Shown: piece after piece, positions 1 to 64,000 of the stretch
How positions within the stretch are numbered: position 1 is the first letter of the stretch
Layout: each line of letters starts with the position of its first letter
Assembly: GCA_023262505.1 (NCBI GenBank)
Contig: JALRAP010000001.1
Location: forward strand, 64,343 to 128,342
DNA from: Bacteroidia bacterium
GTDB lineage: Bacteria > Bacteroidota > Bacteroidia > AKYH767-A > OLB10
Direction of reading: 5' to 3'
Length of the DNA stretch: 64,000 nt
Made by a program: the position numbers and the translations under genes
Notes under the pieces: generated by a model
The model's input: only the letters and a program-made list of their open reading frames with translations
Database searches by the model: none
What the model was told of the DNA's origin: nothing

Positions 1-173
1 AAATGATAAAATCGATTGAAGCCTCTGGACTATTCAAAGTCGAGTATTTAGAGTTTGCTGATGCGGATTCCCTTCAGCCAGTGGCATCCATTTCCAAAGA
101 AAAAAAATCCAGGGTTTTCATCGCTGTAAAAGCCTCGACCACAAGGCTCATCGACAACGTGGAACTATTGTAA
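1..173 (+). CDS. panC: pantoate--beta-alanine ligase (pantothenate synthetase), C-terminal fragment; 5' end lies outside the window
   Basis: Frame 3 translates to ...[51 protein letters not shown], a typical PanC C-terminus, and panD follows immediately. Confidence 0.55.
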
Positions 174-207
174 TCGGTACGCCAAAACCAATTTAAACCA
201 TAACTTT

Positions 208-561
208 GTGCCGATGGAAATCCAAATTCTAAAATCAAAAATTCATCGCGCCAAGGTTACCCAGGCCGAGCTGCATTACGTAGGCAGCATCACGTTGGAC
301 GAGGCCCTCATGGAAGCTGCCAATTTGATCGAGAACGAAATGGTGCATGTTTTAAATATCAACAACGGTGAACGTTTCGAAACTTACGTGATACGCGGAG
401 AACGAAACAGCGGAACGGTTTGCCTGAACGGACCTGCCGCTAGAAGGGTTCAGGTTGGGGACATCATTATTGTTGTATCATACGCTACTATGGACTTTGA
501 AAAGGCGAAATCCTTCAAGCCAGCCTTGGCCTTTCCGGACGACAACAACCGTGTGATCTAA
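208..561 (+). CDS. panD: aspartate 1-decarboxylase
   Basis: 117 aa; N-terminus [31 protein letters not shown] matches the PanD pro-enzyme with its Gly-Ser cleavage site; right length. Confidence 0.9.
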
Positions 562-571
562 AATCAGCTCG

Positions 572-1564
572 TTGAAAAACCTAAAATCCATCGTCAAATA
601 CCTGCTTTTTTTGGCAATAGGAATTGGATTGTTGTGGTTGGCATTTAGAAACGAAAACATTGGTGATGTAATGCATAGGATGCGTGTGGCCAACCCTTTT
701 TGGCTATCGCTCTCCATTTTGATTTCATTAGTGGCTCTCGTAAGCAGAGCCATTCGCTGGAAAATATTAATCGAACCATTAGGCCACTCTCCTCGCACTT
801 CAAACACCTTATACGCATTACTAGTAGGATACCTTGCAAACCTAGCCATTCCACGCATTGGTGAGATAACTCGTTGTGCCTCCCTGAACAAGTCCGAAAA
901 AGTGCCTTTTACCGGCTTGGTTGGCACCGTGATTGTGGAGCGCGCAATTGATGTGATGATGCTTTTCATATGCATGTTGATTGTGGCGATTTTCGAATTC
1001 CAGACCCTGTACACTTTTCTTGACCAAAACCTGATTCACCCAATTTCTTTGAAAGTAGGAGACAATTTCGTTTTGCTGGCGATTGCAGCTTGCTTTGCAT
1101 TGCTCACCTCTTCACTTGGATTGATTTGGTTCGTACGAAACAAGGAAAGCCGTTTACGAAACAAGATTTCTCAGATTATACGTTCGGTTGTTGAAGGACT
1201 TGGAACTGTATTGAAAATGAAAAACAACGGCTGGTTCGTATTTCATACGTTGCTTATTTGGTTTTGCTATTTCCTGATGACCTATGTTTGTTTCTTTTGT
1301 TTGGAGGCGACCAGTCAACTAGATGCTATGACCGGATTGTTTATCACTGTAGTAGGCGGCTTGGGAATGTCAGCCCCCGTTCAAGGTGGTATAGGAGCCT
1401 TCCACTACGTCGTGTCCCAGGGTTTGCAGATTTTTGGAGTCACATCAACAGACGGTATCGCGTACGCCACCTTGGTGCACACATCCCAAACGCTTTTGAT
1501 TATGATTTTGGGTGCTGGAGCATTTTTCATGCTTATGCGAAATGAAAAAACAAACAACCTTTGA
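572..1564 (+). CDS. flippase-like / lysylphosphatidylglycerol-synthase TM-domain family membrane protein
   Basis: 330 aa multi-pass membrane protein; the N-terminal region (KYLLFLAIGIGLLWLAF..LSLSILISLVALVSRAIRWKIL) resembles the TIGR00374/UPF0104 family. Confidence 0.55.
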   Translation: MKNLKSIVKYLLFLAIGIGLLWLAFRNENIGDVMHRMRVANPFWLSLSILISLVALVSRAIRWKILIEPLGHSPRTSNTLYALLVGYLANLAIPRIGEITRCASLNKSEKVPFTGLVGTVIVERAIDVMMLFICMLIVAIFEFQTLYTFLDQNLIHPISLKVGDNFVLLAIAACFALLTSSLGLIWFVRNKESRLRNKISQIIRSVVEGLGTVLKMKNNGWFVFHTLLIWFCYFLMTYVCFFCLEATSQLDAMTGLFITVVGGLGMSAPVQGGIGAFHYVVSQGLQIFGVTSTDGIAYATLVHTSQTLLIMILGAGAFFMLMRNEKTNNL

Positions 1565-1565
1565 G

Positions 1566-2066
1566 ATGAACCATGTTGAAATCGTAAAAAGCAAGATTCA
1601 AGATTGGCCTACGATGGCTGAAACCGTTTCAAAGTGGCGGGAAGACGGCCAAAAAATAGTATTTACAAACGGCTGTTTCGACATACTCCATTTAGGTCAC
1701 GCGGATTATCTCGCCAAGGCTTCAGATTTGGGAACCAAGTTGGTAGTAGGATTGAATTCTGATCTGTCTGTTTCCCGATTGAAGGGACCGAGCAGACCCA
1801 TTACGGATCAAAAATCCAGAGGATTCTTATTAGCCAGCATGTCGTTTGTGGATGCGGTGGTTTTGTTTGAAGAAGATACCCCGGAAAAATTAATCGAATT
1901 GGTTTGCCCGGATGTATTGGTGAAAGGTGGCGACTATGTAATTTCTGAAATAGTAGGTCACGATTTTGTCGCCTCTAGTGGAGGCAAAGTGGTTACGATT
2001 CCCATAATAGAAGGCTATTCTACCACCGAGATCGAAAATAGAATCCTGAACAGCGGCAATAAATGA
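1566..2066 (+). CDS. cytidylyltransferase-family protein, D-glycero-beta-D-manno-heptose 1-phosphate adenylyltransferase (RfaE domain II)-like
   Basis: The ORF track starts at 1512, but the internal Met (MNHVEIV) gives a ~166 aa product; FTNGCFDILHLGHADYL is the HxGH nucleotidyltransferase motif. Confidence 0.65.
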   Translation: MNHVEIVKSKIQDWPTMAETVSKWREDGQKIVFTNGCFDILHLGHADYLAKASDLGTKLVVGLNSDLSVSRLKGPSRPITDQKSRGFLLASMSFVDAVVLFEEDTPEKLIELVCPDVLVKGGDYVISEIVGHDFVASSGGKVVTIPIIEGYSTTEIENRILNSGNK

Positions 2067-2112
2067 CCCCTGACCAACCGTTTAATATCCGTTTAGTATT
2101 AAATTTGTAACA

Positions 2113-2691
2113 ATGACCACCAAAAAGATCTTCTTTATACCCACTTGTGTGCTGTTTTTGGGAGCACTGTTGTTGTCCAGTGGATGCGAGGATAACATGT
2201 TTTTGCGTTCATCCAAAAAAATGAAAGAAGAGCTTCAGGGGACATGGAAGCGAAACCATTTGGGGATCGTCCCATACTTTGGCTGTAATACTGGAAGTGG
2301 TAACATTGAAAAATATTACTTCCAAGAGTATTGGATTTTCAAGGGCGACCGACTTTATACCGTCTATAACTTTTCCGCTGCGCCTACTTGCGGATCCGCT
2401 TATCCAGATGTTGGCACAAAGGACTTTTCAATTGACACCGTTGGCAACATATATTCCCACACCGACAAGGTCGACACCAATATTGTTGCGAGTTTCGGAG
2501 TTGATGCCAACGTATTCAAGGCATTTCTTAATCTTGATTTCATTTCCGGGAACAATGATACCATCGTCTCCGACAACAACCTTGTACCAAAATGGGAGTT
2601 TGTGGAATTAGAAGACGGCAGATTGTACATTGCGGCAGACAATGAAAGCGGGACCTCGGTTCTGCAGAAGGAATTTTACAAAGTACAATAG
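2113..2691 (+). CDS. hypothetical lipoprotein
   Basis: Signal peptide with lipobox (LLLSSGC); no recognisable domain. Confidence 0.45.
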   Translation: MTTKKIFFIPTCVLFLGALLLSSGCEDNMFLRSSKKMKEELQGTWKRNHLGIVPYFGCNTGSGNIEKYYFQEYWIFKGDRLYTVYNFSAAPTCGSAYPDVGTKDFSIDTVGNIYSHTDKVDTNIVASFGVDANVFKAFLNLDFISGNNDTIVSDNNLVPKWEFVELEDGRLYIAADNESGTSVLQKEFYKVQ

Positions 2692-2697
2692 TATTTC

Positions 2698-4083
2698 ATG
2701 GCCAAAACCAAGTCGGCTTTTTTCTGCCAGAACTGTGGAGCTTCCGCTCCAAAATGGATAGGCAAGTGTGCCAATTGCGGTGAATGGAACACCTATGTTG
2801 AAGAGGTAATCCAACAAGGGCCATCGCAAATACCCGCATGGCGCGCCTCAGCATCCCGAGAAGATGGCGGCAGACAAGCAATACCTCAATTGCTGGGTGA
2901 AATAGAGCCCGACAAATTGACTCGAATCAATCTTCCGGGAAAAGAGTTGAACAGGGTGTTGGGTGGCGGACTTGTACCCGGTGCATTGGTTTTGGTTGGT
3001 GGTGAACCAGGAATAGGTAAATCCACACTCATGCTGCAAATAGCCATGCGCTCCAAGGGCATGAAAGTGCTTTACGTATCCGGCGAAGAAAGCGAACAAC
3101 AGATCAGCATTCGAGCCTCGCGCATTGGATCATCCAATACCGAGTGCTATATTCTGACCGAGACCAATACCCAATCTATTTTCAAACATATTCAATCGCT
3201 GAAACCTCAGCTTGTAATAATTGATTCCATTCAGACGCTATTCTCCTCCGATATCGAATCAGCGCCGGGAACCGTATCACAAATCCGTGGCTGCGCTGGC
3301 GACCTTTTGAAGTTCGCCAAAGAAACGTCCACACCTGTTTTCCTTATCGGGCACATCACAAAAGACGGAACCATTGCAGGACCCAAGGTTTTGGAGCACA
3401 TGGTAGATACGGTTTTACAATTCGAAGGAGATCGCCATCATGTGTACCGCGTATTGCGTTCCACCAAGAACCGTTTTGGCTCGACTGCTGAAATCGGAAT
3501 TTATGAAATGGCCTCATCAGGTTTGTCAGAAGTACAGAACCCTAGCGAAGTTCTTCTCTCACACATTGATGAGCAATTGAGCGGCATCGCCATTGCGAGC
3601 ACTATGGAGGGACTACGACCTTTGCTTATCGAGGTCCAAGCCCTAGTCAGCTCCGCTGTGTACGGAACACCTCAAAGATCCTCTACCGGTTTCGATTTAC
3701 GCCGACTCAATATGCTATTGGCTGTTTTGGAAAAAAGATGCGGATTCCGCTTGGCTGCAAAAGACGTTTTCTTGAACATAGCCGGAGGTATCAAAGTAGA
3801 GGATCCTGCAACCGACTTGGCTGTGATTTGCTCAGTGCTGAGTTCAAGCGAAGACGTTGCATTGCCCGCTCGTGTTTGCTTTGCAGGTGAAGTGGGTTTG
3901 AGTGGTGAAATCCGACCTGTAAATCGCATCGACCAAAGAATCCGCGAAGCGGAAAAAATGGGATTTGAAAAAATTTACTTTTCCAAGTATAACATGAAAG
4001 GCTTGGAGAAGGAAGCCAAAGGGAAAATACAACTGGTGCCCGTAAGCAAAGTCGACGAGGTGTTCTCATCGCTTTTCGGATGA
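2698..4083 (+). CDS. radA: DNA repair protein RadA (Sms)
   Basis: N-terminal zinc ribbon CQNCGASAPKWIGKCANCGEW, Walker A GEPGIGKST, and a Lon-like C-terminal domain. Confidence 0.9.
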   Translation: MAKTKSAFFCQNCGASAPKWIGKCANCGEWNTYVEEVIQQGPSQIPAWRASASREDGGRQAIPQLLGEIEPDKLTRINLPGKELNRVLGGGLVPGALVLVGGEPGIGKSTLMLQIAMRSKGMKVLYVSGEESEQQISIRASRIGSSNTECYILTETNTQSIFKHIQSLKPQLVIIDSIQTLFSSDIESAPGTVSQIRGCAGDLLKFAKETSTPVFLIGHITKDGTIAGPKVLEHMVDTVLQFEGDRHHVYRVLRSTKNRFGSTAEIGIYEMASSGLSEVQNPSEVLLSHIDEQLSGIAIASTMEGLRPLLIEVQALVSSAVYGTPQRSSTGFDLRRLNMLLAVLEKRCGFRLAAKDVFLNIAGGIKVEDPATDLAVICSVLSSSEDVALPARVCFAGEVGLSGEIRPVNRIDQRIREAEKMGFEKIYFSKYNMKGLEKEAKGKIQLVPVSKVDEVFSSLFG

Positions 4084-4097
4084 CCTGTACTTAATCC

Positions 4098-6539
4098 TTA
4101 ACCTTCCAAATCCATATCATCCCTTGAGCGGTCGCGCATACGCTGCTGGTCACGATCACGCAATTCGCCAAAGCGATAGGTAAAGGAGAACGTAACAAAA
4201 CGACTTTGGCGCTTGCGGGTGAAATCCTGGGAGTATGTCACATCCTCGAACTCAAAACCGAAACGCTGGGTATTGAATGGGTCGGAAACCCGAACTGAGA
4301 AAACTCCTTTTTCTTTCAACACTTTTCTGCTTGCCGCGATGGTCAACATTTGCATGTCCTTCATTGTACCTTGCGTGACTTTCATTCTTGGACGATAGAA
4401 ATATGTTACTTGCAGGTCTGTGTTCTTGAATGGCTTGAATGTGGTGAAGACACGACCAGAAGCCGTCCAAGAATCGGATGATAAATCCTCTTGAAGGTTC
4501 TTAGCGCTTAACATATTGTAATAAATGTTTGTGCTCAGGGTTATGTTCCACCACTTGAAAGGAGAGCCATTCAGAATGAATTCGCCGCCATAGTTGCGGG
4601 CATAGGCCAAATTCTCCCAGGTAACAACTGTAATCTGCAGACTATCATTTGTAACTCGACGATATCTTTGGATATTATCTTTGGTCAACCTCGCATACAA
4701 AGTAGATGTCAAAGAAAACTTCCCAATGTATCGCATATTCTCGATCTCATAGCTGTCGGAATACTCTGGATCCAAGTCGGGGTTACCGATTCGGACGTTT
4801 CTTGGGTCATCGTAATTCGGAAAAGGATTTAGCGCGTTTCGACGAGGCCTGTTGATACGGCGGCTGTAAGTAGCCTTCCAAGAGTTTTTCTGACTTGGCT
4901 TATACGTAACGAAGGCGCTCGGATAAACTGAAAAATAATCCTTATTGAAAATTGAATCGGTAGTGATCAAATTGGCCTCGGTGGTAGCGTATTCGCTGCG
5001 CAAACCCACTTGGTACCCGAACTTGCCTAAAGACTGTCGGTATTGTGCGTATGCAGCGTGCAGCACATCCGAAAAAACAAATCGGTTGGTTCTGTTGGTA
5101 TCGCTCGCATAGGCTCCATTGGAAAATTCTTCGAATAACAAATCCGTATCGAATTCCCTAACAGTGGATTTAAGTCCCGTTTCTATTTTCTTATTGTCAC
5201 TTATAGGATGCTCATAATCGGCTGAGATGGTATAGTTGGTATTGTTATTAACAGTACGATCGCGTTCCAAGTTAAACGAAGTGCCAGGCACGTTTTCACT
5301 CAGATATTCGCCATCGGAATAATCATTTTCGGGTTGGTTTAAATCATAGGAAGCCGTAGCGGTAACATTCAGCAACTGACCTTTTTTCTTGAAGAAATGC
5401 TTCCAGACAAAATCGGCATCCAAGTTACGGTTGGTTCCTGAGCCGATGGTGATTCTCCTTGAAAGGCTATCTCCAACAACGCCTAGTTCATAGAACCTGT
5501 ACAGAATGTTGTTATCGTCTTCTGAACGTCCTATGTTAAGCATGGAACTGGTGGAAATGGTGTTTCGATCGTTGGCATTCCAATCCACGCCAAACTTGAC
5601 ATTGTGAGAGGTCTTGGAGTTGTTCCCGTTTTCATTTTGGGAAATCACATCAATAGTGTCTGGTCTGAAATATGTCTCACGATATGAGTTGCCTTCGCTA
5701 AAAGTCTTATCACGAGTAAACCCGTAATTGGTGTAAACATTCCATTTGCCTTTACGCAAACTCAATGACCCAGTAAATCCGTACCTGCCACCAAAGGAAG
5801 TATTAGCACCAACACTTCCTGTAAATCCTTGAAGACGGTTCTTCTTGGTCACAATGTTGATTATACCGGATATTCCGTCGGGGTCGTATTTAGCAGAAGG
5901 ATTGGTGATTACTTCCACGCTTTCGATAGCCGATGCTGGAAGGGATTCCAAAAGTGATTTACCCCCGGAACCGGTCAGCCCTGATGGACGACCGTCGATC
6001 AGGATAGTTACATTCTCATTACCCCGAAGGCTAACGGTTCCCTCTTGATCGATTTCAACACTGGGGATATTCTCGAGAACGTTCTTGACGTTTCCTCCTG
6101 CAGTAACAGCAAGCTGGTCGGTATTATAGGTTCTCTTGTCGATGTTACTCATCATAAAAGCCTTGTCGGCGGTAATCTCTGCACCTTGAAGCGTTGTGGC
6201 GGAAACTTTCAGCTTGATGGTTCCCAAATCTGTTACAGGGGCAGCTTCTCCAGGTCGCATGCCAATCCTTTGGCTATACTTTTCATAGCCGATAAAAGCG
6301 ACTTCAACCATGTAACCGCCCGGACCGATATTGTCTATTCGAAACTCCCCTGTGGCAGAGGTGATAGCACCAGAAACGAGGGAAGAATCCCGCATCTTTT
6401 TAACGGAAACCGTGGTGAACTCCAATGGTGCAGATGTGGCGGCGTCCACCACCTTGCCTTTTATGGAAAAAGCCGGCTGCTGGGCCTCGGCAAAAAAGGA
6501 TATCAGCAATAAACAGGTAAGAAGATATGTTATCCGCAT
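4098..6539 (-). CDS. TonB-dependent outer-membrane receptor with N-terminal carboxypeptidase-regulatory-like domain
   Basis: 813 aa with signal peptide; the FSIKGKVVDAATSAPLEFTTVSV CarbopepD_reg-like fold is followed by a plug and a beta-barrel. The C-terminal segment (FTYRFGELRDRDQQ...) is charged and atypical. Convergent with radA across a 14-bp gap. Confidence 0.65.
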   Translation of the reverse strand: MRITYLLTCLLLISFFAEAQQPAFSIKGKVVDAATSAPLEFTTVSVKKMRDSSLVSGAITSATGEFRIDNIGPGGYMVEVAFIGYEKYSQRIGMRPGEAAPVTDLGTIKLKVSATTLQGAEITADKAFMMSNIDKRTYNTDQLAVTAGGNVKNVLENIPSVEIDQEGTVSLRGNENVTILIDGRPSGLTGSGGKSLLESLPASAIESVEVITNPSAKYDPDGISGIINIVTKKNRLQGFTGSVGANTSFGGRYGFTGSLSLRKGKWNVYTNYGFTRDKTFSEGNSYRETYFRPDTIDVISQNENGNNSKTSHNVKFGVDWNANDRNTISTSSMLNIGRSEDDNNILYRFYELGVVGDSLSRRITIGSGTNRNLDADFVWKHFFKKKGQLLNVTATASYDLNQPENDYSDGEYLSENVPGTSFNLERDRTVNNNTNYTISADYEHPISDNKKIETGLKSTVREFDTDLLFEEFSNGAYASDTNRTNRFVFSDVLHAAYAQYRQSLGKFGYQVGLRSEYATTEANLITTDSIFNKDYFSVYPSAFVTYKPSQKNSWKATYSRRINRPRRNALNPFPNYDDPRNVRIGNPDLDPEYSDSYEIENMRYIGKFSLTSTLYARLTKDNIQRYRRVTNDSLQITVVTWENLAYARNYGGEFILNGSPFKWWNITLSTNIYYNMLSAKNLQEDLSSDSWTASGRVFTTFKPFKNTDLQVTYFYRPRMKVTQGTMKDMQMLTIAASRKVLKEKGVFSVRVSDPFNTQRFGFEFEDVTYSQDFTRKRQSRFVTFSFTYRFGELRDRDQQRMRDRSRDDMDLEG

Positions 6540-6664
6540 ATTATGAAAATAGACTGCAAAGGTATCAAAAGCCTTTTAGGATGTTATTGAATGTTCGAGG
6601 TTTAACATAATTGGCGCTTTATTGTTTTTTATATTTGAGCAATTGCGAGAAGCAAAAAAGATTT

Positions 6665-7819
6665 ATGAGCGACACAGATCAAAAAACGACAGATAATTCA
6701 ATATCCATGGCCAATGAAAAGCCTAAACTTTTCACCATAGGCATAGAGGAAGAGTTTCAAGTTATCGATCCGTTGACACGGGACTTAAGGTCTCATATGC
6801 ATCAGATTGTTGACGGGGGAAAAACGGTACTTCACGAGCAAGTAAAGGCTGAAATGCATCAATCTGTTGTAGAAGTGGGAACCAACGTTTGCAACAATGT
6901 AACCGAAGCCCGAAAGGAAGTGGTTTATTTGCGTCGTATGGTTGCTGAATTGGCCGCGAAGCAAGGTCTTCGTATCGCAGCCGCTGGTACACATCCTTTT
7001 TCTCGCTGGCAGGAGCAACCCATTACCGACAATCCGCGTTACCACGAGATCGTGAACGAGATGCAAGATGCCGCCAGATCAAACCTGATTTTCGGATTGC
7101 ATGTGCACATAGGCATCGCCACCAGGCAACAAGGCATCGCATTGATGAACTCGGCACGCTATTTCCTACCTCACATATTCGCGCTTTCCACCAATTCCCC
7201 TTTCTGGCAGGGCAGGAATACGGGCTTCAAATCATATCGTGTAAAGGTTTTCGACAAGTTTCCCCGGACCGGTATTCCCGATTATTTTTCGAGTGCTGGC
7301 GAGTATGACCGTTACATCAATCTGTTGATAAAGACGAATTGCATCGATAATGCGCGAAAGGTTTGGTATGACTTGCGACTTCATCCCACCTACAACACCT
7401 TGGAGTTCCGAATCTGCGATGTGCCCATGTTGGTGGATGAGACCATAGCCCTGACCGCTTTGATGCAAGCCCTGGTTGCCAAGCTCGTAAAATTGATGGA
7501 ACAAAACTTGGATTTCCGTCAATACAGCAGGGCGCTTATCAATGAAAACAAGTGGCGCGCAGCCCGATATGGAATTGATGGTAAGCTGATTGATTTCGGA
7601 AAAGAGAAGGAAGTCCCCGTGCCTGATTTAGCGGAAGAACTGCTTGCCTTTGTAGATGATGTAGTTGATGAATTAGGAAGCCGAAACGAAATAAACTACA
7701 TCCGCCAGATTCTAAAGAACGGCACAGGTGCCGATCGGCAATTGGAAACTTATCGCAAAACAGGCGATTTCAAGCAAGTGGTAGACCGTATAATCGAGGA
7801 AACAAATTCTGGTATTTGA
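6665..7819 (+). CDS. carboxylate-amine ligase, YbdK type (glutamate-cysteine ligase family 2)
   Basis: FTIGIEEEFQVIDPLTRDL and the overall GCS2 pattern; the ORF track begins at 6611 but the in-frame ATG at 6665 is the likelier start. Confidence 0.75.
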   Translation: MSDTDQKTTDNSISMANEKPKLFTIGIEEEFQVIDPLTRDLRSHMHQIVDGGKTVLHEQVKAEMHQSVVEVGTNVCNNVTEARKEVVYLRRMVAELAAKQGLRIAAAGTHPFSRWQEQPITDNPRYHEIVNEMQDAARSNLIFGLHVHIGIATRQQGIALMNSARYFLPHIFALSTNSPFWQGRNTGFKSYRVKVFDKFPRTGIPDYFSSAGEYDRYINLLIKTNCIDNARKVWYDLRLHPTYNTLEFRICDVPMLVDETIALTALMQALVAKLVKLMEQNLDFRQYSRALINENKWRAARYGIDGKLIDFGKEKEVPVPDLAEELLAFVDDVVDELGSRNEINYIRQILKNGTGADRQLETYRKTGDFKQVVDRIIEETNSGI

Positions 7820-7930
7820 TCCTGTTATTGAGTCTTTATTTTCCTGAATTTTTCGCCACATCATCATATGCATTTGATTTTCAATACATAAAAAATATTT
7901 TTATCTTTATTTAGATTAATTCTAATGTAG

Positions 7931-8797
7931 GTGTTAGTTTCGCGGCAAAACCAATTAACCATGACCTGCCGCATCATCTTGGCCATTATTGGCCTTTCTT
8001 TCACTGCTCAAATCGGTTTAGCCCAGGATAGGATATTCACTTACACATACCAGTCGAACACCTTGGCCCCTGGCCAGAAGGAGTTGGAAATATGGACAAC
8101 TGTCAGAAGCGGACGTGAGGGTTATTATCGCTCACTCGACAACCGGTTTGAATTCGAGGTGGGGATTGCTAAAAACCTGCAAACCGCTTTTTATCTGAAC
8201 TCCTTTCAAACGGCTCAGGAGGTTAGATTTTTGGATAATCTGTCGAATGAAGCCATCAGCATAGAGCAATCCATTGGTTGGAGCTTCAGTAATGAGTGGA
8301 AACTGAAATTATCTGACCCTGTCGGCAATGTTATTGGCTCTGCATTGTACGGTGAATTCACGCTTGCTCCAACTGAGACAGAGCTTGAGTTCAAGTTGAT
8401 CTTAGACAAGAAAACAGGTCGCTTCTTCCATGCTTTGAATCTGGAAACCGAGCTTGAATTTGAAACTGAAATTGAAGCAGAAGACGGTATGCAGGAAGTT
8501 GAAACAGAAGAAAAGACAAAATTCAAGCTCGTTTATGGCTTAGCTCGAAACTTAGGCCAACATTGGCACGTGGGTTTGGAGAGCTTTCTGAAAGCCGGTC
8601 AGGCCAAGGATCCAATGGACTACATGGTTCTCTTTGCAGGACCTGGATTCTCCTACTCTAAGGGTTCCTTTTGGTTGAACCTTACCGTAATGCCGCAGGT
8701 TGCAGGCCTCCTGCACCCCACTGAAGGCGCAAGTGGATTGTATCTCGACAAGGAGGAGAAACTTCAAACAAGATTAATGTTCTCTTACGTTTTTTGA
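7931..8797 (+). CDS. hypothetical outer-membrane beta-barrel protein
   Basis: Signal peptide (CRIILAIIGLSFTAQIGLAQD), alternating amphipathic strands, and an aromatic C-terminal residue (..MFSYVF) typical of OM beta-barrels. Alternative start at Met11 (7961). Confidence 0.45.
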   Translation: MLVSRQNQLTMTCRIILAIIGLSFTAQIGLAQDRIFTYTYQSNTLAPGQKELEIWTTVRSGREGYYRSLDNRFEFEVGIAKNLQTAFYLNSFQTAQEVRFLDNLSNEAISIEQSIGWSFSNEWKLKLSDPVGNVIGSALYGEFTLAPTETELEFKLILDKKTGRFFHALNLETELEFETEIEAEDGMQEVETEEKTKFKLVYGLARNLGQHWHVGLESFLKAGQAKDPMDYMVLFAGPGFSYSKGSFWLNLTVMPQVAGLLHPTEGASGLYLDKEEKLQTRLMFSYVF

Positions 8798-9099
8798 TGA
8801 TGCTTAGAATCATAATCTTGATTTCAGCAATTTTTGTAGCCAGTTGTTCTTCGGCACTTTACAAGCCTATACCCGAAAACTATTCCTCGGCCGAGGAATA
8901 TCAAATGATGGCTGACGGCCGAAAAGCCTACGTGACGAAATGTAGCGGTTGCCACTTGTTGTATTTGCCCCATCAATACGACGAAAAAACATGGCGTCAC
9001 AACATGGACGAGATGCAGGAGAGGTCGAATGTATCAGACAAGGAAAAGGAGTTGATCCTAACATATATCCTTTCGGCCCCAATAGCATCAAAGCCTTGA
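8794..9099 (+). CDS. small c-type-cytochrome-like lipoprotein (single CXXCH motif)
   Basis: Lipobox FVASC followed by CSGCHLLY heme-c attachment-like motif; the start overlaps the stop of the upstream gene (ATGA). Confidence 0.5.
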   Translation: MMMLRIIILISAIFVASCSSALYKPIPENYSSAEEYQMMADGRKAYVTKCSGCHLLYLPHQYDEKTWRHNMDEMQERSNVSDKEKELILTYILSAPIASKP

Positions 9100-9176
9100 C
9101 CTACTGAAGGGCTTTCATTAATATTGTTGGCTGTAAATATCAATGATTTCCCAATAAAGGGAAGTCGACACAGCCT

Positions 9177-12100
9177 ATGAAAAAAATCCTTCTATTGGCC
9201 GTTTTCGGATTCAGCTTGTCCGCATCGGCTCAAAACATGTACAAACCATCCGCCTACGAGATACAACGGCTTCCCCGTTGGGCTCAGGTAATGTATTCAG
9301 ATAATCCGAACTTCTTCGAAGTTGACTCGCTTTACAGAGACTTCTTTTCCAAAAACACTTTTGAAAAATCTTATCATACCCAATATTATAAAAGATGGAA
9401 AAGGTCTGTTTTACCTTACGTAAATGAGACGGGATACATCAATATTCCATCCTCGCAAGAGGAGAAAACCGTACAGCAGGAATACCTATCCAAAAAACCG
9501 TTGCCAACTGCTGTTTCAAACTGGTCGGTTGTAGGTCCTTTCCAAGTAATTCAAAACAACGGGGTGCCTGGAAACGGGCAGTCGAACATATACTCGGTCG
9601 ATCAATGCGAATCCGTACCGGCTGTGATGTATTGCGGGACAGAACCCGGCGAAGTATACAAAAGCACTGATGGAGGAGAGACCTGGTTCAGTGCTTCTAT
9701 GGCCGTCAATTTCGGAAGCGGTGTAACCGCAGTGGAGGTTGACCCCAACAATGGTGATATCGTCTTCGCTGGAGGCAATTCTGGCGTTTTCCGAAGCATC
9801 GATGGCGGAAACAACTGGGTAAACGTATTGCCCAACTCAAATTTCGGTGTGAATGAAATAATCATCAATCCGGCTAACACCAACTTGGTAATGGCCGCTA
9901 CCGACAAAGGCCTATACCGCAGTACAGATGGCGGAGCCACTTGGATTCAACTATACAACCAAAAAACCTACGATGTGAAATGGAATGCATTGGATGCCTC
10001 GGTGGCTTACGTGGTAAAAAACAATCCTTCATTGGTAATTTGTGAGTTTTATCTTTCGAACGACAGCGGAGCCACTTGGACATTGCAATCCAATGGTTGG
10101 TACTCATCAGTTGATCCCGCCCGTAATGATGGTGGAGCCCGTATCGGAGTGACCACTGCAGACCCAAACCGTGTTTACGCCTATTTGATCGGAGAAGCAA
10201 AAGCAAACGACTACGGATTCATCGGGGTATATCGTAGCGATGATGGTGGATACACATGGAGCCTACCCAATGGCCCTGCTGGAGGACCATATACCGGAAC
10301 ACATCCTAACTTGGCTTATGGCAACACCGGTTGGACTTACCATCAAGGATTCTATAACTGTGCGATAATGGTAGATGATACGGACCCGAATAGAATCCTG
10401 ATCGGTGGACTAAACCTGTGGAGGTCGAATGATGGCGGAAACACTTTTTCGTCTGTTGCTGGTTATGTGGGCGGACCATTAGGAATGCATGTTGATATGC
10501 AGGATTTCAGATTGATAAACGGGGTTTCATGGATCTCTACCGACGGCGGGATTTACAAATCAGACGACTTTTACAATAGCCAACCAACCTTCAAAATGGC
10601 TGGAGTGCACGCTGCAGACTATTGGGGATTTGGTAGTGGCTGGAATGAGGATGTGTTGGTTGGAGGATTATATCATAATGGAAACATCGCCTACCATGAG
10701 GATTATGGTAGTGGCAACTATTTGGACCTGGGAGGTGGAGAAGCTGCAACAGGATATGTGAACCCAGGTAATAACAGGAAGACTTATTACTCCGACATCG
10801 GTGGCAAGTTGCTTCCAAACACGATTACAGGACAAATCGGCAACTTCTCGTTTGGAAAAAGCCCGAATGAAAGTTATTACGCAGCGGAATCAAGTGAATT
10901 GGAATTCCATCCCAATTGCTATAACACCGCTTGGCTAGGAAATGAGAACAAATTATGGCGCACTGATGATGGCGGTGGATCGTTCAATTTGGTCAATACA
11001 TTCGGAACAAATGTGAACAACCAAATAAAATACATTGAGGTTTCATCAAGCAACCCCAATGTGATTTACCTGAACCAACAACCGGCTTCAGGAAATATCG
11101 GAACGCTTTGGAAAACCATTGATGGTGGACAAACATGGTCGACCATTACCATTCCATCCGGCAACAGCCGCCGAATGGTACTGGCAATTGATCCGAAAGA
11201 TGAAAACCGAATTTGGATTGCTTATTCGGGTGGATCGAATGGAAACAAGGTTTATCGGTCGACCAATGGCGGGCAAAGCTGGACAAACATAACGGTGCCT
11301 TTGCTTAACAATGAGCAAGTGCAGTCGCTTGTGCATGTCGCTGGAACATCTGGCGGCTTATATTACTGCACCAACAAATCCGTTTACTATTACAGCGAAA
11401 CATCCAGCAGTTGGATGGTTGCCAACACGGGTCTGCCAACATTCACCAGCACCACCATTGCAAGGCCGTTTTACAGGGATGGGAAAATCCGCATAGCCAC
11501 CTACGGCAAGGGTATTTGGGAAAGCGTTTTCGAAGAGGACCCAACCGGACCTGTTGCCAGGATCCAAGTAGACAAACTCTCTCAGACTGTAATTTGTGAA
11601 ACGGATTCATTTTATTTTGATGACCATTCATTCCTGAACCACAACGGTGCAAACTGGAGTTGGACTTTCCAAAACGGATCCCCTGCAACATCCACTCAAA
11701 GAAACCCGGTGGTTTATTTCAATACTACAGGCAGCCACATGGTGACACTTACTGTTACGGATGGAAATGGGCAGTCAGACACGGATACTATTTTCATTGA
11801 GTTAAATCAATTTGCCATGCCTACCATCATCTCCGAAGGGTTTGAAGGCTCATTTATGCCCGCTGGATGGTCGCAATTCAGCGAGAATATAGGAGGACAA
11901 TGGGCTTTGGCAACAAATGCAGGTGCAACAGGAACGCTTAAAAGCGCTTTGTTCGACAACTTCAACATCGATTCGCAATCGAGCTACGATGACTTACGCA
12001 CGCATCTGAACACTACCGGAATGCAAAATCCCATGCTAACCTTTGATGTGGCATACGCGCGTTGGGGTGGTCAGTACAGTGATACTTTAGAGGTTTTGGT

Positions 12101-12596
12101 GTCAACAGATTGCGGGCAAACTTTCAACTCACTTTACTTGAAGGGAGGAAACAGCTTGGCCACTTCGCCTAACAACCAGAATTTCTTTGTGCCTTCTGCC
12201 TCGCAGTGGCGAACTGATACCATCTCTTTGGCGGGATATGAGAACATACCTTTGCTGACTGTTGCATTTAGAAACATCGGCCATTGGGGCAATTGCATAT
12301 ATGTTGATAACGTAAATATTGGAAACAGCCCTTCGACCTTGCAAGAGCCTTCAGGTTTGGATGCTCCATACATTTATCCAAATCCATTGAAAAGCGGATC
12401 TTGTTTGCAAATAGAGCTTCCTAACGGCTCTTTCAACCTAAAAATATATGACGAGCAAGGCAAGGTTTTGTCATACAAGGATGCTGTGGCAGGATCTGCC
12501 ACTTTCGACATTCCAACAAAAACCACCGCAGGCACATATATAGTCAACATCACCGGCGAAAAGCGAATATGGAACAAAAAAGTTGTTGTTAGATAA
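9177..12596 (+). CDS. secreted BNR/Asp-box repeat beta-propeller protein (sortilin/GH74-like) with PKD domain, choice-of-anchor-J/MAM-like domain and T9SS C-terminal sorting domain
   Basis: Signal peptide, at least 9 S-x-D-G-G-x-T-W boxes (STDGGETW, SIDGGNNW, STDGGATW, SDDGGYTW, TIDGGQTW ...), a PKD-like stretch (WSWTFQNGSPATS..VTLTVTDGNG), a EGFEGSFMPAGWS...IYVDNVNI module, and a C-terminal ~80 aa domain of the Por-secretion type. Confidence 0.75.
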   Translation: MKKILLLAVFGFSLSASAQNMYKPSAYEIQRLPRWAQVMYSDNPNFFEVDSLYRDFFSKNTFEKSYHTQYYKRWKRSVLPYVNETGYINIPSSQEEKTVQQEYLSKKPLPTAVSNWSVVGPFQVIQNNGVPGNGQSNIYSVDQCESVPAVMYCGTEPGEVYKSTDGGETWFSASMAVNFGSGVTAVEVDPNNGDIVFAGGNSGVFRSIDGGNNWVNVLPNSNFGVNEIIINPANTNLVMAATDKGLYRSTDGGATWIQLYNQKTYDVKWNALDASVAYVVKNNPSLVICEFYLSNDSGATWTLQSNGWYSSVDPARNDGGARIGVTTADPNRVYAYLIGEAKANDYGFIGVYRSDDGGYTWSLPNGPAGGPYTGTHPNLAYGNTGWTYHQGFYNCAIMVDDTDPNRILIGGLNLWRSNDGGNTFSSVAGYVGGPLGMHVDMQDFRLINGVSWISTDGGIYKSDDFYNSQPTFKMAGVHAADYWGFGSGWNEDVLVGGLYHNGNIAYHEDYGSGNYLDLGGGEAATGYVNPGNNRKTYYSDIGGKLLPNTITGQIGNFSFGKSPNESYYAAESSELEFHPNCYNTAWLGNENKLWRTDDGGGSFNLVNTFGTNVNNQIKYIEVSSSNPNVIYLNQQPASGNIGTLWKTIDGGQTWSTITIPSGNSRRMVLAIDPKDENRIWIAYSGGSNGNKVYRSTNGGQSWTNITVPLLNNEQVQSLVHVAGTSGGLYYCTNKSVYYYSETSSSWMVANTGLPTFTSTTIARPFYRDGKIRIATYGKGIWESVFEEDPTGPVARIQVDKLSQTVICETDSFYFDDHSFLNHNGANWSWTFQNGSPATSTQRNPVVYFNTTGSHMVTLTVTDGNGQSDTDTIFIELNQFAMPTIISEGFEGSFMPAGWSQFSENIGGQWALATNAGATGTLKSALFDNFNIDSQSSYDDLRTHLNTTGMQNPMLTFDVAYARWGGQYSDTLEVLVSTDCGQTFNSLYLKGGNSLATSPNNQNFFVPSASQWRTDTISLAGYENIPLLTVAFRNIGHWGNCIYVDNVNIGNSPSTLQEPSGLDAPYIYPNPLKSGSCLQIELPNGSFNLKIYDEQGKVLSYKDAVAGSATFDIPTKTTAGTYIVNITGEKRIWNKKVVVR

Positions 12597-12613
12597 TTCA
12601 AAAATCATCTCAC

Positions 12614-14299
12614 ATGAAGCACCTCTTACTATTAACCTTGATTTGCCTTCCAGGATTTGCGTCCAGTCAAATCTTTTGGACCGAAGATTTCGGTTCCGGT
12701 TGCAGCACGGGAAATCCCGCTGCAGGGTATTCAGGTACTAATGGGTCATGGTCTGTGAACAATACGGGCACCAATGACAACTATGCCAATCAATGGTATG
12801 TTTCAGCAACCGAGTCGGGCATGGGTGTTGGCAACTGTGGTGATGGTTGTGGCAATAATACCGCACTTACAAACCGCACTTTACATGTGGGTGCAAATTC
12901 GAACTTGATTGGTGATGCGGGGGCTTCCTACAACGCCGGAGGGTTATGCACTGTCGGCATTTGTGTGAATACAGATAAAAGAGTGGAATCCCCAACAATA
13001 AACTGCTTGGGCAAGTCTAATATCACACTCAGCTTTTCATACATCCAACAAGGTGCGCCTGGCACCGATTTCGTTTCACTATGTTATTCCAGCGGATCAT
13101 CATGGTTCACATACAATGGAACTTCATGGGTTGGTCCGAACAGTGCATTTGCAATAACCAATAACTCTGGTTGTGGAGGCCAAGGGCGTTGGACTACTTA
13201 TTCCGTTACGTTGCCAGCAACAGCCAACAACAATCCGTTCGTTAAAATTGGATTCCGTTGGGTGAACAACGATGATGGAGTTGGAACCGATCCTTCGTTT
13301 GCTGTTGATGATATAACATTGTCTACTCCATCCACACCAACATGCAGCATTGTTGCATCCTTATCGCAGCCACTGCTTTGCTACAATGACTGCGACGGTG
13401 TCATAACCACATCTGTGACTGGCGTTGCTCCATTCACATATTGGTGGAACACTAGCCCTGGGACATCTTCAAGCAGCCTTGCAGGATTATGTGCGGGCAC
13501 AAACACCGTGTATGCCACGGATGCAGCTGGCTGCACTACAAATGTGGCTACGGTTAACCTCGCGCAGCCTCCGCAACTCACCGCATCAGTTACACCAGGA
13601 TCCATCATCCCATGCCATGGCGACTGTACCGGTTCACTCTTGTGCAGCGCTTCGGGAGGAACCGGGAACTTGAGTTACCTATGGTCGAACGGAAGCACAT
13701 CCTCTCAAATCACCAATGTTTGTGCAGGGACTTATACCATTACCGTGTCAGATGCTAACAATTGTCAACTCTCCTTCTACTCCATTTTCACCGAACCGGA
13801 TTCTTTGCTCCTTTCTGCCGATACCATTTCGATACCATCGTGCCCCACTTGTAATGACGGAAGCATTTGTCCTGGAGTCACAGTGGGCGGAACCCCTCCT
13901 TACTCTTTCTCACTTACTCCGACAGCTGCATTGGTTAACGGTTGTTTTGAATTTCTTGTTCCGGGGATTTACCAAATGTGTGTTACGGATGCGAACGGAT
14001 GTAGTGTCTGCCAAACAGATACACTTGGATTTGTATCAGGCATTAATGATCCGCAGATGTTACAAGACACATCGATGCCATTCCCTAACCCTGTTGCCCC
14101 AGGAGTGTCCCTGCAAATACCCTTTGGGATAGAGGGTGCCGAAGTTCAGCTATACAACCTTCAAGGAAAATTGATTTTGGAAGAGACTTTAAGTTTTCAA
14201 AAGAACATCACTATTCCGGTGAATACCCCAATCGGGAGCTATTTGCTAAGGTTGATCTCAGATAATGCGAGCATCAAATTCCTTGTGAGTGTTAATTGA
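12614..14299 (+). CDS. secreted SprB-repeat protein with N-terminal MAM/choice-of-anchor-J-like domain and T9SS C-terminal sorting domain
   Basis: Two SprB-type Cys-framed repeats (CYNDCDGVITTSVTGVAPFTYWWN...GTNTVYATDAAGC; CHGDCTGSLLCSASGGTGNLSYLWSNG...GTYTITVSDANNC) and a T9SS CTD (LQIPFGIEGAEVQLYNLQGKLI...). Confidence 0.7.
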   Translation: MKHLLLLTLICLPGFASSQIFWTEDFGSGCSTGNPAAGYSGTNGSWSVNNTGTNDNYANQWYVSATESGMGVGNCGDGCGNNTALTNRTLHVGANSNLIGDAGASYNAGGLCTVGICVNTDKRVESPTINCLGKSNITLSFSYIQQGAPGTDFVSLCYSSGSSWFTYNGTSWVGPNSAFAITNNSGCGGQGRWTTYSVTLPATANNNPFVKIGFRWVNNDDGVGTDPSFAVDDITLSTPSTPTCSIVASLSQPLLCYNDCDGVITTSVTGVAPFTYWWNTSPGTSSSSLAGLCAGTNTVYATDAAGCTTNVATVNLAQPPQLTASVTPGSIIPCHGDCTGSLLCSASGGTGNLSYLWSNGSTSSQITNVCAGTYTITVSDANNCQLSFYSIFTEPDSLLLSADTISIPSCPTCNDGSICPGVTVGGTPPYSFSLTPTAALVNGCFEFLVPGIYQMCVTDANGCSVCQTDTLGFVSGINDPQMLQDTSMPFPNPVAPGVSLQIPFGIEGAEVQLYNLQGKLILEETLSFQKNITIPVNTPIGSYLLRLISDNASIKFLVSVN

Positions 14300-14305
14300 A
14301 AAAGC

Positions 14306-14331
14306 AAAGCCCTTGCAAATGCAAGGGCTTT
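14306..14331. terminator. bidirectional rho-independent terminator hairpin between convergent genes
   Basis: Perfect palindrome aaagcccttgc-aaat-gcaagggcttt with flanking A/T runs on both strands. Confidence 0.6.
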
Positions 14332-14357
14332 GAATCAAATGCCTTTTAAACTAAATA

Positions 14358-14723
14358 TTAGTTTGCACCAGGCTTTTTCTTGCCCACCTTTGGGGCTTCA
14401 GCTGGCGCAGGAGCCGCTTCGGTCTTAGGCTTATCAGATTTTGGTTTAGTGGATGCCTTAGGTTTTGATTTTTCAGCGGCAGCAGTTGCAGCAGCGATTG
14501 AATCCTCAACGGCCTGCTTTGCAGCGTTTGCAATTGAGTCCATCTCACGTTGCTTTGCTGCAGCCTCCTCCATTTCAGCTTCTAGCTTAATTCGCTCAGC
14601 CTCGGCAATGGAATCTTTCATAGCTTGCTCTTGAGCCTGTTTTTCCTCGGCTGAAGGACCGCATGCCACAACGGGCAACAGGAATGCACCTGCGATGGCG
14701 GCAATAATCAAGTTCTTTTTCAT
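14358..14723 (-). CDS. hypothetical Ala/Glu/Lys-rich lipoprotein (low complexity, probably coiled-coil)
   Basis: Signal peptide with lipobox (LLPVVAC) and AEE/AKQ-rich helical repeats; strong coding bias on the minus strand only. Confidence 0.5.
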   Translation of the reverse strand: MKKNLIIAAIAGAFLLPVVACGPSAEEKQAQEQAMKDSIAEAERIKLEAEMEEAAAKQREMDSIANAAKQAVEDSIAAATAAAEKSKPKASTKPKSDKPKTEAAPAPAEAPKVGKKKPGAN

Positions 14724-14844
14724 TTGGTTTGGGTTTTATGATGCCAATTTATCTGATTTTTTCAAACGCAAGGACAAAATCATTATTGTTTGGCTAAATT
14801 TGGGGTGAGTATTGTTGAAACACTAATCCTAAACCTTTATAAAA

Positions 14845-15504
14845 ATGAAAAAACCAAGTTTTTACCTAGCCACCATCATGCTCACCGGATTGAGCCTTAT
14901 GATGGCGTCTTGTGCGAAAGATGACACTACGGCTCCAATCATTACTCTAAATGGAGACTCTGAAATTTCCATTGACTTACAACAACCCTACGTAGAGTTG
15001 GGTGCAACGGCTATCGACGATGAAGACGGCACAGTAACCGTTGAAATCTCAGGAACAGTTGATATCAATCTTAAAGGTCAGTATGTGATAACCTATACTG
15101 CTACTGATGAGGCTGGCAACATTGCCTCTGAAGAGCGCATTGTGAATGTTGTGAATTCCGCTGATTTGTTGGCGGGTGCTTATACCAATGCCGCTGACAA
15201 CTGCAATGCCGGCGGTCCCGCCACATTCAATGCGACCATCTCGGCATCGAACACGCAAAATGGAAAATTCTCCATCTCCAACTTTGGCGCCTTCGGAACA
15301 TCCGTTTCTGTAGATTTGACTTACAACAAGCAAAATCAAACAATTACAGCAACTGGTGGACAATCTCTTGGCGGAGGTGCTGTATTGACCGCTGTTACCA
15401 ACGGACAGTTGTTAAGCCAAAGCCCTGTGTCATTCTCAATCGGCTACACTTGGATTGATTCGGGTGGAGCAACAGATTTTTGTACTTCCACTTACACCAA
15501 GTGA
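14845..15504 (+). CDS. lipoprotein with Ig-like (DUF5011/HYR-like) domain
   Basis: Lipobox LMMASC; PIITLNGDSEISIDLQQPYVELGATAIDDEDGTVTV...YVITYTATDEAGN is the DUF5011 Ig-like pattern. Confidence 0.5.
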   Translation: MKKPSFYLATIMLTGLSLMMASCAKDDTTAPIITLNGDSEISIDLQQPYVELGATAIDDEDGTVTVEISGTVDINLKGQYVITYTATDEAGNIASEERIVNVVNSADLLAGAYTNAADNCNAGGPATFNATISASNTQNGKFSISNFGAFGTSVSVDLTYNKQNQTITATGGQSLGGGAVLTAVTNGQLLSQSPVSFSIGYTWIDSGGATDFCTSTYTK

Positions 15505-15525
15505 CGATTCGCGTTTATTAAAAAC

Positions 15526-15552
15526 AAAGGCTGGCTATTGCCGGCCTTTTTT
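15526..15552 (+). terminator. rho-independent terminator-like hairpin
   Basis: aaaggctggc-tatt-gccggcc followed by a T6 run directly after the 14845-15504 stop. Confidence 0.45.
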
Positions 15553-15630
15553 ATTGGTCAGGGGATAGCTGCTAATTAATTGGTACTGATTATATTTGAA
15601 AAAACAACAAATCCAAAACAACCAAAAAAC

Positions 15631-18600
15631 ATGAATAACAATCTTAAGCGCCTGATGATCACCTGTTTGGTGTTAATGCCTTGGCTTGCTTCCGCCCAAG
15701 ATTGGGTAAGTAAAATGCAAGACCCGAACACCAATTTAAAAGAGGTCCAGCAGGCATTTGAACAGTACAAAGCAGATTATATATCCCAATACCGTTTACA
15801 AAACGGAGCCGACCCGGTTAAAGTGCCAGGGGAAAAACAATTTCGCCGTTGGGAATGGTTCATGGCACCTAGGGTTGGGACCGATGGTACGCGATTCAAT
15901 CCAGCTGCGGCTTTCAAAGCAGGTTTGGATTACCGCAAACAGTATGCTACCGCAAATGCGGGCAATTGGACCTTCATCGGGCCCTCGGTAGTTCCTACCG
16001 GCGGTGGTGGTGCCGGTCGTATTAATGCTGTTAGAGTGCATCCTGTAGATCCCAACATTCTGTACGCATGCTCACCTTCAGGTGGATTGTGGAAGTCTGA
16101 GGATGCTGGTTCAACATGGTCCTCCAATACCGACCAATTGGCACAGGTTATCGGTTGCACAGACGTAGCCATTGACCCGACGAATCCGAATATCATGTAT
16201 CTGGCAACAGGTGATGGTGATGCGGGAGACACTTATTCCGTCGGCATTTTGAAATCCACAGATGCTGGCGCAACTTGGAACACTACAGGCCTATCCTATT
16301 CAAACGCTAGCTATAGGCAAATCAGCAAAATACTGATAGATCCTAACAACACCAGCAACATCATTGCAGCTTCTTCGAACGGTATATGGCGAAGCACCGA
16401 TGCAGGGGCCACCTTCACAAATGTTCAATCTGGTGGATTCAAGGATATGGAATTCAAGCCGGGCGATCCCAACACAGTATATGCCGCAGGAACCGAGTTT
16501 TACAAATCAACTGACAACGGTGCCACCTGGACCAAAATCACATCGATTCTTCCAGCTGCAACCAATGTAAGCCGGATAGCCATCGCGGTAACGCCAGCCA
16601 ACCCAGCTTATGTCTATCTGATTATAGGCCTTCCAGCACCAAACTATGGAACCGAAGGGTTTTACAAATCAACTAACAGTGGAACAACATTCACAAAACC
16701 AAGTACTCCAGCGCTAGGCACACAACAATGGTACGACCTATGTATTGCTGCATCTCCAACAAATGCTGATGAAATATTACTCGGCGGACAAACTGATTTC
16801 AAACGCTCCACAAATGGCGGCACCACTTGGTCACAAAATGGAGGGAATACGCACGTGGATTACCATGATGTAGGTTTTACGGGCGGCACCAGCTATTACA
16901 TGGGCAGCGATGGTGGTGTGTTCTACACTTCTAACAGTGGTGGATCTTGGACCGATTTGAGCACAGGCCTTGAAATTTCGCAGATGTATGGCTTTGGACA
17001 ATCTGCAACAACGCCCTATTTGTTCCTTCAAGGATGGCAGGATAATGGCACCAACCGTTTCAATGGAACAACATGGACCCATGTATTGGGAGGAGACGGG
17101 ATGCTTTGTTTCATTGATCGTACCAATAACCAAAACATGTTCGGAGAATATCAAAACGGTGGCTTGAACCGTTCAAACAACGGCGGGGCAACTTGGACTG
17201 GCATCACCAATGGCATCAACGAAACAGGGCCTTGGGTTACGCCTTGGATGCAAGATCCGGTAAATGCCACCACTATCTATGCAGGATTTGTTAATGTTTG
17301 GAAAAGCACTAACCTCGGCACGAGTTGGACCAAAATCAGCACATTCTCCAATACCTCTACAGTTATCACCATGGCTGTGTCACCCGCAAACAATCAGGTG
17401 ATTTGGGTTTCCAAAGCCAATGGTGTTTACAGAACAACCAACGGAGGCACTACATGGACGCTCATGACCGGACTTCCTGCAGGAACAATCACGGGTATCA
17501 CATGCAGTAACACCGATGCAAACAAGGCTTGGATAACTTATAGCGGCTTCAACAACACCAACAAGGTTTACAAGACATCAGACCAAGGTGCCACATGGAC
17601 CAATTACTCAGCAGGAGTTCCTAATATTCCAGTAAACTGCATTACTTATGTAGACAACTCCAATGATGCCGTCTATATCGGAACCGATTTGGGTGTGTTT
17701 TATCGGGATGCCTCTTTGAATGTTTGGGAACCTTTTTTCAACGGACTGCCTAATGTAATGGTTACCCAGCTGATGGTCTTTTACCCTACTGGCAAACTTC
17801 GTGCATCCACATACGGACGAGGCATGTGGGAGTCCGATTTATATGTTCCCGGTAGTTACGCGCCAACTGCGGCATTCATTTCAGATAAAATAATCGATTG
17901 CCCGGGAACATCCGTTCAATTCACCGATTATTCCGCAGGTTCCCCCTCGTCGTGGAGTTGGACTTTCCCTGGAGGCAATCCATCTTCTTCAACCCAGCAG
18001 AACCCATCGGTGGTTTACAATACCCCTGGCACATACGCCGTAACACTTGTTGCAACAAACGGCAATGGAACCAATACTGCAGTTCAAAACGATTTCATCA
18101 CCATTACGTCAAGCCCCCATCCCGCTCCATCCGCTTCCAATGCTGAAAGATGCGGTCCTGGACCTGTTACGCTTTCAGCAACTGGAACAGGCCTTGGGGT
18201 ATTGCGCTGGTGGGATGCTCCAGGTGGCGGAAACCAGATCGGAACCGGAAGCAGTATCGGAACAACACTTACCGGCCAAAGCACTTCTCTTTGGGTTGAT
18301 GAAGAATTCCCAAATGGATTGGTAGATTTCACAGGAGAATCTTCAAACGGAGTTGGTGCAGGTGCTTTCTTTACTGCTAACGATATTCGGGGACTTTACT
18401 TCGATGTAACAACTCCCGTTGTGTTGAACACTGTAGATGTATACTCAAACTCTGCAGGAGACAGAACAATTGAAATTTTGGATGCAAATGGAAATACGGT
18501 GGTTGAAAAAATTGTTTCCATCCCTGCCTCTCCGAATACACTTTACACGGTTCCATTGAATTTCACTTTGTATCCGGGAACAAATTATTTCATCAAATGT

Positions 18601-19062
18601 CGCGGGCTTGTTGATCTTTACAGGAACTCATCAGGAGCTGTTTACCCATATACATCCACATACGTAAACATCACGGGATCGAATGCAGGAAGTCCGGGTT
18701 ACTATTATTTCTTCTACAACTGGACTTATACCGAAATCACTTGCAACACATCCCGCACGGAAGTAATCGGAACCGATACCTGTTTTGTTGGTTTGGCTGA
18801 TTTGTTTACCAATGGCAGCATGAATGTGTTCCCTAATCCTACCTCTGGTAAATTCGAAATCTCATTCGAGTCCGCTAACACGCGCGATTTCACCATCAGG
18901 ATCAGTGACCCTACAGGCAAGTCAATTATCAGCGAATCCTTCGAAAGATTCAATGGAGAGTTCAAGAGAAATTACGACTTGAGTAAAATTGCCAAAGGCG
19001 TTTATGTGTTGGAAGTGATTTCCAATGAGAAAACAGTATCTAAAAAGTTGGTTGTCCAATAA
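15631..19062 (+). CDS. secreted BNR/Asp-box repeat beta-propeller protein, paralog of 9177-12596, with PKD domain, a shared ~230-aa module and T9SS C-terminal sorting domain
   Basis: Signal peptide MNNNLKRLMITCLVLMPWLASAQ (the ORF track starts at 15580; in-frame ATG at 15631). Asp-boxes STDAGATW, STDNGATW, STNGGTTW, SNNGGATW, TTNGGTTW, SDQGATW; PKD-like (WSWTFPGGNPSS..VTLVATNGNG); CTD (MNVFPNPTSGKFEISF...VYVLEVISNEKTVSKKLVVQ). Confidence 0.75.
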   Translation: MNNNLKRLMITCLVLMPWLASAQDWVSKMQDPNTNLKEVQQAFEQYKADYISQYRLQNGADPVKVPGEKQFRRWEWFMAPRVGTDGTRFNPAAAFKAGLDYRKQYATANAGNWTFIGPSVVPTGGGGAGRINAVRVHPVDPNILYACSPSGGLWKSEDAGSTWSSNTDQLAQVIGCTDVAIDPTNPNIMYLATGDGDAGDTYSVGILKSTDAGATWNTTGLSYSNASYRQISKILIDPNNTSNIIAASSNGIWRSTDAGATFTNVQSGGFKDMEFKPGDPNTVYAAGTEFYKSTDNGATWTKITSILPAATNVSRIAIAVTPANPAYVYLIIGLPAPNYGTEGFYKSTNSGTTFTKPSTPALGTQQWYDLCIAASPTNADEILLGGQTDFKRSTNGGTTWSQNGGNTHVDYHDVGFTGGTSYYMGSDGGVFYTSNSGGSWTDLSTGLEISQMYGFGQSATTPYLFLQGWQDNGTNRFNGTTWTHVLGGDGMLCFIDRTNNQNMFGEYQNGGLNRSNNGGATWTGITNGINETGPWVTPWMQDPVNATTIYAGFVNVWKSTNLGTSWTKISTFSNTSTVITMAVSPANNQVIWVSKANGVYRTTNGGTTWTLMTGLPAGTITGITCSNTDANKAWITYSGFNNTNKVYKTSDQGATWTNYSAGVPNIPVNCITYVDNSNDAVYIGTDLGVFYRDASLNVWEPFFNGLPNVMVTQLMVFYPTGKLRASTYGRGMWESDLYVPGSYAPTAAFISDKIIDCPGTSVQFTDYSAGSPSSWSWTFPGGNPSSSTQQNPSVVYNTPGTYAVTLVATNGNGTNTAVQNDFITITSSPHPAPSASNAERCGPGPVTLSATGTGLGVLRWWDAPGGGNQIGTGSSIGTTLTGQSTSLWVDEEFPNGLVDFTGESSNGVGAGAFFTANDIRGLYFDVTTPVVLNTVDVYSNSAGDRTIEILDANGNTVVEKIVSIPASPNTLYTVPLNFTLYPGTNYFIKCRGLVDLYRNSSGAVYPYTSTYVNITGSNAGSPGYYYFFYNWTYTEITCNTSRTEVIGTDTCFVGLADLFTNGSMNVFPNPTSGKFEISFESANTRDFTIRISDPTGKSIISESFERFNGEFKRNYDLSKIAKGVYVLEVISNEKTVSKKLVVQ

Positions 19063-19081
19063 AGACTCAATAATAGCAACG

Positions 19082-19111
19082 AAAAAGCCGCGGTAAATCC
19101 CGCGGCTTTTT
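19082..19111. terminator. bidirectional rho-independent terminator hairpin
   Basis: aaaaagccgcgg-taaatc-ccgcggcttttt between convergent genes. Confidence 0.6.
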
Positions 19112-19124
19112 CGTTTTTACAGGA

Positions 19125-21395
19125 TCAGTTACGAATAAATGTTCCTACAGGTTGATGGTTGGCTTTGAACACATATGTTCCGGCTGCAAGAACACTCACA
19201 TCAATATCTCCATGAAAAAAATCCGCTTCAGACTTTGCTGACAGCATAACTCGGCCGGTGATATCGCATATTTCAATGGTTTCAGCGGGTGATTGAGAAT
19301 CCCAATGCAGCATATTTCCTACAGGATTGGGATAATACCAGATAGTTTGTTTGGAGAGTGATTCGGGAACGCTGGTAGGACAGTAATTGGCATAATTCGG
19401 AGTAGTGTTGGTTATCAATGCCCAAGGTCCTGTTCCGTTTGGACAACGGTGCAGGCTTATGTTCGCAAATTGAGCGCCGAATTGTTTGAAATCATATGTG
19501 TTGACCGAATCTGTAAGGTAAACCACCTCGCCCACGCTACCGGATAACTTGAAATTGGCATGTAATTCCGTGGCAGAGGAGGCACGCTCGTCACAAAAAA
19601 CCAAAATAAAGCCGAATGGATTGATGAGCGTTCCCTCGGGGAAAGGCCATTTTCCCAGATTAAGGGCGTTGTCGGACAAATAAAGTCCATCCATGTTCAA
19701 CGTTCCTGATGTATTGTTATAAACCTCGATCCAATCTGAATGTTCGCCATATTGGTTAATGGTATCTACAACGTTAATTGCTAGGATCTCGTTCAAGGCA
19801 ACTTGACCTGCTGCAGCAACTGGCAGAGCTGTATTTAAGGAATAAAATTCATGCTCGGCCCGCTCCGGCGAGAAAATGCCCGCGTTTGTGTTTTCCGCGT
19901 AAACGTAATATTGCATTCGGGCAGAAGTTACCTGGAAAGATGCCCCAAAAAAATTGTCGTTTGCAGCTCCATCGCCATGCTGTCCATCGTCATACATCTG
20001 TAGATAATTAAACTTTTTCCAAGTCGCATCACGATAGCCCATCCGCACCAGATTGGAGTTGGTAACCTGGCATGTAACCGTAACCTGTGATTGATATGCC
20101 GGTAAGCTGTTGGAAACTTGAATGTTTGATATCGATGGAGGAATTGCCGTGAATTGCGATTGCTGTTGCAACCAGGTTGTTCTTGGTCCCATCAATTCCG
20201 ATAGGCCGGGAATGATTCCCATGCCACCTGAAACACCTGTGGTAATGGAGTTTTGGAATTGAGTGTATGAATAAAACTTGTTGGGGTCCGCTTGGACAGA
20301 GGCGTTGATTGCCGACTGAATAGCCTGGGCTTTGTTTACATAACTATTGTTTGCAAAATTCTCGTTGATGATGGTTCGCATGTGTGCCAAGTACCTTCTC
20401 TTATATTCCGGATTTGCAAACAACTTGCTTATCATCGGCTTTTGCAAATTGGTTTCATGAAGCAGAGGCGACATTTGCTGTTCTTGTGTTAATGTCAAAT
20501 TGCCTGTTCCAGTATTAGTGAAGCAACCGAAAGATTCATTCAAATCCCATGAAATCGGGTTGAACCGCTGGTTGTCGTCGCGATACAAATAGTAGTTCTG
20601 CGAAAATCCTCCTGTGTAACTATCCAAATTCACAAGCACGTTGTTGAAAGCCAGCATCCAAAGGGCCCTATCGACATCAAGTTTGTCAATTACAGAATTG
20701 GGATTGTTATTCAAAACATTGATGAAATCTATCAGCTCCGCCCAGCCGAAATCGCTTTTGATCTCGTAACGATTATAGTATAGCGTACTATCCGTACCCA
20801 AATAAGTCAAGTCAGGATTCGCCCCTCCGCCTGGTCCGGCACCTCCAACGGGATTGCATTTGAAAAAGGCGTACCGATCAGACTTGAAATGCTCCATGAC
20901 AAAGCGCTTGTCGATGTTTTCAGCATTCATATAAAGCCCGTACAATACGCCATTGATTCTAACTTCGGCGTGGTTAGCCAGTGGAGCGTGCATATATTGC
21001 CGAAGTATTTCATAGGATAGCGGTTCCCTTACAAATGAAGGATCCTTGAATCCATTAGAAAGCTTTAAGTCGGTGTATCCTTGATAATCCGCATTACCTT
21101 TGATGTAGTTCAACTCAATGTGAAGCGGATTCTTCATATTATTGGCGTTGAAGGAGCTGTTTCCCTTGTATTTAACGCCTACGCTATCGTAAACCACTCC
21201 GTTAATGGTCACTTGTTGAGCAATAATAAAGCTTTCGGAACCAACGGCTGCGGTATCCATCTGATAATCCCAATTGGGCTGGGTGAAAGTGATGCGGATG
21301 TCTTGTACAACGGCAGGGTCATACAGGAAAGGCTGCGCATGAGAATGTAGCGCTGAAGTCACCAACATTAACAATAGCAGAGTGAGTTTTTTCAT
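19125..21395 (-). CDS. CotH-family atypical protein kinase homolog with lamin-tail domain (LTD) and T9SS C-terminal sorting domain
   Basis: Signal peptide; the N-terminal region (NWDYQMD...VKYKGNSS...RINGVLYGLYMNAENIDKRFVMEHF) matches the CotH profile; the LTD-like segment (ALNEILAINVV...HSDWIEVYNNTSGTLNMDGLYLSD...FPEGTLINPFGFILV) and the CTD (YYPNPVGNMLHW...GTYVFKAN) follow. Confidence 0.6.
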   Translation of the reverse strand: MKKLTLLLLMLVTSALHSHAQPFLYDPAVVQDIRITFTQPNWDYQMDTAAVGSESFIIAQQVTINGVVYDSVGVKYKGNSSFNANNMKNPLHIELNYIKGNADYQGYTDLKLSNGFKDPSFVREPLSYEILRQYMHAPLANHAEVRINGVLYGLYMNAENIDKRFVMEHFKSDRYAFFKCNPVGGAGPGGGANPDLTYLGTDSTLYYNRYEIKSDFGWAELIDFINVLNNNPNSVIDKLDVDRALWMLAFNNVLVNLDSYTGGFSQNYYLYRDDNQRFNPISWDLNESFGCFTNTGTGNLTLTQEQQMSPLLHETNLQKPMISKLFANPEYKRRYLAHMRTIINENFANNSYVNKAQAIQSAINASVQADPNKFYSYTQFQNSITTGVSGGMGIIPGLSELMGPRTTWLQQQSQFTAIPPSISNIQVSNSLPAYQSQVTVTCQVTNSNLVRMGYRDATWKKFNYLQMYDDGQHGDGAANDNFFGASFQVTSARMQYYVYAENTNAGIFSPERAEHEFYSLNTALPVAAAGQVALNEILAINVVDTINQYGEHSDWIEVYNNTSGTLNMDGLYLSDNALNLGKWPFPEGTLINPFGFILVFCDERASSATELHANFKLSGSVGEVVYLTDSVNTYDFKQFGAQFANISLHRCPNGTGPWALITNTTPNYANYCPTSVPESLSKQTIWYYPNPVGNMLHWDSQSPAETIEICDITGRVMLSAKSEADFFHGDIDVSVLAAGTYVFKANHQPVGTFIRN

Positions 21396-21503
21396 TTTGA
21401 TTATGGTTGAGTTAATCCAATCTTATCGCCAAGTTAAGCGATTAAGTCTTGCTTTTGACAAATACAACAACAAAAGGCTTAACCTTATTGAAAAATAAAT
21501 CTT

Positions 21504-21848
21504 TCAGAAAAAATAAGGCATCTTACTGGATTGCTTCCAACCAGCTTGGCTTTCATAATCCACAAAAAACACCTTCACCTCGGCTTGGCTCTCATACTTG
21601 ACAAAATAAATCTTCTTGTCGGCTTGGCTAGCGTACTTGACAAAAAACCACCGGCCATCATTTTTACCCGCTTGGCTTTCATATTTGACCTTGTAGACTT
21701 TTAGGTCGGCTTGGCTCTCGTAGTCAACCACAAAGACTTTCACATCGGCTTGGCTTTCATAATCGACGCTGAAAACCTTTTGAGCATTGGCATCATTGCT
21801 TGCCGCAAATAATATGAAGAGCCAGATGGCTGTATAGGCAAATTTCAT
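21504..21848 (-). CDS. small secreted tandem-repeat protein (six 13-16 aa units, consensus [VK]-[DK]-Y-[EA]-S-Q-A-[DEG]-x-K-[VI]-[FY]-[FK]-V)
   Basis: Signal peptide MKFAYTAIWLFILFAASNDANA, then VDYESQADVKVFV / VDYESQADLKVYKV / KYESQAGKNDGRWFFV / KYASQADKKIYFV / KYESQAEVKVFFV / DYESQAGWK; encoded by in-frame 39-nt DNA repeats. Confidence 0.6.
   Translation of the reverse strand: MKFAYTAIWLFILFAASNDANAQKVFSVDYESQADVKVFVVDYESQADLKVYKVKYESQAGKNDGRWFFVKYASQADKKIYFVKYESQAEVKVFFVDYESQAGWKQSSKMPYFF
21541..21790. repeat. tandem direct repeat, six units of 39 nt (one of 48 nt), core tcggcttggct[ct]tc[ag]ta
   Basis: Units start near 21541, 21580, 21619, 21667, 21706 and 21745 on the plus strand; they lie entirely inside the 21504-21848 CDS and preserve the reading frame. 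Confidence 0.7.
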
Positions 21849-21899
21849 TGGATGTATAAAAATAAGGGGCCGGCTGTAGCCGACCCCTTGATTGTTGAT

Positions 21900-24635
21900 T
21901 TATTGCAGCTTGATTAGTTTATCAAAATATACTCCGCTTGGTGTACGAAGCTCCATCATGTAAGAGCCAGGCGCGAAATTCAGATTGATTTTGTTCTTCA
22001 TTTGCGCAAACTCATAACGAGCCACTTCAGAACCCAATTGGTTGTACATGATCAACTCGGCAGCTGGTATTGGATTGGCGAATTCAACATACAACATTTC
22101 GCCTGCAGGGTTAGGATAAACAGAAACTGCCGCGGCGGCAAAGTTTTCACCCACTGAGGAATACAAATAAGGCAACGAAGATGTGGTACAACCATTTGCC
22201 GCGGTAACCACAACCGTATATAATCCGGCTCCTGTCAAGGCCATGTCATGCGAGATTCCAGTTGCACCTGGAATAATGTTGCCATTCAAATACCATTGGT
22301 TTCCTGATGGAGAAGAAGAGCTCAGCACCGTTCCAAGTGTATTGATAATTGGAACAGGTGGTGCTGGATTGATAACACCGGTTACAGGCACACGGTTGCT
22401 TTTACAGCCCTCCGTGATTTGCCAATTGTAAAAGAAATAATAGAAGTTAGTAGTGCTGGGTGTGGGGTTGTAAAAGCCCGTAATTGAAACCGAGCTTCCA
22501 GGGAATGTGTATGGATAAGATGCGCCGAAAGAGTTGTAATACAAAGGCACGCTGGTAGCGTCAAGCTCCAATGTATAACCAACTCCTGGATTGATGGTCC
22601 AACCAATTGTAATCGGCTGCAGTCCTGAGAAGGCAATCACATTCACTGTTTTGGTGTTCAATATTGCACCACCAATAGCCGAGCGCATATTTATGGTGAT
22701 AGGCCCTGATGTTCCTCCTGGAGAAATATAAACTCGATCCAATGTAACAGTTTGGGTAACGTCGAATGTCAATCCCCAGTTGCTACCCGTAACAGGGAAC
22801 TGGGTGCCAATAGCACCACTTGCAGGACCAACATTATATGTTCCACCTGCGGAAGCTTCAACATAATAAGTGGTGGTGGTCCCGATGGTTGGGGAATATG
22901 TGTTACCTACATTAATACTATTTCCACCGGTTGGAGCCGTATACCAATCAAGCACTCCAACACCGCTTGCTGAAAGGTTGACGACTCCGCCCCCACAAAT
23001 GGTATCATTAACCGTTAATGGATCTGTAACTGCCAAGACTGTCAAATCCAGAACGGATGTAATCACAGGTGCACATCCGCCACTTGTAACAACCGCTCGG
23101 TATTGAACAGTGGTGGTGGGAGATACCAAATACTGGCCCGTATTGTAACCCGTTCCAATTTCGTTAACCCATCCGGAACCCGTGTTGCTTTGCCATTGGA
23201 TGTTACCGGTATTTCCCGTAAGAAACAAGGTGGCATTACTACCCAAACAAATGGTATCGGTTGAGATTACAGCTGTACCGGCAACAGAGGCGGGACCAAC
23301 ATCCACCAACAAGCTGTCGATGTAGCCACACAATCCATCATTACTAACCAAAGTATAAACAGTAGGAACCGATGGTGTGGCTGTAACTGAAGCCCCTGTT
23401 GAAGCGCTCAAACTTGAAGATGGACTCCATGAGTAGGTGTAATTGGGATTGTTGCTAACAGCACTCAGTGTTGTGGATTGCCCAGAACATAAAGCAGGAG
23501 GGTTGGCCGAAATAGTTGCAGTTGGCGCGGGAATAACGGTAGCAACAGTTGGGGTTCGTGGACTCTCGCAACCGGTTTCATAGGTAATTTCAAGACGCGA
23601 AATACTACCGCCTGCCTCTTGCCAGATAGTTTGTGGCAGGTTGGTGGCTAAAGGCAGTTGCATACCCATTCGGGTGAGAGTTACTGAGGTGCCGTTGATG
23701 GTGGTGGTTGCTGGGGAAGGCGCATAAGAATTGATATCACCAGGTCCACGAGTAGCCAACACGCCAATAACCTCGCCTGCTAGAATTGGGATGTTTACCG
23801 GAATAACTCCTGTGGATGGATCATTCTGGGTAACAAAAAGTGTTGCAAAGGCATTGGTGGTGGTGGCATAAAGAGGCGGAGGGATGTTATTATCGAAACG
23901 AATTACTGCTATATTCTGTAATGTTCCATTGTTACCTGGCACGAACAATCCTGTAATCGTGAAATCGGTAGGCGCAGTAAAGAAATACCCTCTGGCGTTG
24001 CCCGAAAAGGTGGAAGCCTGTGCTGGCATAGGCGTTGTGCTTGCACCACCGGTAGAAGTTGCCGCAGCACAATAGAAGGTGGTAGTGGAAGCCACATTGG
24101 TGGTAAGCGATTGACCTGTTGAGATCGGCGTCGGACTGGTAGGGCTATCATACCATTTGAAAATACCATTACCTACAGCGTTCAAAGTGACCGGGCCATA
24201 TCCGCAGCGGGATGCGCCTTGTGTTGCTGGAGCAGACACGCCCACTGTTATGGTAACAATATTGGAAGTGTCGGGCGTACAGCCAACCGCCGTCACAACT
24301 GCGCGATAATCTTTGGTGGCAGCAGGTGTAACTGCATAGTTGTCGGTAGTTGATCCAACACCTACTTCATTTATCCAAGCAGAGCCGTTGAAACTTTGCC
24401 ACTGGATTGCGCCGATGTAATTGGCCAAGGTGAGTGTTGTAATACCATTAGGACAAATGGAGTCGACGGTAGCCGATGCCGTGCCTGCATCGGAGCATGC
24501 TTGCGCAGAAGAAACCTGCATCAATGCAAACGAGAACAACACCAGCGCGTATTTAAACAGTTTGGTAAAAATTTGTTTCATGTGATAATGTGTGTGTGGT
24601 TGTAAATAAGATTCTATGCTATCAAAGTAAAACAA
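21900..24635 (-). CDS. secreted multi-domain protein with duplicated Ig-like (IQWQS) domains, duplicated CG-x-G-x-V-x-L ... YYFFYNW module and T9SS C-terminal sorting domain
   Basis: Signal peptide; the two-fold internal super-repeat (ACSDAGTASATVDSICPNGITTLTL..IQWQSFNGSAW.. and ..AVISTDTICLGSNATLFL..IQWQSNTGSGW..) is followed by CTD VSVYPNPAGEMLYVEF...GSYMMELRT. Confidence 0.65.
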   Translation of the reverse strand: MFYFDSIESYLQPHTHYHMKQIFTKLFKYALVLFSFALMQVSSAQACSDAGTASATVDSICPNGITTLTLANYIGAIQWQSFNGSAWINEVGVGSTTDNYAVTPAATKDYRAVVTAVGCTPDTSNIVTITVGVSAPATQGASRCGYGPVTLNAVGNGIFKWYDSPTSPTPISTGQSLTTNVASTTTFYCAAATSTGGASTTPMPAQASTFSGNARGYFFTAPTDFTITGLFVPGNNGTLQNIAVIRFDNNIPPPLYATTTNAFATLFVTQNDPSTGVIPVNIPILAGEVIGVLATRGPGDINSYAPSPATTTINGTSVTLTRMGMQLPLATNLPQTIWQEAGGSISRLEITYETGCESPRTPTVATVIPAPTATISANPPALCSGQSTTLSAVSNNPNYTYSWSPSSSLSASTGASVTATPSVPTVYTLVSNDGLCGYIDSLLVDVGPASVAGTAVISTDTICLGSNATLFLTGNTGNIQWQSNTGSGWVNEIGTGYNTGQYLVSPTTTVQYRAVVTSGGCAPVITSVLDLTVLAVTDPLTVNDTICGGGVVNLSASGVGVLDWYTAPTGGNSINVGNTYSPTIGTTTTYYVEASAGGTYNVGPASGAIGTQFPVTGSNWGLTFDVTQTVTLDRVYISPGGTSGPITINMRSAIGGAILNTKTVNVIAFSGLQPITIGWTINPGVGYTLELDATSVPLYYNSFGASYPYTFPGSSVSITGFYNPTPSTTNFYYFFYNWQITEGCKSNRVPVTGVINPAPPVPIINTLGTVLSSSSPSGNQWYLNGNIIPGATGISHDMALTGAGLYTVVVTAANGCTTSSLPYLYSSVGENFAAAAVSVYPNPAGEMLYVEFANPIPAAELIMYNQLGSEVARYEFAQMKNKINLNFAPGSYMMELRTPSGVYFDKLIKLQ

Positions 24636-24664
24636 AAAATATCAAAGTAACAAACAGTTGTATT

Positions 24665-25618
24665 TCAAGATTTTGAGTTGAAGCCTGAAATCAAGAAGTT
24701 AACATTGCGCTGCATACTCTTGAGCCCGGTTCGATTTATAGGTGACTGCTCAAAAGCCTTATCGAAAACCTCTTGAGTCATATCCAACCAATCGCGTTGC
24801 TTTAATCCAAAAAGCATATCAGTTGGTTTGAAATCGGCAACCTTGGTTGGTAATGAAAAACGATTCCAAGGACATACCTCTTGGCAGATATCGCAACCAA
24901 ATGCATGGTTTTCGAACTTACCTTTCATTTCATCTGGGATGGCGTCGCGCAACTCAATGGTAAAGTAGGATATGCATTTGCTGCCATCAACTACGTATGG
25001 TTTTATGATCGCATCCGTAGGACATGCATCAATGCACCGGGTGCAGGTGCCACAATGATCGCGAATAGGTGCGTCATATTCCAGCTCCAAATCGGAAATC
25101 AATTCCGCTAAAAAAAAATAAGAGCCTGCTTTCGGATGTATGACATTGGTGTTTTTACCCATCCAACCCAAACCGCTTTTAACTGCCCATGCCCTCTCCA
25201 GCACAGGTGCTGAGTCGGTAAAGATGCGGCCGTTTACCTCGCCGATGCTTTGACGAATGAAATCCACCAGCTTCGTAAGTTTTTCCTTTATGACCAAGTG
25301 ATAATCGCGCCCATAGGCATAACGTGAAATACGAGGTGATTCATCATCGGTCTGATGTTGCTCGGGATAATAATTAAGCATCAATGACACCACTGACTTA
25401 GCGCCATCAACCAACAACCGCGGATCAAGGCGTTTGTCGTAATTGCGCTCCATGTACGACATCTGACCATGCATGTTGTTCTTTAACCATGCTTCCATTC
25501 GAGGAGCTTCCTCCTCAAGAAATTCGGCCTTTGATATGCCTACAAAAGAAAAACCTAGCCGCAAAGCCTCCTGCTTAATCAGGAGTGTGTTTCGGCTTTT
25601 GGATTCAATCATTCCCAT
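24665..25618 (-). CDS. queG: tRNA epoxyqueuosine(34) reductase
   Basis: Two 4Fe-4S ferredoxin motifs ([23 protein letters not shown]) and a HEAT-like C-terminal end; length fits. Confidence 0.85.
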
Positions 25619-25630
25619 TTTATTCGACCG

Positions 25631-26707
25631 CTACTTCACTATCCATTTCGATTTAAGCCATGGTGTGACCCTGGATTCGATTTGCAAATATGATATATGT
25701 GCCACTAATGCAGCGGCAATCATACCAATGATGAATGATGCCCATGGAAAGTCCATGTATGGTAATGAAAGCCTTTCGGCGACAAGTCGCAAATATGCAA
25801 ACACAATAGGATGCCAGAGATAAAGTGAATAGGAAGTATCACCGATGTAAGTTAATCCCCGGAATTGAAAAACAAACACGCCTGCCTTATCACACATGGC
25901 CGCAAAGAAAATCCATGGGAATATGTATAGGAGATCCGTGTAAATATTTACTTCAATTTCTAGAATACCTGAAACATGTATGATGAATAACAAGCTGGAT
26001 ACAACAAAACCGGATAAAAGCACAAACTTGCCCCATACTATTCGATCGATCAACATACCAAGAGCAACACCTGAGGCAAATAAAAGCACCATCGGGTTGC
26101 AAAACAGATTGAAAATTGAAACCGGATACACTTTAAACGATGTATAAGAAGGATCAAAACCTCCGGTAAACAACATTGGAATCAATAATCCGAAAATTAA
26201 AAACAATGACAGGAGAATGCGATATGCTAACCGACCGAAGAGAAGTGATACGAAGAAAATGAAATAAAAAAACATCTCGTAATTCAATGTCCATCCAACA
26301 TCCAATAGAGGATATCCATATTTGGGGCCAAGTGTATCGGTCATCTGGGGTATGAAAAAAACCGTCTTCACTATTCGAACAAAATTCTCATTCAGATACT
26401 GCCACGAAATATCATCAGCTACATAAACGAAAGTGACCAAGAAGTAAAGGGGAAGAATCCTGATAATTCTATTGTATGCAAAGGACCAAGCCGACTTATT
26501 AGGTTTCGCTTGTCCGTTCTTGGTGGTGTGGTACATGATAAGTCCACTGATGATGAAAAAAACCTGAACGCCCATTTCACCATTTGGGAATGGCTTTGCC
26601 TCGGCAGGCGACATGAAAAGGTATTGCAAATGGAATGCGCATACCATTAGGGCGGCAATTGCCCGTAATACTTGTATGTTTTCCAGCCGGTTTGATTTCA
26701 ATGCCAT
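25631..26707 (-). CDS. acyltransferase family 3 (OafA/YrhL-like membrane acyltransferase)
   Basis: IQVLRAIAALMVCAFH N-terminal motif; 358 aa polytopic protein. Confidence 0.7.
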   Translation of the reverse strand: MALKSNRLENIQVLRAIAALMVCAFHLQYLFMSPAEAKPFPNGEMGVQVFFIISGLIMYHTTKNGQAKPNKSAWSFAYNRIIRILPLYFLVTFVYVADDISWQYLNENFVRIVKTVFFIPQMTDTLGPKYGYPLLDVGWTLNYEMFFYFIFFVSLLFGRLAYRILLSLFLIFGLLIPMLFTGGFDPSYTSFKVYPVSIFNLFCNPMVLLFASGVALGMLIDRIVWGKFVLLSGFVVSSLLFIIHVSGILEIEVNIYTDLLYIFPWIFFAAMCDKAGVFVFQFRGLTYIGDTSYSLYLWHPIVFAYLRLVAERLSLPYMDFPWASFIIGMIAAALVAHISYLQIESRVTPWLKSKWIVK

Positions 26708-26756
26708 GGCAGGACAAACTTAATAGAAATGGAGGTGGTTTGGTTGTGGGTGCTGG

Positions 26757-27788
26757 TTACAATTCCTCGAAAAGTGATCCCGAAGGTCCCTGCCTTTTCT
26801 TGCCAAGGTGCTTGTACGCCTTGTCTGTTATCTCGCGGCCACGCGGAGTGCGGTTCAGGAAGCCTTCCATGATCAAAAACGGCTCATACACTTCCTCCAA
26901 GGTTCCAGGCTCCTCGCCTACCGCAGTGGCAATGGTGTTGAGTCCCACAGGACCGCCTTTGAATTTATCGATGATGACCGTGAGTATTCGATTATCCATT
27001 TCATCCAAGCCATGCGCATCCACATTCAAGGCTGTCAGAGAATATTCCACAATAGGGTCGTCGATAGTTCCATTGCCCTTAATCTGAGCAAAGTCGCGAA
27101 CACGACGCAAAAGTGCATTGGCTATACGGGGGGTTCCACGACTACGACGAGCAATTTCGAAAGCGGCGGAATCGTGTATGGGTACGTTCAAAATTTCGGC
27201 GGAGCGAAGAACAATCAATTGCAATCGCTTTGCATCATAATACTCCAAGCGTGCATTGATTCCGAAACGGGCACGAAGCGGAGATGTCAACAAACCGGAA
27301 CGTGTAGTAGCACCAACCAGCGTAAATGGATTGAGTTTTATCTGCACAGTTCTAGCATTCGGTCCACTATCGATCATGATATCGATCCGATAATCTTCCA
27401 TCGCAGAGTACAGGTACTCCTCCACAACGGGACTCAAACGATGTATCTCATCGATAAACAACACATCGTTGGCCTCCAAATTGGTAAGCAATCCTGCCAG
27501 GTCACCGGGTTTGTCGAGCACGGGACCTGATGTGATGCGAATGTTTACACCTAATTCATTAGCGATTATGTTCGCTAAGGTCGTTTTACCTAGACCGGGA
27601 GGGCCGTGCAGCAACACATGATCCAAGGACTCGGAACGCTTTTGGGCAGCCTTCACAAAAACCTTGAGATTCTCAACCACCTTGTCCTGTCCTGTAAAAT
27701 CACCAAACTCCACCGGGCGAAGAACTTTCTCGAGTTCTTTGTCGATGTTTTGCTGGGATGAGGGGGATGGGTCGAGGTTAGGATTCAA
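26757..27788 (-). CDS. ruvB: Holliday junction branch migration DNA helicase RuvB
   Basis: Walker [20 protein letters not shown], and strong end-to-end RuvB similarity. Confidence 0.9.
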
Positions 27789-27893
27789 GCGATGGACGAT
27801 TTACGATTTGCGACCGAAGCCGAAGTGTGCGAAGATTTACTTCGGAGGACAATTTACGACCAGGTCTTAACTGTATTGGATGTGAATTCAAAA

Positions 27894-28811
27894 CTACAAA
27901 TTATCCGTAACACTATTCCACACCATCACAGAACGGTCGTCGGAGGCGGAAATCAACTGATTGCTGCCTTCATGCCAAACGATCTTATTGACGGAGTTGA
28001 CATGGCCCATGGAGCGCTCCTTGTCTATGCGTTGCATCACCTCAAAAGTATTGGCATTCCAGATTTTGATGGTTTTGTCGCGACTTGCCGTGGCAAATAC
28101 CAATCCGTCGGAATGATATTCGATACTGTAAATGGCATAATTGTGTGCAGGAATATCATGCACCAATTCAAAACCATTGGCGACATCATGGACTTTTAAC
28201 ATGGCATCCCTAGAGCCCGACAAAAGCCATCTTCCATCGGGAGAGAACGTAACAGCATTGGCTGAATAACCGGGCAAATGAGCTTGCCAACTGGCCACCA
28301 CCTCCATCCCCGGAAGGGAGAAAATGCGGATAACACCATCTCCCGACCCAAGTGCCATCAAGTTTTTTTCTGGGTTTACCGATATACCCCTCAACTTACC
28401 TCCGCCGAGGGTGAAAACTTTTTGAAGTTTCAGTTCAGCATCATCAAACACACCCAATTCACCATCACCCGCAAGGGAAATCACCATTTGAAATTGAGGA
28501 ATATGCACTAAATTGAAGACCGCAGAGCGATGGTACTGTAATAAACGCTCCTCTTTTCGACTGGCAAGATCAATCACATGGATGCCGCCCGAGGCTTGTC
28601 CTACCAACAGTTTACCCGATGGCAATTGAAGCAAAGAGTAAACAATATCGCTGGTTTTCACCAAGACGTTGCCTTCTTCGGGTTTTTGCAAATCCCACTC
28701 TGCGACCAGTCGATCGCTGCCCGCTGAGAAAAGCCCGCTATCACCAAATGGCAACAAGGCATATACCGAGCCCGTATGTCCGGCCAATACCGCATGTTTT
28801 TCAATTCTCAT
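27894..28811 (-). CDS. WD40-repeat beta-propeller protein
   Basis: Repeated GH..SVYAL / SGS.D..LKVWD-type WD motifs across 305 aa. Confidence 0.6.
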   Translation of the reverse strand: MRIEKHAVLAGHTGSVYALLPFGDSGLFSAGSDRLVAEWDLQKPEEGNVLVKTSDIVYSLLQLPSGKLLVGQASGGIHVIDLASRKEERLLQYHRSAVFNLVHIPQFQMVISLAGDGELGVFDDAELKLQKVFTLGGGKLRGISVNPEKNLMALGSGDGVIRIFSLPGMEVVASWQAHLPGYSANAVTFSPDGRWLLSGSRDAMLKVHDVANGFELVHDIPAHNYAIYSIEYHSDGLVFATASRDKTIKIWNANTFEVMQRIDKERSMGHVNSVNKIVWHEGSNQLISASDDRSVMVWNSVTDNL

Positions 28812-29565
28812 GACGCAAAGTTACCCAACATTCAGACGAATCGCTGACCTTTGTTCCATGCCAACCAATGCCGACCTGAAAAAAATCGCAAACAGCTTTT
28901 TGCCAGGGACATTGCTTGCAAGTGTGCTATTGGCTGTAAAATCCTATGAATGGTGGACGGCTACCAGCTTGACAAGTTGGGGATTGTTCCCTCGTACGGA
29001 ACATGGCTTACTGGGCATTTTAACCATGCCCTTTTTGCATGGCGATTGGGAGCATTTGCTTTCGAACATGGTACCACTGGTGATCCTTTTGGCGGGAATG
29101 CGCTACTTCTACCCCACTTTAGCCCTAAAGGTGTTTGCATGGGTATACTTGCTAAGCGGATTCTGGTTGTGGCTTGGGGGAAGACCCTCCTACCACGTAG
29201 GTGCAAGTGCAGTCGTCTATGGGTTAACCGTTTTCTTGTTCTTCAGCGGAGTATTGAGAAAAGACACACGGCTGATGGCATTTTCCATGTTGGTGGTGTT
29301 TCTATACGGTGGATTGGTGTGGGGATTGCTACCATTTTTAGAACGCATTTCGTGGGAAGGTCATCTATTCGGATCCTTGGCGGGATTGCTGATGTCGATC
29401 GTATACCGCAAGCTAGGACCTCAACGTCCGATATACAGTTGGGATATCACGCATGACATGGAAGTAGAAGATGGCCCAGATGCATATTGGAGAACCATCG
29501 AGGAAAAAGTTAGCGATGCGAAAAAAGATGAACAGGCGGGCAACGAAATTGATAAGCTAACTTGA
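28810..29565 (+). CDS. rhomboid-family intramembrane serine protease
   Basis: HLLSNM (HxxxN), GASAVVYGL (GxSG catalytic Ser region), GHLFGSLAG (catalytic His helix). The ORF-track start 28669 overlaps the WD40 gene; the true start is probably Met48 (~28810) or the MPTNAD Met (~28858). Confidence 0.55.
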   Translation: MTQSYPTFRRIADLCSMPTNADLKKIANSFLPGTLLASVLLAVKSYEWWTATSLTSWGLFPRTEHGLLGILTMPFLHGDWEHLLSNMVPLVILLAGMRYFYPTLALKVFAWVYLLSGFWLWLGGRPSYHVGASAVVYGLTVFLFFSGVLRKDTRLMAFSMLVVFLYGGLVWGLLPFLERISWEGHLFGSLAGLLMSIVYRKLGPQRPIYSWDITHDMEVEDGPDAYWRTIEEKVSDAKKDEQAGNEIDKLT

Positions 29566-29595
29566 TTTCTAAAAATCCCTTGTTTTCTCGCTTAC

Positions 29596-30012
29596 TTACT
29601 TTTTATTCCATGTTCCCATTTTGAATCCAATCCATGCCATGGGAACATAAGCGAACAATAAGTCAACTGTTTCAAACCAAGCCGGAGCAGGTAGTAGATA
29701 GACAGAATAAATTCCCCCAAGCATGAAAAGTACACATGGAATCGTAGCTATCCCAAAATAGTTTCCCGATGCAAATCGTACTGCTATCCATACAGCCACC
29801 AAGGTTCCAAATGCGTGTGCAAGAAACGGGGCTAGGAAATGAATAGGCTGAAATAATGCCATTGATTTTGCCAAGCCTTCCGAATAGCTGAGGTCCACGC
29901 CTTCCGGTAAAGGGATAATCGAGCCGTTGATTCCCAACAAGGATACGTTCAGTAGGCTTCCTATTGCGAAACCGGAGATTACAGATAAGATGTTACGTAA
30001 AGCTGGAGGCAT
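29596..30012 (-). CDS. hypothetical integral membrane protein
   Basis: 138 aa with 4 predicted TM helices; no recognisable motif. Confidence 0.4.
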   Translation of the reverse strand: MPPALRNILSVISGFAIGSLLNVSLLGINGSIIPLPEGVDLSYSEGLAKSMALFQPIHFLAPFLAHAFGTLVAVWIAVRFASGNYFGIATIPCVLFMLGGIYSVYLLPAPAWFETVDLLFAYVPMAWIGFKMGTWNKK

Positions 30013-30049
30013 CTATTGATTGTTTTGCTCAAAGATAAAAGAAAACAAA

Positions 30050-30080
30050 AAAGCCGCACGGTGGACCAACCATGCGGCTT
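30050..30080 (-). terminator. rho-independent terminator for the 30103-31776 gene
   Basis: aagccgca-N14-tgcggctt stem; on the minus strand it is followed by a T-rich run (plus-strand aaaacaaaaaa precedes it). Confidence 0.5.
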
Positions 30081-30102
30081 GTGAAAAGCGAAGCTTACAA
30101 AA

Positions 30103-31776
30103 TCAGAACATACTCAAAGGCATATCCTTGTTGTGTGTGACTTCGTATATGAATTTGAGCGATTTATAGGTTTTGTTTTCCATCTTGAAATCCCATACCA
30201 GTGATCCGGTTGCTGCGTTGTAATCTGCCTTGTCGGCGTCTTTCAATTCCACTTTTATCTCCTTAATGCTGGATACGGGGATTTGGTCTTCCACTTTCAA
30301 ATTGATAGGCCTACCCTTATTGCTCTTAATTCGAAGCTCATATGCGACGGTCCTGGTAATATCAGTCCCCAATAATTTGTTGGATTCCTTATCCTTCAAC
30401 CTAGTGCGTGTTACAGTAATGGCTTGGTCGCGACCCATGGCTAAATCCAATGTATCGTTGATTACGTTAGGGTTGATTACCGTTTGACCCACATAAGTTC
30501 CATCGTAGAATAGATTGGCGTTGCCTGGCAAAAGGTTCAGGTTTTCCCATCCGGTTACACGGGCTAACAAGAATGCCTCGCTCTCGATTTTTGGAACCAG
30601 GTAGTGAATATAATTTGCGGAAAGGCTTTCGGTTTTAACGGCTACAACATGACTGTTTCCATCTGAAGGGATGTCGTAATCTAGTTTGATCGCAAATTCA
30701 ACATTGGCCATGGTTTCAACAATCTGCGAATAGTTGGCAGCTGATTCAGCTGGACTTAGCTCCATCAAACGCTTAGACATAACTTCTTCCATGTCTTTTG
30801 TAATGTATCCCGCATTGTCTGCTGACTGTGGTCTGGCACCACGGGCCGAACCAGTAACAGTAGCGCGTTGTGCAGTATAATAGTTGATATACCAAATGGG
30901 TAATGAAGGTTTGATATGACTGCGATTCGGGTTGGATGTGCTGAGTTTTATGCGAACATTTTTCCAATCTTCGCCGGTGCTTTGGTAAACATTGGCCTTG
31001 TAGGTAAGTTTTACGGGCTCAGTTGTGTTGGATGCACGCAAATCGTATGACGGTGTCCAACCGGCAGCAGAAACCATGTAACTCAGTTCCACCACTCCTG
31101 TTGCAGGAGCATCCGCACTAATGGTAACCACAACTTGATTATCTGGTTGGTATGGTTTTTCGGGCTCTGTGTCGCCTTTGTAAGCGCGTAACTCATTAAG
31201 CTTCTGTGTGACTTCATTTGATGCAGCTTCTAACTGGAATTTATCACGCTTGGCTTTTGAAATGAGCGTGTTTAGCTCTCCTAGTCTCTTGTGAAAAAAC
31301 TCCATCGCTTTTATCAAAACCTCTAATGAGTCGCTCTTGCCTTCTCCTTTGGCGAGTTTGTTTTTCACTATCATATCCTTTTCCAAGCTCAGGGATGCCA
31401 AACGTTCAGCGATTTCGGATTCTCTGAAATCCAACTCGGTTAATGAATCCTCAAGCTGTTCTATTTGTTTGGTGATGGCTTTGGGAACCGCAGGCGTTTT
31501 TACCGGCTCTGGGTACTTTACTCTGTGTTTGACATCCGTTACAACGAATGCTCCTTTACCTCCTGCTTGGATGCTTGCAGGGTTAATACCTTGGGTAAGC
31601 CCGGTAAACACTAAATGTGTGATGCCCGTCCCAACGGAAATATTGGTGGTGCGGAATACCTGAGCGCCTTGCGTGAAAACAGTTACACGCTCAACATTGG
31701 ATTTTACAGGTTTTTCGTCGGCGAAGGTGCTGGTGGTTGACAATAGCAATCCACAAGCGATGATCAGCTTTTTCAT
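30103..31776 (-). CDS. DUF4139/DUF4140 (mucoidy-inhibitor MuiA-like) family secreted protein
   Basis: Signal peptide; N-terminal VERVTVFTQGAQVFRT pattern, a coiled-coil middle, and a beta-rich C-terminal half, which together are typical of this ~550-aa Bacteroidota family. Confidence 0.55.
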   Translation of the reverse strand: MKKLIIACGLLLSTTSTFADEKPVKSNVERVTVFTQGAQVFRTTNISVGTGITHLVFTGLTQGINPASIQAGGKGAFVVTDVKHRVKYPEPVKTPAVPKAITKQIEQLEDSLTELDFRESEIAERLASLSLEKDMIVKNKLAKGEGKSDSLEVLIKAMEFFHKRLGELNTLISKAKRDKFQLEAASNEVTQKLNELRAYKGDTEPEKPYQPDNQVVVTISADAPATGVVELSYMVSAAGWTPSYDLRASNTTEPVKLTYKANVYQSTGEDWKNVRIKLSTSNPNRSHIKPSLPIWYINYYTAQRATVTGSARGARPQSADNAGYITKDMEEVMSKRLMELSPAESAANYSQIVETMANVEFAIKLDYDIPSDGNSHVVAVKTESLSANYIHYLVPKIESEAFLLARVTGWENLNLLPGNANLFYDGTYVGQTVINPNVINDTLDLAMGRDQAITVTRTRLKDKESNKLLGTDITRTVAYELRIKSNKGRPINLKVEDQIPVSSIKEIKVELKDADKADYNAATGSLVWDFKMENKTYKSLKFIYEVTHNKDMPLSMF

Positions 31777-31919
31777 GTTTTTGATTTTAAGAGTTAATTT
31801 GGTCCGAAACGCGCCTGATATGCTGGCGCAACGGACTATAGATGTGGGTACCGTTCAGATTCCACACAAACCATTGAAAGTTTTTTGGGGATTGAAGAAA
31901 GCGGGCTTGAATTTGCCTC

Positions 31920-32879
31920 TTAGCTTTGAGCCAAAGCGTAATAAATAGGCATCCCGATGGTAATATTGAACGGGAATGTAAGTCCTAGTGCCATGGGAAT
32001 ATAAAGCCCAGGGTCGGCTTTGGGCGCTGCTATGCGCATAGCGGCGGGAACGGCAATGTAAGAGGCGCTGGCAGCCAATACCGCCAAAATAAAACGATTG
32101 CCAACATCATCAGTAACCAGTGAACTTGCCCATGCCACACAACATCCGTTTATGGCAGGAATGATGATGGAGAATGCGCTTAGGAAGAACCCATATTGTT
32201 TGAAAGCATAGAACCGCTTGGCTGTTACCATCCCCATTTCGAGCAGGAAGATGGCCAAAAAGCCTTTGAAAATATCGGTTGTGAATGGTTTGATGCCTTC
32301 TGCTTGCTTGGTATCAGCAATGAGCCCAATCACCAAACTTCCCAGAATAAGTAAAACACTCCCATTGGTGAAAGAATGCTTGATGGTATCTTTTAGGTTT
32401 CCGGTGGAACGCGCTTCTGAATCATACCGCATCATCAATATGACACCAATGATGATGGCAGGCGACTCCATCAGAGCCATGATGGCTACCATGTGACCTC
32501 CAAAATCCAGTCCTTGGCCTTCCAAAAAGGTGGCAGCCGCCACGAAAGTCACAGCACTTACGGATCCATAGGTGGCAGCAACGGCGCCTGCGTTGCTAAC
32601 CGACATGCGCTTTTTGAGGATGAAAAACGTATAAAATGGAATGAGTGCTGCTACCGTTATTCCGAATATGATGGAATAGAATATTTCACTGGTGAATGGG
32701 GTTAAGGCTAGCTCCTGACCCCCTTTGAATCCAATGGCAAATAGTAGATATAGGGAAATGAATTTACTAGAAGATGCGGGAATCTCCAGATCACTCTTCA
32801 CGTTGGCTGCTATGATTCCCAAAACAAAGAACAGCAGCGTGGGGTTGGTAATGTTGGAAATCAGGATTTGGAAATCCAT
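31920..32879 (-). CDS. SbtA-like (DUF897) sodium-dependent bicarbonate transporter family permease
   Basis: 319 aa, ~10 TM segments; the N-terminal ILISNITNPTLLFFVLGIIAANVKSDLEIP..ISLYLLFAIGFKGG resembles the SbtA family. Confidence 0.5.
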   Translation of the reverse strand: MDFQILISNITNPTLLFFVLGIIAANVKSDLEIPASSSKFISLYLLFAIGFKGGQELALTPFTSEIFYSIIFGITVAALIPFYTFFILKKRMSVSNAGAVAATYGSVSAVTFVAAATFLEGQGLDFGGHMVAIMALMESPAIIIGVILMMRYDSEARSTGNLKDTIKHSFTNGSVLLILGSLVIGLIADTKQAEGIKPFTTDIFKGFLAIFLLEMGMVTAKRFYAFKQYGFFLSAFSIIIPAINGCCVAWASSLVTDDVGNRFILAVLAASASYIAVPAAMRIAAPKADPGLYIPMALGLTFPFNITIGMPIYYALAQS

Positions 32880-33170
32880 GTCTTACAGAGGGTTTAATCA
32901 ATCACAAACCGCAAAATTAGGTACTGACCTCTATTGAGCAGCTTAAATGCATCTAATTTTAATCTGGCCGTATTCCGAAATTTTTTGGCTCAAAAGGGAC
33001 TTTGTTAATCATTGAATTCAGACCCTTCAATAAACTTTATACTACAAAAAACGAACTTTTGGCTAAATAGTCCTATGTCTTGTTAGAATAATCTTCTTTT
33101 TGTCAGAAATCTGTAAAAACAATTCAAAGTTTCGCTTTGTTGAACATGCATAACTTAAATCATAAACAAA

Positions 33171-33887
33171 ATGGAACATTTAACAATTGGTAGTGACAAC
33201 TACGTAGCGTTTACCTTCTTTATAGGTACTATGGCTATGATGGCGGCTTCTGTGTTCTTCTTCTTCGAGTTGAGCAACACGTCGCAAAAGTGGCGCACTT
33301 CTGTGTTGGTATCAGGATTGATCACCTTCATTGCGGCTGTGCATTATTATTACATGCGTGGTTACAACTTGGAAACAGGTGAATCACCCACATTCTTCCG
33401 TTACGTGGATTGGATTCTCACAGTTCCACTCATGTGCGTTGAATTCTATTTGATCACACGCAAAGCTGGAGCCAAAATCGCTTTGCTTTGGAAGCTGATC
33501 TTTGCATCCCTGGTGATGTTGGTAACCGGCTACATCGGTGAAACAATCGACCGCGATGGAAGCGTATTGTGGGGCGTCATTTCTGGTGCCGCATACTTCT
33601 ATATAGTATATCTGATTTGGTTTGGCGAAGTAGCGAAATTGGCAACCACCGCTGGAACACAAGTTGCAAAAGCTACACGCACATTGGCATGGTTCGTACT
33701 TGTGGGCTGGGCTATCTATCCGCTCGGTTATATCTTGGGAACACCAGGTGGTTTGTTCGGTGCACAGCTAGTTGCTGATCCTGCCGCTGCATCGCACGCC
33801 ATGGATATAGTTTATAACATTGCTGACGCGGTAAACAAGATCGGATTTGGTCTTGTGATATATGCTTTGTCCCGTACCGAAGATTAA
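33171..33887 (+). CDS. proteorhodopsin (light-driven proton pump, DTE motif, predicted green-absorbing)
   Basis: 7-TM protein. Helix C has RYVDWILTVPLMCVEFYL (D80, T84, E91 give a DTE H+-pump motif; Met88 corresponds to PR tuning position 105). Helix F has WAIYPLGY and helix G has DAVNKIGFGL (D219 counterion, K223 Schiff-base lysine). Confidence 0.85.
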   Translation: MEHLTIGSDNYVAFTFFIGTMAMMAASVFFFFELSNTSQKWRTSVLVSGLITFIAAVHYYYMRGYNLETGESPTFFRYVDWILTVPLMCVEFYLITRKAGAKIALLWKLIFASLVMLVTGYIGETIDRDGSVLWGVISGAAYFYIVYLIWFGEVAKLATTAGTQVAKATRTLAWFVLVGWAIYPLGYILGTPGGLFGAQLVADPAAASHAMDIVYNIADAVNKIGFGLVIYALSRTED

Positions 33888-33904
33888 TTCCTCTCTTAAT
33901 TGAA

Positions 33905-33945
33905 GCCGGAGGCTCGTCTGTATAGACTAGCCTCTGGCTTTTATC
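33905..33945 (+). terminator. rho-independent terminator-like hairpin downstream of the rhodopsin gene
   Basis: gccggaggctcgtc-tgtata-gactagcctctggc, a 14-bp stem with 2 mismatches, followed by tttt. Confidence 0.5.
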
Positions 33946-34014
33946 CTATAGTCAAGTACCTTTTCCGATCAACCGATAATTAATCTCACCAAAACTGCCT
34001 AAACAGTACTGAAA

Positions 34015-34977
34015 TTGAACAACGAATTGCATTTACGCAGATTGATGACACTGGTGATTATCGCAATGGGCGTATTTACATCCGCCTTAGGTGAGCAAGC
34101 GTCATTTGTACTTGCAATCTCATTGATTTGCCTGATTGGCATTCCTCATGGTGCAACCGATCACCTTTTATTCTTTTCAATCGCACAAAACATGCCAGGT
34201 GATAGACACAAAATACAGTTGCGGTTCTACGCCACTTATTTGGGTATAATGGCAGCTTATGGTTTCCTATGGTATCTTTCCCCTCAGCTATCCTTTTTAC
34301 TATTCATTATAGTTTCATTTTATCACTTTGGCCAGGAAAACCTGAAAGCCTTCCGCTGGAAATCACCGTACTTGAAATATATATCATTCATGGTCTCCGG
34401 TTTTTTTTTGCTGGCCACTCCCCTTTTGGCTGATATGGATTCCGCCTTGCCCATAATCAAATCCATTATGGGATTAAACGACAAGATATTTGTAAACACA
34501 CAACAATGTCGTCAGCTTTCATATGCAGTTGGAATAATTTACGGCTTTTTCATAGTCGCTCTCATGATGTCTCGTAATATCGGTATTGGTGCTGGCACAA
34601 AGGAATTGATCAATTGTGCCATATTGTTTTCCTTGTTCGTTTCCACTCCATTGATGATGGGCTTTGCAGTCTACTTTTCATTGTGGCATGCGCTACCTTC
34701 AATTATCGAGCAAATAACCTTTCTAAAAATAAAACAGGTTAAATATAATTTCAAGAGCCATGTTAGGAACTTGGCCCCTTACACTTTACTGAGTATAATA
34801 GGTATATTCATTGGATTGTACATGCTTGACAACAGTTCTTTGTCGGCCAAAACCGGCATTGGATTTATGTTCCTATCAATTATTACTCTTCCTCACATCA
34901 TTTTAATGGACAAGTTTCATGAAATGAGTGCGGAAAAATCCATTGTTGGAGAAAATCAGCCCTACGCAGCTGTATAG
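34015..34977 (+). CDS. blh: Brp/Blh-family beta-carotene 15,15'-dioxygenase (retinal synthesis)
   Basis: 320 aa polytopic membrane protein with the GIPHGATDH motif and further conserved His residues (FYHFGQEN, LWHALPS); it sits immediately downstream of the rhodopsin, as in other PR photosystems. Confidence 0.75.
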   Translation: MNNELHLRRLMTLVIIAMGVFTSALGEQASFVLAISLICLIGIPHGATDHLLFFSIAQNMPGDRHKIQLRFYATYLGIMAAYGFLWYLSPQLSFLLFIIVSFYHFGQENLKAFRWKSPYLKYISFMVSGFFLLATPLLADMDSALPIIKSIMGLNDKIFVNTQQCRQLSYAVGIIYGFFIVALMMSRNIGIGAGTKELINCAILFSLFVSTPLMMGFAVYFSLWHALPSIIEQITFLKIKQVKYNFKSHVRNLAPYTLLSIIGIFIGLYMLDNSSLSAKTGIGFMFLSIITLPHIILMDKFHEMSAEKSIVGENQPYAAV

Positions 34978-35065
34978 AAAACCTTGGGGTTGTTTCGGGA
35001 AAATCCTTCCTGATTATTTTTATAAATCGACTTTCCTACTTTTGCTTCAACTTTTCCAATTCAAC

Positions 35066-35467
35066 ATGGACAAAATTGAGCATTTAGGTATCGCCGTTAA
35101 AGACCTAAAAACCGCAGGTGAAACCTACACAAAACTTTTAGGCAAACCACCCTACAAGACGGAATCAGTGGAAAGCGAAGGAGTGAACACGATGTTTTTC
35201 GAGACTGGCGAGAGTAAAATCGAATTGTTGGAGGCCACAAATGCAGATAGTCCCATTGCACGCTTCATAGATAAAAAGGGAGAAGGCATACATCATATCG
35301 CCTTCGCGGTTTCCGACATTCGGTCAGAAATGAAACGGCTGGAATCCGAAGGTTTCACCCTGCTGAATTCAGAGCCCAAGATAGGAGCTGACAATAAATG
35401 GGTCTGTTTCTTACACCCTAAAAACAGTCATGGTGTTTTAGTAGAACTCTGCCAAGACCGGGGGTAG
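35066..35467 (+). CDS. methylmalonyl-CoA epimerase (VOC/glyoxalase superfamily)
   Basis: MDKIEHLGIAVKDL...GEGIHHIAFAVSDI...HGVLVELC. The ORF track starts at 34928, but the upstream part overlaps the blh end and lacks coding character. Confidence 0.65.
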   Translation: MDKIEHLGIAVKDLKTAGETYTKLLGKPPYKTESVESEGVNTMFFETGESKIELLEATNADSPIARFIDKKGEGIHHIAFAVSDIRSEMKRLESEGFTLLNSEPKIGADNKWVCFLHPKNSHGVLVELCQDRG

Positions 35468-35486
35468 GCGCTTATGAATCATCGAC

Positions 35487-36143
35487 CTAATGATGGTCGT
35501 CGCCATAAATTTTGAATGTCCTTTTGATAGTAGAAACAATGGTAGTTGCTACTATCGCTCCGAGAAAAGCCAGGAAGATATCCTTTTGCGCATCCCAGAT
35601 ATCGCCTTGAGTTCCAAGATAGGCATCGCCTTGGGCTTTGAAAAAGATATCGGCAACTGCCCACTCAATCAATTCATAAAATGCGCTTATCGACATGGTG
35701 ATCTCGATAGGCAATACCCATGAAGCAGTTGGGGGATATTTGAGCCATCGCAAAAACAATTCCCGCATTGGATATGCCAGTAAGAATCCGAAGGAAAAGT
35801 GGACGATACGATCGTAATGGTTTCGAGAGGTGTTGAACACTTCCATCAACCAAAAACCAAAAGGATTTTCAGCATACGTGTATTTGGAGCCATATACATG
35901 CAAACACATGTAAACGCATATCAGTAAATAAGAAAGATCGCTGAATTGGTATTTACGAAATGTGATAAAGAGGAATACTACGAAAATAACCGTCAACGTG
36001 TTTTCTAGCATCCAATTGGCCATGTCTGTTGTGCCAATGAAGGTGCTGATCCATATGACTGAAAAGACAGCGAGAAACGCCATCAGCCAACGGTTTTGTT
36101 TGAATGGCGAACGGTAGTTGGAAATTGCTATGGTAAATCCCAT
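35487..36143 (-). CDS. hypothetical membrane protein (DUF2238-like)
   Basis: 218 aa, ~6 TM helices. Confidence 0.4.
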   Translation of the reverse strand: MGFTIAISNYRSPFKQNRWLMAFLAVFSVIWISTFIGTTDMANWMLENTLTVIFVVFLFITFRKYQFSDLSYLLICVYMCLHVYGSKYTYAENPFGFWLMEVFNTSRNHYDRIVHFSFGFLLAYPMRELFLRWLKYPPTASWVLPIEITMSISAFYELIEWAVADIFFKAQGDAYLGTQGDIWDAQKDIFLAFLGAIVATTIVSTIKRTFKIYGDDHH

Positions 36144-36204
36144 TTGTTTAGGTATTGATTAGACCAAATGTATAAGGAAATTTAACAAACACCAAAGACT
36201 TGCA

Positions 36205-37317
36205 TCAGCCCATCACCCTATCTCGAATCTTCAAGAATGTTTCCTCGATCAGGATGGTGAATAGTACTGAAACGAAAAAGGTAAGCACTAAAAATATGGA
36301 TAGGCCCAAAAGTCCTTTGCCAAATTCATCTGTGATGATTTTGACAAACATGAAATGCCATAGATACCAATTATAACTGAAATACGCCATCACCCTCAAT
36401 GGAAGCACATAATTAAGCTGCATCGTATAAGCGGAAGCGACCAGCAGGAAAAACGATAAGTGGGTGAGATTATTGAACACCACCTTGGTGTAAAAAGTTG
36501 ATTTCATTTGTATGTCACAAAATATGGAAGCAGCCAAAATCAACAAGCCCGTAAAAAAGACCACGACTTTCAACCAATTCGTATAAAAGTACTCCGAATG
36601 GTTCTTGAACAAGTAGCTTATGAGCACACCATATCCGAGTGCGTCGATGCGGTTATGTGTTCCGGCGTAGGTCTCTTGGCTGGCTAAAAACGAGAACGAA
36701 AAATATTTTCCTATAATGCCCAATACAATCATACCCAATATTCCCATCAGTAGAAGCCTGCGACTGGAAAGATATTGGGCGGTTATGAATAAAAAAGGCA
36801 GTATCAGGTAAAAATGCTCTTCAACACAAAGCGACCAGATGTGGAAGAATATAGGAGAACCATCCCCCGTATAATTGAAATAGAACAGCAAATACCTTTT
36901 CATGTCGCCCCAGTCTACAATAAAACTCGGCATGCTCTCCTTATACATCAACCAAACCAATGCATTTCCGGCGAACATGAAAAAGTAAAAGGATGGGATT
37001 ATCTTGAAAGCACGCTGGGCGAAAAACCTGGGAAATGAAATTTTACGCCCGGTTTCAAACTGGTTTACCAGAATACCTCCTATTAGAAGTCCCGATATAA
37101 CGAAAAACAAATCCACCCCAAGCTCACCATAGGGCAGGAACTTGTTATAATGACCCATGGCTACCGAAAGGATGGCCAATGCCCGTGCTACATCAACCGC
37201 AGGGTTTCTTTTGCCTGAACGGATGACATCGAAGACCTTGAATTTGGATTTGAAGGCTTGATAACTATTAATATTCTTGTTTGAAGTCAACATGCTTAAT
37301 TGTAGAAATATAAACAA
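36205..37317 (-). CDS. acyltransferase family 3
   Basis: VDVARALAILSVAMGH..VDLFFVISGLLIG motifs. Confidence 0.65.
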   Translation of the reverse strand: MFIFLQLSMLTSNKNINSYQAFKSKFKVFDVIRSGKRNPAVDVARALAILSVAMGHYNKFLPYGELGVDLFFVISGLLIGGILVNQFETGRKISFPRFFAQRAFKIIPSFYFFMFAGNALVWLMYKESMPSFIVDWGDMKRYLLFYFNYTGDGSPIFFHIWSLCVEEHFYLILPFLFITAQYLSSRRLLLMGILGMIVLGIIGKYFSFSFLASQETYAGTHNRIDALGYGVLISYLFKNHSEYFYTNWLKVVVFFTGLLILAASIFCDIQMKSTFYTKVVFNNLTHLSFFLLVASAYTMQLNYVLPLRVMAYFSYNWYLWHFMFVKIITDEFGKGLLGLSIFLVLTFFVSVLFTILIEETFLKIRDRVMG

Positions 37318-37399
37318 TAAGTCAGCTTGACAAAAGTTCCACTAGCTGCATATAATGATAATAAATGTTTACCAATGGTTTAATATGCCCTAAACGGTG

Positions 37400-37816
37400 T
37401 TATCTGATCATCACTCCGCTTTTTCCAATCACAGGTATTTGCGAGAAATTCTCCTCCATGATTGTTTCGGGTAGAAAGGTGTACTTGCGGTCGTATATGG
37501 TGCTACCAATGTAGAAACTGACCCAATATTCGTTGTTCAGTCCGAACACTTGCCTGTCGATGGGTTCAACCCTGACCGCGCTCAATGGATCGATGTAATC
37601 GAAAAAATGCCGTAGCACGGAGGTCTTCACCTCTTCGCCTTCCGAAACACCGTAACCGCGGCTCGTTACGAGTACGCCATGCACCTGTTGCTTTTTGAGG
37701 TTGATGAGGAATACATCCCAAACCGTAAATTCATGCGGAGCCTCGTCCTCTCCCAAATCGGGCACAATGGCCAGCGCCATATCCTCTACTTTCAGTTCCG
37801 GTATATCTTTCAGCAT
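37400..37816 (-). CDS. hypothetical protein
   Basis: 138 aa ORF with good coding bias; no recognisable domain. Confidence 0.35.
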   Translation of the reverse strand: MLKDIPELKVEDMALAIVPDLGEDEAPHEFTVWDVFLINLKKQQVHGVLVTSRGYGVSEGEEVKTSVLRHFFDYIDPLSAVRVEPIDRQVFGLNNEYWVSFYIGSTIYDRKYTFLPETIMEENFSQIPVIGKSGVMIR

Positions 37817-37836
37817 TTTCTTTTATACTAGTTAAG

Positions 37837-38988
37837 TCAACTCTTGTTTCCGTAAATTTTCAAAACCTCTCCAAGGATAACAGGCATGTCCAAGGGTGTG
37901 CCTGTAGAATCCTTCTCGCCACGTTCGTGTCCGAGCCTGACGATGATGATGTTTTCTGATGGGATTACGAAAATATACTGCCCTAGAATTCCCCTTGCGT
38001 AATGAACCAATTTACCATCCTGCTCTCGAATCCACCATTGGAATCCATAGGATGCATTCGGCTTTTCGCCATCCAAAGTTGGTGCTGGAGTAAGAGCCTC
38101 ACGCACGTATGACTCGGATACTATTTGTCGGCCATTCCATTTGCCGTTTTGTAACATCAACTTACCGATACGAGCGAAGTCGCGTGCATTGGAATATATG
38201 CAGCAATAGGCTTTTTCATCTCCGGACTCATGATCGAGACTCCATTTAGCATCGTGCTCAGCACCTAATGGTATCCAAATTTTCTCGGAGGCATATTCAC
38301 TAACGGTTTTTCCAGTTGCGGCTTTTAGCACGAACGACAACACTTGAGAATCAGAACTTCGGTACTCAAATTTTTTACCTGGCTCCTCTTTCACGCACAA
38401 ATCGTTCATTTGCTCCCGCAACTTGGTATCGTAATAAGACCTCGTGGTGGGACTTGTAAGGCTGGTATATCCCTCGTCGTAATCCAGACCGGAACTCATG
38501 GTGAGCAAATGACGGATGGTAAGTTTTCGGTTTTCACCGTGATTGTATTCGGGGTAATACTTGTAAACAGGCTCATCGAGGCTTTTGATCTTTCCCTCAT
38601 CGAGAGCTATTCCAATCAAAATCCCAATAACGCTCTTCGCCATCGAGAAGGAATTTGAAAGTGATTCGGTTCCGTACCCCTCGTGGTATTGTTCATGACG
38701 GATGGAATCGTCCTTGATCACCAAAAACGCAACCGTTTTGTAGTGGTCTATGGTTTTTTGCAGCGTATCGGAAAGCGGAGCCTTGTTGTAATCGGGTCCC
38801 ATTGCCCAAGGCTCTGGGTTGCCTGCCTTGATTGTCCGTGTTGGAAACAAGTCCAAGTCATCTATGTCAACATAGTTGTAAACAAGCGCCTTGTAGTAAT
38901 ACCATTTGCCGGACAGGTAGAGGCCAATATTGCCTACCACCAAAGCCATCAACACAATATGCCACCAACGAATACTTCTTGTTTTCAT
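37837..38988 (-). CDS. serine hydrolase, beta-lactamase/PBP-like family
   Basis: N-terminal TM anchor; FSMAKSVIG contains an S-x-x-K active-site motif. Confidence 0.7.
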   Translation of the reverse strand: MKTRSIRWWHIVLMALVVGNIGLYLSGKWYYYKALVYNYVDIDDLDLFPTRTIKAGNPEPWAMGPDYNKAPLSDTLQKTIDHYKTVAFLVIKDDSIRHEQYHEGYGTESLSNSFSMAKSVIGILIGIALDEGKIKSLDEPVYKYYPEYNHGENRKLTIRHLLTMSSGLDYDEGYTSLTSPTTRSYYDTKLREQMNDLCVKEEPGKKFEYRSSDSQVLSFVLKAATGKTVSEYASEKIWIPLGAEHDAKWSLDHESGDEKAYCCIYSNARDFARIGKLMLQNGKWNGRQIVSESYVREALTPAPTLDGEKPNASYGFQWWIREQDGKLVHYARGILGQYIFVIPSENIIIVRLGHERGEKDSTGTPLDMPVILGEVLKIYGNKS

Positions 38989-39716
38989 GAGCTGAAATTA
39001 ATTGTTGATGGGTCGTTCTCTAAGCGGCATTCGAAAATACCCTCCAAATGGCGCTTTAACCTACCCTTCACCTCTTCCATATCCAATGTACGCCCCAGTT
39101 CTCGGCTTAATGAAGTCACCGCCTTGTCGGGAATGCCACAGGGGATAATGTGATTGAAGTAATCCAAATCCACATTAACATTGAATGCAAAGCCGTGCAT
39201 TGTTACCCAACGGCTACAACGCACACCGAAGGCGCATATCTTGCGGGCCTTGGCGGGGTCTTCTGCGTCAATCCAAACACCAGTCAGTTTTTCAATACGC
39301 GATGCCACAATACCATACTCCGCAAGCGTTCTGATGACAGCCTCCTCCAAATACCGCAAGTATCGATGGATATCATTGAAGAACCGATCGAGATCAAGAA
39401 TTGGATATCCTACAATCTGACCAGGCCCATGGTAGGTGATATCGCCGCCTCGGTTGATACGATAGAACACCGCCTGGTTCTCGCCAAGCTGTTGTTCATC
39501 AAGCAACAAGTGATCCTCTTTACCGCTTTTGCCGAGGGTGTATACATGCGGGTGCTCACAAAACAACAGGTGGTGCTTCGGATTGGTTGAATGGGCCTCA
39601 GGCTGATTTCGGGCCTCCATCTTTGCAGCAACGATTTGGGCAAGCAGTTGCTCCTGGTAATCCCAAGCCTGTTTATAATCCACGAGACCCAAGTCCTTGA
39701 AAAGCACCGTTTCCAT
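38985..39716 (-). CDS. lipB: lipoyl(octanoyl) transferase
   Basis: FCEHPHVYTLGKSGK..RGGDITYHGPGQIVGYPILDL. The ORF track extends to 39815, but Met34 (METVLFKDLG) gives the canonical ~244 aa protein. 4-nt overlap with the downstream gene. Confidence 0.8.
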   Translation of the reverse strand: METVLFKDLGLVDYKQAWDYQEQLLAQIVAAKMEARNQPEAHSTNPKHHLLFCEHPHVYTLGKSGKEDHLLLDEQQLGENQAVFYRINRGGDITYHGPGQIVGYPILDLDRFFNDIHRYLRYLEEAVIRTLAEYGIVASRIEKLTGVWIDAEDPAKARKICAFGVRCSRWVTMHGFAFNVNVDLDYFNHIIPCGIPDKAVTSLSRELGRTLDMEEVKGRLKRHLEGIFECRLENDPSTINFSS

Positions 39717-39779
39717 GTCACAAAGATAGCTAATTGGCTCGTGCTGACTCACTATCTTTGCATTCACAAAACACACTCT

Positions 39780-40763
39780 ATGGAATACAGGAAACTCGGT
39801 TCGGCAGGCGTACAAGTAAGCGCATTGTCGTTCGGCACTTGGCTCACTTTCGGAAAGCAGATAAGCGATGAGATCGCGGAAGAGTTGATGATCACCGCTT
39901 ATGAAGGCGGCGTTAATTTTTTCGACAATGCTGAGATATACGCCCGAGGCAAGTCGGAGATTGTGATGGGAAACATCCTCAAGAAGCTGAATTGGGACCG
40001 CTCCTCATATTTGGTTTCAAGCAAGGTTTTTTTCGGGCTTGGCGATACCAAACCCAACCAACGAGGACTGTCGCGCAAACACATTGTGGAAGGTTGCCAT
40101 GGGGCGATGAAGCGACTGCAAGTAGATTACATCGATTTGTTTTTCTGTCACCGCCCCGATAAAAGCACTCCCATTGAGGAAACCGTTTGGGCGATGCATA
40201 ACCTGATCCAGCAAGGCAAGATCCTGTATTGGGGAACTTCTGAATGGAACGCCTCTGAGCTAATGGAGGCGGTAATGGTGGCCAAAACGCATAATCTTAT
40301 CGGTCCAACCATGGAGCAGCCAGAATACAATATGTTCCGTAGGGAAAAGCTGGAGCATGAGTATTTGCATCTGTTCCAACATCACGGACTTGGAACAACC
40401 ATTTGGTCGCCGCTCGCCTCTGGATTGTTATCAGGCAAATACCTGAATGGTTTTCCAGATGACACACGCTTGGGCATAGAGGGCATGGACTGGCTGAAAA
40501 ACCGTGTGCTTCGCGAAGAAAAGATCGAGAAGGTTCGCAAAATCAAAAACATTGCCGATGGCCTGGGTCTGTCGCTCGCAAAATTTTCTCTTGCCTGGTG
40601 TTTGAAGAACAAAAACGTGAGCACAGTTATACTCGGCGCTTCCAAGGTTCACCAATTGAAAGAGAATCTGGAGGCTATGGATGCATCGGCTTTGTTGACG
40701 CCTGAAATCATGGCGGAAATAGATGTGATATTGGACAACAAGCCTGTGCTGCCTGATTTTTAA
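39780..40763 (+). CDS. aldo/keto reductase (Kv-beta-subunit-like)
   Basis: MEYRKLGSAGVQVSALSFGTWLTFG...GGVNFFDNAEIYA; an in-frame Met inside the ORF 39591-40763. Confidence 0.8.
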   Translation: MEYRKLGSAGVQVSALSFGTWLTFGKQISDEIAEELMITAYEGGVNFFDNAEIYARGKSEIVMGNILKKLNWDRSSYLVSSKVFFGLGDTKPNQRGLSRKHIVEGCHGAMKRLQVDYIDLFFCHRPDKSTPIEETVWAMHNLIQQGKILYWGTSEWNASELMEAVMVAKTHNLIGPTMEQPEYNMFRREKLEHEYLHLFQHHGLGTTIWSPLASGLLSGKYLNGFPDDTRLGIEGMDWLKNRVLREEKIEKVRKIKNIADGLGLSLAKFSLAWCLKNKNVSTVILGASKVHQLKENLEAMDASALLTPEIMAEIDVILDNKPVLPDF

Positions 40764-40800
40764 TCAGGCTAATATTTTTTCAGAAATCGTAGTTAATTGG

Positions 40801-41784
40801 TCAGATCTTACCTAATTCTCCTTTGAGGTAATCGATCACCTTTACCTCGGTGGCATCAATGTTTTTGATTTCGGAGAGGTACCAGGAAACCCAGTCGCCG
40901 AAGTGCACCAAATACATGGATCTTTGAAGGTGGGTGGCGCCTTTTGAGTAGACTTCGAAAACGTAAGGCGTGTACTTCGAGACAATTCCTTTGGTGAGCT
41001 CCATGCGTGCAGCGGTGCGCTCGTAATCGGTTTCATTCCTGAAAAAGACCACGGCCAACTTGTCGTTTGAAGTTGTCCAACCCACCAGTTCATTGTGGTT
41101 CATCTCCGGTAGGGCATGATGCCAACAAAGCATCTTGGAGTTTTCATTGATTTGTTGACGGAACCTGACACAAACACCCTCGTAATCGGCTTGCGAATAA
41201 ATTACCGGGATTTTGCGGTGAAGTTTTTCGGCGAGATAGTAGGCTTCCGAACAAATATGCTCCTCCTCATGATCTAACAGGTGGATGGTGGCTTCCAAAT
41301 CCTTCTTAAAACCATCGCTGATCAGACCGAAACCATTCAACACATAAAAGAGTTGAGTGAGCGAATATGCCAGACAAGCCCTAGGTGGCATCCCGCCAGG
41401 AATCACGATATGATCGAGGCCCGAGGACTGTGCGATCTCCAATATCTTGCCGCCAGAAGTGACACAAACGACGGTAGCGCCTCGCTGCAAAGCCAACTCC
41501 AAAGCAGCAACCGTTTCTTCGGTATTGCCGGAATAAGACGATGCGATTACTAAAGTATCTGTTCCTACGAATGCTGGGATGAAATAATCCTTGTTCACCA
41601 CTACAGGAATGGTGATTTCTTTTTCAACCACCTGTGCGATGATGCTTCCGCCGATGCCGGAACCACCCAAACCGGTGATCAATACGTTGGAAAAAGGCTT
41701 GTCCGATTTGGAAAAAACGGCCTTTTCGCCGATGTCCATGGCTTGCCGTAGTTGAGCAGTAAAGGAGGCTATGAGTTCTTTCAT
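40801..41784 (-). CDS. bifunctional phosphoglucose/phosphomannose isomerase family (SIS domain)
   Basis: NVLITGLGGSGIGGSII...LVIASSYSGNTEET SIS signatures. Confidence 0.65.
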   Translation of the reverse strand: MKELIASFTAQLRQAMDIGEKAVFSKSDKPFSNVLITGLGGSGIGGSIIAQVVEKEITIPVVVNKDYFIPAFVGTDTLVIASSYSGNTEETVAALELALQRGATVVCVTSGGKILEIAQSSGLDHIVIPGGMPPRACLAYSLTQLFYVLNGFGLISDGFKKDLEATIHLLDHEEEHICSEAYYLAEKLHRKIPVIYSQADYEGVCVRFRQQINENSKMLCWHHALPEMNHNELVGWTTSNDKLAVVFFRNETDYERTAARMELTKGIVSKYTPYVFEVYSKGATHLQRSMYLVHFGDWVSWYLSEIKNIDATEVKVIDYLKGELGKI

Positions 41785-41857
41785 ATTGGTTTGGAGCGCA
41801 AGGCAAATTTAGGAAATAGGCTGCAAAATTCAACTTGGCCATACTTATCTTTGGGAT

Positions 41858-42583
41858 ATGCGATTATTAACGGTGCTTCTGACTTTCCTTTTCATTGCCT
41901 GCGGCACAAGCAAGGATGGAGATTTCACTATGTTTTCTGTTGAGGAGGATTTGGCACTTGGACAAGAGCTCGCTCAAAGCATCAGCTCCGACCCCGCCAA
42001 TTATCCACTTCTCGACAGAGCGGAATCACCTTCATCCTATGCCCTACTCGACCGAATTTTAAAACACATTCTTTCATCTAAAAACATCCTACATCGCGAT
42101 GAAATGGCCTGGGAGCTGCATATAATCGATAACGACTCAATACAAAACGCCTTTTGCACCCCTGGTGGATTCATTTACGTCTACACGGGCTTGATGAAGT
42201 TTGTGGAGTCTGAAGACGAACTGGCTGGTATCATTGCCCATGAGGTGGCTCATGGAGATTTACGACACTCTACCGACCAGTTGACCAAACAATACGGCAT
42301 CCAAGTACTCATTGCGCTGCTTACAGATTCAGATACCCGTTTGCTAGCCGACATCGGCGCAAGCCTGGTTCAGTTGACATACAGCCGAAGCGACGAATCG
42401 GAGGCCGACCGATATGCGGTAAGATATTTAAAAGATACGCCTTATAATCCTACCGCTTTCGCGGATTTCTTTCAGAGGATGCAGGAGAAAGACGGGGACT
42501 TGGGCATGTTCCAATTCTTAAGCACGCACCCCGATCCCGGTAATCGTGTGGAGAAAATCAAAGAGGAAGTGCTGGCGAACTGA
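41858..42583 (+). CDS. M48-family zinc metallopeptidase lipoprotein
   Basis: Lipobox FIACG; HEVAHGDLRH contains HExxH; NAFCTPGGFIYVYTGL is typical of M48. Confidence 0.7.
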   Translation: MRLLTVLLTFLFIACGTSKDGDFTMFSVEEDLALGQELAQSISSDPANYPLLDRAESPSSYALLDRILKHILSSKNILHRDEMAWELHIIDNDSIQNAFCTPGGFIYVYTGLMKFVESEDELAGIIAHEVAHGDLRHSTDQLTKQYGIQVLIALLTDSDTRLLADIGASLVQLTYSRSDESEADRYAVRYLKDTPYNPTAFADFFQRMQEKDGDLGMFQFLSTHPDPGNRVEKIKEEVLAN

Positions 42584-42595
42584 TTAAAGTACGAT

Positions 42596-43693
42596 TCAAG
42601 GATTCTGATCGCCTTTTTCAGCAAACTCTTGCAGCATCTTCGCTTGCAAACGGATGGCTTCATCGTGTATTTGTAAAAACACATTCCTCACAAACTCTTC
42701 GTTTAATCCGTTGGTGCGTGCGATAGCCATACAATTGTCGATGATTTCCTTCCAGCGTTCCAGTTGCAATACGCTCACATTGTTGGCACGCTTCAAATCT
42801 CCCAACTCGCTAATCAGTTCCACTCGCTTTACTAAGATATCCAAAAGTTGCAGATCAAGTTTGTCGATACGGCTACGAAGCTCCCCCACTTGATCAATCG
42901 CATCGGTTTCATCGAATGATCGTACTCTTTGGGTTAGTCCGTTCACGATTCTGAAAAGGGTTTCGGGATCCACTTGCTGGTCGGAATCACTCAATGCATT
43001 GGCAGGATCTGCATGTGTTTCGATCATCAAACCTTCCAAATCCAAATCATACGCCTGTTGTGCGATAGCCCTAAGATGGGATGTGCTTCCAGCAATGTGG
43101 CTAATGTCGCAGATTACCGGTAGCTCCGGATGGATGGATTTCAAAGCATGCACAAGCTGCCACCTCGGCACATTTCGGTATCCTGAATTCTCGTAAGCGT
43201 GAAATCCACGATGTATGGCAGCTATATTTTCAATACCCAATCGTTGGAACCGTTCTATACCACCAATCCACAATTGCAGATCGGGGTGCAAAGGATTTTT
43301 TACCAACACCGGCATTCTGGTTCCACGAAGGGATTCTGCAAGCTCCTGCACCAAAAAAGGATTGCCTGTTGTTCGTGCACCAATCCAGAAAATGTCGATT
43401 CCCGCTTTCAAAGCGGCTTCCACATGCTGAGGAGTTGCTACCTCGGTGGCGGTCTTGAGGCCCGCTTCCTTGCCTGCTTCTTTCAACCATTTCAAACCAT
43501 CAACACCTGAGCCCTCGAAATTCCCGGGACGAGTACGAGGCTTCCATGAACCCGCTCTGAGAATGGCTTTAGGAAATCTGGCTGCAATACCATGCGCAGT
43601 ATCCAACATTTGCTTGGCAGATTCTGCACTGCAGGGTCCTGCTATAAGCACTTTATCGGCATCCGCCTTTAGCCATTGGGATTTTGATTGCAC
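42596..43693 (-). CDS. bifunctional 3-deoxy-7-phosphoheptulonate synthase (type I-beta) / chorismate mutase
   Basis: N-terminal KDO8PS-like DAHP synthase (LIAGPCSAES...GARTTGNP) and a C-terminal AroQ-type chorismate mutase (LRSRIDKLDLQLLDILVKRVEL). Confidence 0.75.
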   Translation of the reverse strand: MQSKSQWLKADADKVLIAGPCSAESAKQMLDTAHGIAARFPKAILRAGSWKPRTRPGNFEGSGVDGLKWLKEAGKEAGLKTATEVATPQHVEAALKAGIDIFWIGARTTGNPFLVQELAESLRGTRMPVLVKNPLHPDLQLWIGGIERFQRLGIENIAAIHRGFHAYENSGYRNVPRWQLVHALKSIHPELPVICDISHIAGSTSHLRAIAQQAYDLDLEGLMIETHADPANALSDSDQQVDPETLFRIVNGLTQRVRSFDETDAIDQVGELRSRIDKLDLQLLDILVKRVELISELGDLKRANNVSVLQLERWKEIIDNCMAIARTNGLNEEFVRNVFLQIHDEAIRLQAKMLQEFAEKGDQNP

Positions 43694-43815
43694 GGATTGC
43701 GAGAATTGTTTTATCGTTAGGACCGCAAAGGTAGGTCAATCATATTTGGCGATGGATTATTCCCTGTTTTTTTGGTTCCTTTGTTAAAGGAACCTGCACC
43801 ATTTTTGATCTACCC

Positions 43816-45357
43816 ATGAATCACAAAATCAAACAGTTAGATGACAAGACCTCCGCAGCTTTACAAGGTGGGGGCGCAAAGCGGATAGAGGCACAGCACA
43901 AGAAAGGCAAGCTTACAGCTCGCGAACGCTTGCATTTCCTGCTAGACGAAGGCTCATTTGAGGAAATCGGGATGCTGGTTACTCATCGCTCCCGCGACTT
44001 CGGCCTCGATAAGGAAGTATATCCCGGCGACGGCGTTGTAACGGGCTATGGAACCATACACGGACGATTGGTTTATGTGTACTCCCAAGACTTCACCGTT
44101 TTTGGTGGATCCCTTTCTGAGACACATGCCCAGAAAATCTGCCGCATAATGGATTTGGCCATGCAAAACGGAGCACCTGTTATTGGTTTGAATGACTCTG
44201 GAGGCGCACGTATCCAAGAAGGTGTTGTTTCACTTGGCGGTTATGCCGATATCTTTTACCGAAATACCCTTGCATCAGGAGTAGTGCCGCAAATTAGCGC
44301 CATTATGGGACCCTGCGCTGGCGGAGCCGTATACTCGCCTGCCATAACCGACTTCATCATGATGGTGGAAAACACTTCCTACATGTTTGTTACAGGGCCC
44401 AATGTTGTAAAAACTGTTACACACGAAGAAGTTACGTCGGAAGAATTAGGCGGTGCATCTACCCACTCAACCAAATCAGGTGTTACTCATTTTTCATGTG
44501 CCAATGAGATTGAGTGCATCAACAACATCAAAACGCTGCTGAGTTATATCCCTTCCAATTGCGAAGACGAGCCCCCATTCATACCATATGACGCAACTGA
44601 TGAAACACGTACGGCTCTTCAAAGCATTATACCTGATAACCCGAATCAACCATACGACATTCGTGAGGTGATAAACCATGTGATTGATGAAGGAAGCTTT
44701 TTCGAAGTGCACAAGAATTTCGCCGAGAATATCGTGGTGGGATTCGCTCGAATCGGTGGTAGGAGCATCGGCGTAGTGGCCAACCAACCGGCTTTCCTGG
44801 CAGGTGTGCTCGACATCCATGCCTCTACAAAAGCTGCACGATTCGTCAGGTTCTGCGACTCATTCAATGTTCCGTTGTTAGTCTTTGAAGATGTCCCAGG
44901 ATTCCTTCCCGGTACCGACCAAGAATGGAATGGCATCATAACCAATGGCGCCAAACTTCTATATGCATTCTGCGAAGCAACAGTGCCGCGCATCACAGTA
45001 ATCACCCGTAAAGCATACGGTGGTGCTTATGATGTAATGAACTCGAAACACATCGGCGCCGACATGAACTATGCATGGCCTACTGCTGAAATCGCCGTAA
45101 TGGGAGCCAAAGGCGCTGCGGAAATCATCTTCCGAAAGGAAATCAGTGAAGCAGCCCAACCAGAGGTAAAACTGAAGGAAAAAGAAAAAGAATACACGGA
45201 TATGTTTGCCAACCCTTATAAAGCCGCTGAGCGTGGCTATGTGGATGAGGTGATCCGTCCGGAAGAAACCCGCCAAAAACTGATCAAAGCCTTCAAGATG
45301 CTCGAGAACAAAGTGGCGAACCTGCCCAAGAAAAAACACGGAAACATTCCACTTTGA
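43816..45357 (+). CDS. acyl-CoA carboxylase carboxyltransferase subunit (propionyl-CoA carboxylase beta / methylmalonyl-CoA carboxyltransferase family)
   Basis: 513 aa; [28 protein letters not shown] and a tandem crotonase-like fold. Confidence 0.85.
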
Positions 45358-45389
45358 TCATTCCTCCAATTCAATAATACGATTCAATT

Positions 45390-46673
45390 ATGAATATCCT
45401 ACTCATCGGCTCAGGAGGAAGGGAAAACGCCATCGCTTGGAAGCTTGTGCAGAGCCCGAAATGTGATAAACTTTTCATCGCTCCTGGTAACGCAGGCAGC
45501 CAGCGCTTCGGCATCAACCTTCCTGTATCCGGAACGGATTTCGATGGTCTGAAAAATGCCGTGCTTCAAAACGATATACGAATGTTGGTGGTAGGGCCTG
45601 AGGATCCTTTAGTGAAGGGAGTGCGCGACTTCTTTGAGACAGATGCTGAACTCAAGCATGTGATGGTAATCGGACCGGGAAAAGCAGGCGCCATGTTGGA
45701 GGGCAGCAAGGATTTTTCAAAGAAATTCATGTTCCGGAACTCCGTGCCAACGGCACGATATGCCACCTTTGATGCATCAACGATTCAAGATGGATACAAT
45801 TTCCTAGAAACGCTCAAAGCGCCTTACGTGCTCAAGGCAGATGGATTGGCTGCGGGAAAAGGTGTACTGATCATACAAAACCTAGAAGAGGCCAAAAGGG
45901 AGTTGCACGCAATGTTGGTTGATTCGAAATTCGGCAACGCCTCCTCAACTGTTGTTATCGAAGAATTTTTGAAGGGCATAGAACTAAGCGTTTTCGTTTT
46001 GACCAACGGTAAACAATATGTGATTTTGCCTGAAGCCAAAGACTACAAACGCATCGGGGAGGGCGATACCGGACCGAATACCGGCGGGATGGGGGCTGTT
46101 TCTCCTGTTCCTTTCGCGGATGAAACATTCATGCAAAAGGTAGAAACCCGCATAGTTAAGCCTACCATTGATGGGCTTCACAAGGAGGGTATTCCTTATA
46201 CGGGATTTGTTTTCATTGGGCTGATGAATGTGGATGGAGAGCCTTTTGTGATCGAATACAATGCCCGCATGGGCGACCCTGAAACCGAAGTGGTGGTGCC
46301 CCGGATCAAAAACGATTTGGTTCAATTGTTTGAAGACACTGCCAACTTGCGGTTGGATCAAGTCCGGTTAGATATATCAACCGAAACCGCTTTAACGGTA
46401 ATCCTGGCTTCAAAGGGCTATCCGGGCGACATCGAAAAAGGGAAAACCATTCACGGATTGGAAACATGTTCAGATAGCCTGGTTTTTCATGCAGGGACCT
46501 CCGAGAGAGAAGGCGCTATCATAACATCAGGGGGGCGGGTATTGGCTATCACATCCATGGCACCATCAATTGAGGAAGCACAGAAAAAATCAATGGCATG
46601 CGCAAATGCCATCTCATTCGAGGGAAAATATTTCAGAAAAGATATAGGCGACGACTTAAAAGGAGTCGTCTAA
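45390..46673 (+). CDS. purD: phosphoribosylamine--glycine ligase
   Basis: MNILLIGSGGRENAIAWKL N-terminus, ATP-grasp signature, 427 aa. Confidence 0.9.
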   Translation: MNILLIGSGGRENAIAWKLVQSPKCDKLFIAPGNAGSQRFGINLPVSGTDFDGLKNAVLQNDIRMLVVGPEDPLVKGVRDFFETDAELKHVMVIGPGKAGAMLEGSKDFSKKFMFRNSVPTARYATFDASTIQDGYNFLETLKAPYVLKADGLAAGKGVLIIQNLEEAKRELHAMLVDSKFGNASSTVVIEEFLKGIELSVFVLTNGKQYVILPEAKDYKRIGEGDTGPNTGGMGAVSPVPFADETFMQKVETRIVKPTIDGLHKEGIPYTGFVFIGLMNVDGEPFVIEYNARMGDPETEVVVPRIKNDLVQLFEDTANLRLDQVRLDISTETALTVILASKGYPGDIEKGKTIHGLETCSDSLVFHAGTSEREGAIITSGGRVLAITSMAPSIEEAQKKSMACANAISFEGKYFRKDIGDDLKGVV

Positions 46674-46725
46674 TATTGGGGAGAAAAATTCCAGAACTGT
46701 CGATTGTTGGATTAACCAACCGTCA

Positions 46726-47025
46726 TTACTTGTTCTCAGAAAGGTAATTGCGACCTCCCTTACGAACTTGCTCTCCGTACCACAACCAATAGAAAGTGCC
46801 AACAAAACCGACTATGATGAAGAAGATATTGATATATCTTCCGAAGGGTTTTGCCGCAGCAAAAATCCAACCAAATAAATCGGCTATTCCGTACCAGATA
46901 GCATCCATGACTTTTCTAATTTTCCACAAAATTAACTGATTTTTGAATCTACAGCAAACTCTCTTACCATCCATTGTAATTGAACCCAATAGATGACTCA
47001 ATAGCATGATTGTCAACGCATTCAA
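46726..47025 (-). CDS. hypothetical small membrane protein (probably shorter, starting at the MDAIWYG Met)
   Basis: The C-terminal 60 aa have two hydrophobic helices and good coding statistics; the N-terminal extension is doubtful. Confidence 0.3.
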   Translation of the reverse strand: MNALTIMLLSHLLGSITMDGKRVCCRFKNQLILWKIRKVMDAIWYGIADLFGWIFAAAKPFGRYINIFFIIVGFVGTFYWLWYGEQVRKGGRNYLSENK

Positions 47026-47992
47026 AGAGTCTAACCCGATTGGTTACCTGATTGCCATACTGGGGCTAGGTGCGGCATTGGTTTTTTGGGGGCACTTCGA
47101 AGTGATGGTAGATCCTTCGGAAAGCATGCCACTATACCGGGTTTTAACCTCGGTTGTCTCACATCTACCAGGCTGGGGAGTGGGTTGCCTGGTGTTTCTT
47201 TTGATAGGTTCTCAAGCCTACCACTGGAATACGGTGGCTACCAATCATGAGGTGTTGTACAAGAAATCGTTGTTGCCCCTATTGTTGTTTATAGTTTATG
47301 CAGCTTCATTGCCGGTCTTTCTTTCATTGAACCCGGTTCTGCCCGTCATTTCACTCACAGTAATCATTCTTGACAAGCTTTTCAAAATCTATAAAAACCA
47401 GAACCCTTTAAGCTTGGTTTTCGATGCGGCCTTCTTGTCTGGCATTTGCACCCTTTTCTGGTTTCCAGCCCTGTTGTTGATTCCCTTTTTGTTGATAGCA
47501 GTAGTTATACTAAAACCGATAAATCTTCGAGATATTGTAGTACTGATGATCGGTTTTTGCACGCCCTTTATACTGGCATTTGTTTGCTTGTTTTTCTTTG
47601 ATAAAGGCCCTATTGGCGAAATCCTGTTTCCTTTTTCTCGACTGGAATTCCAATTGAATCCGATGGAGGTAATGCAAAAAGAAGGATTCTTCATATCCAT
47701 GGTGATTGTGACAATGATTCTTTCCGTGTGGCGCATCAACCGCAACTTTTACAAGAACGCAACTCGTGTGAGGATTTACCAGCAAACCGTTTTTTTATTG
47801 TTGCTTTTCATAATCATAGGCGTTTGGGCCAGTGGCAAAGACCATGGCTACGGATACTATTTCATGTCGATACCTTTTGCCACCTTGGTGCCTTATTATT
47901 TTTTAGCGGGCAAAAAGAAATGGTGGAGCGAAATCTTTTTCCTGATTATCATCCTCTGCTTAATTGCTTCTCAAACGGGATTCACATTCTGA
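47006..47992 (+). CDS. hypothetical polytopic membrane protein
   Basis: 328 aa, ~9 TM helices; no catalytic motif recognised. Confidence 0.45.
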   Translation: MIVNAFKESNPIGYLIAILGLGAALVFWGHFEVMVDPSESMPLYRVLTSVVSHLPGWGVGCLVFLLIGSQAYHWNTVATNHEVLYKKSLLPLLLFIVYAASLPVFLSLNPVLPVISLTVIILDKLFKIYKNQNPLSLVFDAAFLSGICTLFWFPALLLIPFLLIAVVILKPINLRDIVVLMIGFCTPFILAFVCLFFFDKGPIGEILFPFSRLEFQLNPMEVMQKEGFFISMVIVTMILSVWRINRNFYKNATRVRIYQQTVFLLLLFIIIGVWASGKDHGYGYYFMSIPFATLVPYYFLAGKKKWWSEIFFLIIILCLIASQTGFTF

Positions 47993-48001
47993 TTTGCACT
48001 T

Positions 48002-49120
48002 TTGCATGAAGTCTCATTTAGACTCCCGTTGATGAGCACTTCCAGATCACAAGGGTTGGATTTACTTAGGGGCATCGCTATTATTTTAGTGATGCTACGG
48101 CATCAACCCCTAAACGATTTCAGCTACCATATCGGATGGATCGGTGTTGACTTGTTTTTTGTGTTGAGCGGATTTCTCGTAGCTAGGATATTATTTCAGG
48201 AACAACGAGAAAATGGCAAGACAGATGTGGCTCGGTTTTTAATACGGCGCGGACTTAAAATTTATCCTGTCTATTATATCTTTTATCTGCCGTATATATG
48301 GATTGCTACGCATCCTATGGATTTCAATTTAGTTCTGGCGGATTTGTTTTTTCTGCAGAACTATTTCAATGGCTGGGGATATTCCTATCCGGCAAGTTGG
48401 TCATTAGCTGTCGAAGAGCATTTCTATTTGGCTCTGGCATTGTTTTTCATGTTTTACAACACCCGGTCATCCCTTTTACGAAAACGCCTGTCATCAACCC
48501 CGTATTTCATCGGAACTTGTATAATCGTTTTCGTTGGTTGCCTGTTACTGCGGATTACATCGAATTCCATAAATCCAGATGATTTCGCTCGTAATCAAAC
48601 ACTGACGCACCTGCGTATTGATTCACTAATGGCTGGTGTTTTAATTGCCTATCTACAGCAATTTCATTTTGAAAAGCTGATAGGATTTACTACGAACAAC
48701 AAACTGTTATTGGGTATCACATCCATACTATTGCTTTCATGGACGCCCTACTTGGATGTACAAACCTCCGTGTTTGTGAGAACTTGGGGATTTACGATGC
48801 TTTACACGGCTTTTTCTATCATACTTATTTTGATTTTATCAAACGATTCAACTCATAAGCCGCATAAGACTGGATGGGGGAATATGTTCAAAGGGCTGAT
48901 AGCAAAAGTCGGAATCGCATCCTATTCCATTTATGTGATCCATACACTAGTCAATAGAATCTTCCATCGCGGTATAATGGAACTTGGCATGGATTTGCCA
49001 GCATGGTTGGATTTCACCGTCACTACCGCAATCAGTGTGTGCTTAGGTTTCCTAATCAAGAAATACGTAGAAGATTTTTTTCTGAGGCTACGCGACAGGC
49101 GATTCCCTTCAAGGTTCTAA
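48002..49120 (+). CDS. acyltransferase family 3
   Basis: LDLLRGIAIILVMLRH..VDLFFVLSGFLVA; third paralog in this window. Confidence 0.65.
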   Translation: MHEVSFRLPLMSTSRSQGLDLLRGIAIILVMLRHQPLNDFSYHIGWIGVDLFFVLSGFLVARILFQEQRENGKTDVARFLIRRGLKIYPVYYIFYLPYIWIATHPMDFNLVLADLFFLQNYFNGWGYSYPASWSLAVEEHFYLALALFFMFYNTRSSLLRKRLSSTPYFIGTCIIVFVGCLLLRITSNSINPDDFARNQTLTHLRIDSLMAGVLIAYLQQFHFEKLIGFTTNNKLLLGITSILLLSWTPYLDVQTSVFVRTWGFTMLYTAFSIILILILSNDSTHKPHKTGWGNMFKGLIAKVGIASYSIYVIHTLVNRIFHRGIMELGMDLPAWLDFTVTTAISVCLGFLIKKYVEDFFLRLRDRRFPSRF

Positions 49121-49133
49121 TGAAAAGCGATTT

Positions 49134-51620
49134 TCACTCGTGGAAGTAAACCCTTTTGACGCGCTGCGAAACTGATGTAAGCACCTCATATGGTATCGTC
49201 TCTAAATCCTTTGCCATCTCCAAAATGGTATAACCCGGACCGAAAACTATAACCTCATCACCTTCATGAACATCCAATCCTGTGACGTCGATCATTGTCA
49301 TGTCCATACAAATATTGCCTACTATGGGACATTTTTTCCCAGCCACTACCATATGCCCTTTGCCGTTAGACAAACGCCTATGTAATCCGTCTGCATATCC
49401 TATTCCAACAGTTGCGATTTGCGCATCGCGTTCTATCACACCTTTTCTGGAATACCCAACCGTTTCACCTGCTTTAACGGATTTTATCTGAGAGATGGTT
49501 GTTCGAAGTGTTGAAACGAATTCGAGCTGTTTTTGCTCGTGCATTGTTGCTGCAATTCCGTGCAACCCTATTCCCAATCTGACCATGTCAAATTGATACT
49601 CTGGGAAACGCAATATCCCGGCGGAATTCAACACATGCCGCTTTACGCGATAAGTAAAATGTGCAGTAATGGCATCTGCCATGCTATTGAAACGGGCTGC
49701 TTGATTTTTGGTAAAAGGATCGTGTGTCGATTCATCACTTGCTACTAGATGGGTGAAGACGGATGTAACGCGCAAATGTTTTTGGTTCTTGATTCGAACC
49801 ACCAACTCGTTGATTTCATCCTCAACAAAACCCAACCGGCGCATGCCTGTATCCAATTTCAAGTGGATGGGGAATGGCTCACCTCCCAGGCGCTTCTTAC
49901 GAACAGCGTCGCTGAATTGGCCCAATGTCCTGAAGCTATAAATCTCCGGTTCCAAATTGTAATCCACCATCGAATCATAGCTTTGTTCTTCAGGACTCAT
50001 CACCATTATCGGAAGTGTGATACCGGCTTTGCGAAGCTCTACTCCTTCATCCGCGTAAGCGACTGCCAAATACTCTACACGGTGGAACTGCAAGAGGTTG
50101 GCGATTTCAAAGCTTCCGCTTCCATAAGAAAACGCCTTTACCATAACCATTATTCCCGTTTCCGGGCTCAACCGTGATTTGTAAAAATTCAGATTATGTA
50201 CAACGGAATTCAGGTTGATTTCCAAAACGGTTTCATGGGACTTCTTTTGCAACATCCGGACAATGCGTTCGAAACCGAATGTGCGTGCGCCCTTGAGCAA
50301 AATGGTTTCATTGGAAAACAGCCCCGAATGCAAATCGTGAAGAAAGGACTCAGTGTCGGTATAAAAAACCGCATCGCATTTGAAACGGGATGACTGTCGC
50401 GATATTGCCGGGCCGATTCCTATCAGTCGCCCCACCTGCTTTTTCTGAAGCAGGTCACTGACTTCCGCATACAACAAGGACTCATCTTTCCCGCTTTGAA
50501 GAATGTCTGACAAGATCAACGTGCGCTTGGGATGTTGTTTCTGCTGGTTGAGGAAATCCAATGCGATGGTAAGCGAACCGATGTCGGAGTTATAGCTGTC
50601 GTTGATGATGGAGCAATTGCTTACACCTTCCTTCATCTCAAGCCGCATAGCTACAGGACTGAGTGAAGCCATCCTTTCTGTAATGGCGTCTGGGTCGATT
50701 CCCAACAAGAGCATCAGCGCCCAGCAATGTATGGCGTTTTCGATGGAAGCATCGTCGGTGAAAGGAATTCGTATGTGAATAAACCTGCTTCGATGAATGC
50801 CTTGGATTTCCGTTTCACCCTTGTCACGGCTGATTCTGCCAATTTGCAGGTCGGCGTTTTGTCTTTTGGACCAAGTGAATAACTCTAAATCGGCTGGCAA
50901 AAATTCAGCTTGGTTGATGGCATCCGATATGAGCAAATAATCACGGCAATAAATGAGCTTTTTGCAATGGGAAAAAAGCCTCAGTTTCTCTTGGGCCTTT
51001 TGCTCCATTCCAGAGAAGTTCTCATCATGTGCCGAGCCTAGGTTGGTGAATATGCCTATATCGGGGTGAATGACCTGACCCAGCTTCTCCATTTCACCAG
51101 GCTCTGATATACCCGCTTCAAAAAGCGCCAAGGTATTTGCTTCTTGCATATCCCAAACAGAAAGCGGCACACCAATTTGTGAGTTGTAACTTTTAGGGCT
51201 GCGAACAATATGGTAGTCATCCCGCAGTAGTTGATAAAGCCATTCCTTTACAATCGTTTTTCCATTGCTTCCAGTAATGGCCACAACAGGGTACTTGAAC
51301 TTTCTGCGGTGTTCGGATGAGATTTTTTGAAGAGCTGTCAAGGTGTCGCGCACTACCACGAAACACGCATCAGGATATGCTGAAGCCGCTGATTCATCAC
51401 TTACCAAGAAAGAGCGAACCCCGGCAGCATGTAGTTCAGGTATGAACTCATGACCATCGCGCCGATCTCCTTTCATTGCAAAGAATAGGGACGTTGATGG
51501 AGACATCATCTTACGGCTATCAGTCAGCAAATGACGGATCGGCTCTAAATTACCCGAATTACCAACCAACCGACCACCGGCCATAGCTGCAAGTTCCGAC
51601 ATGACATACTTGAACATCAC
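49134..51620 (-). CDS. murF/alr: bifunctional UDP-N-acetylmuramoyl-tripeptide--D-alanyl-D-alanine ligase / alanine racemase
   Basis: N-terminal MurF (AITGSNGKT...) fused to a C-terminal PLP-dependent alanine racemase (VMVKAFSYGSG ... barrel); 828 aa. Confidence 0.8.
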   Translation of the reverse strand: MMFKYVMSELAAMAGGRLVGNSGNLEPIRHLLTDSRKMMSPSTSLFFAMKGDRRDGHEFIPELHAAGVRSFLVSDESAASAYPDACFVVVRDTLTALQKISSEHRRKFKYPVVAITGSNGKTIVKEWLYQLLRDDYHIVRSPKSYNSQIGVPLSVWDMQEANTLALFEAGISEPGEMEKLGQVIHPDIGIFTNLGSAHDENFSGMEQKAQEKLRLFSHCKKLIYCRDYLLISDAINQAEFLPADLELFTWSKRQNADLQIGRISRDKGETEIQGIHRSRFIHIRIPFTDDASIENAIHCWALMLLLGIDPDAITERMASLSPVAMRLEMKEGVSNCSIINDSYNSDIGSLTIALDFLNQQKQHPKRTLILSDILQSGKDESLLYAEVSDLLQKKQVGRLIGIGPAISRQSSRFKCDAVFYTDTESFLHDLHSGLFSNETILLKGARTFGFERIVRMLQKKSHETVLEINLNSVVHNLNFYKSRLSPETGIMVMVKAFSYGSGSFEIANLLQFHRVEYLAVAYADEGVELRKAGITLPIMVMSPEEQSYDSMVDYNLEPEIYSFRTLGQFSDAVRKKRLGGEPFPIHLKLDTGMRRLGFVEDEINELVVRIKNQKHLRVTSVFTHLVASDESTHDPFTKNQAARFNSMADAITAHFTYRVKRHVLNSAGILRFPEYQFDMVRLGIGLHGIAATMHEQKQLEFVSTLRTTISQIKSVKAGETVGYSRKGVIERDAQIATVGIGYADGLHRRLSNGKGHMVVAGKKCPIVGNICMDMTMIDVTGLDVHEGDEVIVFGPGYTILEMAKDLETIPYEVLTSVSQRVKRVYFHE

Positions 51621-51632
51621 GGATATGTCTTT

Positions 51633-52217
51633 CTATTGTTTAGCCCTGGCTTTTACAAAACAGGATCGGCAGAGCGGTATGTAACTTTCCTTTTCACCCA
51701 ACAAAACAAGGCTGTCTTCATTGATAGTACGGTGTGAATGGTTGGCCAAGTCGCCACAATGCATGCAGATGGCATGTACCTTGGTGATGTAATCAGCTAT
51801 AGCCAACAGATCCGGCATCGGTCCAAAGGGGTTACCCAGATAATCCATATCCAAACCCGCGATGATTACCCGAATGCCTTGGTTGGCCAATTGTTCGCAA
51901 ACGGAAGGCAACCCACTATCGAAAAACTGGGCTTCATCTATTCCAATCACATCCACATCATTGCACATCAACAGTATGTTTGCGGATGCTGGCAAAGGTG
52001 TTGATACTATAGTATTGGCATCGTGCGAGACGATGTTTTGTTCATCGTAACGTTGATCAATCAAAGGCTTGAAAATCTCGACTTTCTGTTTGGCGATGCG
52101 GGCTCTTTTAAGCCTACGAATCAACTCTTCGGTTTTTCCAGAAAACATGGAGCCGCAGATAACCTCAATGGCCCCTTTACGGGTTCCTGAAATGTGACCG
52201 GGAGTTTCTATGAACAT
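51633..52217 (-). CDS. tdk: thymidine kinase
   Basis: P-loop [12 protein letters not shown] and a C-terminal zinc ribbon (CMHCG...CRSC). Confidence 0.9.
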
Positions 52218-52277
52218 GGTTGGAAAACTGCTGGTTTCAAAATTACCAACCGTGAAGGTAGTATCAAATTATAAGTG

Positions 52278-52502
52278 TCAGTTTCTGCTGAAGCAAGGCG
52301 CCTTATCATCAATTGACAAGCCGCATGACAACTCATCCGTCCTATAATTTCTGGGCGAGGAGAACATAGAGTGCTTGAGTTGATTGCAAGTATCGGAACC
52401 GCTATTGATCAGTTGCTCCATCAAATCACGCCGAATTTTCGCCAAGTTATCTAGCACTTCACGAGAATCGTGGTTTGATGGGTCAGATGGATAGGTGATC
52501 AT
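52278..52502 (-). CDS. hypothetical small protein
   Basis: 74 aa ORF in the tdk-kup intergenic region; weak support. Confidence 0.2.
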   Translation of the reverse strand: MITYPSDPSNHDSREVLDNLAKIRRDLMEQLINSGSDTCNQLKHSMFSSPRNYRTDELSCGLSIDDKAPCFSRN

Positions 52503-52631
52503 AATTCCTGCAAAGTTAATTGTTTGGCTTACAATGACCTAGAAGGAAAGCCAATGGTATCGCATATGTGTGATATTCAGTTGATTAAAACTTTACGGGA
52601 AGGGTATAAAAAGCACCTTTTGTAAAAAAGT

Positions 52632-54572
52632 TCAGCTAAGCCGTTTCAACTGCAGTTGTTTCGGGATATTGATGACAATAGGGACTTTTTCTACCACCAC
52701 ACTACTGGTATCCAACCCATATGACTTTTCATCGGATGAGCCCGCCCATTTCAGTACGCTATGTATTCCAAGGATGATCTTATCAAAGGCCGACATTACG
52801 TTATCATACGATAGGAACTTTTGAATGACCACGAATTTGAAATCGCCCATCATTTTGCGCTCATTCAAGGACTGGTACCTGCTAAGTATATCCACTTCCC
52901 CATTCTGACTTAACTCCGTGACTACCTGTCTGAAAAAAAGATTGATGCGAGGTTCCACCCTGAAACCTATTCTGAAGTCGATTTTTATGATTTCTCCTTT
53001 GACCAAGTGGGTTACTTTGTAATCCATCTGGTAAGGTTCGTCTGTTACGTCTACATGTAATAGCCAATATACGTCGGCCCTTTTAGGTCTTTTCCTGAAT
53101 ATAGAATAAACAATGGAATTCTCAATGTCAAAATCATTGTTTGCGCTTGTTAAATAAATCAAATGAGTGCTTGTTTTGGGAACTGTTTCGTCTGACCTAA
53201 GTTCACTTATAGCATCAAGATGAGGCCTGATATCGGTGAATTCGGTGTAACGATTCCGGATTTTACGGCCTTCAGACCAAGCATACATCAGTGAAAAGAT
53301 GATTGCAGATAACATCAAGGTTATCCATCCTCCATGCGCTACCTTGCTAATGTTGGAGATTAGAAAAGAGCCCTCAATACATCCATAAACCAGCACAAAC
53401 AATCCGACTGCTATGATTGGAAAATGCTTCATCTTTAAATACCATGCCATCAGTGTTGTGGTAACGATCATGGTCATTATGATGGCCATACCGTATGCCG
53501 CCTCCATAGCTTCTGATGACTTGAAATAATAAACGATTCCCATGCACCCTATCATCAAAAGCCAATTGATTGCAGGAATATATATCTGTCCTCTGATATC
53601 TGTAGGATAGTTGATTTTCATTCGAGGCAGGAAGTTCAATCGGATTGCTTCGTTTATCAAAGTGAAGGACCCACTGATAAGCGCCTGACTTGCAACGATG
53701 GCCGCCAAGGTTGAAACCGCAACACCAGGCAGCACAAACCAATTAGGCATTAGTTCGTAAAATGGATTGCGTTCATTCAAATGTTGTCCCGCATATGTCA
53801 GCAGCCATGCACCTTGACCCATGTAATTCAAAAGCAAGGTGATTTTTACAAACATCCAACTGACACGGATATTATCCTTACCACAATGCCCCAAGTCGCT
53901 GTATAGGGCCTCAGCACCGGTAGTGCAAAGAAACACCCCGCCCAATAGCCAAAATCCTCCAGGGTATTTTATCAATAAATCAACGGCATATACCGGGTTT
54001 ATCGAATTCAATACACCTGGATGTGTAATAATTGAAACCACGCCTAATACGGCAATCATGGAAAACCATGCAACCATAACAGGACCAAATGACTTCCCAA
54101 CAAATCCAGTTCCAAACTGCTGTATGAAAAACAGGCCAAAAAGTATAAGCATCACAATTGGAATAACTGGCAAGGATTCATTGTAATGGTGAAGGCCTTC
54201 GATGGCTGATGATATGCTAATTGGTGGGGTAATCATTCCATCGGCCAATAGAGCACTGCCTCCAATCATAGCCGCAATCGTCAAAAACCTAGAGCGATAT
54301 CTCCGCAGTAGGGCATAGAGCGAAAAAATCCCTCCTTCACCCTTGTTATCTGCTCGGAGGGTTATCAAGATGTACTTGACGGTTGTTTGCAGTGTCAGCG
54401 TCCAGAAAATACAAGACAAAGATCCGTAAACCAACTCTTGGGTTATGACTGCGTCTCCGATAATGGCACGAAGCACATACAGTGGAGATGTGCCAATATC
54501 TCCAAAAATAATACCGATAGTTATCAGCAAACCAGCCCCGGTAAGTTTGTGCAGATGACCTTGCTGTTTCAT
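52632..54572 (-). CDS. kup: KUP/HAK/KT-family potassium transporter
   Basis: N-terminal GAGLLITIGIIFGDIGTSPLYVLRAI signature; 646 aa. Confidence 0.9.
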   Translation of the reverse strand: MKQQGHLHKLTGAGLLITIGIIFGDIGTSPLYVLRAIIGDAVITQELVYGSLSCIFWTLTLQTTVKYILITLRADNKGEGGIFSLYALLRRYRSRFLTIAAMIGGSALLADGMITPPISISSAIEGLHHYNESLPVIPIVMLILFGLFFIQQFGTGFVGKSFGPVMVAWFSMIAVLGVVSIITHPGVLNSINPVYAVDLLIKYPGGFWLLGGVFLCTTGAEALYSDLGHCGKDNIRVSWMFVKITLLLNYMGQGAWLLTYAGQHLNERNPFYELMPNWFVLPGVAVSTLAAIVASQALISGSFTLINEAIRLNFLPRMKINYPTDIRGQIYIPAINWLLMIGCMGIVYYFKSSEAMEAAYGMAIIMTMIVTTTLMAWYLKMKHFPIIAVGLFVLVYGCIEGSFLISNISKVAHGGWITLMLSAIIFSLMYAWSEGRKIRNRYTEFTDIRPHLDAISELRSDETVPKTSTHLIYLTSANNDFDIENSIVYSIFRKRPKRADVYWLLHVDVTDEPYQMDYKVTHLVKGEIIKIDFRIGFRVEPRINLFFRQVVTELSQNGEVDILSRYQSLNERKMMGDFKFVVIQKFLSYDNVMSAFDKIILGIHSVLKWAGSSDEKSYGLDTSSVVVEKVPIVINIPKQLQLKRLS

Positions 54573-54832
54573 GATTTGAAGAGGTTATTCATTTGAAATA
54601 GCATATTATTCAGCCCTAAAAAACTTGTTTAATAAGTTCATGCGTGGCCAATTTGAAACCAAAAACAATTGGATGCGAAATTAAGCATAGGTCCACTCCT
54701 TATATACGCCACCAATAAAAAATCATAACAGTCTGATATAAAAAGAGTTGAAAGCGATAACTCTCAAGCTTTATGAATATGCACCGATTGTAAAAACCAA
54801 TGATGTAGATTTGTGAAAAATCCAATTAAAAA

Positions 54833-55537
54833 ATGAAATTCGGTGTTGTTGTTTTTCCTGGATCAAATTGCGATCGTGACATGCAACATGTGTTGCAAAA
54901 TGTAATGGGCCAAAAAACCGTTATGCTTTGGCACAAGGACCACGATTTACAAGGTTGCGATTTCATAGTTCTGCCAGGTGGCTTTTCTTATGGCGATTAC
55001 TTGCGCTCTGGAGCCATTGCTCGATTCTCCCCGATCATGCAGGAGGTGATGGAGTTTGCTGACAAAGGAGGTTTTGTAATGGGCATATGCAACGGTTTTC
55101 AAATTCTGACTGAAGCCACGCTGCTACCCGGTGCATTGTTGCACAACGACTCTAGAAAATTCATTTGCAAGAATACTTATTTGCGTTGCGAAACCGACGA
55201 ATCCCTACTCACATCGAAAATGCGTGTCGGTCAGGTTATCAAAGTACCTATTGCCCATGGAGAGGGTAAATTTTTCGCCGATGAAGCGACCATCCAATCC
55301 ATTGAAAAAAACGACCAGGTATTGTTCAGATATTGTGATGTATCTGGCAACACTGGAGACGCTTTCAATCCAAACGGAGCCACCAACCACATCGCAGGAG
55401 TTTGCAACAGCCAACGTAATGTCTTTGGTATGATGCCTCATCCGGAAAGGGCTTCAGAAGGCATTTTGAGCAACACCGACGGTAGAATCATCTTCGAGTC
55501 TATTCTGAATATGGCTGAGGTTCGAATCCGAAACTGA
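54833..55537 (+). CDS. purQ: phosphoribosylformylglycinamidine synthase subunit PurQ (glutaminase)
   Basis: MKFGVVVFPGSNCDRD...GICNGFQIL catalytic Cys, HPE at the C-terminal end. Confidence 0.85.
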   Translation: MKFGVVVFPGSNCDRDMQHVLQNVMGQKTVMLWHKDHDLQGCDFIVLPGGFSYGDYLRSGAIARFSPIMQEVMEFADKGGFVMGICNGFQILTEATLLPGALLHNDSRKFICKNTYLRCETDESLLTSKMRVGQVIKVPIAHGEGKFFADEATIQSIEKNDQVLFRYCDVSGNTGDAFNPNGATNHIAGVCNSQRNVFGMMPHPERASEGILSNTDGRIIFESILNMAEVRIRN

Positions 55538-55557
55538 TTCAAGTCACAACCAAAAAA

Positions 55558-56331
55558 ATGCGGTTACGATCGGCATTACCTCTATTGCTTTTTGCTTTAA
55601 TCAGCAAAAGCTGTGATAGACCTATGCCAGATAAATCAACTGTGGAGTCGCTGATGGGAGACTTCCGAAATGTTGAAGGAGGAAGCTTTTTGATGGGGGA
55701 CACATTGATTGATTCAACAGGCCACATCACTCATGTACCTCATACTGTCATAGTAGAACAGTTTTACTTACAATCCAAGGAGGTAACACAGGAGCTTTAT
55801 ACCATTATCATGGGAGAAAACCCCAGCACGGATTCATCATGGAAAGACCTGCCGGTTTCAGGAGTCTCGTGGTACGATTGCCAAAACTTCATTGAAAAAA
55901 TCAATCACATTACCGGGAAAACACATCGACTACCAACAGAGGCCGAGTGGGAGTTCGCTGCCAGAGGTGGCAGGCTTAGTAAAGGATTTGTATTTAGTGG
56001 TTCCAACTATGCCGATTCAGTTTCTTGGCATCGCGCAAACAGTAAAGGAAGATTACAACCAGTAGGCAAATTGCATTCCAATGAATTGGGTTTATACGAC
56101 ATGAGTGGCAATGTTTGGGAGTGGTGTAGCGACTACTACTCCGATTACCGAACTGATTCATCCAAGATGAATAATCCCGTAGGTCCAGACAAGGGATTTA
56201 TGCGTGTTTTCCGAGGAGGGTCTTACAATGATTCCTCAAGGTTTTCCAAAAACACTTCAAGGTACTATACAGACCCGAGACTGAATTATCCTGTTATTGG
56301 ATTCCGTTTGGTAAGGGAGGGTTCTAGGTAA
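55558..56331 (+). CDS. formylglycine-generating-enzyme (FGE-sulfatase/SUMF1) family protein
   Basis: Lipoprotein-like N-terminus; RLPTEAEWEFAARGG, GNVWEWCSDYY and RGGSY motifs. Confidence 0.7.
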   Translation: MRLRSALPLLLFALISKSCDRPMPDKSTVESLMGDFRNVEGGSFLMGDTLIDSTGHITHVPHTVIVEQFYLQSKEVTQELYTIIMGENPSTDSSWKDLPVSGVSWYDCQNFIEKINHITGKTHRLPTEAEWEFAARGGRLSKGFVFSGSNYADSVSWHRANSKGRLQPVGKLHSNELGLYDMSGNVWEWCSDYYSDYRTDSSKMNNPVGPDKGFMRVFRGGSYNDSSRFSKNTSRYYTDPRLNYPVIGFRLVREGSR

Positions 56332-56343
56332 AGAAACCAAATA

Positions 56344-57921
56344 TTAAAGGTCCTTAAGGACGTCTTTTGCCTGTTTATCGTTCGGATCTATAACCAACAC
56401 TTTTCTCCAAAACTCCTTAGAGGTAGTATTGTCTTTTTTGAGGAAGTAGTAATAGCCCATGTAGCGATATGACTCGAGCAAACCGGCCTTGTATTTATCA
56501 GGGTTTGCACTATCCGCCTCTGCCAATGAGACGTACTTTTCATAGAAGGGAAATGCACGCCCTTCGGTTGAAGTAGGATCCAGGTTTGCCGATGTTTTCG
56601 CTTTCATAAGGAAGCCGGGAGCCCAATTGGGTTGAACTTCGCAAACCTTCGAGAATATCGAATCAGCTGTTGAATAATTTTGCAACATAAGTGCGGCCCT
56701 TCCATAACTGTAGTTGTCAGCGGAAGTTAGCGGAAACCTTCCAGCTTTGGATTTATACAGTTCGAAAGCGTCCGCAAAACGATTTTTCTTCATCATGAGG
56801 GATCCGGCATCCGAATACAATCCTGCGTCGGCATCCTCGAATGCCAAGGCCTTACGAAGAGCATTGATCGCAAGAGAATCTGCATTGTTTTTCTGATAGA
56901 ATTTGGACAGGTATTCGTAATCCCTAGATTGGATCAGGGAAGAGTCAGCTTTGGAAAGGAATGACTCCATGTGCTTTAATCCTTCAGGGAATTTTCCCAA
57001 TTCAAAGTTGGCATAAGACAGAAGTTTCAAAGCAGCCAGATTGGATGAGTCGCGCCCCAAGACGAACAAGGCCGCCTCTTCTGATTCCCTGTAGCGTTTG
57101 GCTGAGAAAAGGCTCCTTGCATATTGTATGCGTGAGCGCATGTCTTCGGGGGCACGATTGAAATATTCAGCATAGGTGCGAATACCTTGATCGATCTCAC
57201 CCAAATCGAAATGAACTTCAGCTTTGTTGAGGATAGCCATTGTAAACTCCGGATTCAGTTTTAGAGCGGTTTCCAATTCAGCCATCGATGCGGAATGGTT
57301 TTTAATGCGCCTGTAGGCAATACCTTTCCTATGGTATGCGGTGGCTTTTTTGGAATCAGCGTCAATTGCATTGTTGTAGAAGTTCAACGCGGTTCCGTGA
57401 TCTCCTTGTGAAGCGAAATAATCCCCCTTAAGGATTAACCAATCTGCATTGGGCTGCTTGATCTCCTTCTCCAACATGTTGATCCAAGCCAACGCATATT
57501 CAAGGTCCTTTGATTTGAACTTGAAAAAGGCACGCACAACCTCCATCAAAAAAACAGGAGAAACGTTTTTGTGACTTTTGTAAATTGGATCGAAAACAAC
57601 CTTGGCGGCCTCGGCATTGTTACTGTAAGCAACATAAATGGCTTTTGTGCCCAACACATAAGGGTCTGTAGCCGTTAACCGCTCCGAATCTGCATATAGC
57701 GATTTGGCTGATGATCCATCGCCCTCATTGATGGCTAGATTCATCTTGTAAAAGCAAAGCGCACCTGGATCGTTCACGCCTTTGTATGCATAGAGACATT
57801 GTTTGGCTTTCACAAAGTCACCTATTTCAGTGTATTGGTTACACACAGCATAGTCTTGGGCAATGGCAACTGCAGAGCAGCATAACAATGCATAAATCGA
57901 AATGATCAGTCTGTTTTTCAT
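56344..57921 (-). CDS. tetratricopeptide-repeat protein
   Basis: Signal peptide plus >10 TPR-like helical pairs. Confidence 0.65.
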   Translation of the reverse strand: MKNRLIISIYALLCCSAVAIAQDYAVCNQYTEIGDFVKAKQCLYAYKGVNDPGALCFYKMNLAINEGDGSSAKSLYADSERLTATDPYVLGTKAIYVAYSNNAEAAKVVFDPIYKSHKNVSPVFLMEVVRAFFKFKSKDLEYALAWINMLEKEIKQPNADWLILKGDYFASQGDHGTALNFYNNAIDADSKKATAYHRKGIAYRRIKNHSASMAELETALKLNPEFTMAILNKAEVHFDLGEIDQGIRTYAEYFNRAPEDMRSRIQYARSLFSAKRYRESEEAALFVLGRDSSNLAALKLLSYANFELGKFPEGLKHMESFLSKADSSLIQSRDYEYLSKFYQKNNADSLAINALRKALAFEDADAGLYSDAGSLMMKKNRFADAFELYKSKAGRFPLTSADNYSYGRAALMLQNYSTADSIFSKVCEVQPNWAPGFLMKAKTSANLDPTSTEGRAFPFYEKYVSLAEADSANPDKYKAGLLESYRYMGYYYFLKKDNTTSKEFWRKVLVIDPNDKQAKDVLKDL

Positions 57922-57924
57922 GAC

Positions 57925-58842
57925 TTAAAAGTTTTGATTACTGATTTGTATTTCCCTTGGGGGGATGCGATAGGGCGCCCCACCAAACAATCTGATTACC
58001 CGCTGACCCTCTGAGCTTGCCACCCAAGCAGCAAAGCCAGTTGCCGGTCCTGCGTAAGGCTCTGAAGTTACCATCCAAACAGGTCGAAGCAATGGATATG
58101 TGCCGGTGAAAAGGGAAGCCTGAGAGGGATAAATCCTATTGGATAGGCTATCCGCAAATGGTATGATTTCCACTTTATTTAGACGGCTTTTTACTAGGGG
58201 GGATTTGCGTTCACAAAGATAATTCCAAGACACCACACCGAGAGACCCCTTGCCGAGTGCCACGCTATCAATTACAGCCTCCTGAGTCATTCCAAGACTC
58301 CAACGAATATTGCAGCTGGATGATACCCTGCGAGACAAGAAGTAATTGTTTTCGGAACCTGTTTTATCGGTGAACATGGTGTTGCTGGATTCAATTCCAT
58401 TTAAGTAAAAACAACTATCGTGCCGTAACGAAAAAGAAACAGAAGAGTCCTTTCCTAAAGACTTTGGTGCAACCAACACCAACCCATCTGTGGCAATGGG
58501 AGATACCTTTATCACCAATCCACGGCTTACCAAGGCCATCGAATCTTTTTCCGCCAAATCAATTCCAGTAACCACCATTCTGATGTTAGAATCAACTGTC
58601 CACTGATAAGGATTTCCGGATTTTGTGGAATCAATTTTTATCGCAACCAGCGGGTAAAGTCCCATGTAGGTTTCTGCTAACACCTTAACCAAAGGTAAAT
58701 ATGCAGGGTCTGTAGCAATAGTGAAATATCCTGAGAGCGGATCTCCCCGATCGTAATCGTTGTTTTGGTTACCGGAAGAGCAAGAACAAACCAGCAACAA
58801 GAAACTATAAATCAGTGAAAGAAAAAACGCACAGACTTTCAT
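57925..58842 (-). CDS. PstS-like periplasmic substrate-binding (PBP) domain lipoprotein
   Basis: Lipobox LLVCSC; PBP-fold pattern. This position between the TPR protein and tonB is conserved in Bacteroidota. Confidence 0.5.
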   Translation of the reverse strand: MKVCAFFLSLIYSFLLLVCSCSSGNQNNDYDRGDPLSGYFTIATDPAYLPLVKVLAETYMGLYPLVAIKIDSTKSGNPYQWTVDSNIRMVVTGIDLAEKDSMALVSRGLVIKVSPIATDGLVLVAPKSLGKDSSVSFSLRHDSCFYLNGIESSNTMFTDKTGSENNYFLSRRVSSSCNIRWSLGMTQEAVIDSVALGKGSLGVVSWNYLCERKSPLVKSRLNKVEIIPFADSLSNRIYPSQASLFTGTYPLLRPVWMVTSEPYAGPATGFAAWVASSEGQRVIRLFGGAPYRIPPREIQISNQNF

Positions 58843-59033
58843 TTTCGAAATCTTTGAAATACTGCATTTGCAAGTCTAAATAACCCGTAAGCCACCAAAA
58901 TCCAACCTATAGTTGAGAAGCCTTGCCTTTGACCTTGCTCGCTGAAAACCAACAAGAATCCGGCAGTTAAATAGACGGAGGCGATGGTGATTTGGTATGC
59001 CAGGGATTTGAAAACCCCGCTGGGGAACATCAC
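58839..59033 (-). CDS. hypothetical small two-TM membrane protein
   Basis: 64 aa; overlaps both neighbours by 4 nt (operon-embedded). Confidence 0.35.
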   Translation of the reverse strand: MMFPSGVFKSLAYQITIASVYLTAGFLLVFSEQGQRQGFSTIGWILVAYGLFRLANAVFQRFRK

Positions 59034-59821
59034 TTCAAAGAGAACCTGATGGGTAGGTTGTATTGAACGATTACAGACTGGCCGCGTTGTTTACCTGCAC
59101 GCCAAGCGGGCATAGACCTAACAACCCTCAAGGCTTCCTCATCACAGCCTCCTCCTATTCCGCGAAGAACCTTGGCTTCAGCCACCTTACCTTCTTTTCC
59201 AACTTGGAATGTTACGTATACCGTACCTGTGATTCCGTTTTCACGAGCGATTGCAGGGTACTTGATGTTGTCAGACAGATACTTTACTAATGATGATTCT
59301 CCTCCAGGGAAACTAGGCATCTCTTCTACTATGGTAAAGATTTCTGGTGGAGCCTCAACAACTGGTTCGTCTGGTAATTCGATGGCGTTTGGATCACCTT
59401 CCTGAGTAACCACACCAGCAGCAACGTCTTTCAACTCTTCTTGCGTGGGAGGTGGTTCATCATCTGGAACCTCTTCGTCTTTTACCACAACCGGGGGCGT
59501 AAACTTAATTGTTTGTTGCACAGGGGGTGGAGGCGGAACAGGGGGTGGGGGCGGTTGTGATTCATCTATCGGGGGAGGCTGCATCAAAGTAACCTCGGTT
59601 TCGGTGAAAGCGTCATTTTGCCCGACATTTTCATTAATCAACTTCAATATCAAAGGCATACAGATGAAAAGTATAACCGCAGCGGTTGATGCTACAAAAG
59701 CAACTAACAGCGTCTTGCTATACTTTTTTCTTATTTCGTAGGCGCCATAATCTTTATTACGGCCAACGAAAACCAACTCTACGCGGTCTTCGTTAATGCA
59801 ATTATCCCAAGCGACTTTCAT
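59030..59821 (-). CDS. tonB: energy transducer TonB
   Basis: N-terminal TM anchor, a Pro-rich spacer (PPPPVPPPPPV), and a C-terminal TonB domain (GITGTVYVTFQVGKEGKV...). Confidence 0.75.
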   Translation of the reverse strand: MKVAWDNCINEDRVELVFVGRNKDYGAYEIRKKYSKTLLVAFVASTAAVILFICMPLILKLINENVGQNDAFTETEVTLMQPPPIDESQPPPPPVPPPPPVQQTIKFTPPVVVKDEEVPDDEPPPTQEELKDVAAGVVTQEGDPNAIELPDEPVVEAPPEIFTIVEEMPSFPGGESSLVKYLSDNIKYPAIARENGITGTVYVTFQVGKEGKVAEAKVLRGIGGGCDEEALRVVRSMPAWRAGKQRGQSVIVQYNLPIRFSLK

Positions 59822-59833
59822 AGTGTTGTGGAT

Positions 59834-60439
59834 TTAGATTTTTTCGATCATTTCTATCTCGACTGGGGTGATATCAACTATCGCATAACGACCAATGTGA
59901 CAAACCGCCATCTCATCGAGTACATCCACTAGATTCTCGTAGTTGGCATTTTCCATAGACTTGATCAAAACAATTAGTCCCAATTTGTCTTGTTTGATCT
60001 CGCCAAGCCTCTTTTTGTAGTCCGGAGTCTTGATAAAACCTTTGTTTAAGGAGTCACGCAAAACTTCAGCTTTGGTGAAAACCCTGGAATTCTTTTGGAT
60101 GAGTGTTTTCCTCAAGCCAGTGGCAGACAAGTCGGTAATCATTGGTGTCGGATTATCGACCCCTTGATACCAAACCACTTTATCATCTTTACCCAAGAGC
60201 ACCGTTAAGGTGAGTGATTCAGCCACTTTCTGTTGCTGCTCTTCGTTATCTGGTTTAACTGGCATGTTAACCTCCATGGTTTTGGGTTTACTGAAGGTGG
60301 TGGTTAACATGAAAAAGGTCAACAGCAAGAATGCCAAGTCGACCATCGGGGTCATATCAATGTGGGTGGACGACTTCTTCTGTTTGACCTTGCCATCCTT
60401 TTTTCCACCACCGCCTTGTTCGGTATTCAGTTGAGCCAT
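59834..60439 (-). CDS. exbD: biopolymer transporter ExbD/TolR
   Basis: IDMTPMVDLAFLLLTFFMLTTTF single TM signature. Confidence 0.8.
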   Translation of the reverse strand: MAQLNTEQGGGGKKDGKVKQKKSSTHIDMTPMVDLAFLLLTFFMLTTTFSKPKTMEVNMPVKPDNEEQQQKVAESLTLTVLLGKDDKVVWYQGVDNPTPMITDLSATGLRKTLIQKNSRVFTKAEVLRDSLNKGFIKTPDYKKRLGEIKQDKLGLIVLIKSMENANYENLVDVLDEMAVCHIGRYAIVDITPVEIEMIEKI

Positions 60440-60454
60440 TGTGCCTTGCTGTGA

Positions 60455-61051
60455 TTAATTGGTTTGTTCAAGATTGGTGATGAGGTTGAATTTGTTGACC
60501 TTGTTTTCTTGTAGGATGTCGATCACACGCTTTACAGTTTTATAATCGGTTTCCCGATCTCCCTTAACCGCAATGCGGAACTGGGGGTTCTGCAAACGAC
60601 TGAAACGAATCCAATCGGAAAGCTGGTTGTTGGTAGAGTCCATGGGTACACCCTTTTGTTTGATTTTCTTACGACCTTCCTCATCCAATGGGAGAAGTCG
60701 CTTCAAATCTGTAATAGGTGCGCCGAATGAGGTCATAACAGAGAAGCGTTTCACCTCGTTTGCAGTGAATTGGATGTTATAGCGCTCTCCCATTTTCATA
60801 AGAACCTGCTCTCGATTCGATTGACCATCGATATTGAAGAAGCAACCTCCTTCGGGATCAATGGTGATGGTCATGATGTCGATATCTGGTAGCTTGATTT
60901 CCGATATGGATGATGGTGTATCAACCACTACCGGCTCATCAGCCCTGAATTTGGTGGTAAGCATGAAGAATGTTACCAGCAAAAACGCCAGATCCACCAT
61001 GGGGGTCATATCCAAAGCTGGAGACGACCGTGGGTAAGAAACCTTAGGCAT
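60455..61051 (-). CDS. exbD: biopolymer transporter ExbD/TolR (second copy)
   Basis: LDMTPMVDLAFLLVTFFMLTTKF. Confidence 0.8.
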   Translation of the reverse strand: MPKVSYPRSSPALDMTPMVDLAFLLVTFFMLTTKFRADEPVVVDTPSSISEIKLPDIDIMTITIDPEGGCFFNIDGQSNREQVLMKMGERYNIQFTANEVKRFSVMTSFGAPITDLKRLLPLDEEGRKKIKQKGVPMDSTNNQLSDWIRFSRLQNPQFRIAVKGDRETDYKTVKRVIDILQENKVNKFNLITNLEQTN

Positions 61052-61071
61052 CAGTTTAGTTTAGTGAATTA

Positions 61072-61878
61072 TCAGTGTTTCGCTGAGAAGCTTTGAACAA
61101 TGCTGTAACCTGCTTCATCGATGCCATATGTGATGGCGTCAATCTTTGTAGTGAAGAAATTGTACATGATGATCGCAACAGCCGAGGTACCGATACCTAG
61201 TGCAGTGTTGATTAGAGCTTCAGAGATACCATTCGCAAGAGCAACCGCATCAGGTGCACCCGCTGTAGCCATAGCCGCGAATGCCTTAATCATACCCAAT
61301 ACGGTACCAAGAAGACCCAAAAGTGTTGCAATAGAAGCAATGGTAGAAATGATAGAGAGATTTTTAGAGAGCATTGGCATTTCCAATGAAGTGGTTTCCT
61401 CTACACTTTTTTGAATGGCAGCTATTTTCTGTTCCTTATCCAAAACAGTGTCTTTGCTCATTTGCTGATAAGTTACCAACCCAGCATATATTACATTACC
61501 TACAGAGCCTTTTTGTTCTTGACAAGCCTTCAGCGCTTGATCGATGCTACCGGAATTTACCATTGAACGCACATCATGAAGGAATTGATTCACATTCTTC
61601 TTTCCTTGAGAGCGACCAATAGATACTAAACGCTCCACACAGAAAGTTATTACGATGAGCAACGTACTCATCAAGATCGGAACGATGTATCCGCCCTTAT
61701 AAACGATTCCGAGATAATTCCCAGGGAGCGGGTTGTTATCGGGATTATTCTCAATGAAATTGGCTGGATTTCCCAATACGAACAAGAAGATGATTGTGCA
61801 AATTACCAAAGACACGGGAATCACGGCGTAGGTGAAAACTAGACTTGCCGAACTTTGGCTTGATTTTTTAATTTCCAT
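61072..61878 (-). CDS. exbB: MotA/TolQ/ExbB proton channel
   Basis: Three TM helices; the C-terminal TolQ/ExbB signature (LGLLGTVLGMIKAF...) is present. Confidence 0.8.
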   Translation of the reverse strand: MEIKKSSQSSASLVFTYAVIPVSLVICTIIFLFVLGNPANFIENNPDNNPLPGNYLGIVYKGGYIVPILMSTLLIVITFCVERLVSIGRSQGKKNVNQFLHDVRSMVNSGSIDQALKACQEQKGSVGNVIYAGLVTYQQMSKDTVLDKEQKIAAIQKSVEETTSLEMPMLSKNLSIISTIASIATLLGLLGTVLGMIKAFAAMATAGAPDAVALANGISEALINTALGIGTSAVAIIMYNFFTTKIDAITYGIDEAGYSIVQSFSAKH

Positions 61879-62415
61879 GGTGTTTTTTAACAGGTTAAGG
61901 TTTAATGGAAGTTGGATTTTTTTGACTTTTAATGAGTTATAACAATGATATTGGATTCGAAATCGAGTGCAATTATAGTGTTTTCAGATGGTTTGAATGT
62001 TGTTGAAGGCGGATTAACGGATTAAAAACTGAGTAGCCCTCAATCAATTGGAATTACATTCATTGCAAATTTAATTAAAATGGCATATTTCTATCGAGTT
62101 GAACGCGCGCAATTGAACCTTGATTGTATGGGCTAGGGTGTTTTTACACTTCTGTTGCAAAAGAATACCTATCATGATATCTTGCATGACCTTGTTATTC
62201 AGTCTTTTGCAAAATGTGTAGTGTCGGTTTTTAAAAAATGATGTCTGCAACCATTGAAATCTGACATCTCTATTTTAATAAAAAAATAACATTGCCAAAG
62301 GCTCGAAATAGCCGTCAAAACCAAGTGATCCACTACTATTGTTTTGGAGGACTATCAGAAAACAAAATTTTATCAGTCATTTAAGGCCTTTGAAATCAAA
62401 GGGGTCATTTGCCTT

Positions 62416-62868
62416 TCAATATTTGACGGATATCTGAATGGCCTTATTCTGAGATCCAAGTAAAAATGAAGCATCCTCAAAACGAGGGGGGCCGAACATA
62501 TTGGTAGCGTCGTTGGATACTCCATACCCCTCCTTAGGGATACCCATGAAATTGGTATCGAGCTTGCCGTTGTTATTCGCATCATGAACGATCGATACCG
62601 CATATCGCCCAGGAGAGAGCCCCGAGAAAAGATGCTCCACCGAACTTGACTTTACCATGATCTTGGCCTGCATAACGGATTTGTCCCTTTCTCCAGGAAA
62701 ACCTTCCTTGGACTTGAACAACAATAAGCCAATGTTTCCCGACAAAGGACTTATCCCTTTCACAACAACCCTGATTTCAACCGAAGAATCCGGCCCCAAC
62801 TTATTCGAGAACGATCCGAACATCAACCAAGATAACATGGCAAAAACAACTACAGCGGTTTTTTTCAT
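62416..62868 (-). CDS. DUF2141-family secreted protein
   Basis: Signal peptide; HDANNNGKLDTNFMGIPKEGYGVSNDA...GPPRFEDA matches the DUF2141 signature. Confidence 0.55.
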   Translation of the reverse strand: MKKTAVVVFAMLSWLMFGSFSNKLGPDSSVEIRVVVKGISPLSGNIGLLLFKSKEGFPGERDKSVMQAKIMVKSSSVEHLFSGLSPGRYAVSIVHDANNNGKLDTNFMGIPKEGYGVSNDATNMFGPPRFEDASFLLGSQNKAIQISVKY

Positions 62869-62971
62869 ACTAAAACAAAGAATGCGATTTAAATGTGCGA
62901 AGTAAACTAATCATGCTTAAGATTAATAAACCTATTGATGTCAACAATAGTTTGGATACAAAAACACTTTT

Positions 62972-64000
62972 TCAATTTGAGAACCGAAAACAGTGCCAAT
63001 TGAATTTAATATCCGATTCGGTGATGTCTTTGGAATCGTCTGGCTCAAAGTTGATCCAATACCACGCCCCTGGAACCAGATCTAAAAAGTTATTCGAATA
63101 CTTTCCTGGAATATTATTGAAGTCAACCTCAAATCCTTTGACAAACGTGTTTGAGCGAATACCCAACTTGATTAGACAACCATTGTTCTCTCGACTCAGA
63201 ATGAATTCCGGTTCAGGTTTTTTCAATTCCAATTTACTTGGCTCGGTAAACAGAGCGACCGTTTCTGCCACGACTTGAATATCAGAAAACACCTTGAGTT
63301 CCCAAACCGCATTGTTCTCAGCCAATCCGCTCAGCAATGAATCCATTTTGACAGAATACAGCAAACGCGGCAGATTCGATGTGTCATCAAAATTGACGGT
63401 ATTAAAATTTTTCTGTTTGCCATCCAAATCCGAAACACGGCATTCCAATCTTAAAACCTTGTCTGATGGTGCATGAGTTTGATACCAAACTTCGGCATTG
63501 CCATTTGTAATTCTATATGAAAGTACAGAAGGAGCATACAACCTTTTAAGTGCGTAGTGGGCGGCCTTCCATGTGCCATCCTCTTCAATTGTACTCCAAG
63601 AGGCTCCATCCCATGCGTCATTCAACTGCCAATAAAGCGTTCCCATACATCTTGGATATTCCATCCTTTGACTTTCAATGGCAATTGACATTGCGTCTGC
63701 CTGATTCAATTGCGACAAATAGCAAAACTCTTCCGTTGATGCTACTTTACCATAGCGCTTCTGAATGTATTCCATCAACAATCGGTTCCCCTTGTAACTT
63801 TTCTGTCGAGCAGCAAGCCATTGAGAATTCAAGGTTATGTCCATGCCGCCGTTGGCACTTTTCAGTTTTTCAAAATGAGGCCATGACTGCATTCCGTATT
63901 CGGACATGAATCGAGGCACATTCACGCGAAAAGAGTCAATCGTTTCTTCGCCATGCCATACGCCCCAATAGTGCATGTTTAGATGGTCGAAATTGCCTCG
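62972..64000 (-). CDS. glycoside hydrolase family 2 beta-mannosidase-like, C-terminal part (N-terminal part outside the window)
   Basis: HYWGVWHG..., WPHFEK, YWQLNDAW motifs of GH2 beta-mannosidases; the ORF continues past the window edge. Confidence 0.55.
   Translation of the reverse strand, partial: RGNFDHLNMHYWGVWHGEETIDSFRVNVPRFMSEYGMQSWPHFEKLKSANGGMDITLNSQWLAARQKSYKGNRLLMEYIQKRYGKVASTEEFCYLSQLNQADAMSIAIESQRMEYPRCMGTLYWQLNDAWDGASWSTIEEDGTWKAAHYALKRLYAPSVLSYRITNGNAEVWYQTHAPSDKVLRLECRVSDLDGKQKNFNTVNFDDTSNLPRLLYSVKMDSLLSGLAENNAVWELKVFSDIQVVAETVALFTEPSKLELKKPEPEFILSRENNGCLIKLGIRSNTFVKGFEVDFNNIPGKYSNNFLDLVPGAWYWINFEPDDSKDITESDIKFNWHCFRFSN

Follow-up and report, generated by a model that had tools for sequence, protein, structure and literature searches.

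A green-type proteorhodopsin gene and an adjacent stand-alone Brp/Blh dioxygenase gene as a probable rhodopsin phototrophy module of freshwater Bacteroidota

Two genes lie side by side on the forward strand of the window, which is the whole stretch of 64,000 nucleotides that was analyzed. The proteorhodopsin (PR) gene (33171–33887, + strand) has an ATG start and encodes 238 residues followed by a stop codon; its predicted function is outward, light-driven proton pumping with absorption in the green. The blh gene (34015–34977, + strand), encoding a Brp/Blh dioxygenase of 320 residues, is read from a TTG start. The two genes are separated by a spacer of 127 nt, in which a terminator-like stem-loop with a short T-run (33902–33945, + strand; hairpin 33902–33941) begins 15 nt past the PR stop codon. 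On its upstream side, the PR gene is preceded by an intergenic region of 291 nt (32880–33170, + strand) that is shared with a divergent SbtA-like gene and is presumed to be the promoter region. The first-pass annotation of this DNA had reported a rhodopsin ORF of 238 residues and a downstream ORF of 320 residues, and both are found at these positions on the + strand.

The PR ORF matches the Pfam family PF01036 (Bac_rhodopsin) with an E-value of 1.3e-42 over residues 13–234; a search of NCBIfam with PR returned no matching model. The proteorhodopsins in the PDB match with E-values of 3e-89 to 8e-46, the best being NM-R1 from Nonlabens marinus S1-08 (PDB codes 9JOV and 9JOU; E 3e-89, 64% identity over 224 aligned residues), followed by BPR (4jq6) and GPR (7b03 and 2l6x). 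The AF2 model of PR (mean pLDDT 83, pTM 0.81) contains seven long helices (residues 8–36, 39–69, 74–97, 103–126, 128–160, 163–190 and 204–234). The top Foldseek matches of this model are rhodopsins throughout, with TM-scores of at least 0.8, and the best is NM-R1 (9jou_A, TM-scores 0.85 and 0.88). Superposition on GPR 7B03 gives TM-scores (TMq/TMt) of 0.83/0.90, with only 0.69/0.70 for the NMR model 2L6X, and the BPR chains of 4JQ6 and 4KLY give 0.74–0.85/0.85–0.92; overall identity to GPR and BPR is 38–42%.

HMMER alignments of PR with GPR, BPR and NM-R1 contain no gaps across helices C and G. They pair D80, T84 and E91 of PR with D97, T101 and E108 of GPR, and likewise M88 with L105, H58 with H75, D219 with D227 and K223 with K231; R77 is the equivalent of Arg94. 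The DTE motif (D80/T84/E91) is thus in register with all three reference proteins, and corresponds to D87/T91/E98 in NM-R1. The helix C motif RYVDWILTVPLMCVEFYL begins at residue 77; WAIYPLGY and DAVNKIGFGL follow from residues 180 and 219, respectively. DAVNKIGFGL contains the Schiff-base lysine, K223, which is aligned to K231 of GPR and to the lysine of NM-R1. Accordingly, the proton-pump triad, the Schiff-base lysine and the aspartate of the second counterion, all proposed from a reading of the letters, stand in the register that had been claimed for them, with D80/T84/M88/E91/K223 as gap-free equivalents of D97/T101/L105/E108/K231. The residues H75, R94, D97, T101, E108, D227 and K231 of GPR eBAC31A08 (2L6X, 7B03) and of the BPRs (4JQ6, 4KLY) are all shared by PR. 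The codons of the key residues (+ strand) are H58 33342–33344, R77 33399–33401, D80 33408–33410, T84 33420–33422, M88 33432–33434, E91 33441–33443, G135 33573–33575, Y187 33729–33731, D219 33825–33827 and K223 33837–33839. Each of these ten residues is invariant in 81 clade members.

The spectral-tuning position, residue 105 of GPR, is Met in PR (M88) and in NM-R1, Leu in GPR and Gln in BPR (as in BPR Med12). Met at this position is grouped with Leu as green-absorbing and is typical of Bacteroidota proteorhodopsins (PMC5864233, PMC4831467, bioRxiv 10.1101/2024.11.08.622755), in line with the first-pass assignment of a green form. Green tuning and proton pumping are therefore predicted for PR from its residues. 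PR is an ordinary, well-conserved green-type proteorhodopsin, and a routine member of a well-known system. It differs from GPR and BPR in that it has no signal peptide and has a longer F-G loop. An N-terminal signal peptide is also absent from NM-R1, a marine protein whose pumping and binding of myxol and zeaxanthin have been measured (bioRxiv 10.1101/2024.11.08.622755), whereas PR comes from freshwater and is a predicted pump.

Relatives of PR were found on at least 590 genome contigs, and the best 80 of these encode proteins that are 85–96% identical to PR in amino acids, against only 36–54% identity at third codon positions. PR is under intense purifying selection, and the high amino acid identity together with third positions near saturation indicates that the gene is functional. 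Since synonymous sites are near saturation, recent horizontal transfer was rejected as an explanation of the 85–96% identity across orders.

The protein encoded downstream matches Pfam PF15461 (BCD) with an E-value of 1.3e-52 and 179.6 bits (cut-off 28), covering profile positions 3–266 of 267, and matches NCBIfam TIGR03753 with 165.5 bits (curated cut-off 95.25). The Brp/Blh protein noticed earlier directly downstream of the opsin, on the same strand, is thus borne out by both families. In a Kyte-Doolittle scan, the hydrophobic segments number at least eight, and the prediction for Blh 66A03 is nine TM helices (bioRxiv 10.64898/2026.08.06.743266). Candidate starts are TTG at 34015, TTG at 34027 and ATG at 34045. 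The orthologue in related locus L001 (318 residues, 57% identity) keeps the N-terminus from residue 4, with equivalents of E4–R9, which favors a start at or near 34015.

Blh belongs to the same families (PF15461 and TIGR03753) as the likewise polytopic Blh 66A03 (Q4PNI0) from an uncultured marine bacterium. The first-pass motif GIPHGATDH is present from residue 42, and the histidine motifs HGAxD, HFG, a His in a late TM segment and PH occur with a spacing that fits H21, H78, H188 and H256 of 66A03. In Blh these are H45 in PHGA (34147–34149), H104 in YHFG (34324–34326), H225 in WH (34687–34689) and H294 in PH (34894–34896), all on the + strand. Together with the additional H50 (34162–34164), they are invariant in 58–61 of 61 Blh domains from related loci. 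The correspondence of H45/H104/H225/H294 to H21/H78/H188/H256 is probable, and was drawn from motif and spacing rather than from a computed alignment to Q4PNI0. According to the two sources concerned (PMC9227343, bioRxiv 10.64898/2026.08.06.743266), these four histidines of 66A03 are proposed to form the iron plane, and replacement of H21, H78 or H188 by Ala leaves less than 5% activity (Kim et al. 2009, via both sources). Apart from H50 and a length greater by about 40 residues, Blh differs from 66A03 in having Ser229, four residues past H225, in the place of His192; relatives have Gly, Ala or Ser there. Activity likewise falls below 5% when His192 is replaced by Ala (Kim et al. 2009, as relayed in PMC9227343). 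However, His192 is placed outside the iron plane (bioRxiv 10.64898/2026.08.06.743266), and is therefore unlikely to define the family.

The search of the window ORFs of at least 150 residues brought up no crt gene, and a six-frame tblastn search of the window with the CrtY domain from a related locus gave no match, as the first-pass annotation had led one to expect. An extension beyond the window, for which contigs encoding ExbB (61072–61878) or RadA (2698–4083) were sought, gained about 7 kb; this upstream sequence contains AIRS, GlmS, BamH, PanC and PanD genes, and no crt genes. Among the related loci (best 80 of at least 590), 58 have a CrtY-like domain next to PR, fused to Blh where checked, and 60 have a Blh-like ORF. 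The majority arrangement in the freshwater PR clade, PR followed by a CrtY-Blh fusion, is exemplified by L007. Its PR is 92% identical to PR of the source locus, and in both loci the Blh domain is encoded beside PR on the same strand, with a hairpin after the PR gene. The downstream gene of L007, however, encodes a 670-residue fusion of Lycopene_cycl and BCD domains, whereas Blh of the source locus is stand-alone. A stand-alone Blh with no nearby CrtY-like sequence is found in the source locus and in L001, L004, L009, L019 and L030. A literature search on bacterial CrtY-Blh fusions returned nothing specific to freshwater Bacteroidota. The two arrangements, an opsin tied to a stand-alone Blh or, in relatives, to a CrtY-Blh fusion, allow a neat comparison from nature of the ways in which the final steps of retinal synthesis can be organized.

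For the hairpin in the PR-blh spacer, the predicted folding energy is −28 kcal/mol (z-score −6.3 relative to 200 shuffled sequences), and no other copy of it occurs within the window. It was found by direct folding; a standard terminator scan missed it through its limits on stem and loop. Hairpins with a T-run are present at the same position, with unrelated sequences, in L001, L004, L007, L009 and L019. A terminator-like structure at this position suggests abundant PR mRNA and a lower expression of blh, through read-through or an unrecognized promoter. Neither the region upstream of PR nor the spacer contains a Bacteroidota-type −7 box (TAnnTTTG), and the matches from a sigma-70-type scan were no better than weak and close to chance, with those in 32880–33170 on the minus strand, so that no promoter was recognized for PR or blh. 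An Rfam scan of 32700–35200 returned only snoU13 at chance level (E 0.95), and no riboswitch or known RNA. The locus had been described as a complete two-gene unit for light harvesting. This description holds for the opsin and the last step of retinal synthesis; completeness extends no further than these two, and, given the hairpin with its T-run between the genes, "unit" is not to be read as "operon".

Several other readings of the two genes were considered. A sensory function of PR, or the pumping of Na+ or Cl− in place of protons, is very improbable. Close homologues are named "sensory rhodopsin" in several public records, although these labels are automatic, and NaR and ClR paralogues can occur in Flavobacteria (PMC4831467). 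However, PR carries DTE rather than NDQ or NTQ, and it has both a carboxylic proton donor (E91) and the His58 that is specific to proteorhodopsins. Its matches to proteorhodopsins (E 3e-89 to 8e-46) also lie far beyond the E-values of about 1e-11 to 1e-12 obtained with NaR and ClR. Moreover, no transducer-like gene is found beside PR among the window ORFs, and NM-R1, the closest characterized relative, is a proton pump (bioRxiv 10.1101/2024.11.08.622755). The sensory and Na+ or Cl− pump readings were thus rejected by motif and similarity. An assignment of PR to the xanthorhodopsin rather than the proteorhodopsin family would draw on the DTE motif and fenestration Gly that PR shares with XR, GR and Kin4B8, and on a fold match to these proteins at TM-scores of about 0.8. 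This assignment is scarcely credible, because XR, GR and Kin4B8 match PR with E-values of only 1e-29 to 7e-23, compared with 3e-89 to 8e-46 for the proteorhodopsin structures. In addition, Foldseek places NM-R1, GPR and BPR first, at 41–61% identity versus 27–30% for the XR-family chains, and His58, the equivalent of GPR H75, is present.

The relation between the two genes leaves more room for doubt. PR and blh could be independently transcribed neighbors, as the strong hairpin and T-run between them and the same arrangement in five related loci would suggest, or Blh could have a role other than supplying retinal to PR. For the latter, Blh diverges very fast, with 57% identity in L001 and 22–34% elsewhere, while PR remains 85–96% identical. 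Additionally, carotenoids besides beta-carotene can be cleaved by Blh (bioRxiv 10.64898/2026.08.06.743266), and an unrelated phenotype, salt tolerance, has been reported for one Brp/Blh homologue (PMC4110020). On the other hand, Blh families are typically only 10–30% identical overall (bioRxiv 10.64898/2026.08.06.743266), so that the divergence is no sign of lost function. The iron-site histidines are invariant, and the adjacency and co-orientation of PR and blh recur across Bacteroidota orders. Separate transcription would, in any case, leave the functional coupling of the two proteins unchanged. Taken as a whole, we consider this alternative unlikely, though it carries some weight.

We therefore favor, with high confidence, a two-gene rhodopsin phototrophy module of freshwater Bacteroidota in which Blh makes retinal for a green-absorbing, proton-pumping PR that has a probable carotenoid antenna. 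In the proposed mechanism, beta-carotene would be supplied by crt genes encoded elsewhere, and Blh, as a polytopic, iron-dependent membrane dioxygenase, would split it at the 15,15' bond, each molecule yielding two all-trans retinals. In PR, retinal would be bound to K223 as a protonated Schiff base, with D80 and D219 as counterions, R77 nearby and H58 as the partner of D80. Green light, as expected with M88 at GPR position 105, would isomerize the retinal, the Schiff-base proton would pass to D80 with subsequent release to the outside, and a cytoplasmic proton would be returned to the Schiff base through E91. The resulting net outward pumping would supplement the proton-motive force. With its G135 fenestration, PR probably also binds one of the cell's hydroxylated, zeaxanthin-like carotenoids, which would serve as an antenna for blue light as in NM-R1, KR1 and EinA29G6. 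The source organism thus probably lives as a rhodopsin photoheterotroph, in common with many aquatic Bacteroidota, which is unsurprising.

A fenestration glycine, which makes a carotenoid antenna plausible, had no place in the earlier reading of PR. Residue G135 occupies the fenestration position, equivalent to G156 of XR and G142 of NM-R1, and is invariant in 81 of 81 sequences; GPR has Phe there. The equivalence to G142 follows from an offset of seven in residue numbers between PR and NM-R1, checked on D87 and E98. Gly at XR position 156, in TM5, is needed for carotenoid binding (Chazan et al., bioRxiv 10.1101/2022.08.24.505090; PMC12308411), and the fenestrated proteorhodopsins tested, KR1, EinA29G6 and NM-R1, bound zeaxanthin, lutein or myxol (bioRxiv 10.1101/2022.08.24.505090; PMC12308411; bioRxiv 10.1101/2024.11.08.622755). 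The presence of G135 thus makes a xanthophyll antenna on PR plausible. The conserved TM6 Tyr (XR Y207, Kin4B8 Y204, NM-R1 Y194) and the polar residue at Kin4B8 position 208 are both present as well: Y187 and T191 of PR correspond to Y194 and T198 of NM-R1 and to Y204 and S208 of Kin4B8, and both are invariant in the clade. Besides the fenestration Gly and this Tyr, which contacts the carotenoid ring, PR and NM-R1 share an Ala (A181 and Ala188, respectively). KR1 from Dokdonia eikasta and EinA29G6 from an uncultured freshwater flavobacterium are, like PR, Bacteroidota DTE proteorhodopsins with Gly at XR position 156; further comparison with these two covers the four published TM6 residues. The equivalents of Kin4B8 positions 204, 205 and 208 are Y, I and T in both PR and EinA29G6. 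Position 209 is Pro in PR (Pro192) and in NM-R1, Glu in EinA29G6 and Asp in KR1.

The remainder of the carotenoid site differs from that of NM-R1. The ring-pocket residues W139, L143, M195, W201 and Y202 of NM-R1 are replaced in PR by V132, V136, I188, G194 and L195; these residues define the NM-R1 pocket rather than the whole family. After L195, a clade-specific insertion of about 7 residues makes the F-G loop 7 residues longer than that of NM-R1, giving 27 residues between Y187 and Y215, compared with 15–20 in most relatives. The loop is modelled with low confidence. These pocket differences and the longer loop make antenna binding less certain than pumping. A more far-reaching proposal is that PR stands for a very large clade of freshwater Bacteroidota in which the carotenoid site has been remodelled around a retained fenestration Gly, so that the antenna carotenoid is bound differently from that in the solved marine complexes, or is a different carotenoid, and that a dual-chromophore constraint lies behind the unusually strong purifying selection that acts on the protein as a whole. 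We regard this proposal as speculative and rather improbable. An antenna-enabling Gly in an abundant and extremely conserved freshwater clade suggests that carotenoid-assisted light harvesting may be common in lake Bacteroidota. With a pocket and an F-G loop unlike those of the only solved Bacteroidota proteorhodopsin-carotenoid complex, PR is a reasonable candidate for testing the generality of that binding mode.

The proteorhodopsin (PR) gene (33171–33887, + strand, ATG start) encodes a protein of 238 residues and lies upstream of blh (34015–34977, + strand, TTG start), which encodes a 320-residue Brp/Blh-family protein. The first-pass annotation had placed both open reading frames at these positions and read them as a PR and Blh pair; both the observation and its reading are correct. 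The pair is an ordinary one, of a type long known from Bacteroidota, and belongs to an abundant freshwater clade. PR matches the Pfam Bac_rhodopsin profile over residues 13–234 (E-value 1.3e-42), and the solved structures that match it best by sequence (HMMER) are proteorhodopsins throughout. The top match is NM-R1, the PR of Nonlabens marinus S1-08 (PDB codes 9JOV and 9JOU; E-value 3e-89), with 144 of 224 aligned residues identical (64%). Other matches include the Med12 blue PR (4JQ6, 2e-53), green-absorbing PR (GPR; 7B03, 8CNK and 2L6X, about 1e-49) and the HOT75 blue PR (1e-45), compared with 1e-29 to 1e-23 for xanthorhodopsin (XR) family chains and about 1e-11 to 1e-12 for Na+ and Cl− pumps.

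The quoted motifs and residue numbers were reproduced by script, with RYVDWILTVPLMCVEFYL starting at residue 77 (giving D80, T84, M88 and E91), WAIYPLGY at residue 180 and DAVNKIGFGL at residue 219 (giving D219 and K223). Since helices C and G align without gaps, D80/T84/M88/E91 correspond to D97/T101/L105/E108 of GPR, and D219/K223 to D227/K231; the DTE residues and the lysine are thus in register. PR also has H58 and R77, equivalent to GPR H75 and R94. An AlphaFold2 model built from 42 clade sequences (mean pLDDT 83, pTM 0.81) displays seven long helices, with the F–G loop at low confidence. A Foldseek search of the PDB with this model returned zeaxanthin-bound NM-R1 at the top (TM-scores 0.85 and 0.88), ahead of GPR and blue-absorbing PR.

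PR has thousands of relatives in the protein database, the 120 best being 87–97% identical, and a scan of species-representative genomes yielded at least 590, with the best 80 (loci L001–L080) at 85–96%. Nearly all of these 80 are from freshwater metagenome-assembled genomes (MAGs) labelled as Bacteroidota of several orders, with labels including Chitinophagaceae, Ferruginibacter, Sediminibacterium, Flavobacteriales, Crocinitomicaceae, Saprospiraceae and Sphingobacteriales. The window is likewise Bacteroidota DNA, and several of the proteins it encodes bear T9SS C-terminal sorting domains. Residues H58, R77, D80, T84, M88, E91, G135, W180, Y183, Y187, D219, N222 and K223 are invariant in the alignment of the window PR with the 80 locus proteins. 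Third codon positions are just 36–54% identical to the window gene, compared with 80–98% for positions 1 and 2, and GC3 spans 0.20–0.62. Low third-position identity combined with high protein identity indicates very strong purifying selection, and recent transfer is ruled out by the same third positions as the source of the 85–96% protein identity. Judged by these sequence patterns, the PR gene is certainly functional. Some Bacteroidota-type PR contigs carry the MAG labels Methylotenera, Bifidobacterium, Synechococcus, Competibacteraceae or Polynucleobacter (L002, L004, L035, L061 and L069), most likely through mis-binning or a wrong label rather than transfer.

M88 aligns to GPR L105, so that the methionine claimed for the spectral-tuning position is confirmed; the blue PR Med12 has glutamine in this column. 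Met at position 105 is classed with Leu as green-absorbing, and Gln as blue-absorbing (PMC5864233; PMC4831467), and Met occurs there in almost all Bacteroidota PRs (bioRxiv 10.1101/2024.11.08.622755). It is reasonable to predict from this position-105 rule, the sole basis for the prediction, that PR is green-absorbing.

The assignment of the downstream protein to the Brp/Blh family is borne out by matches to Pfam BCD (PF15461, E-value 1.3e-52, covering the profile almost end to end) and to NCBIfam TIGR03753, "beta-carotene 15,15'-dioxygenase, Brp/Blh family" (score 165.5 bits, cut-off 95.25). Blh contains at least eight hydrophobic segments, and GIPHGATDH starts at residue 42. H45, H50, H104, H225 and H294 are invariant in 58–61 of the 61 Blh domains of related loci. 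By motif and spacing, H45/H104/H225/H294 correspond to H21/H78/H188/H256 of the characterized Blh 66A03, of which H21, H78 and H188 are essential by mutagenesis (Kim et al. 2009, as reported in PMC9227343) and H256 is the proposed fourth ligand of the iron plane (bioRxiv 10.64898/2026.08.06.743266). H192 of 66A03, which the same preprint puts outside the iron plane, is replaced by Ser229. Blh shares 57% identity with its nearest relative, at L001, and 22–34% with those at other related loci, in line with the 10–30% typical of the family (bioRxiv 10.64898/2026.08.06.743266). The L001 orthologue keeps counterparts of E4–R9, which supports a predicted Blh start at or near TTG 34015 rather than ATG 34045.

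A stem-loop (33902–33941, + strand; −28 kcal/mol, z-score −6.3) begins 15 nt past the PR stop codon and is followed by a short T-run. Hairpins with T-runs occur at the same place in L001, L004, L007, L009 and L019 with unrelated sequences, and the element resembles a conserved terminator or attenuator. Expression of blh may be at a lower level, via read-through or an unrecognized promoter; a search for promoter consensus sequences of PR or blh found none, and an Rfam scan of 32700–35200 matched no family.

The local gene order is a DUF4139/DUF4140 protein (− strand), an SbtA-like transporter (31920–32879, − strand; PF05982, E-value 5e-115), PR, blh, methylmalonyl-CoA epimerase (35066–35467, + strand; TIGR03081) directly 3' of blh, a DUF2238 protein (− strand) and an acyltransferase (− strand). 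In L001 (2727–10980, compared with window 30103–36143) the order is DUF4139, PR, blh, a small ORF, a T9SS protein, SbtA-like, epimerase and DUF2238; the flanks are otherwise syntenic, with 77–87% protein identity, which indicates that PR and blh shifted as one block by local rearrangement. The SbtA-like gene, a member of the superfamily of Na+-dependent bicarbonate transporters, is the divergent neighbor of PR, and L001 and L060 likewise have homologues a few kb or less from PR; light and bicarbonate uptake may be linked. The GTG start listed for the epimerase (34928) falls inside blh and is unlikely to be correct; in L001 the orthologue begins at the position matching 35066. A gene for an acyl-CoA carboxyltransferase beta subunit (43816–45357, + strand) follows 8 kb beyond the epimerase.

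Pfam scans of non-overlapping window ORFs of at least 150 residues detected no crt genes, and no CrtY-like sequence was found in the window in any frame, as first reported; each remaining ORF shares sequence with a scanned gene, either antisense to it or in a different frame, and the intergenic gaps are too small for a crt gene. The carotene pathway must therefore be encoded elsewhere in the genome, in agreement with the first-pass annotation. Of the 80 related loci, 58 have a CrtY-like domain beside PR. In L007 (10806–12818, + strand), the locus checked, this domain and Blh form a single 670-residue fusion protein (Lycopene_cycl 7.6e-45, BCD 4.3e-32). Blh stands alone, with no CrtY-like sequence nearby, in the window and in L001, L004, L009, L019 and L030.

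The sole mildly novel angle, absent from the initial reading, is a probable carotenoid antenna whose pocket and loop are unlike those of the solved marine complex. An antenna needs a fenestration created by Gly at XR position 156, where GPR has Phe and binds no carotenoid; the fenestrated PRs KR1 (Dokdonia eikasta) and EinA29G6 (a freshwater flavobacterium) bind zeaxanthin or lutein with 35–40% energy transfer (bioRxiv 10.1101/2022.08.24.505090). Cryo-EM structures of NM-R1 contain myxol and zeaxanthin (bioRxiv 10.1101/2024.11.08.622755). With NM-R1 numbering equal to PR numbering plus 7 (an offset verified at D87 and E98), the counterpart of G135 is G142, which has pocket residues W139 and L143 on either side; Y187 matches Y194, and T191 matches T198, the site of S208 in the XR-family protein Kin4B8. 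PR also shares the TM6 signature Y-I-x-x-T with EinA29G6. In contrast, ring-pocket residues W139, L143, M195, W201 and Y202 of NM-R1 are replaced by V132, V136, I188, G194 and L195, and the F–G loop is 7 residues longer. Between Y187 and Y215 (33729–33815) lie 27 residues, versus 15–20 in the majority of PR-family representatives and 20 in the full-length one that is nearest, and the loop is modeled as coil (pLDDT about 59–73). On these grounds, the PR clade may plausibly bind a carotenoid antenna.

Elsewhere in the window, 9177–24635 encodes a series of very large secreted proteins that bear T9SS C-terminal sorting domains, among them two Sortilin/BNR and PKD proteins of ~1150 residues each, one Ig_7-repeat protein, and one protein in which a CotH-kinase domain is accompanied by a lamin-tail domain. 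A bacterial WD40 beta-propeller protein of 305 residues (27894–28811, − strand) adjoins a rhomboid protease gene. In one 828-residue ORF (49134–51620, − strand), Mur ligase domains and a complete alanine racemase (N and C domains) occur together, apparently through gene fusion.
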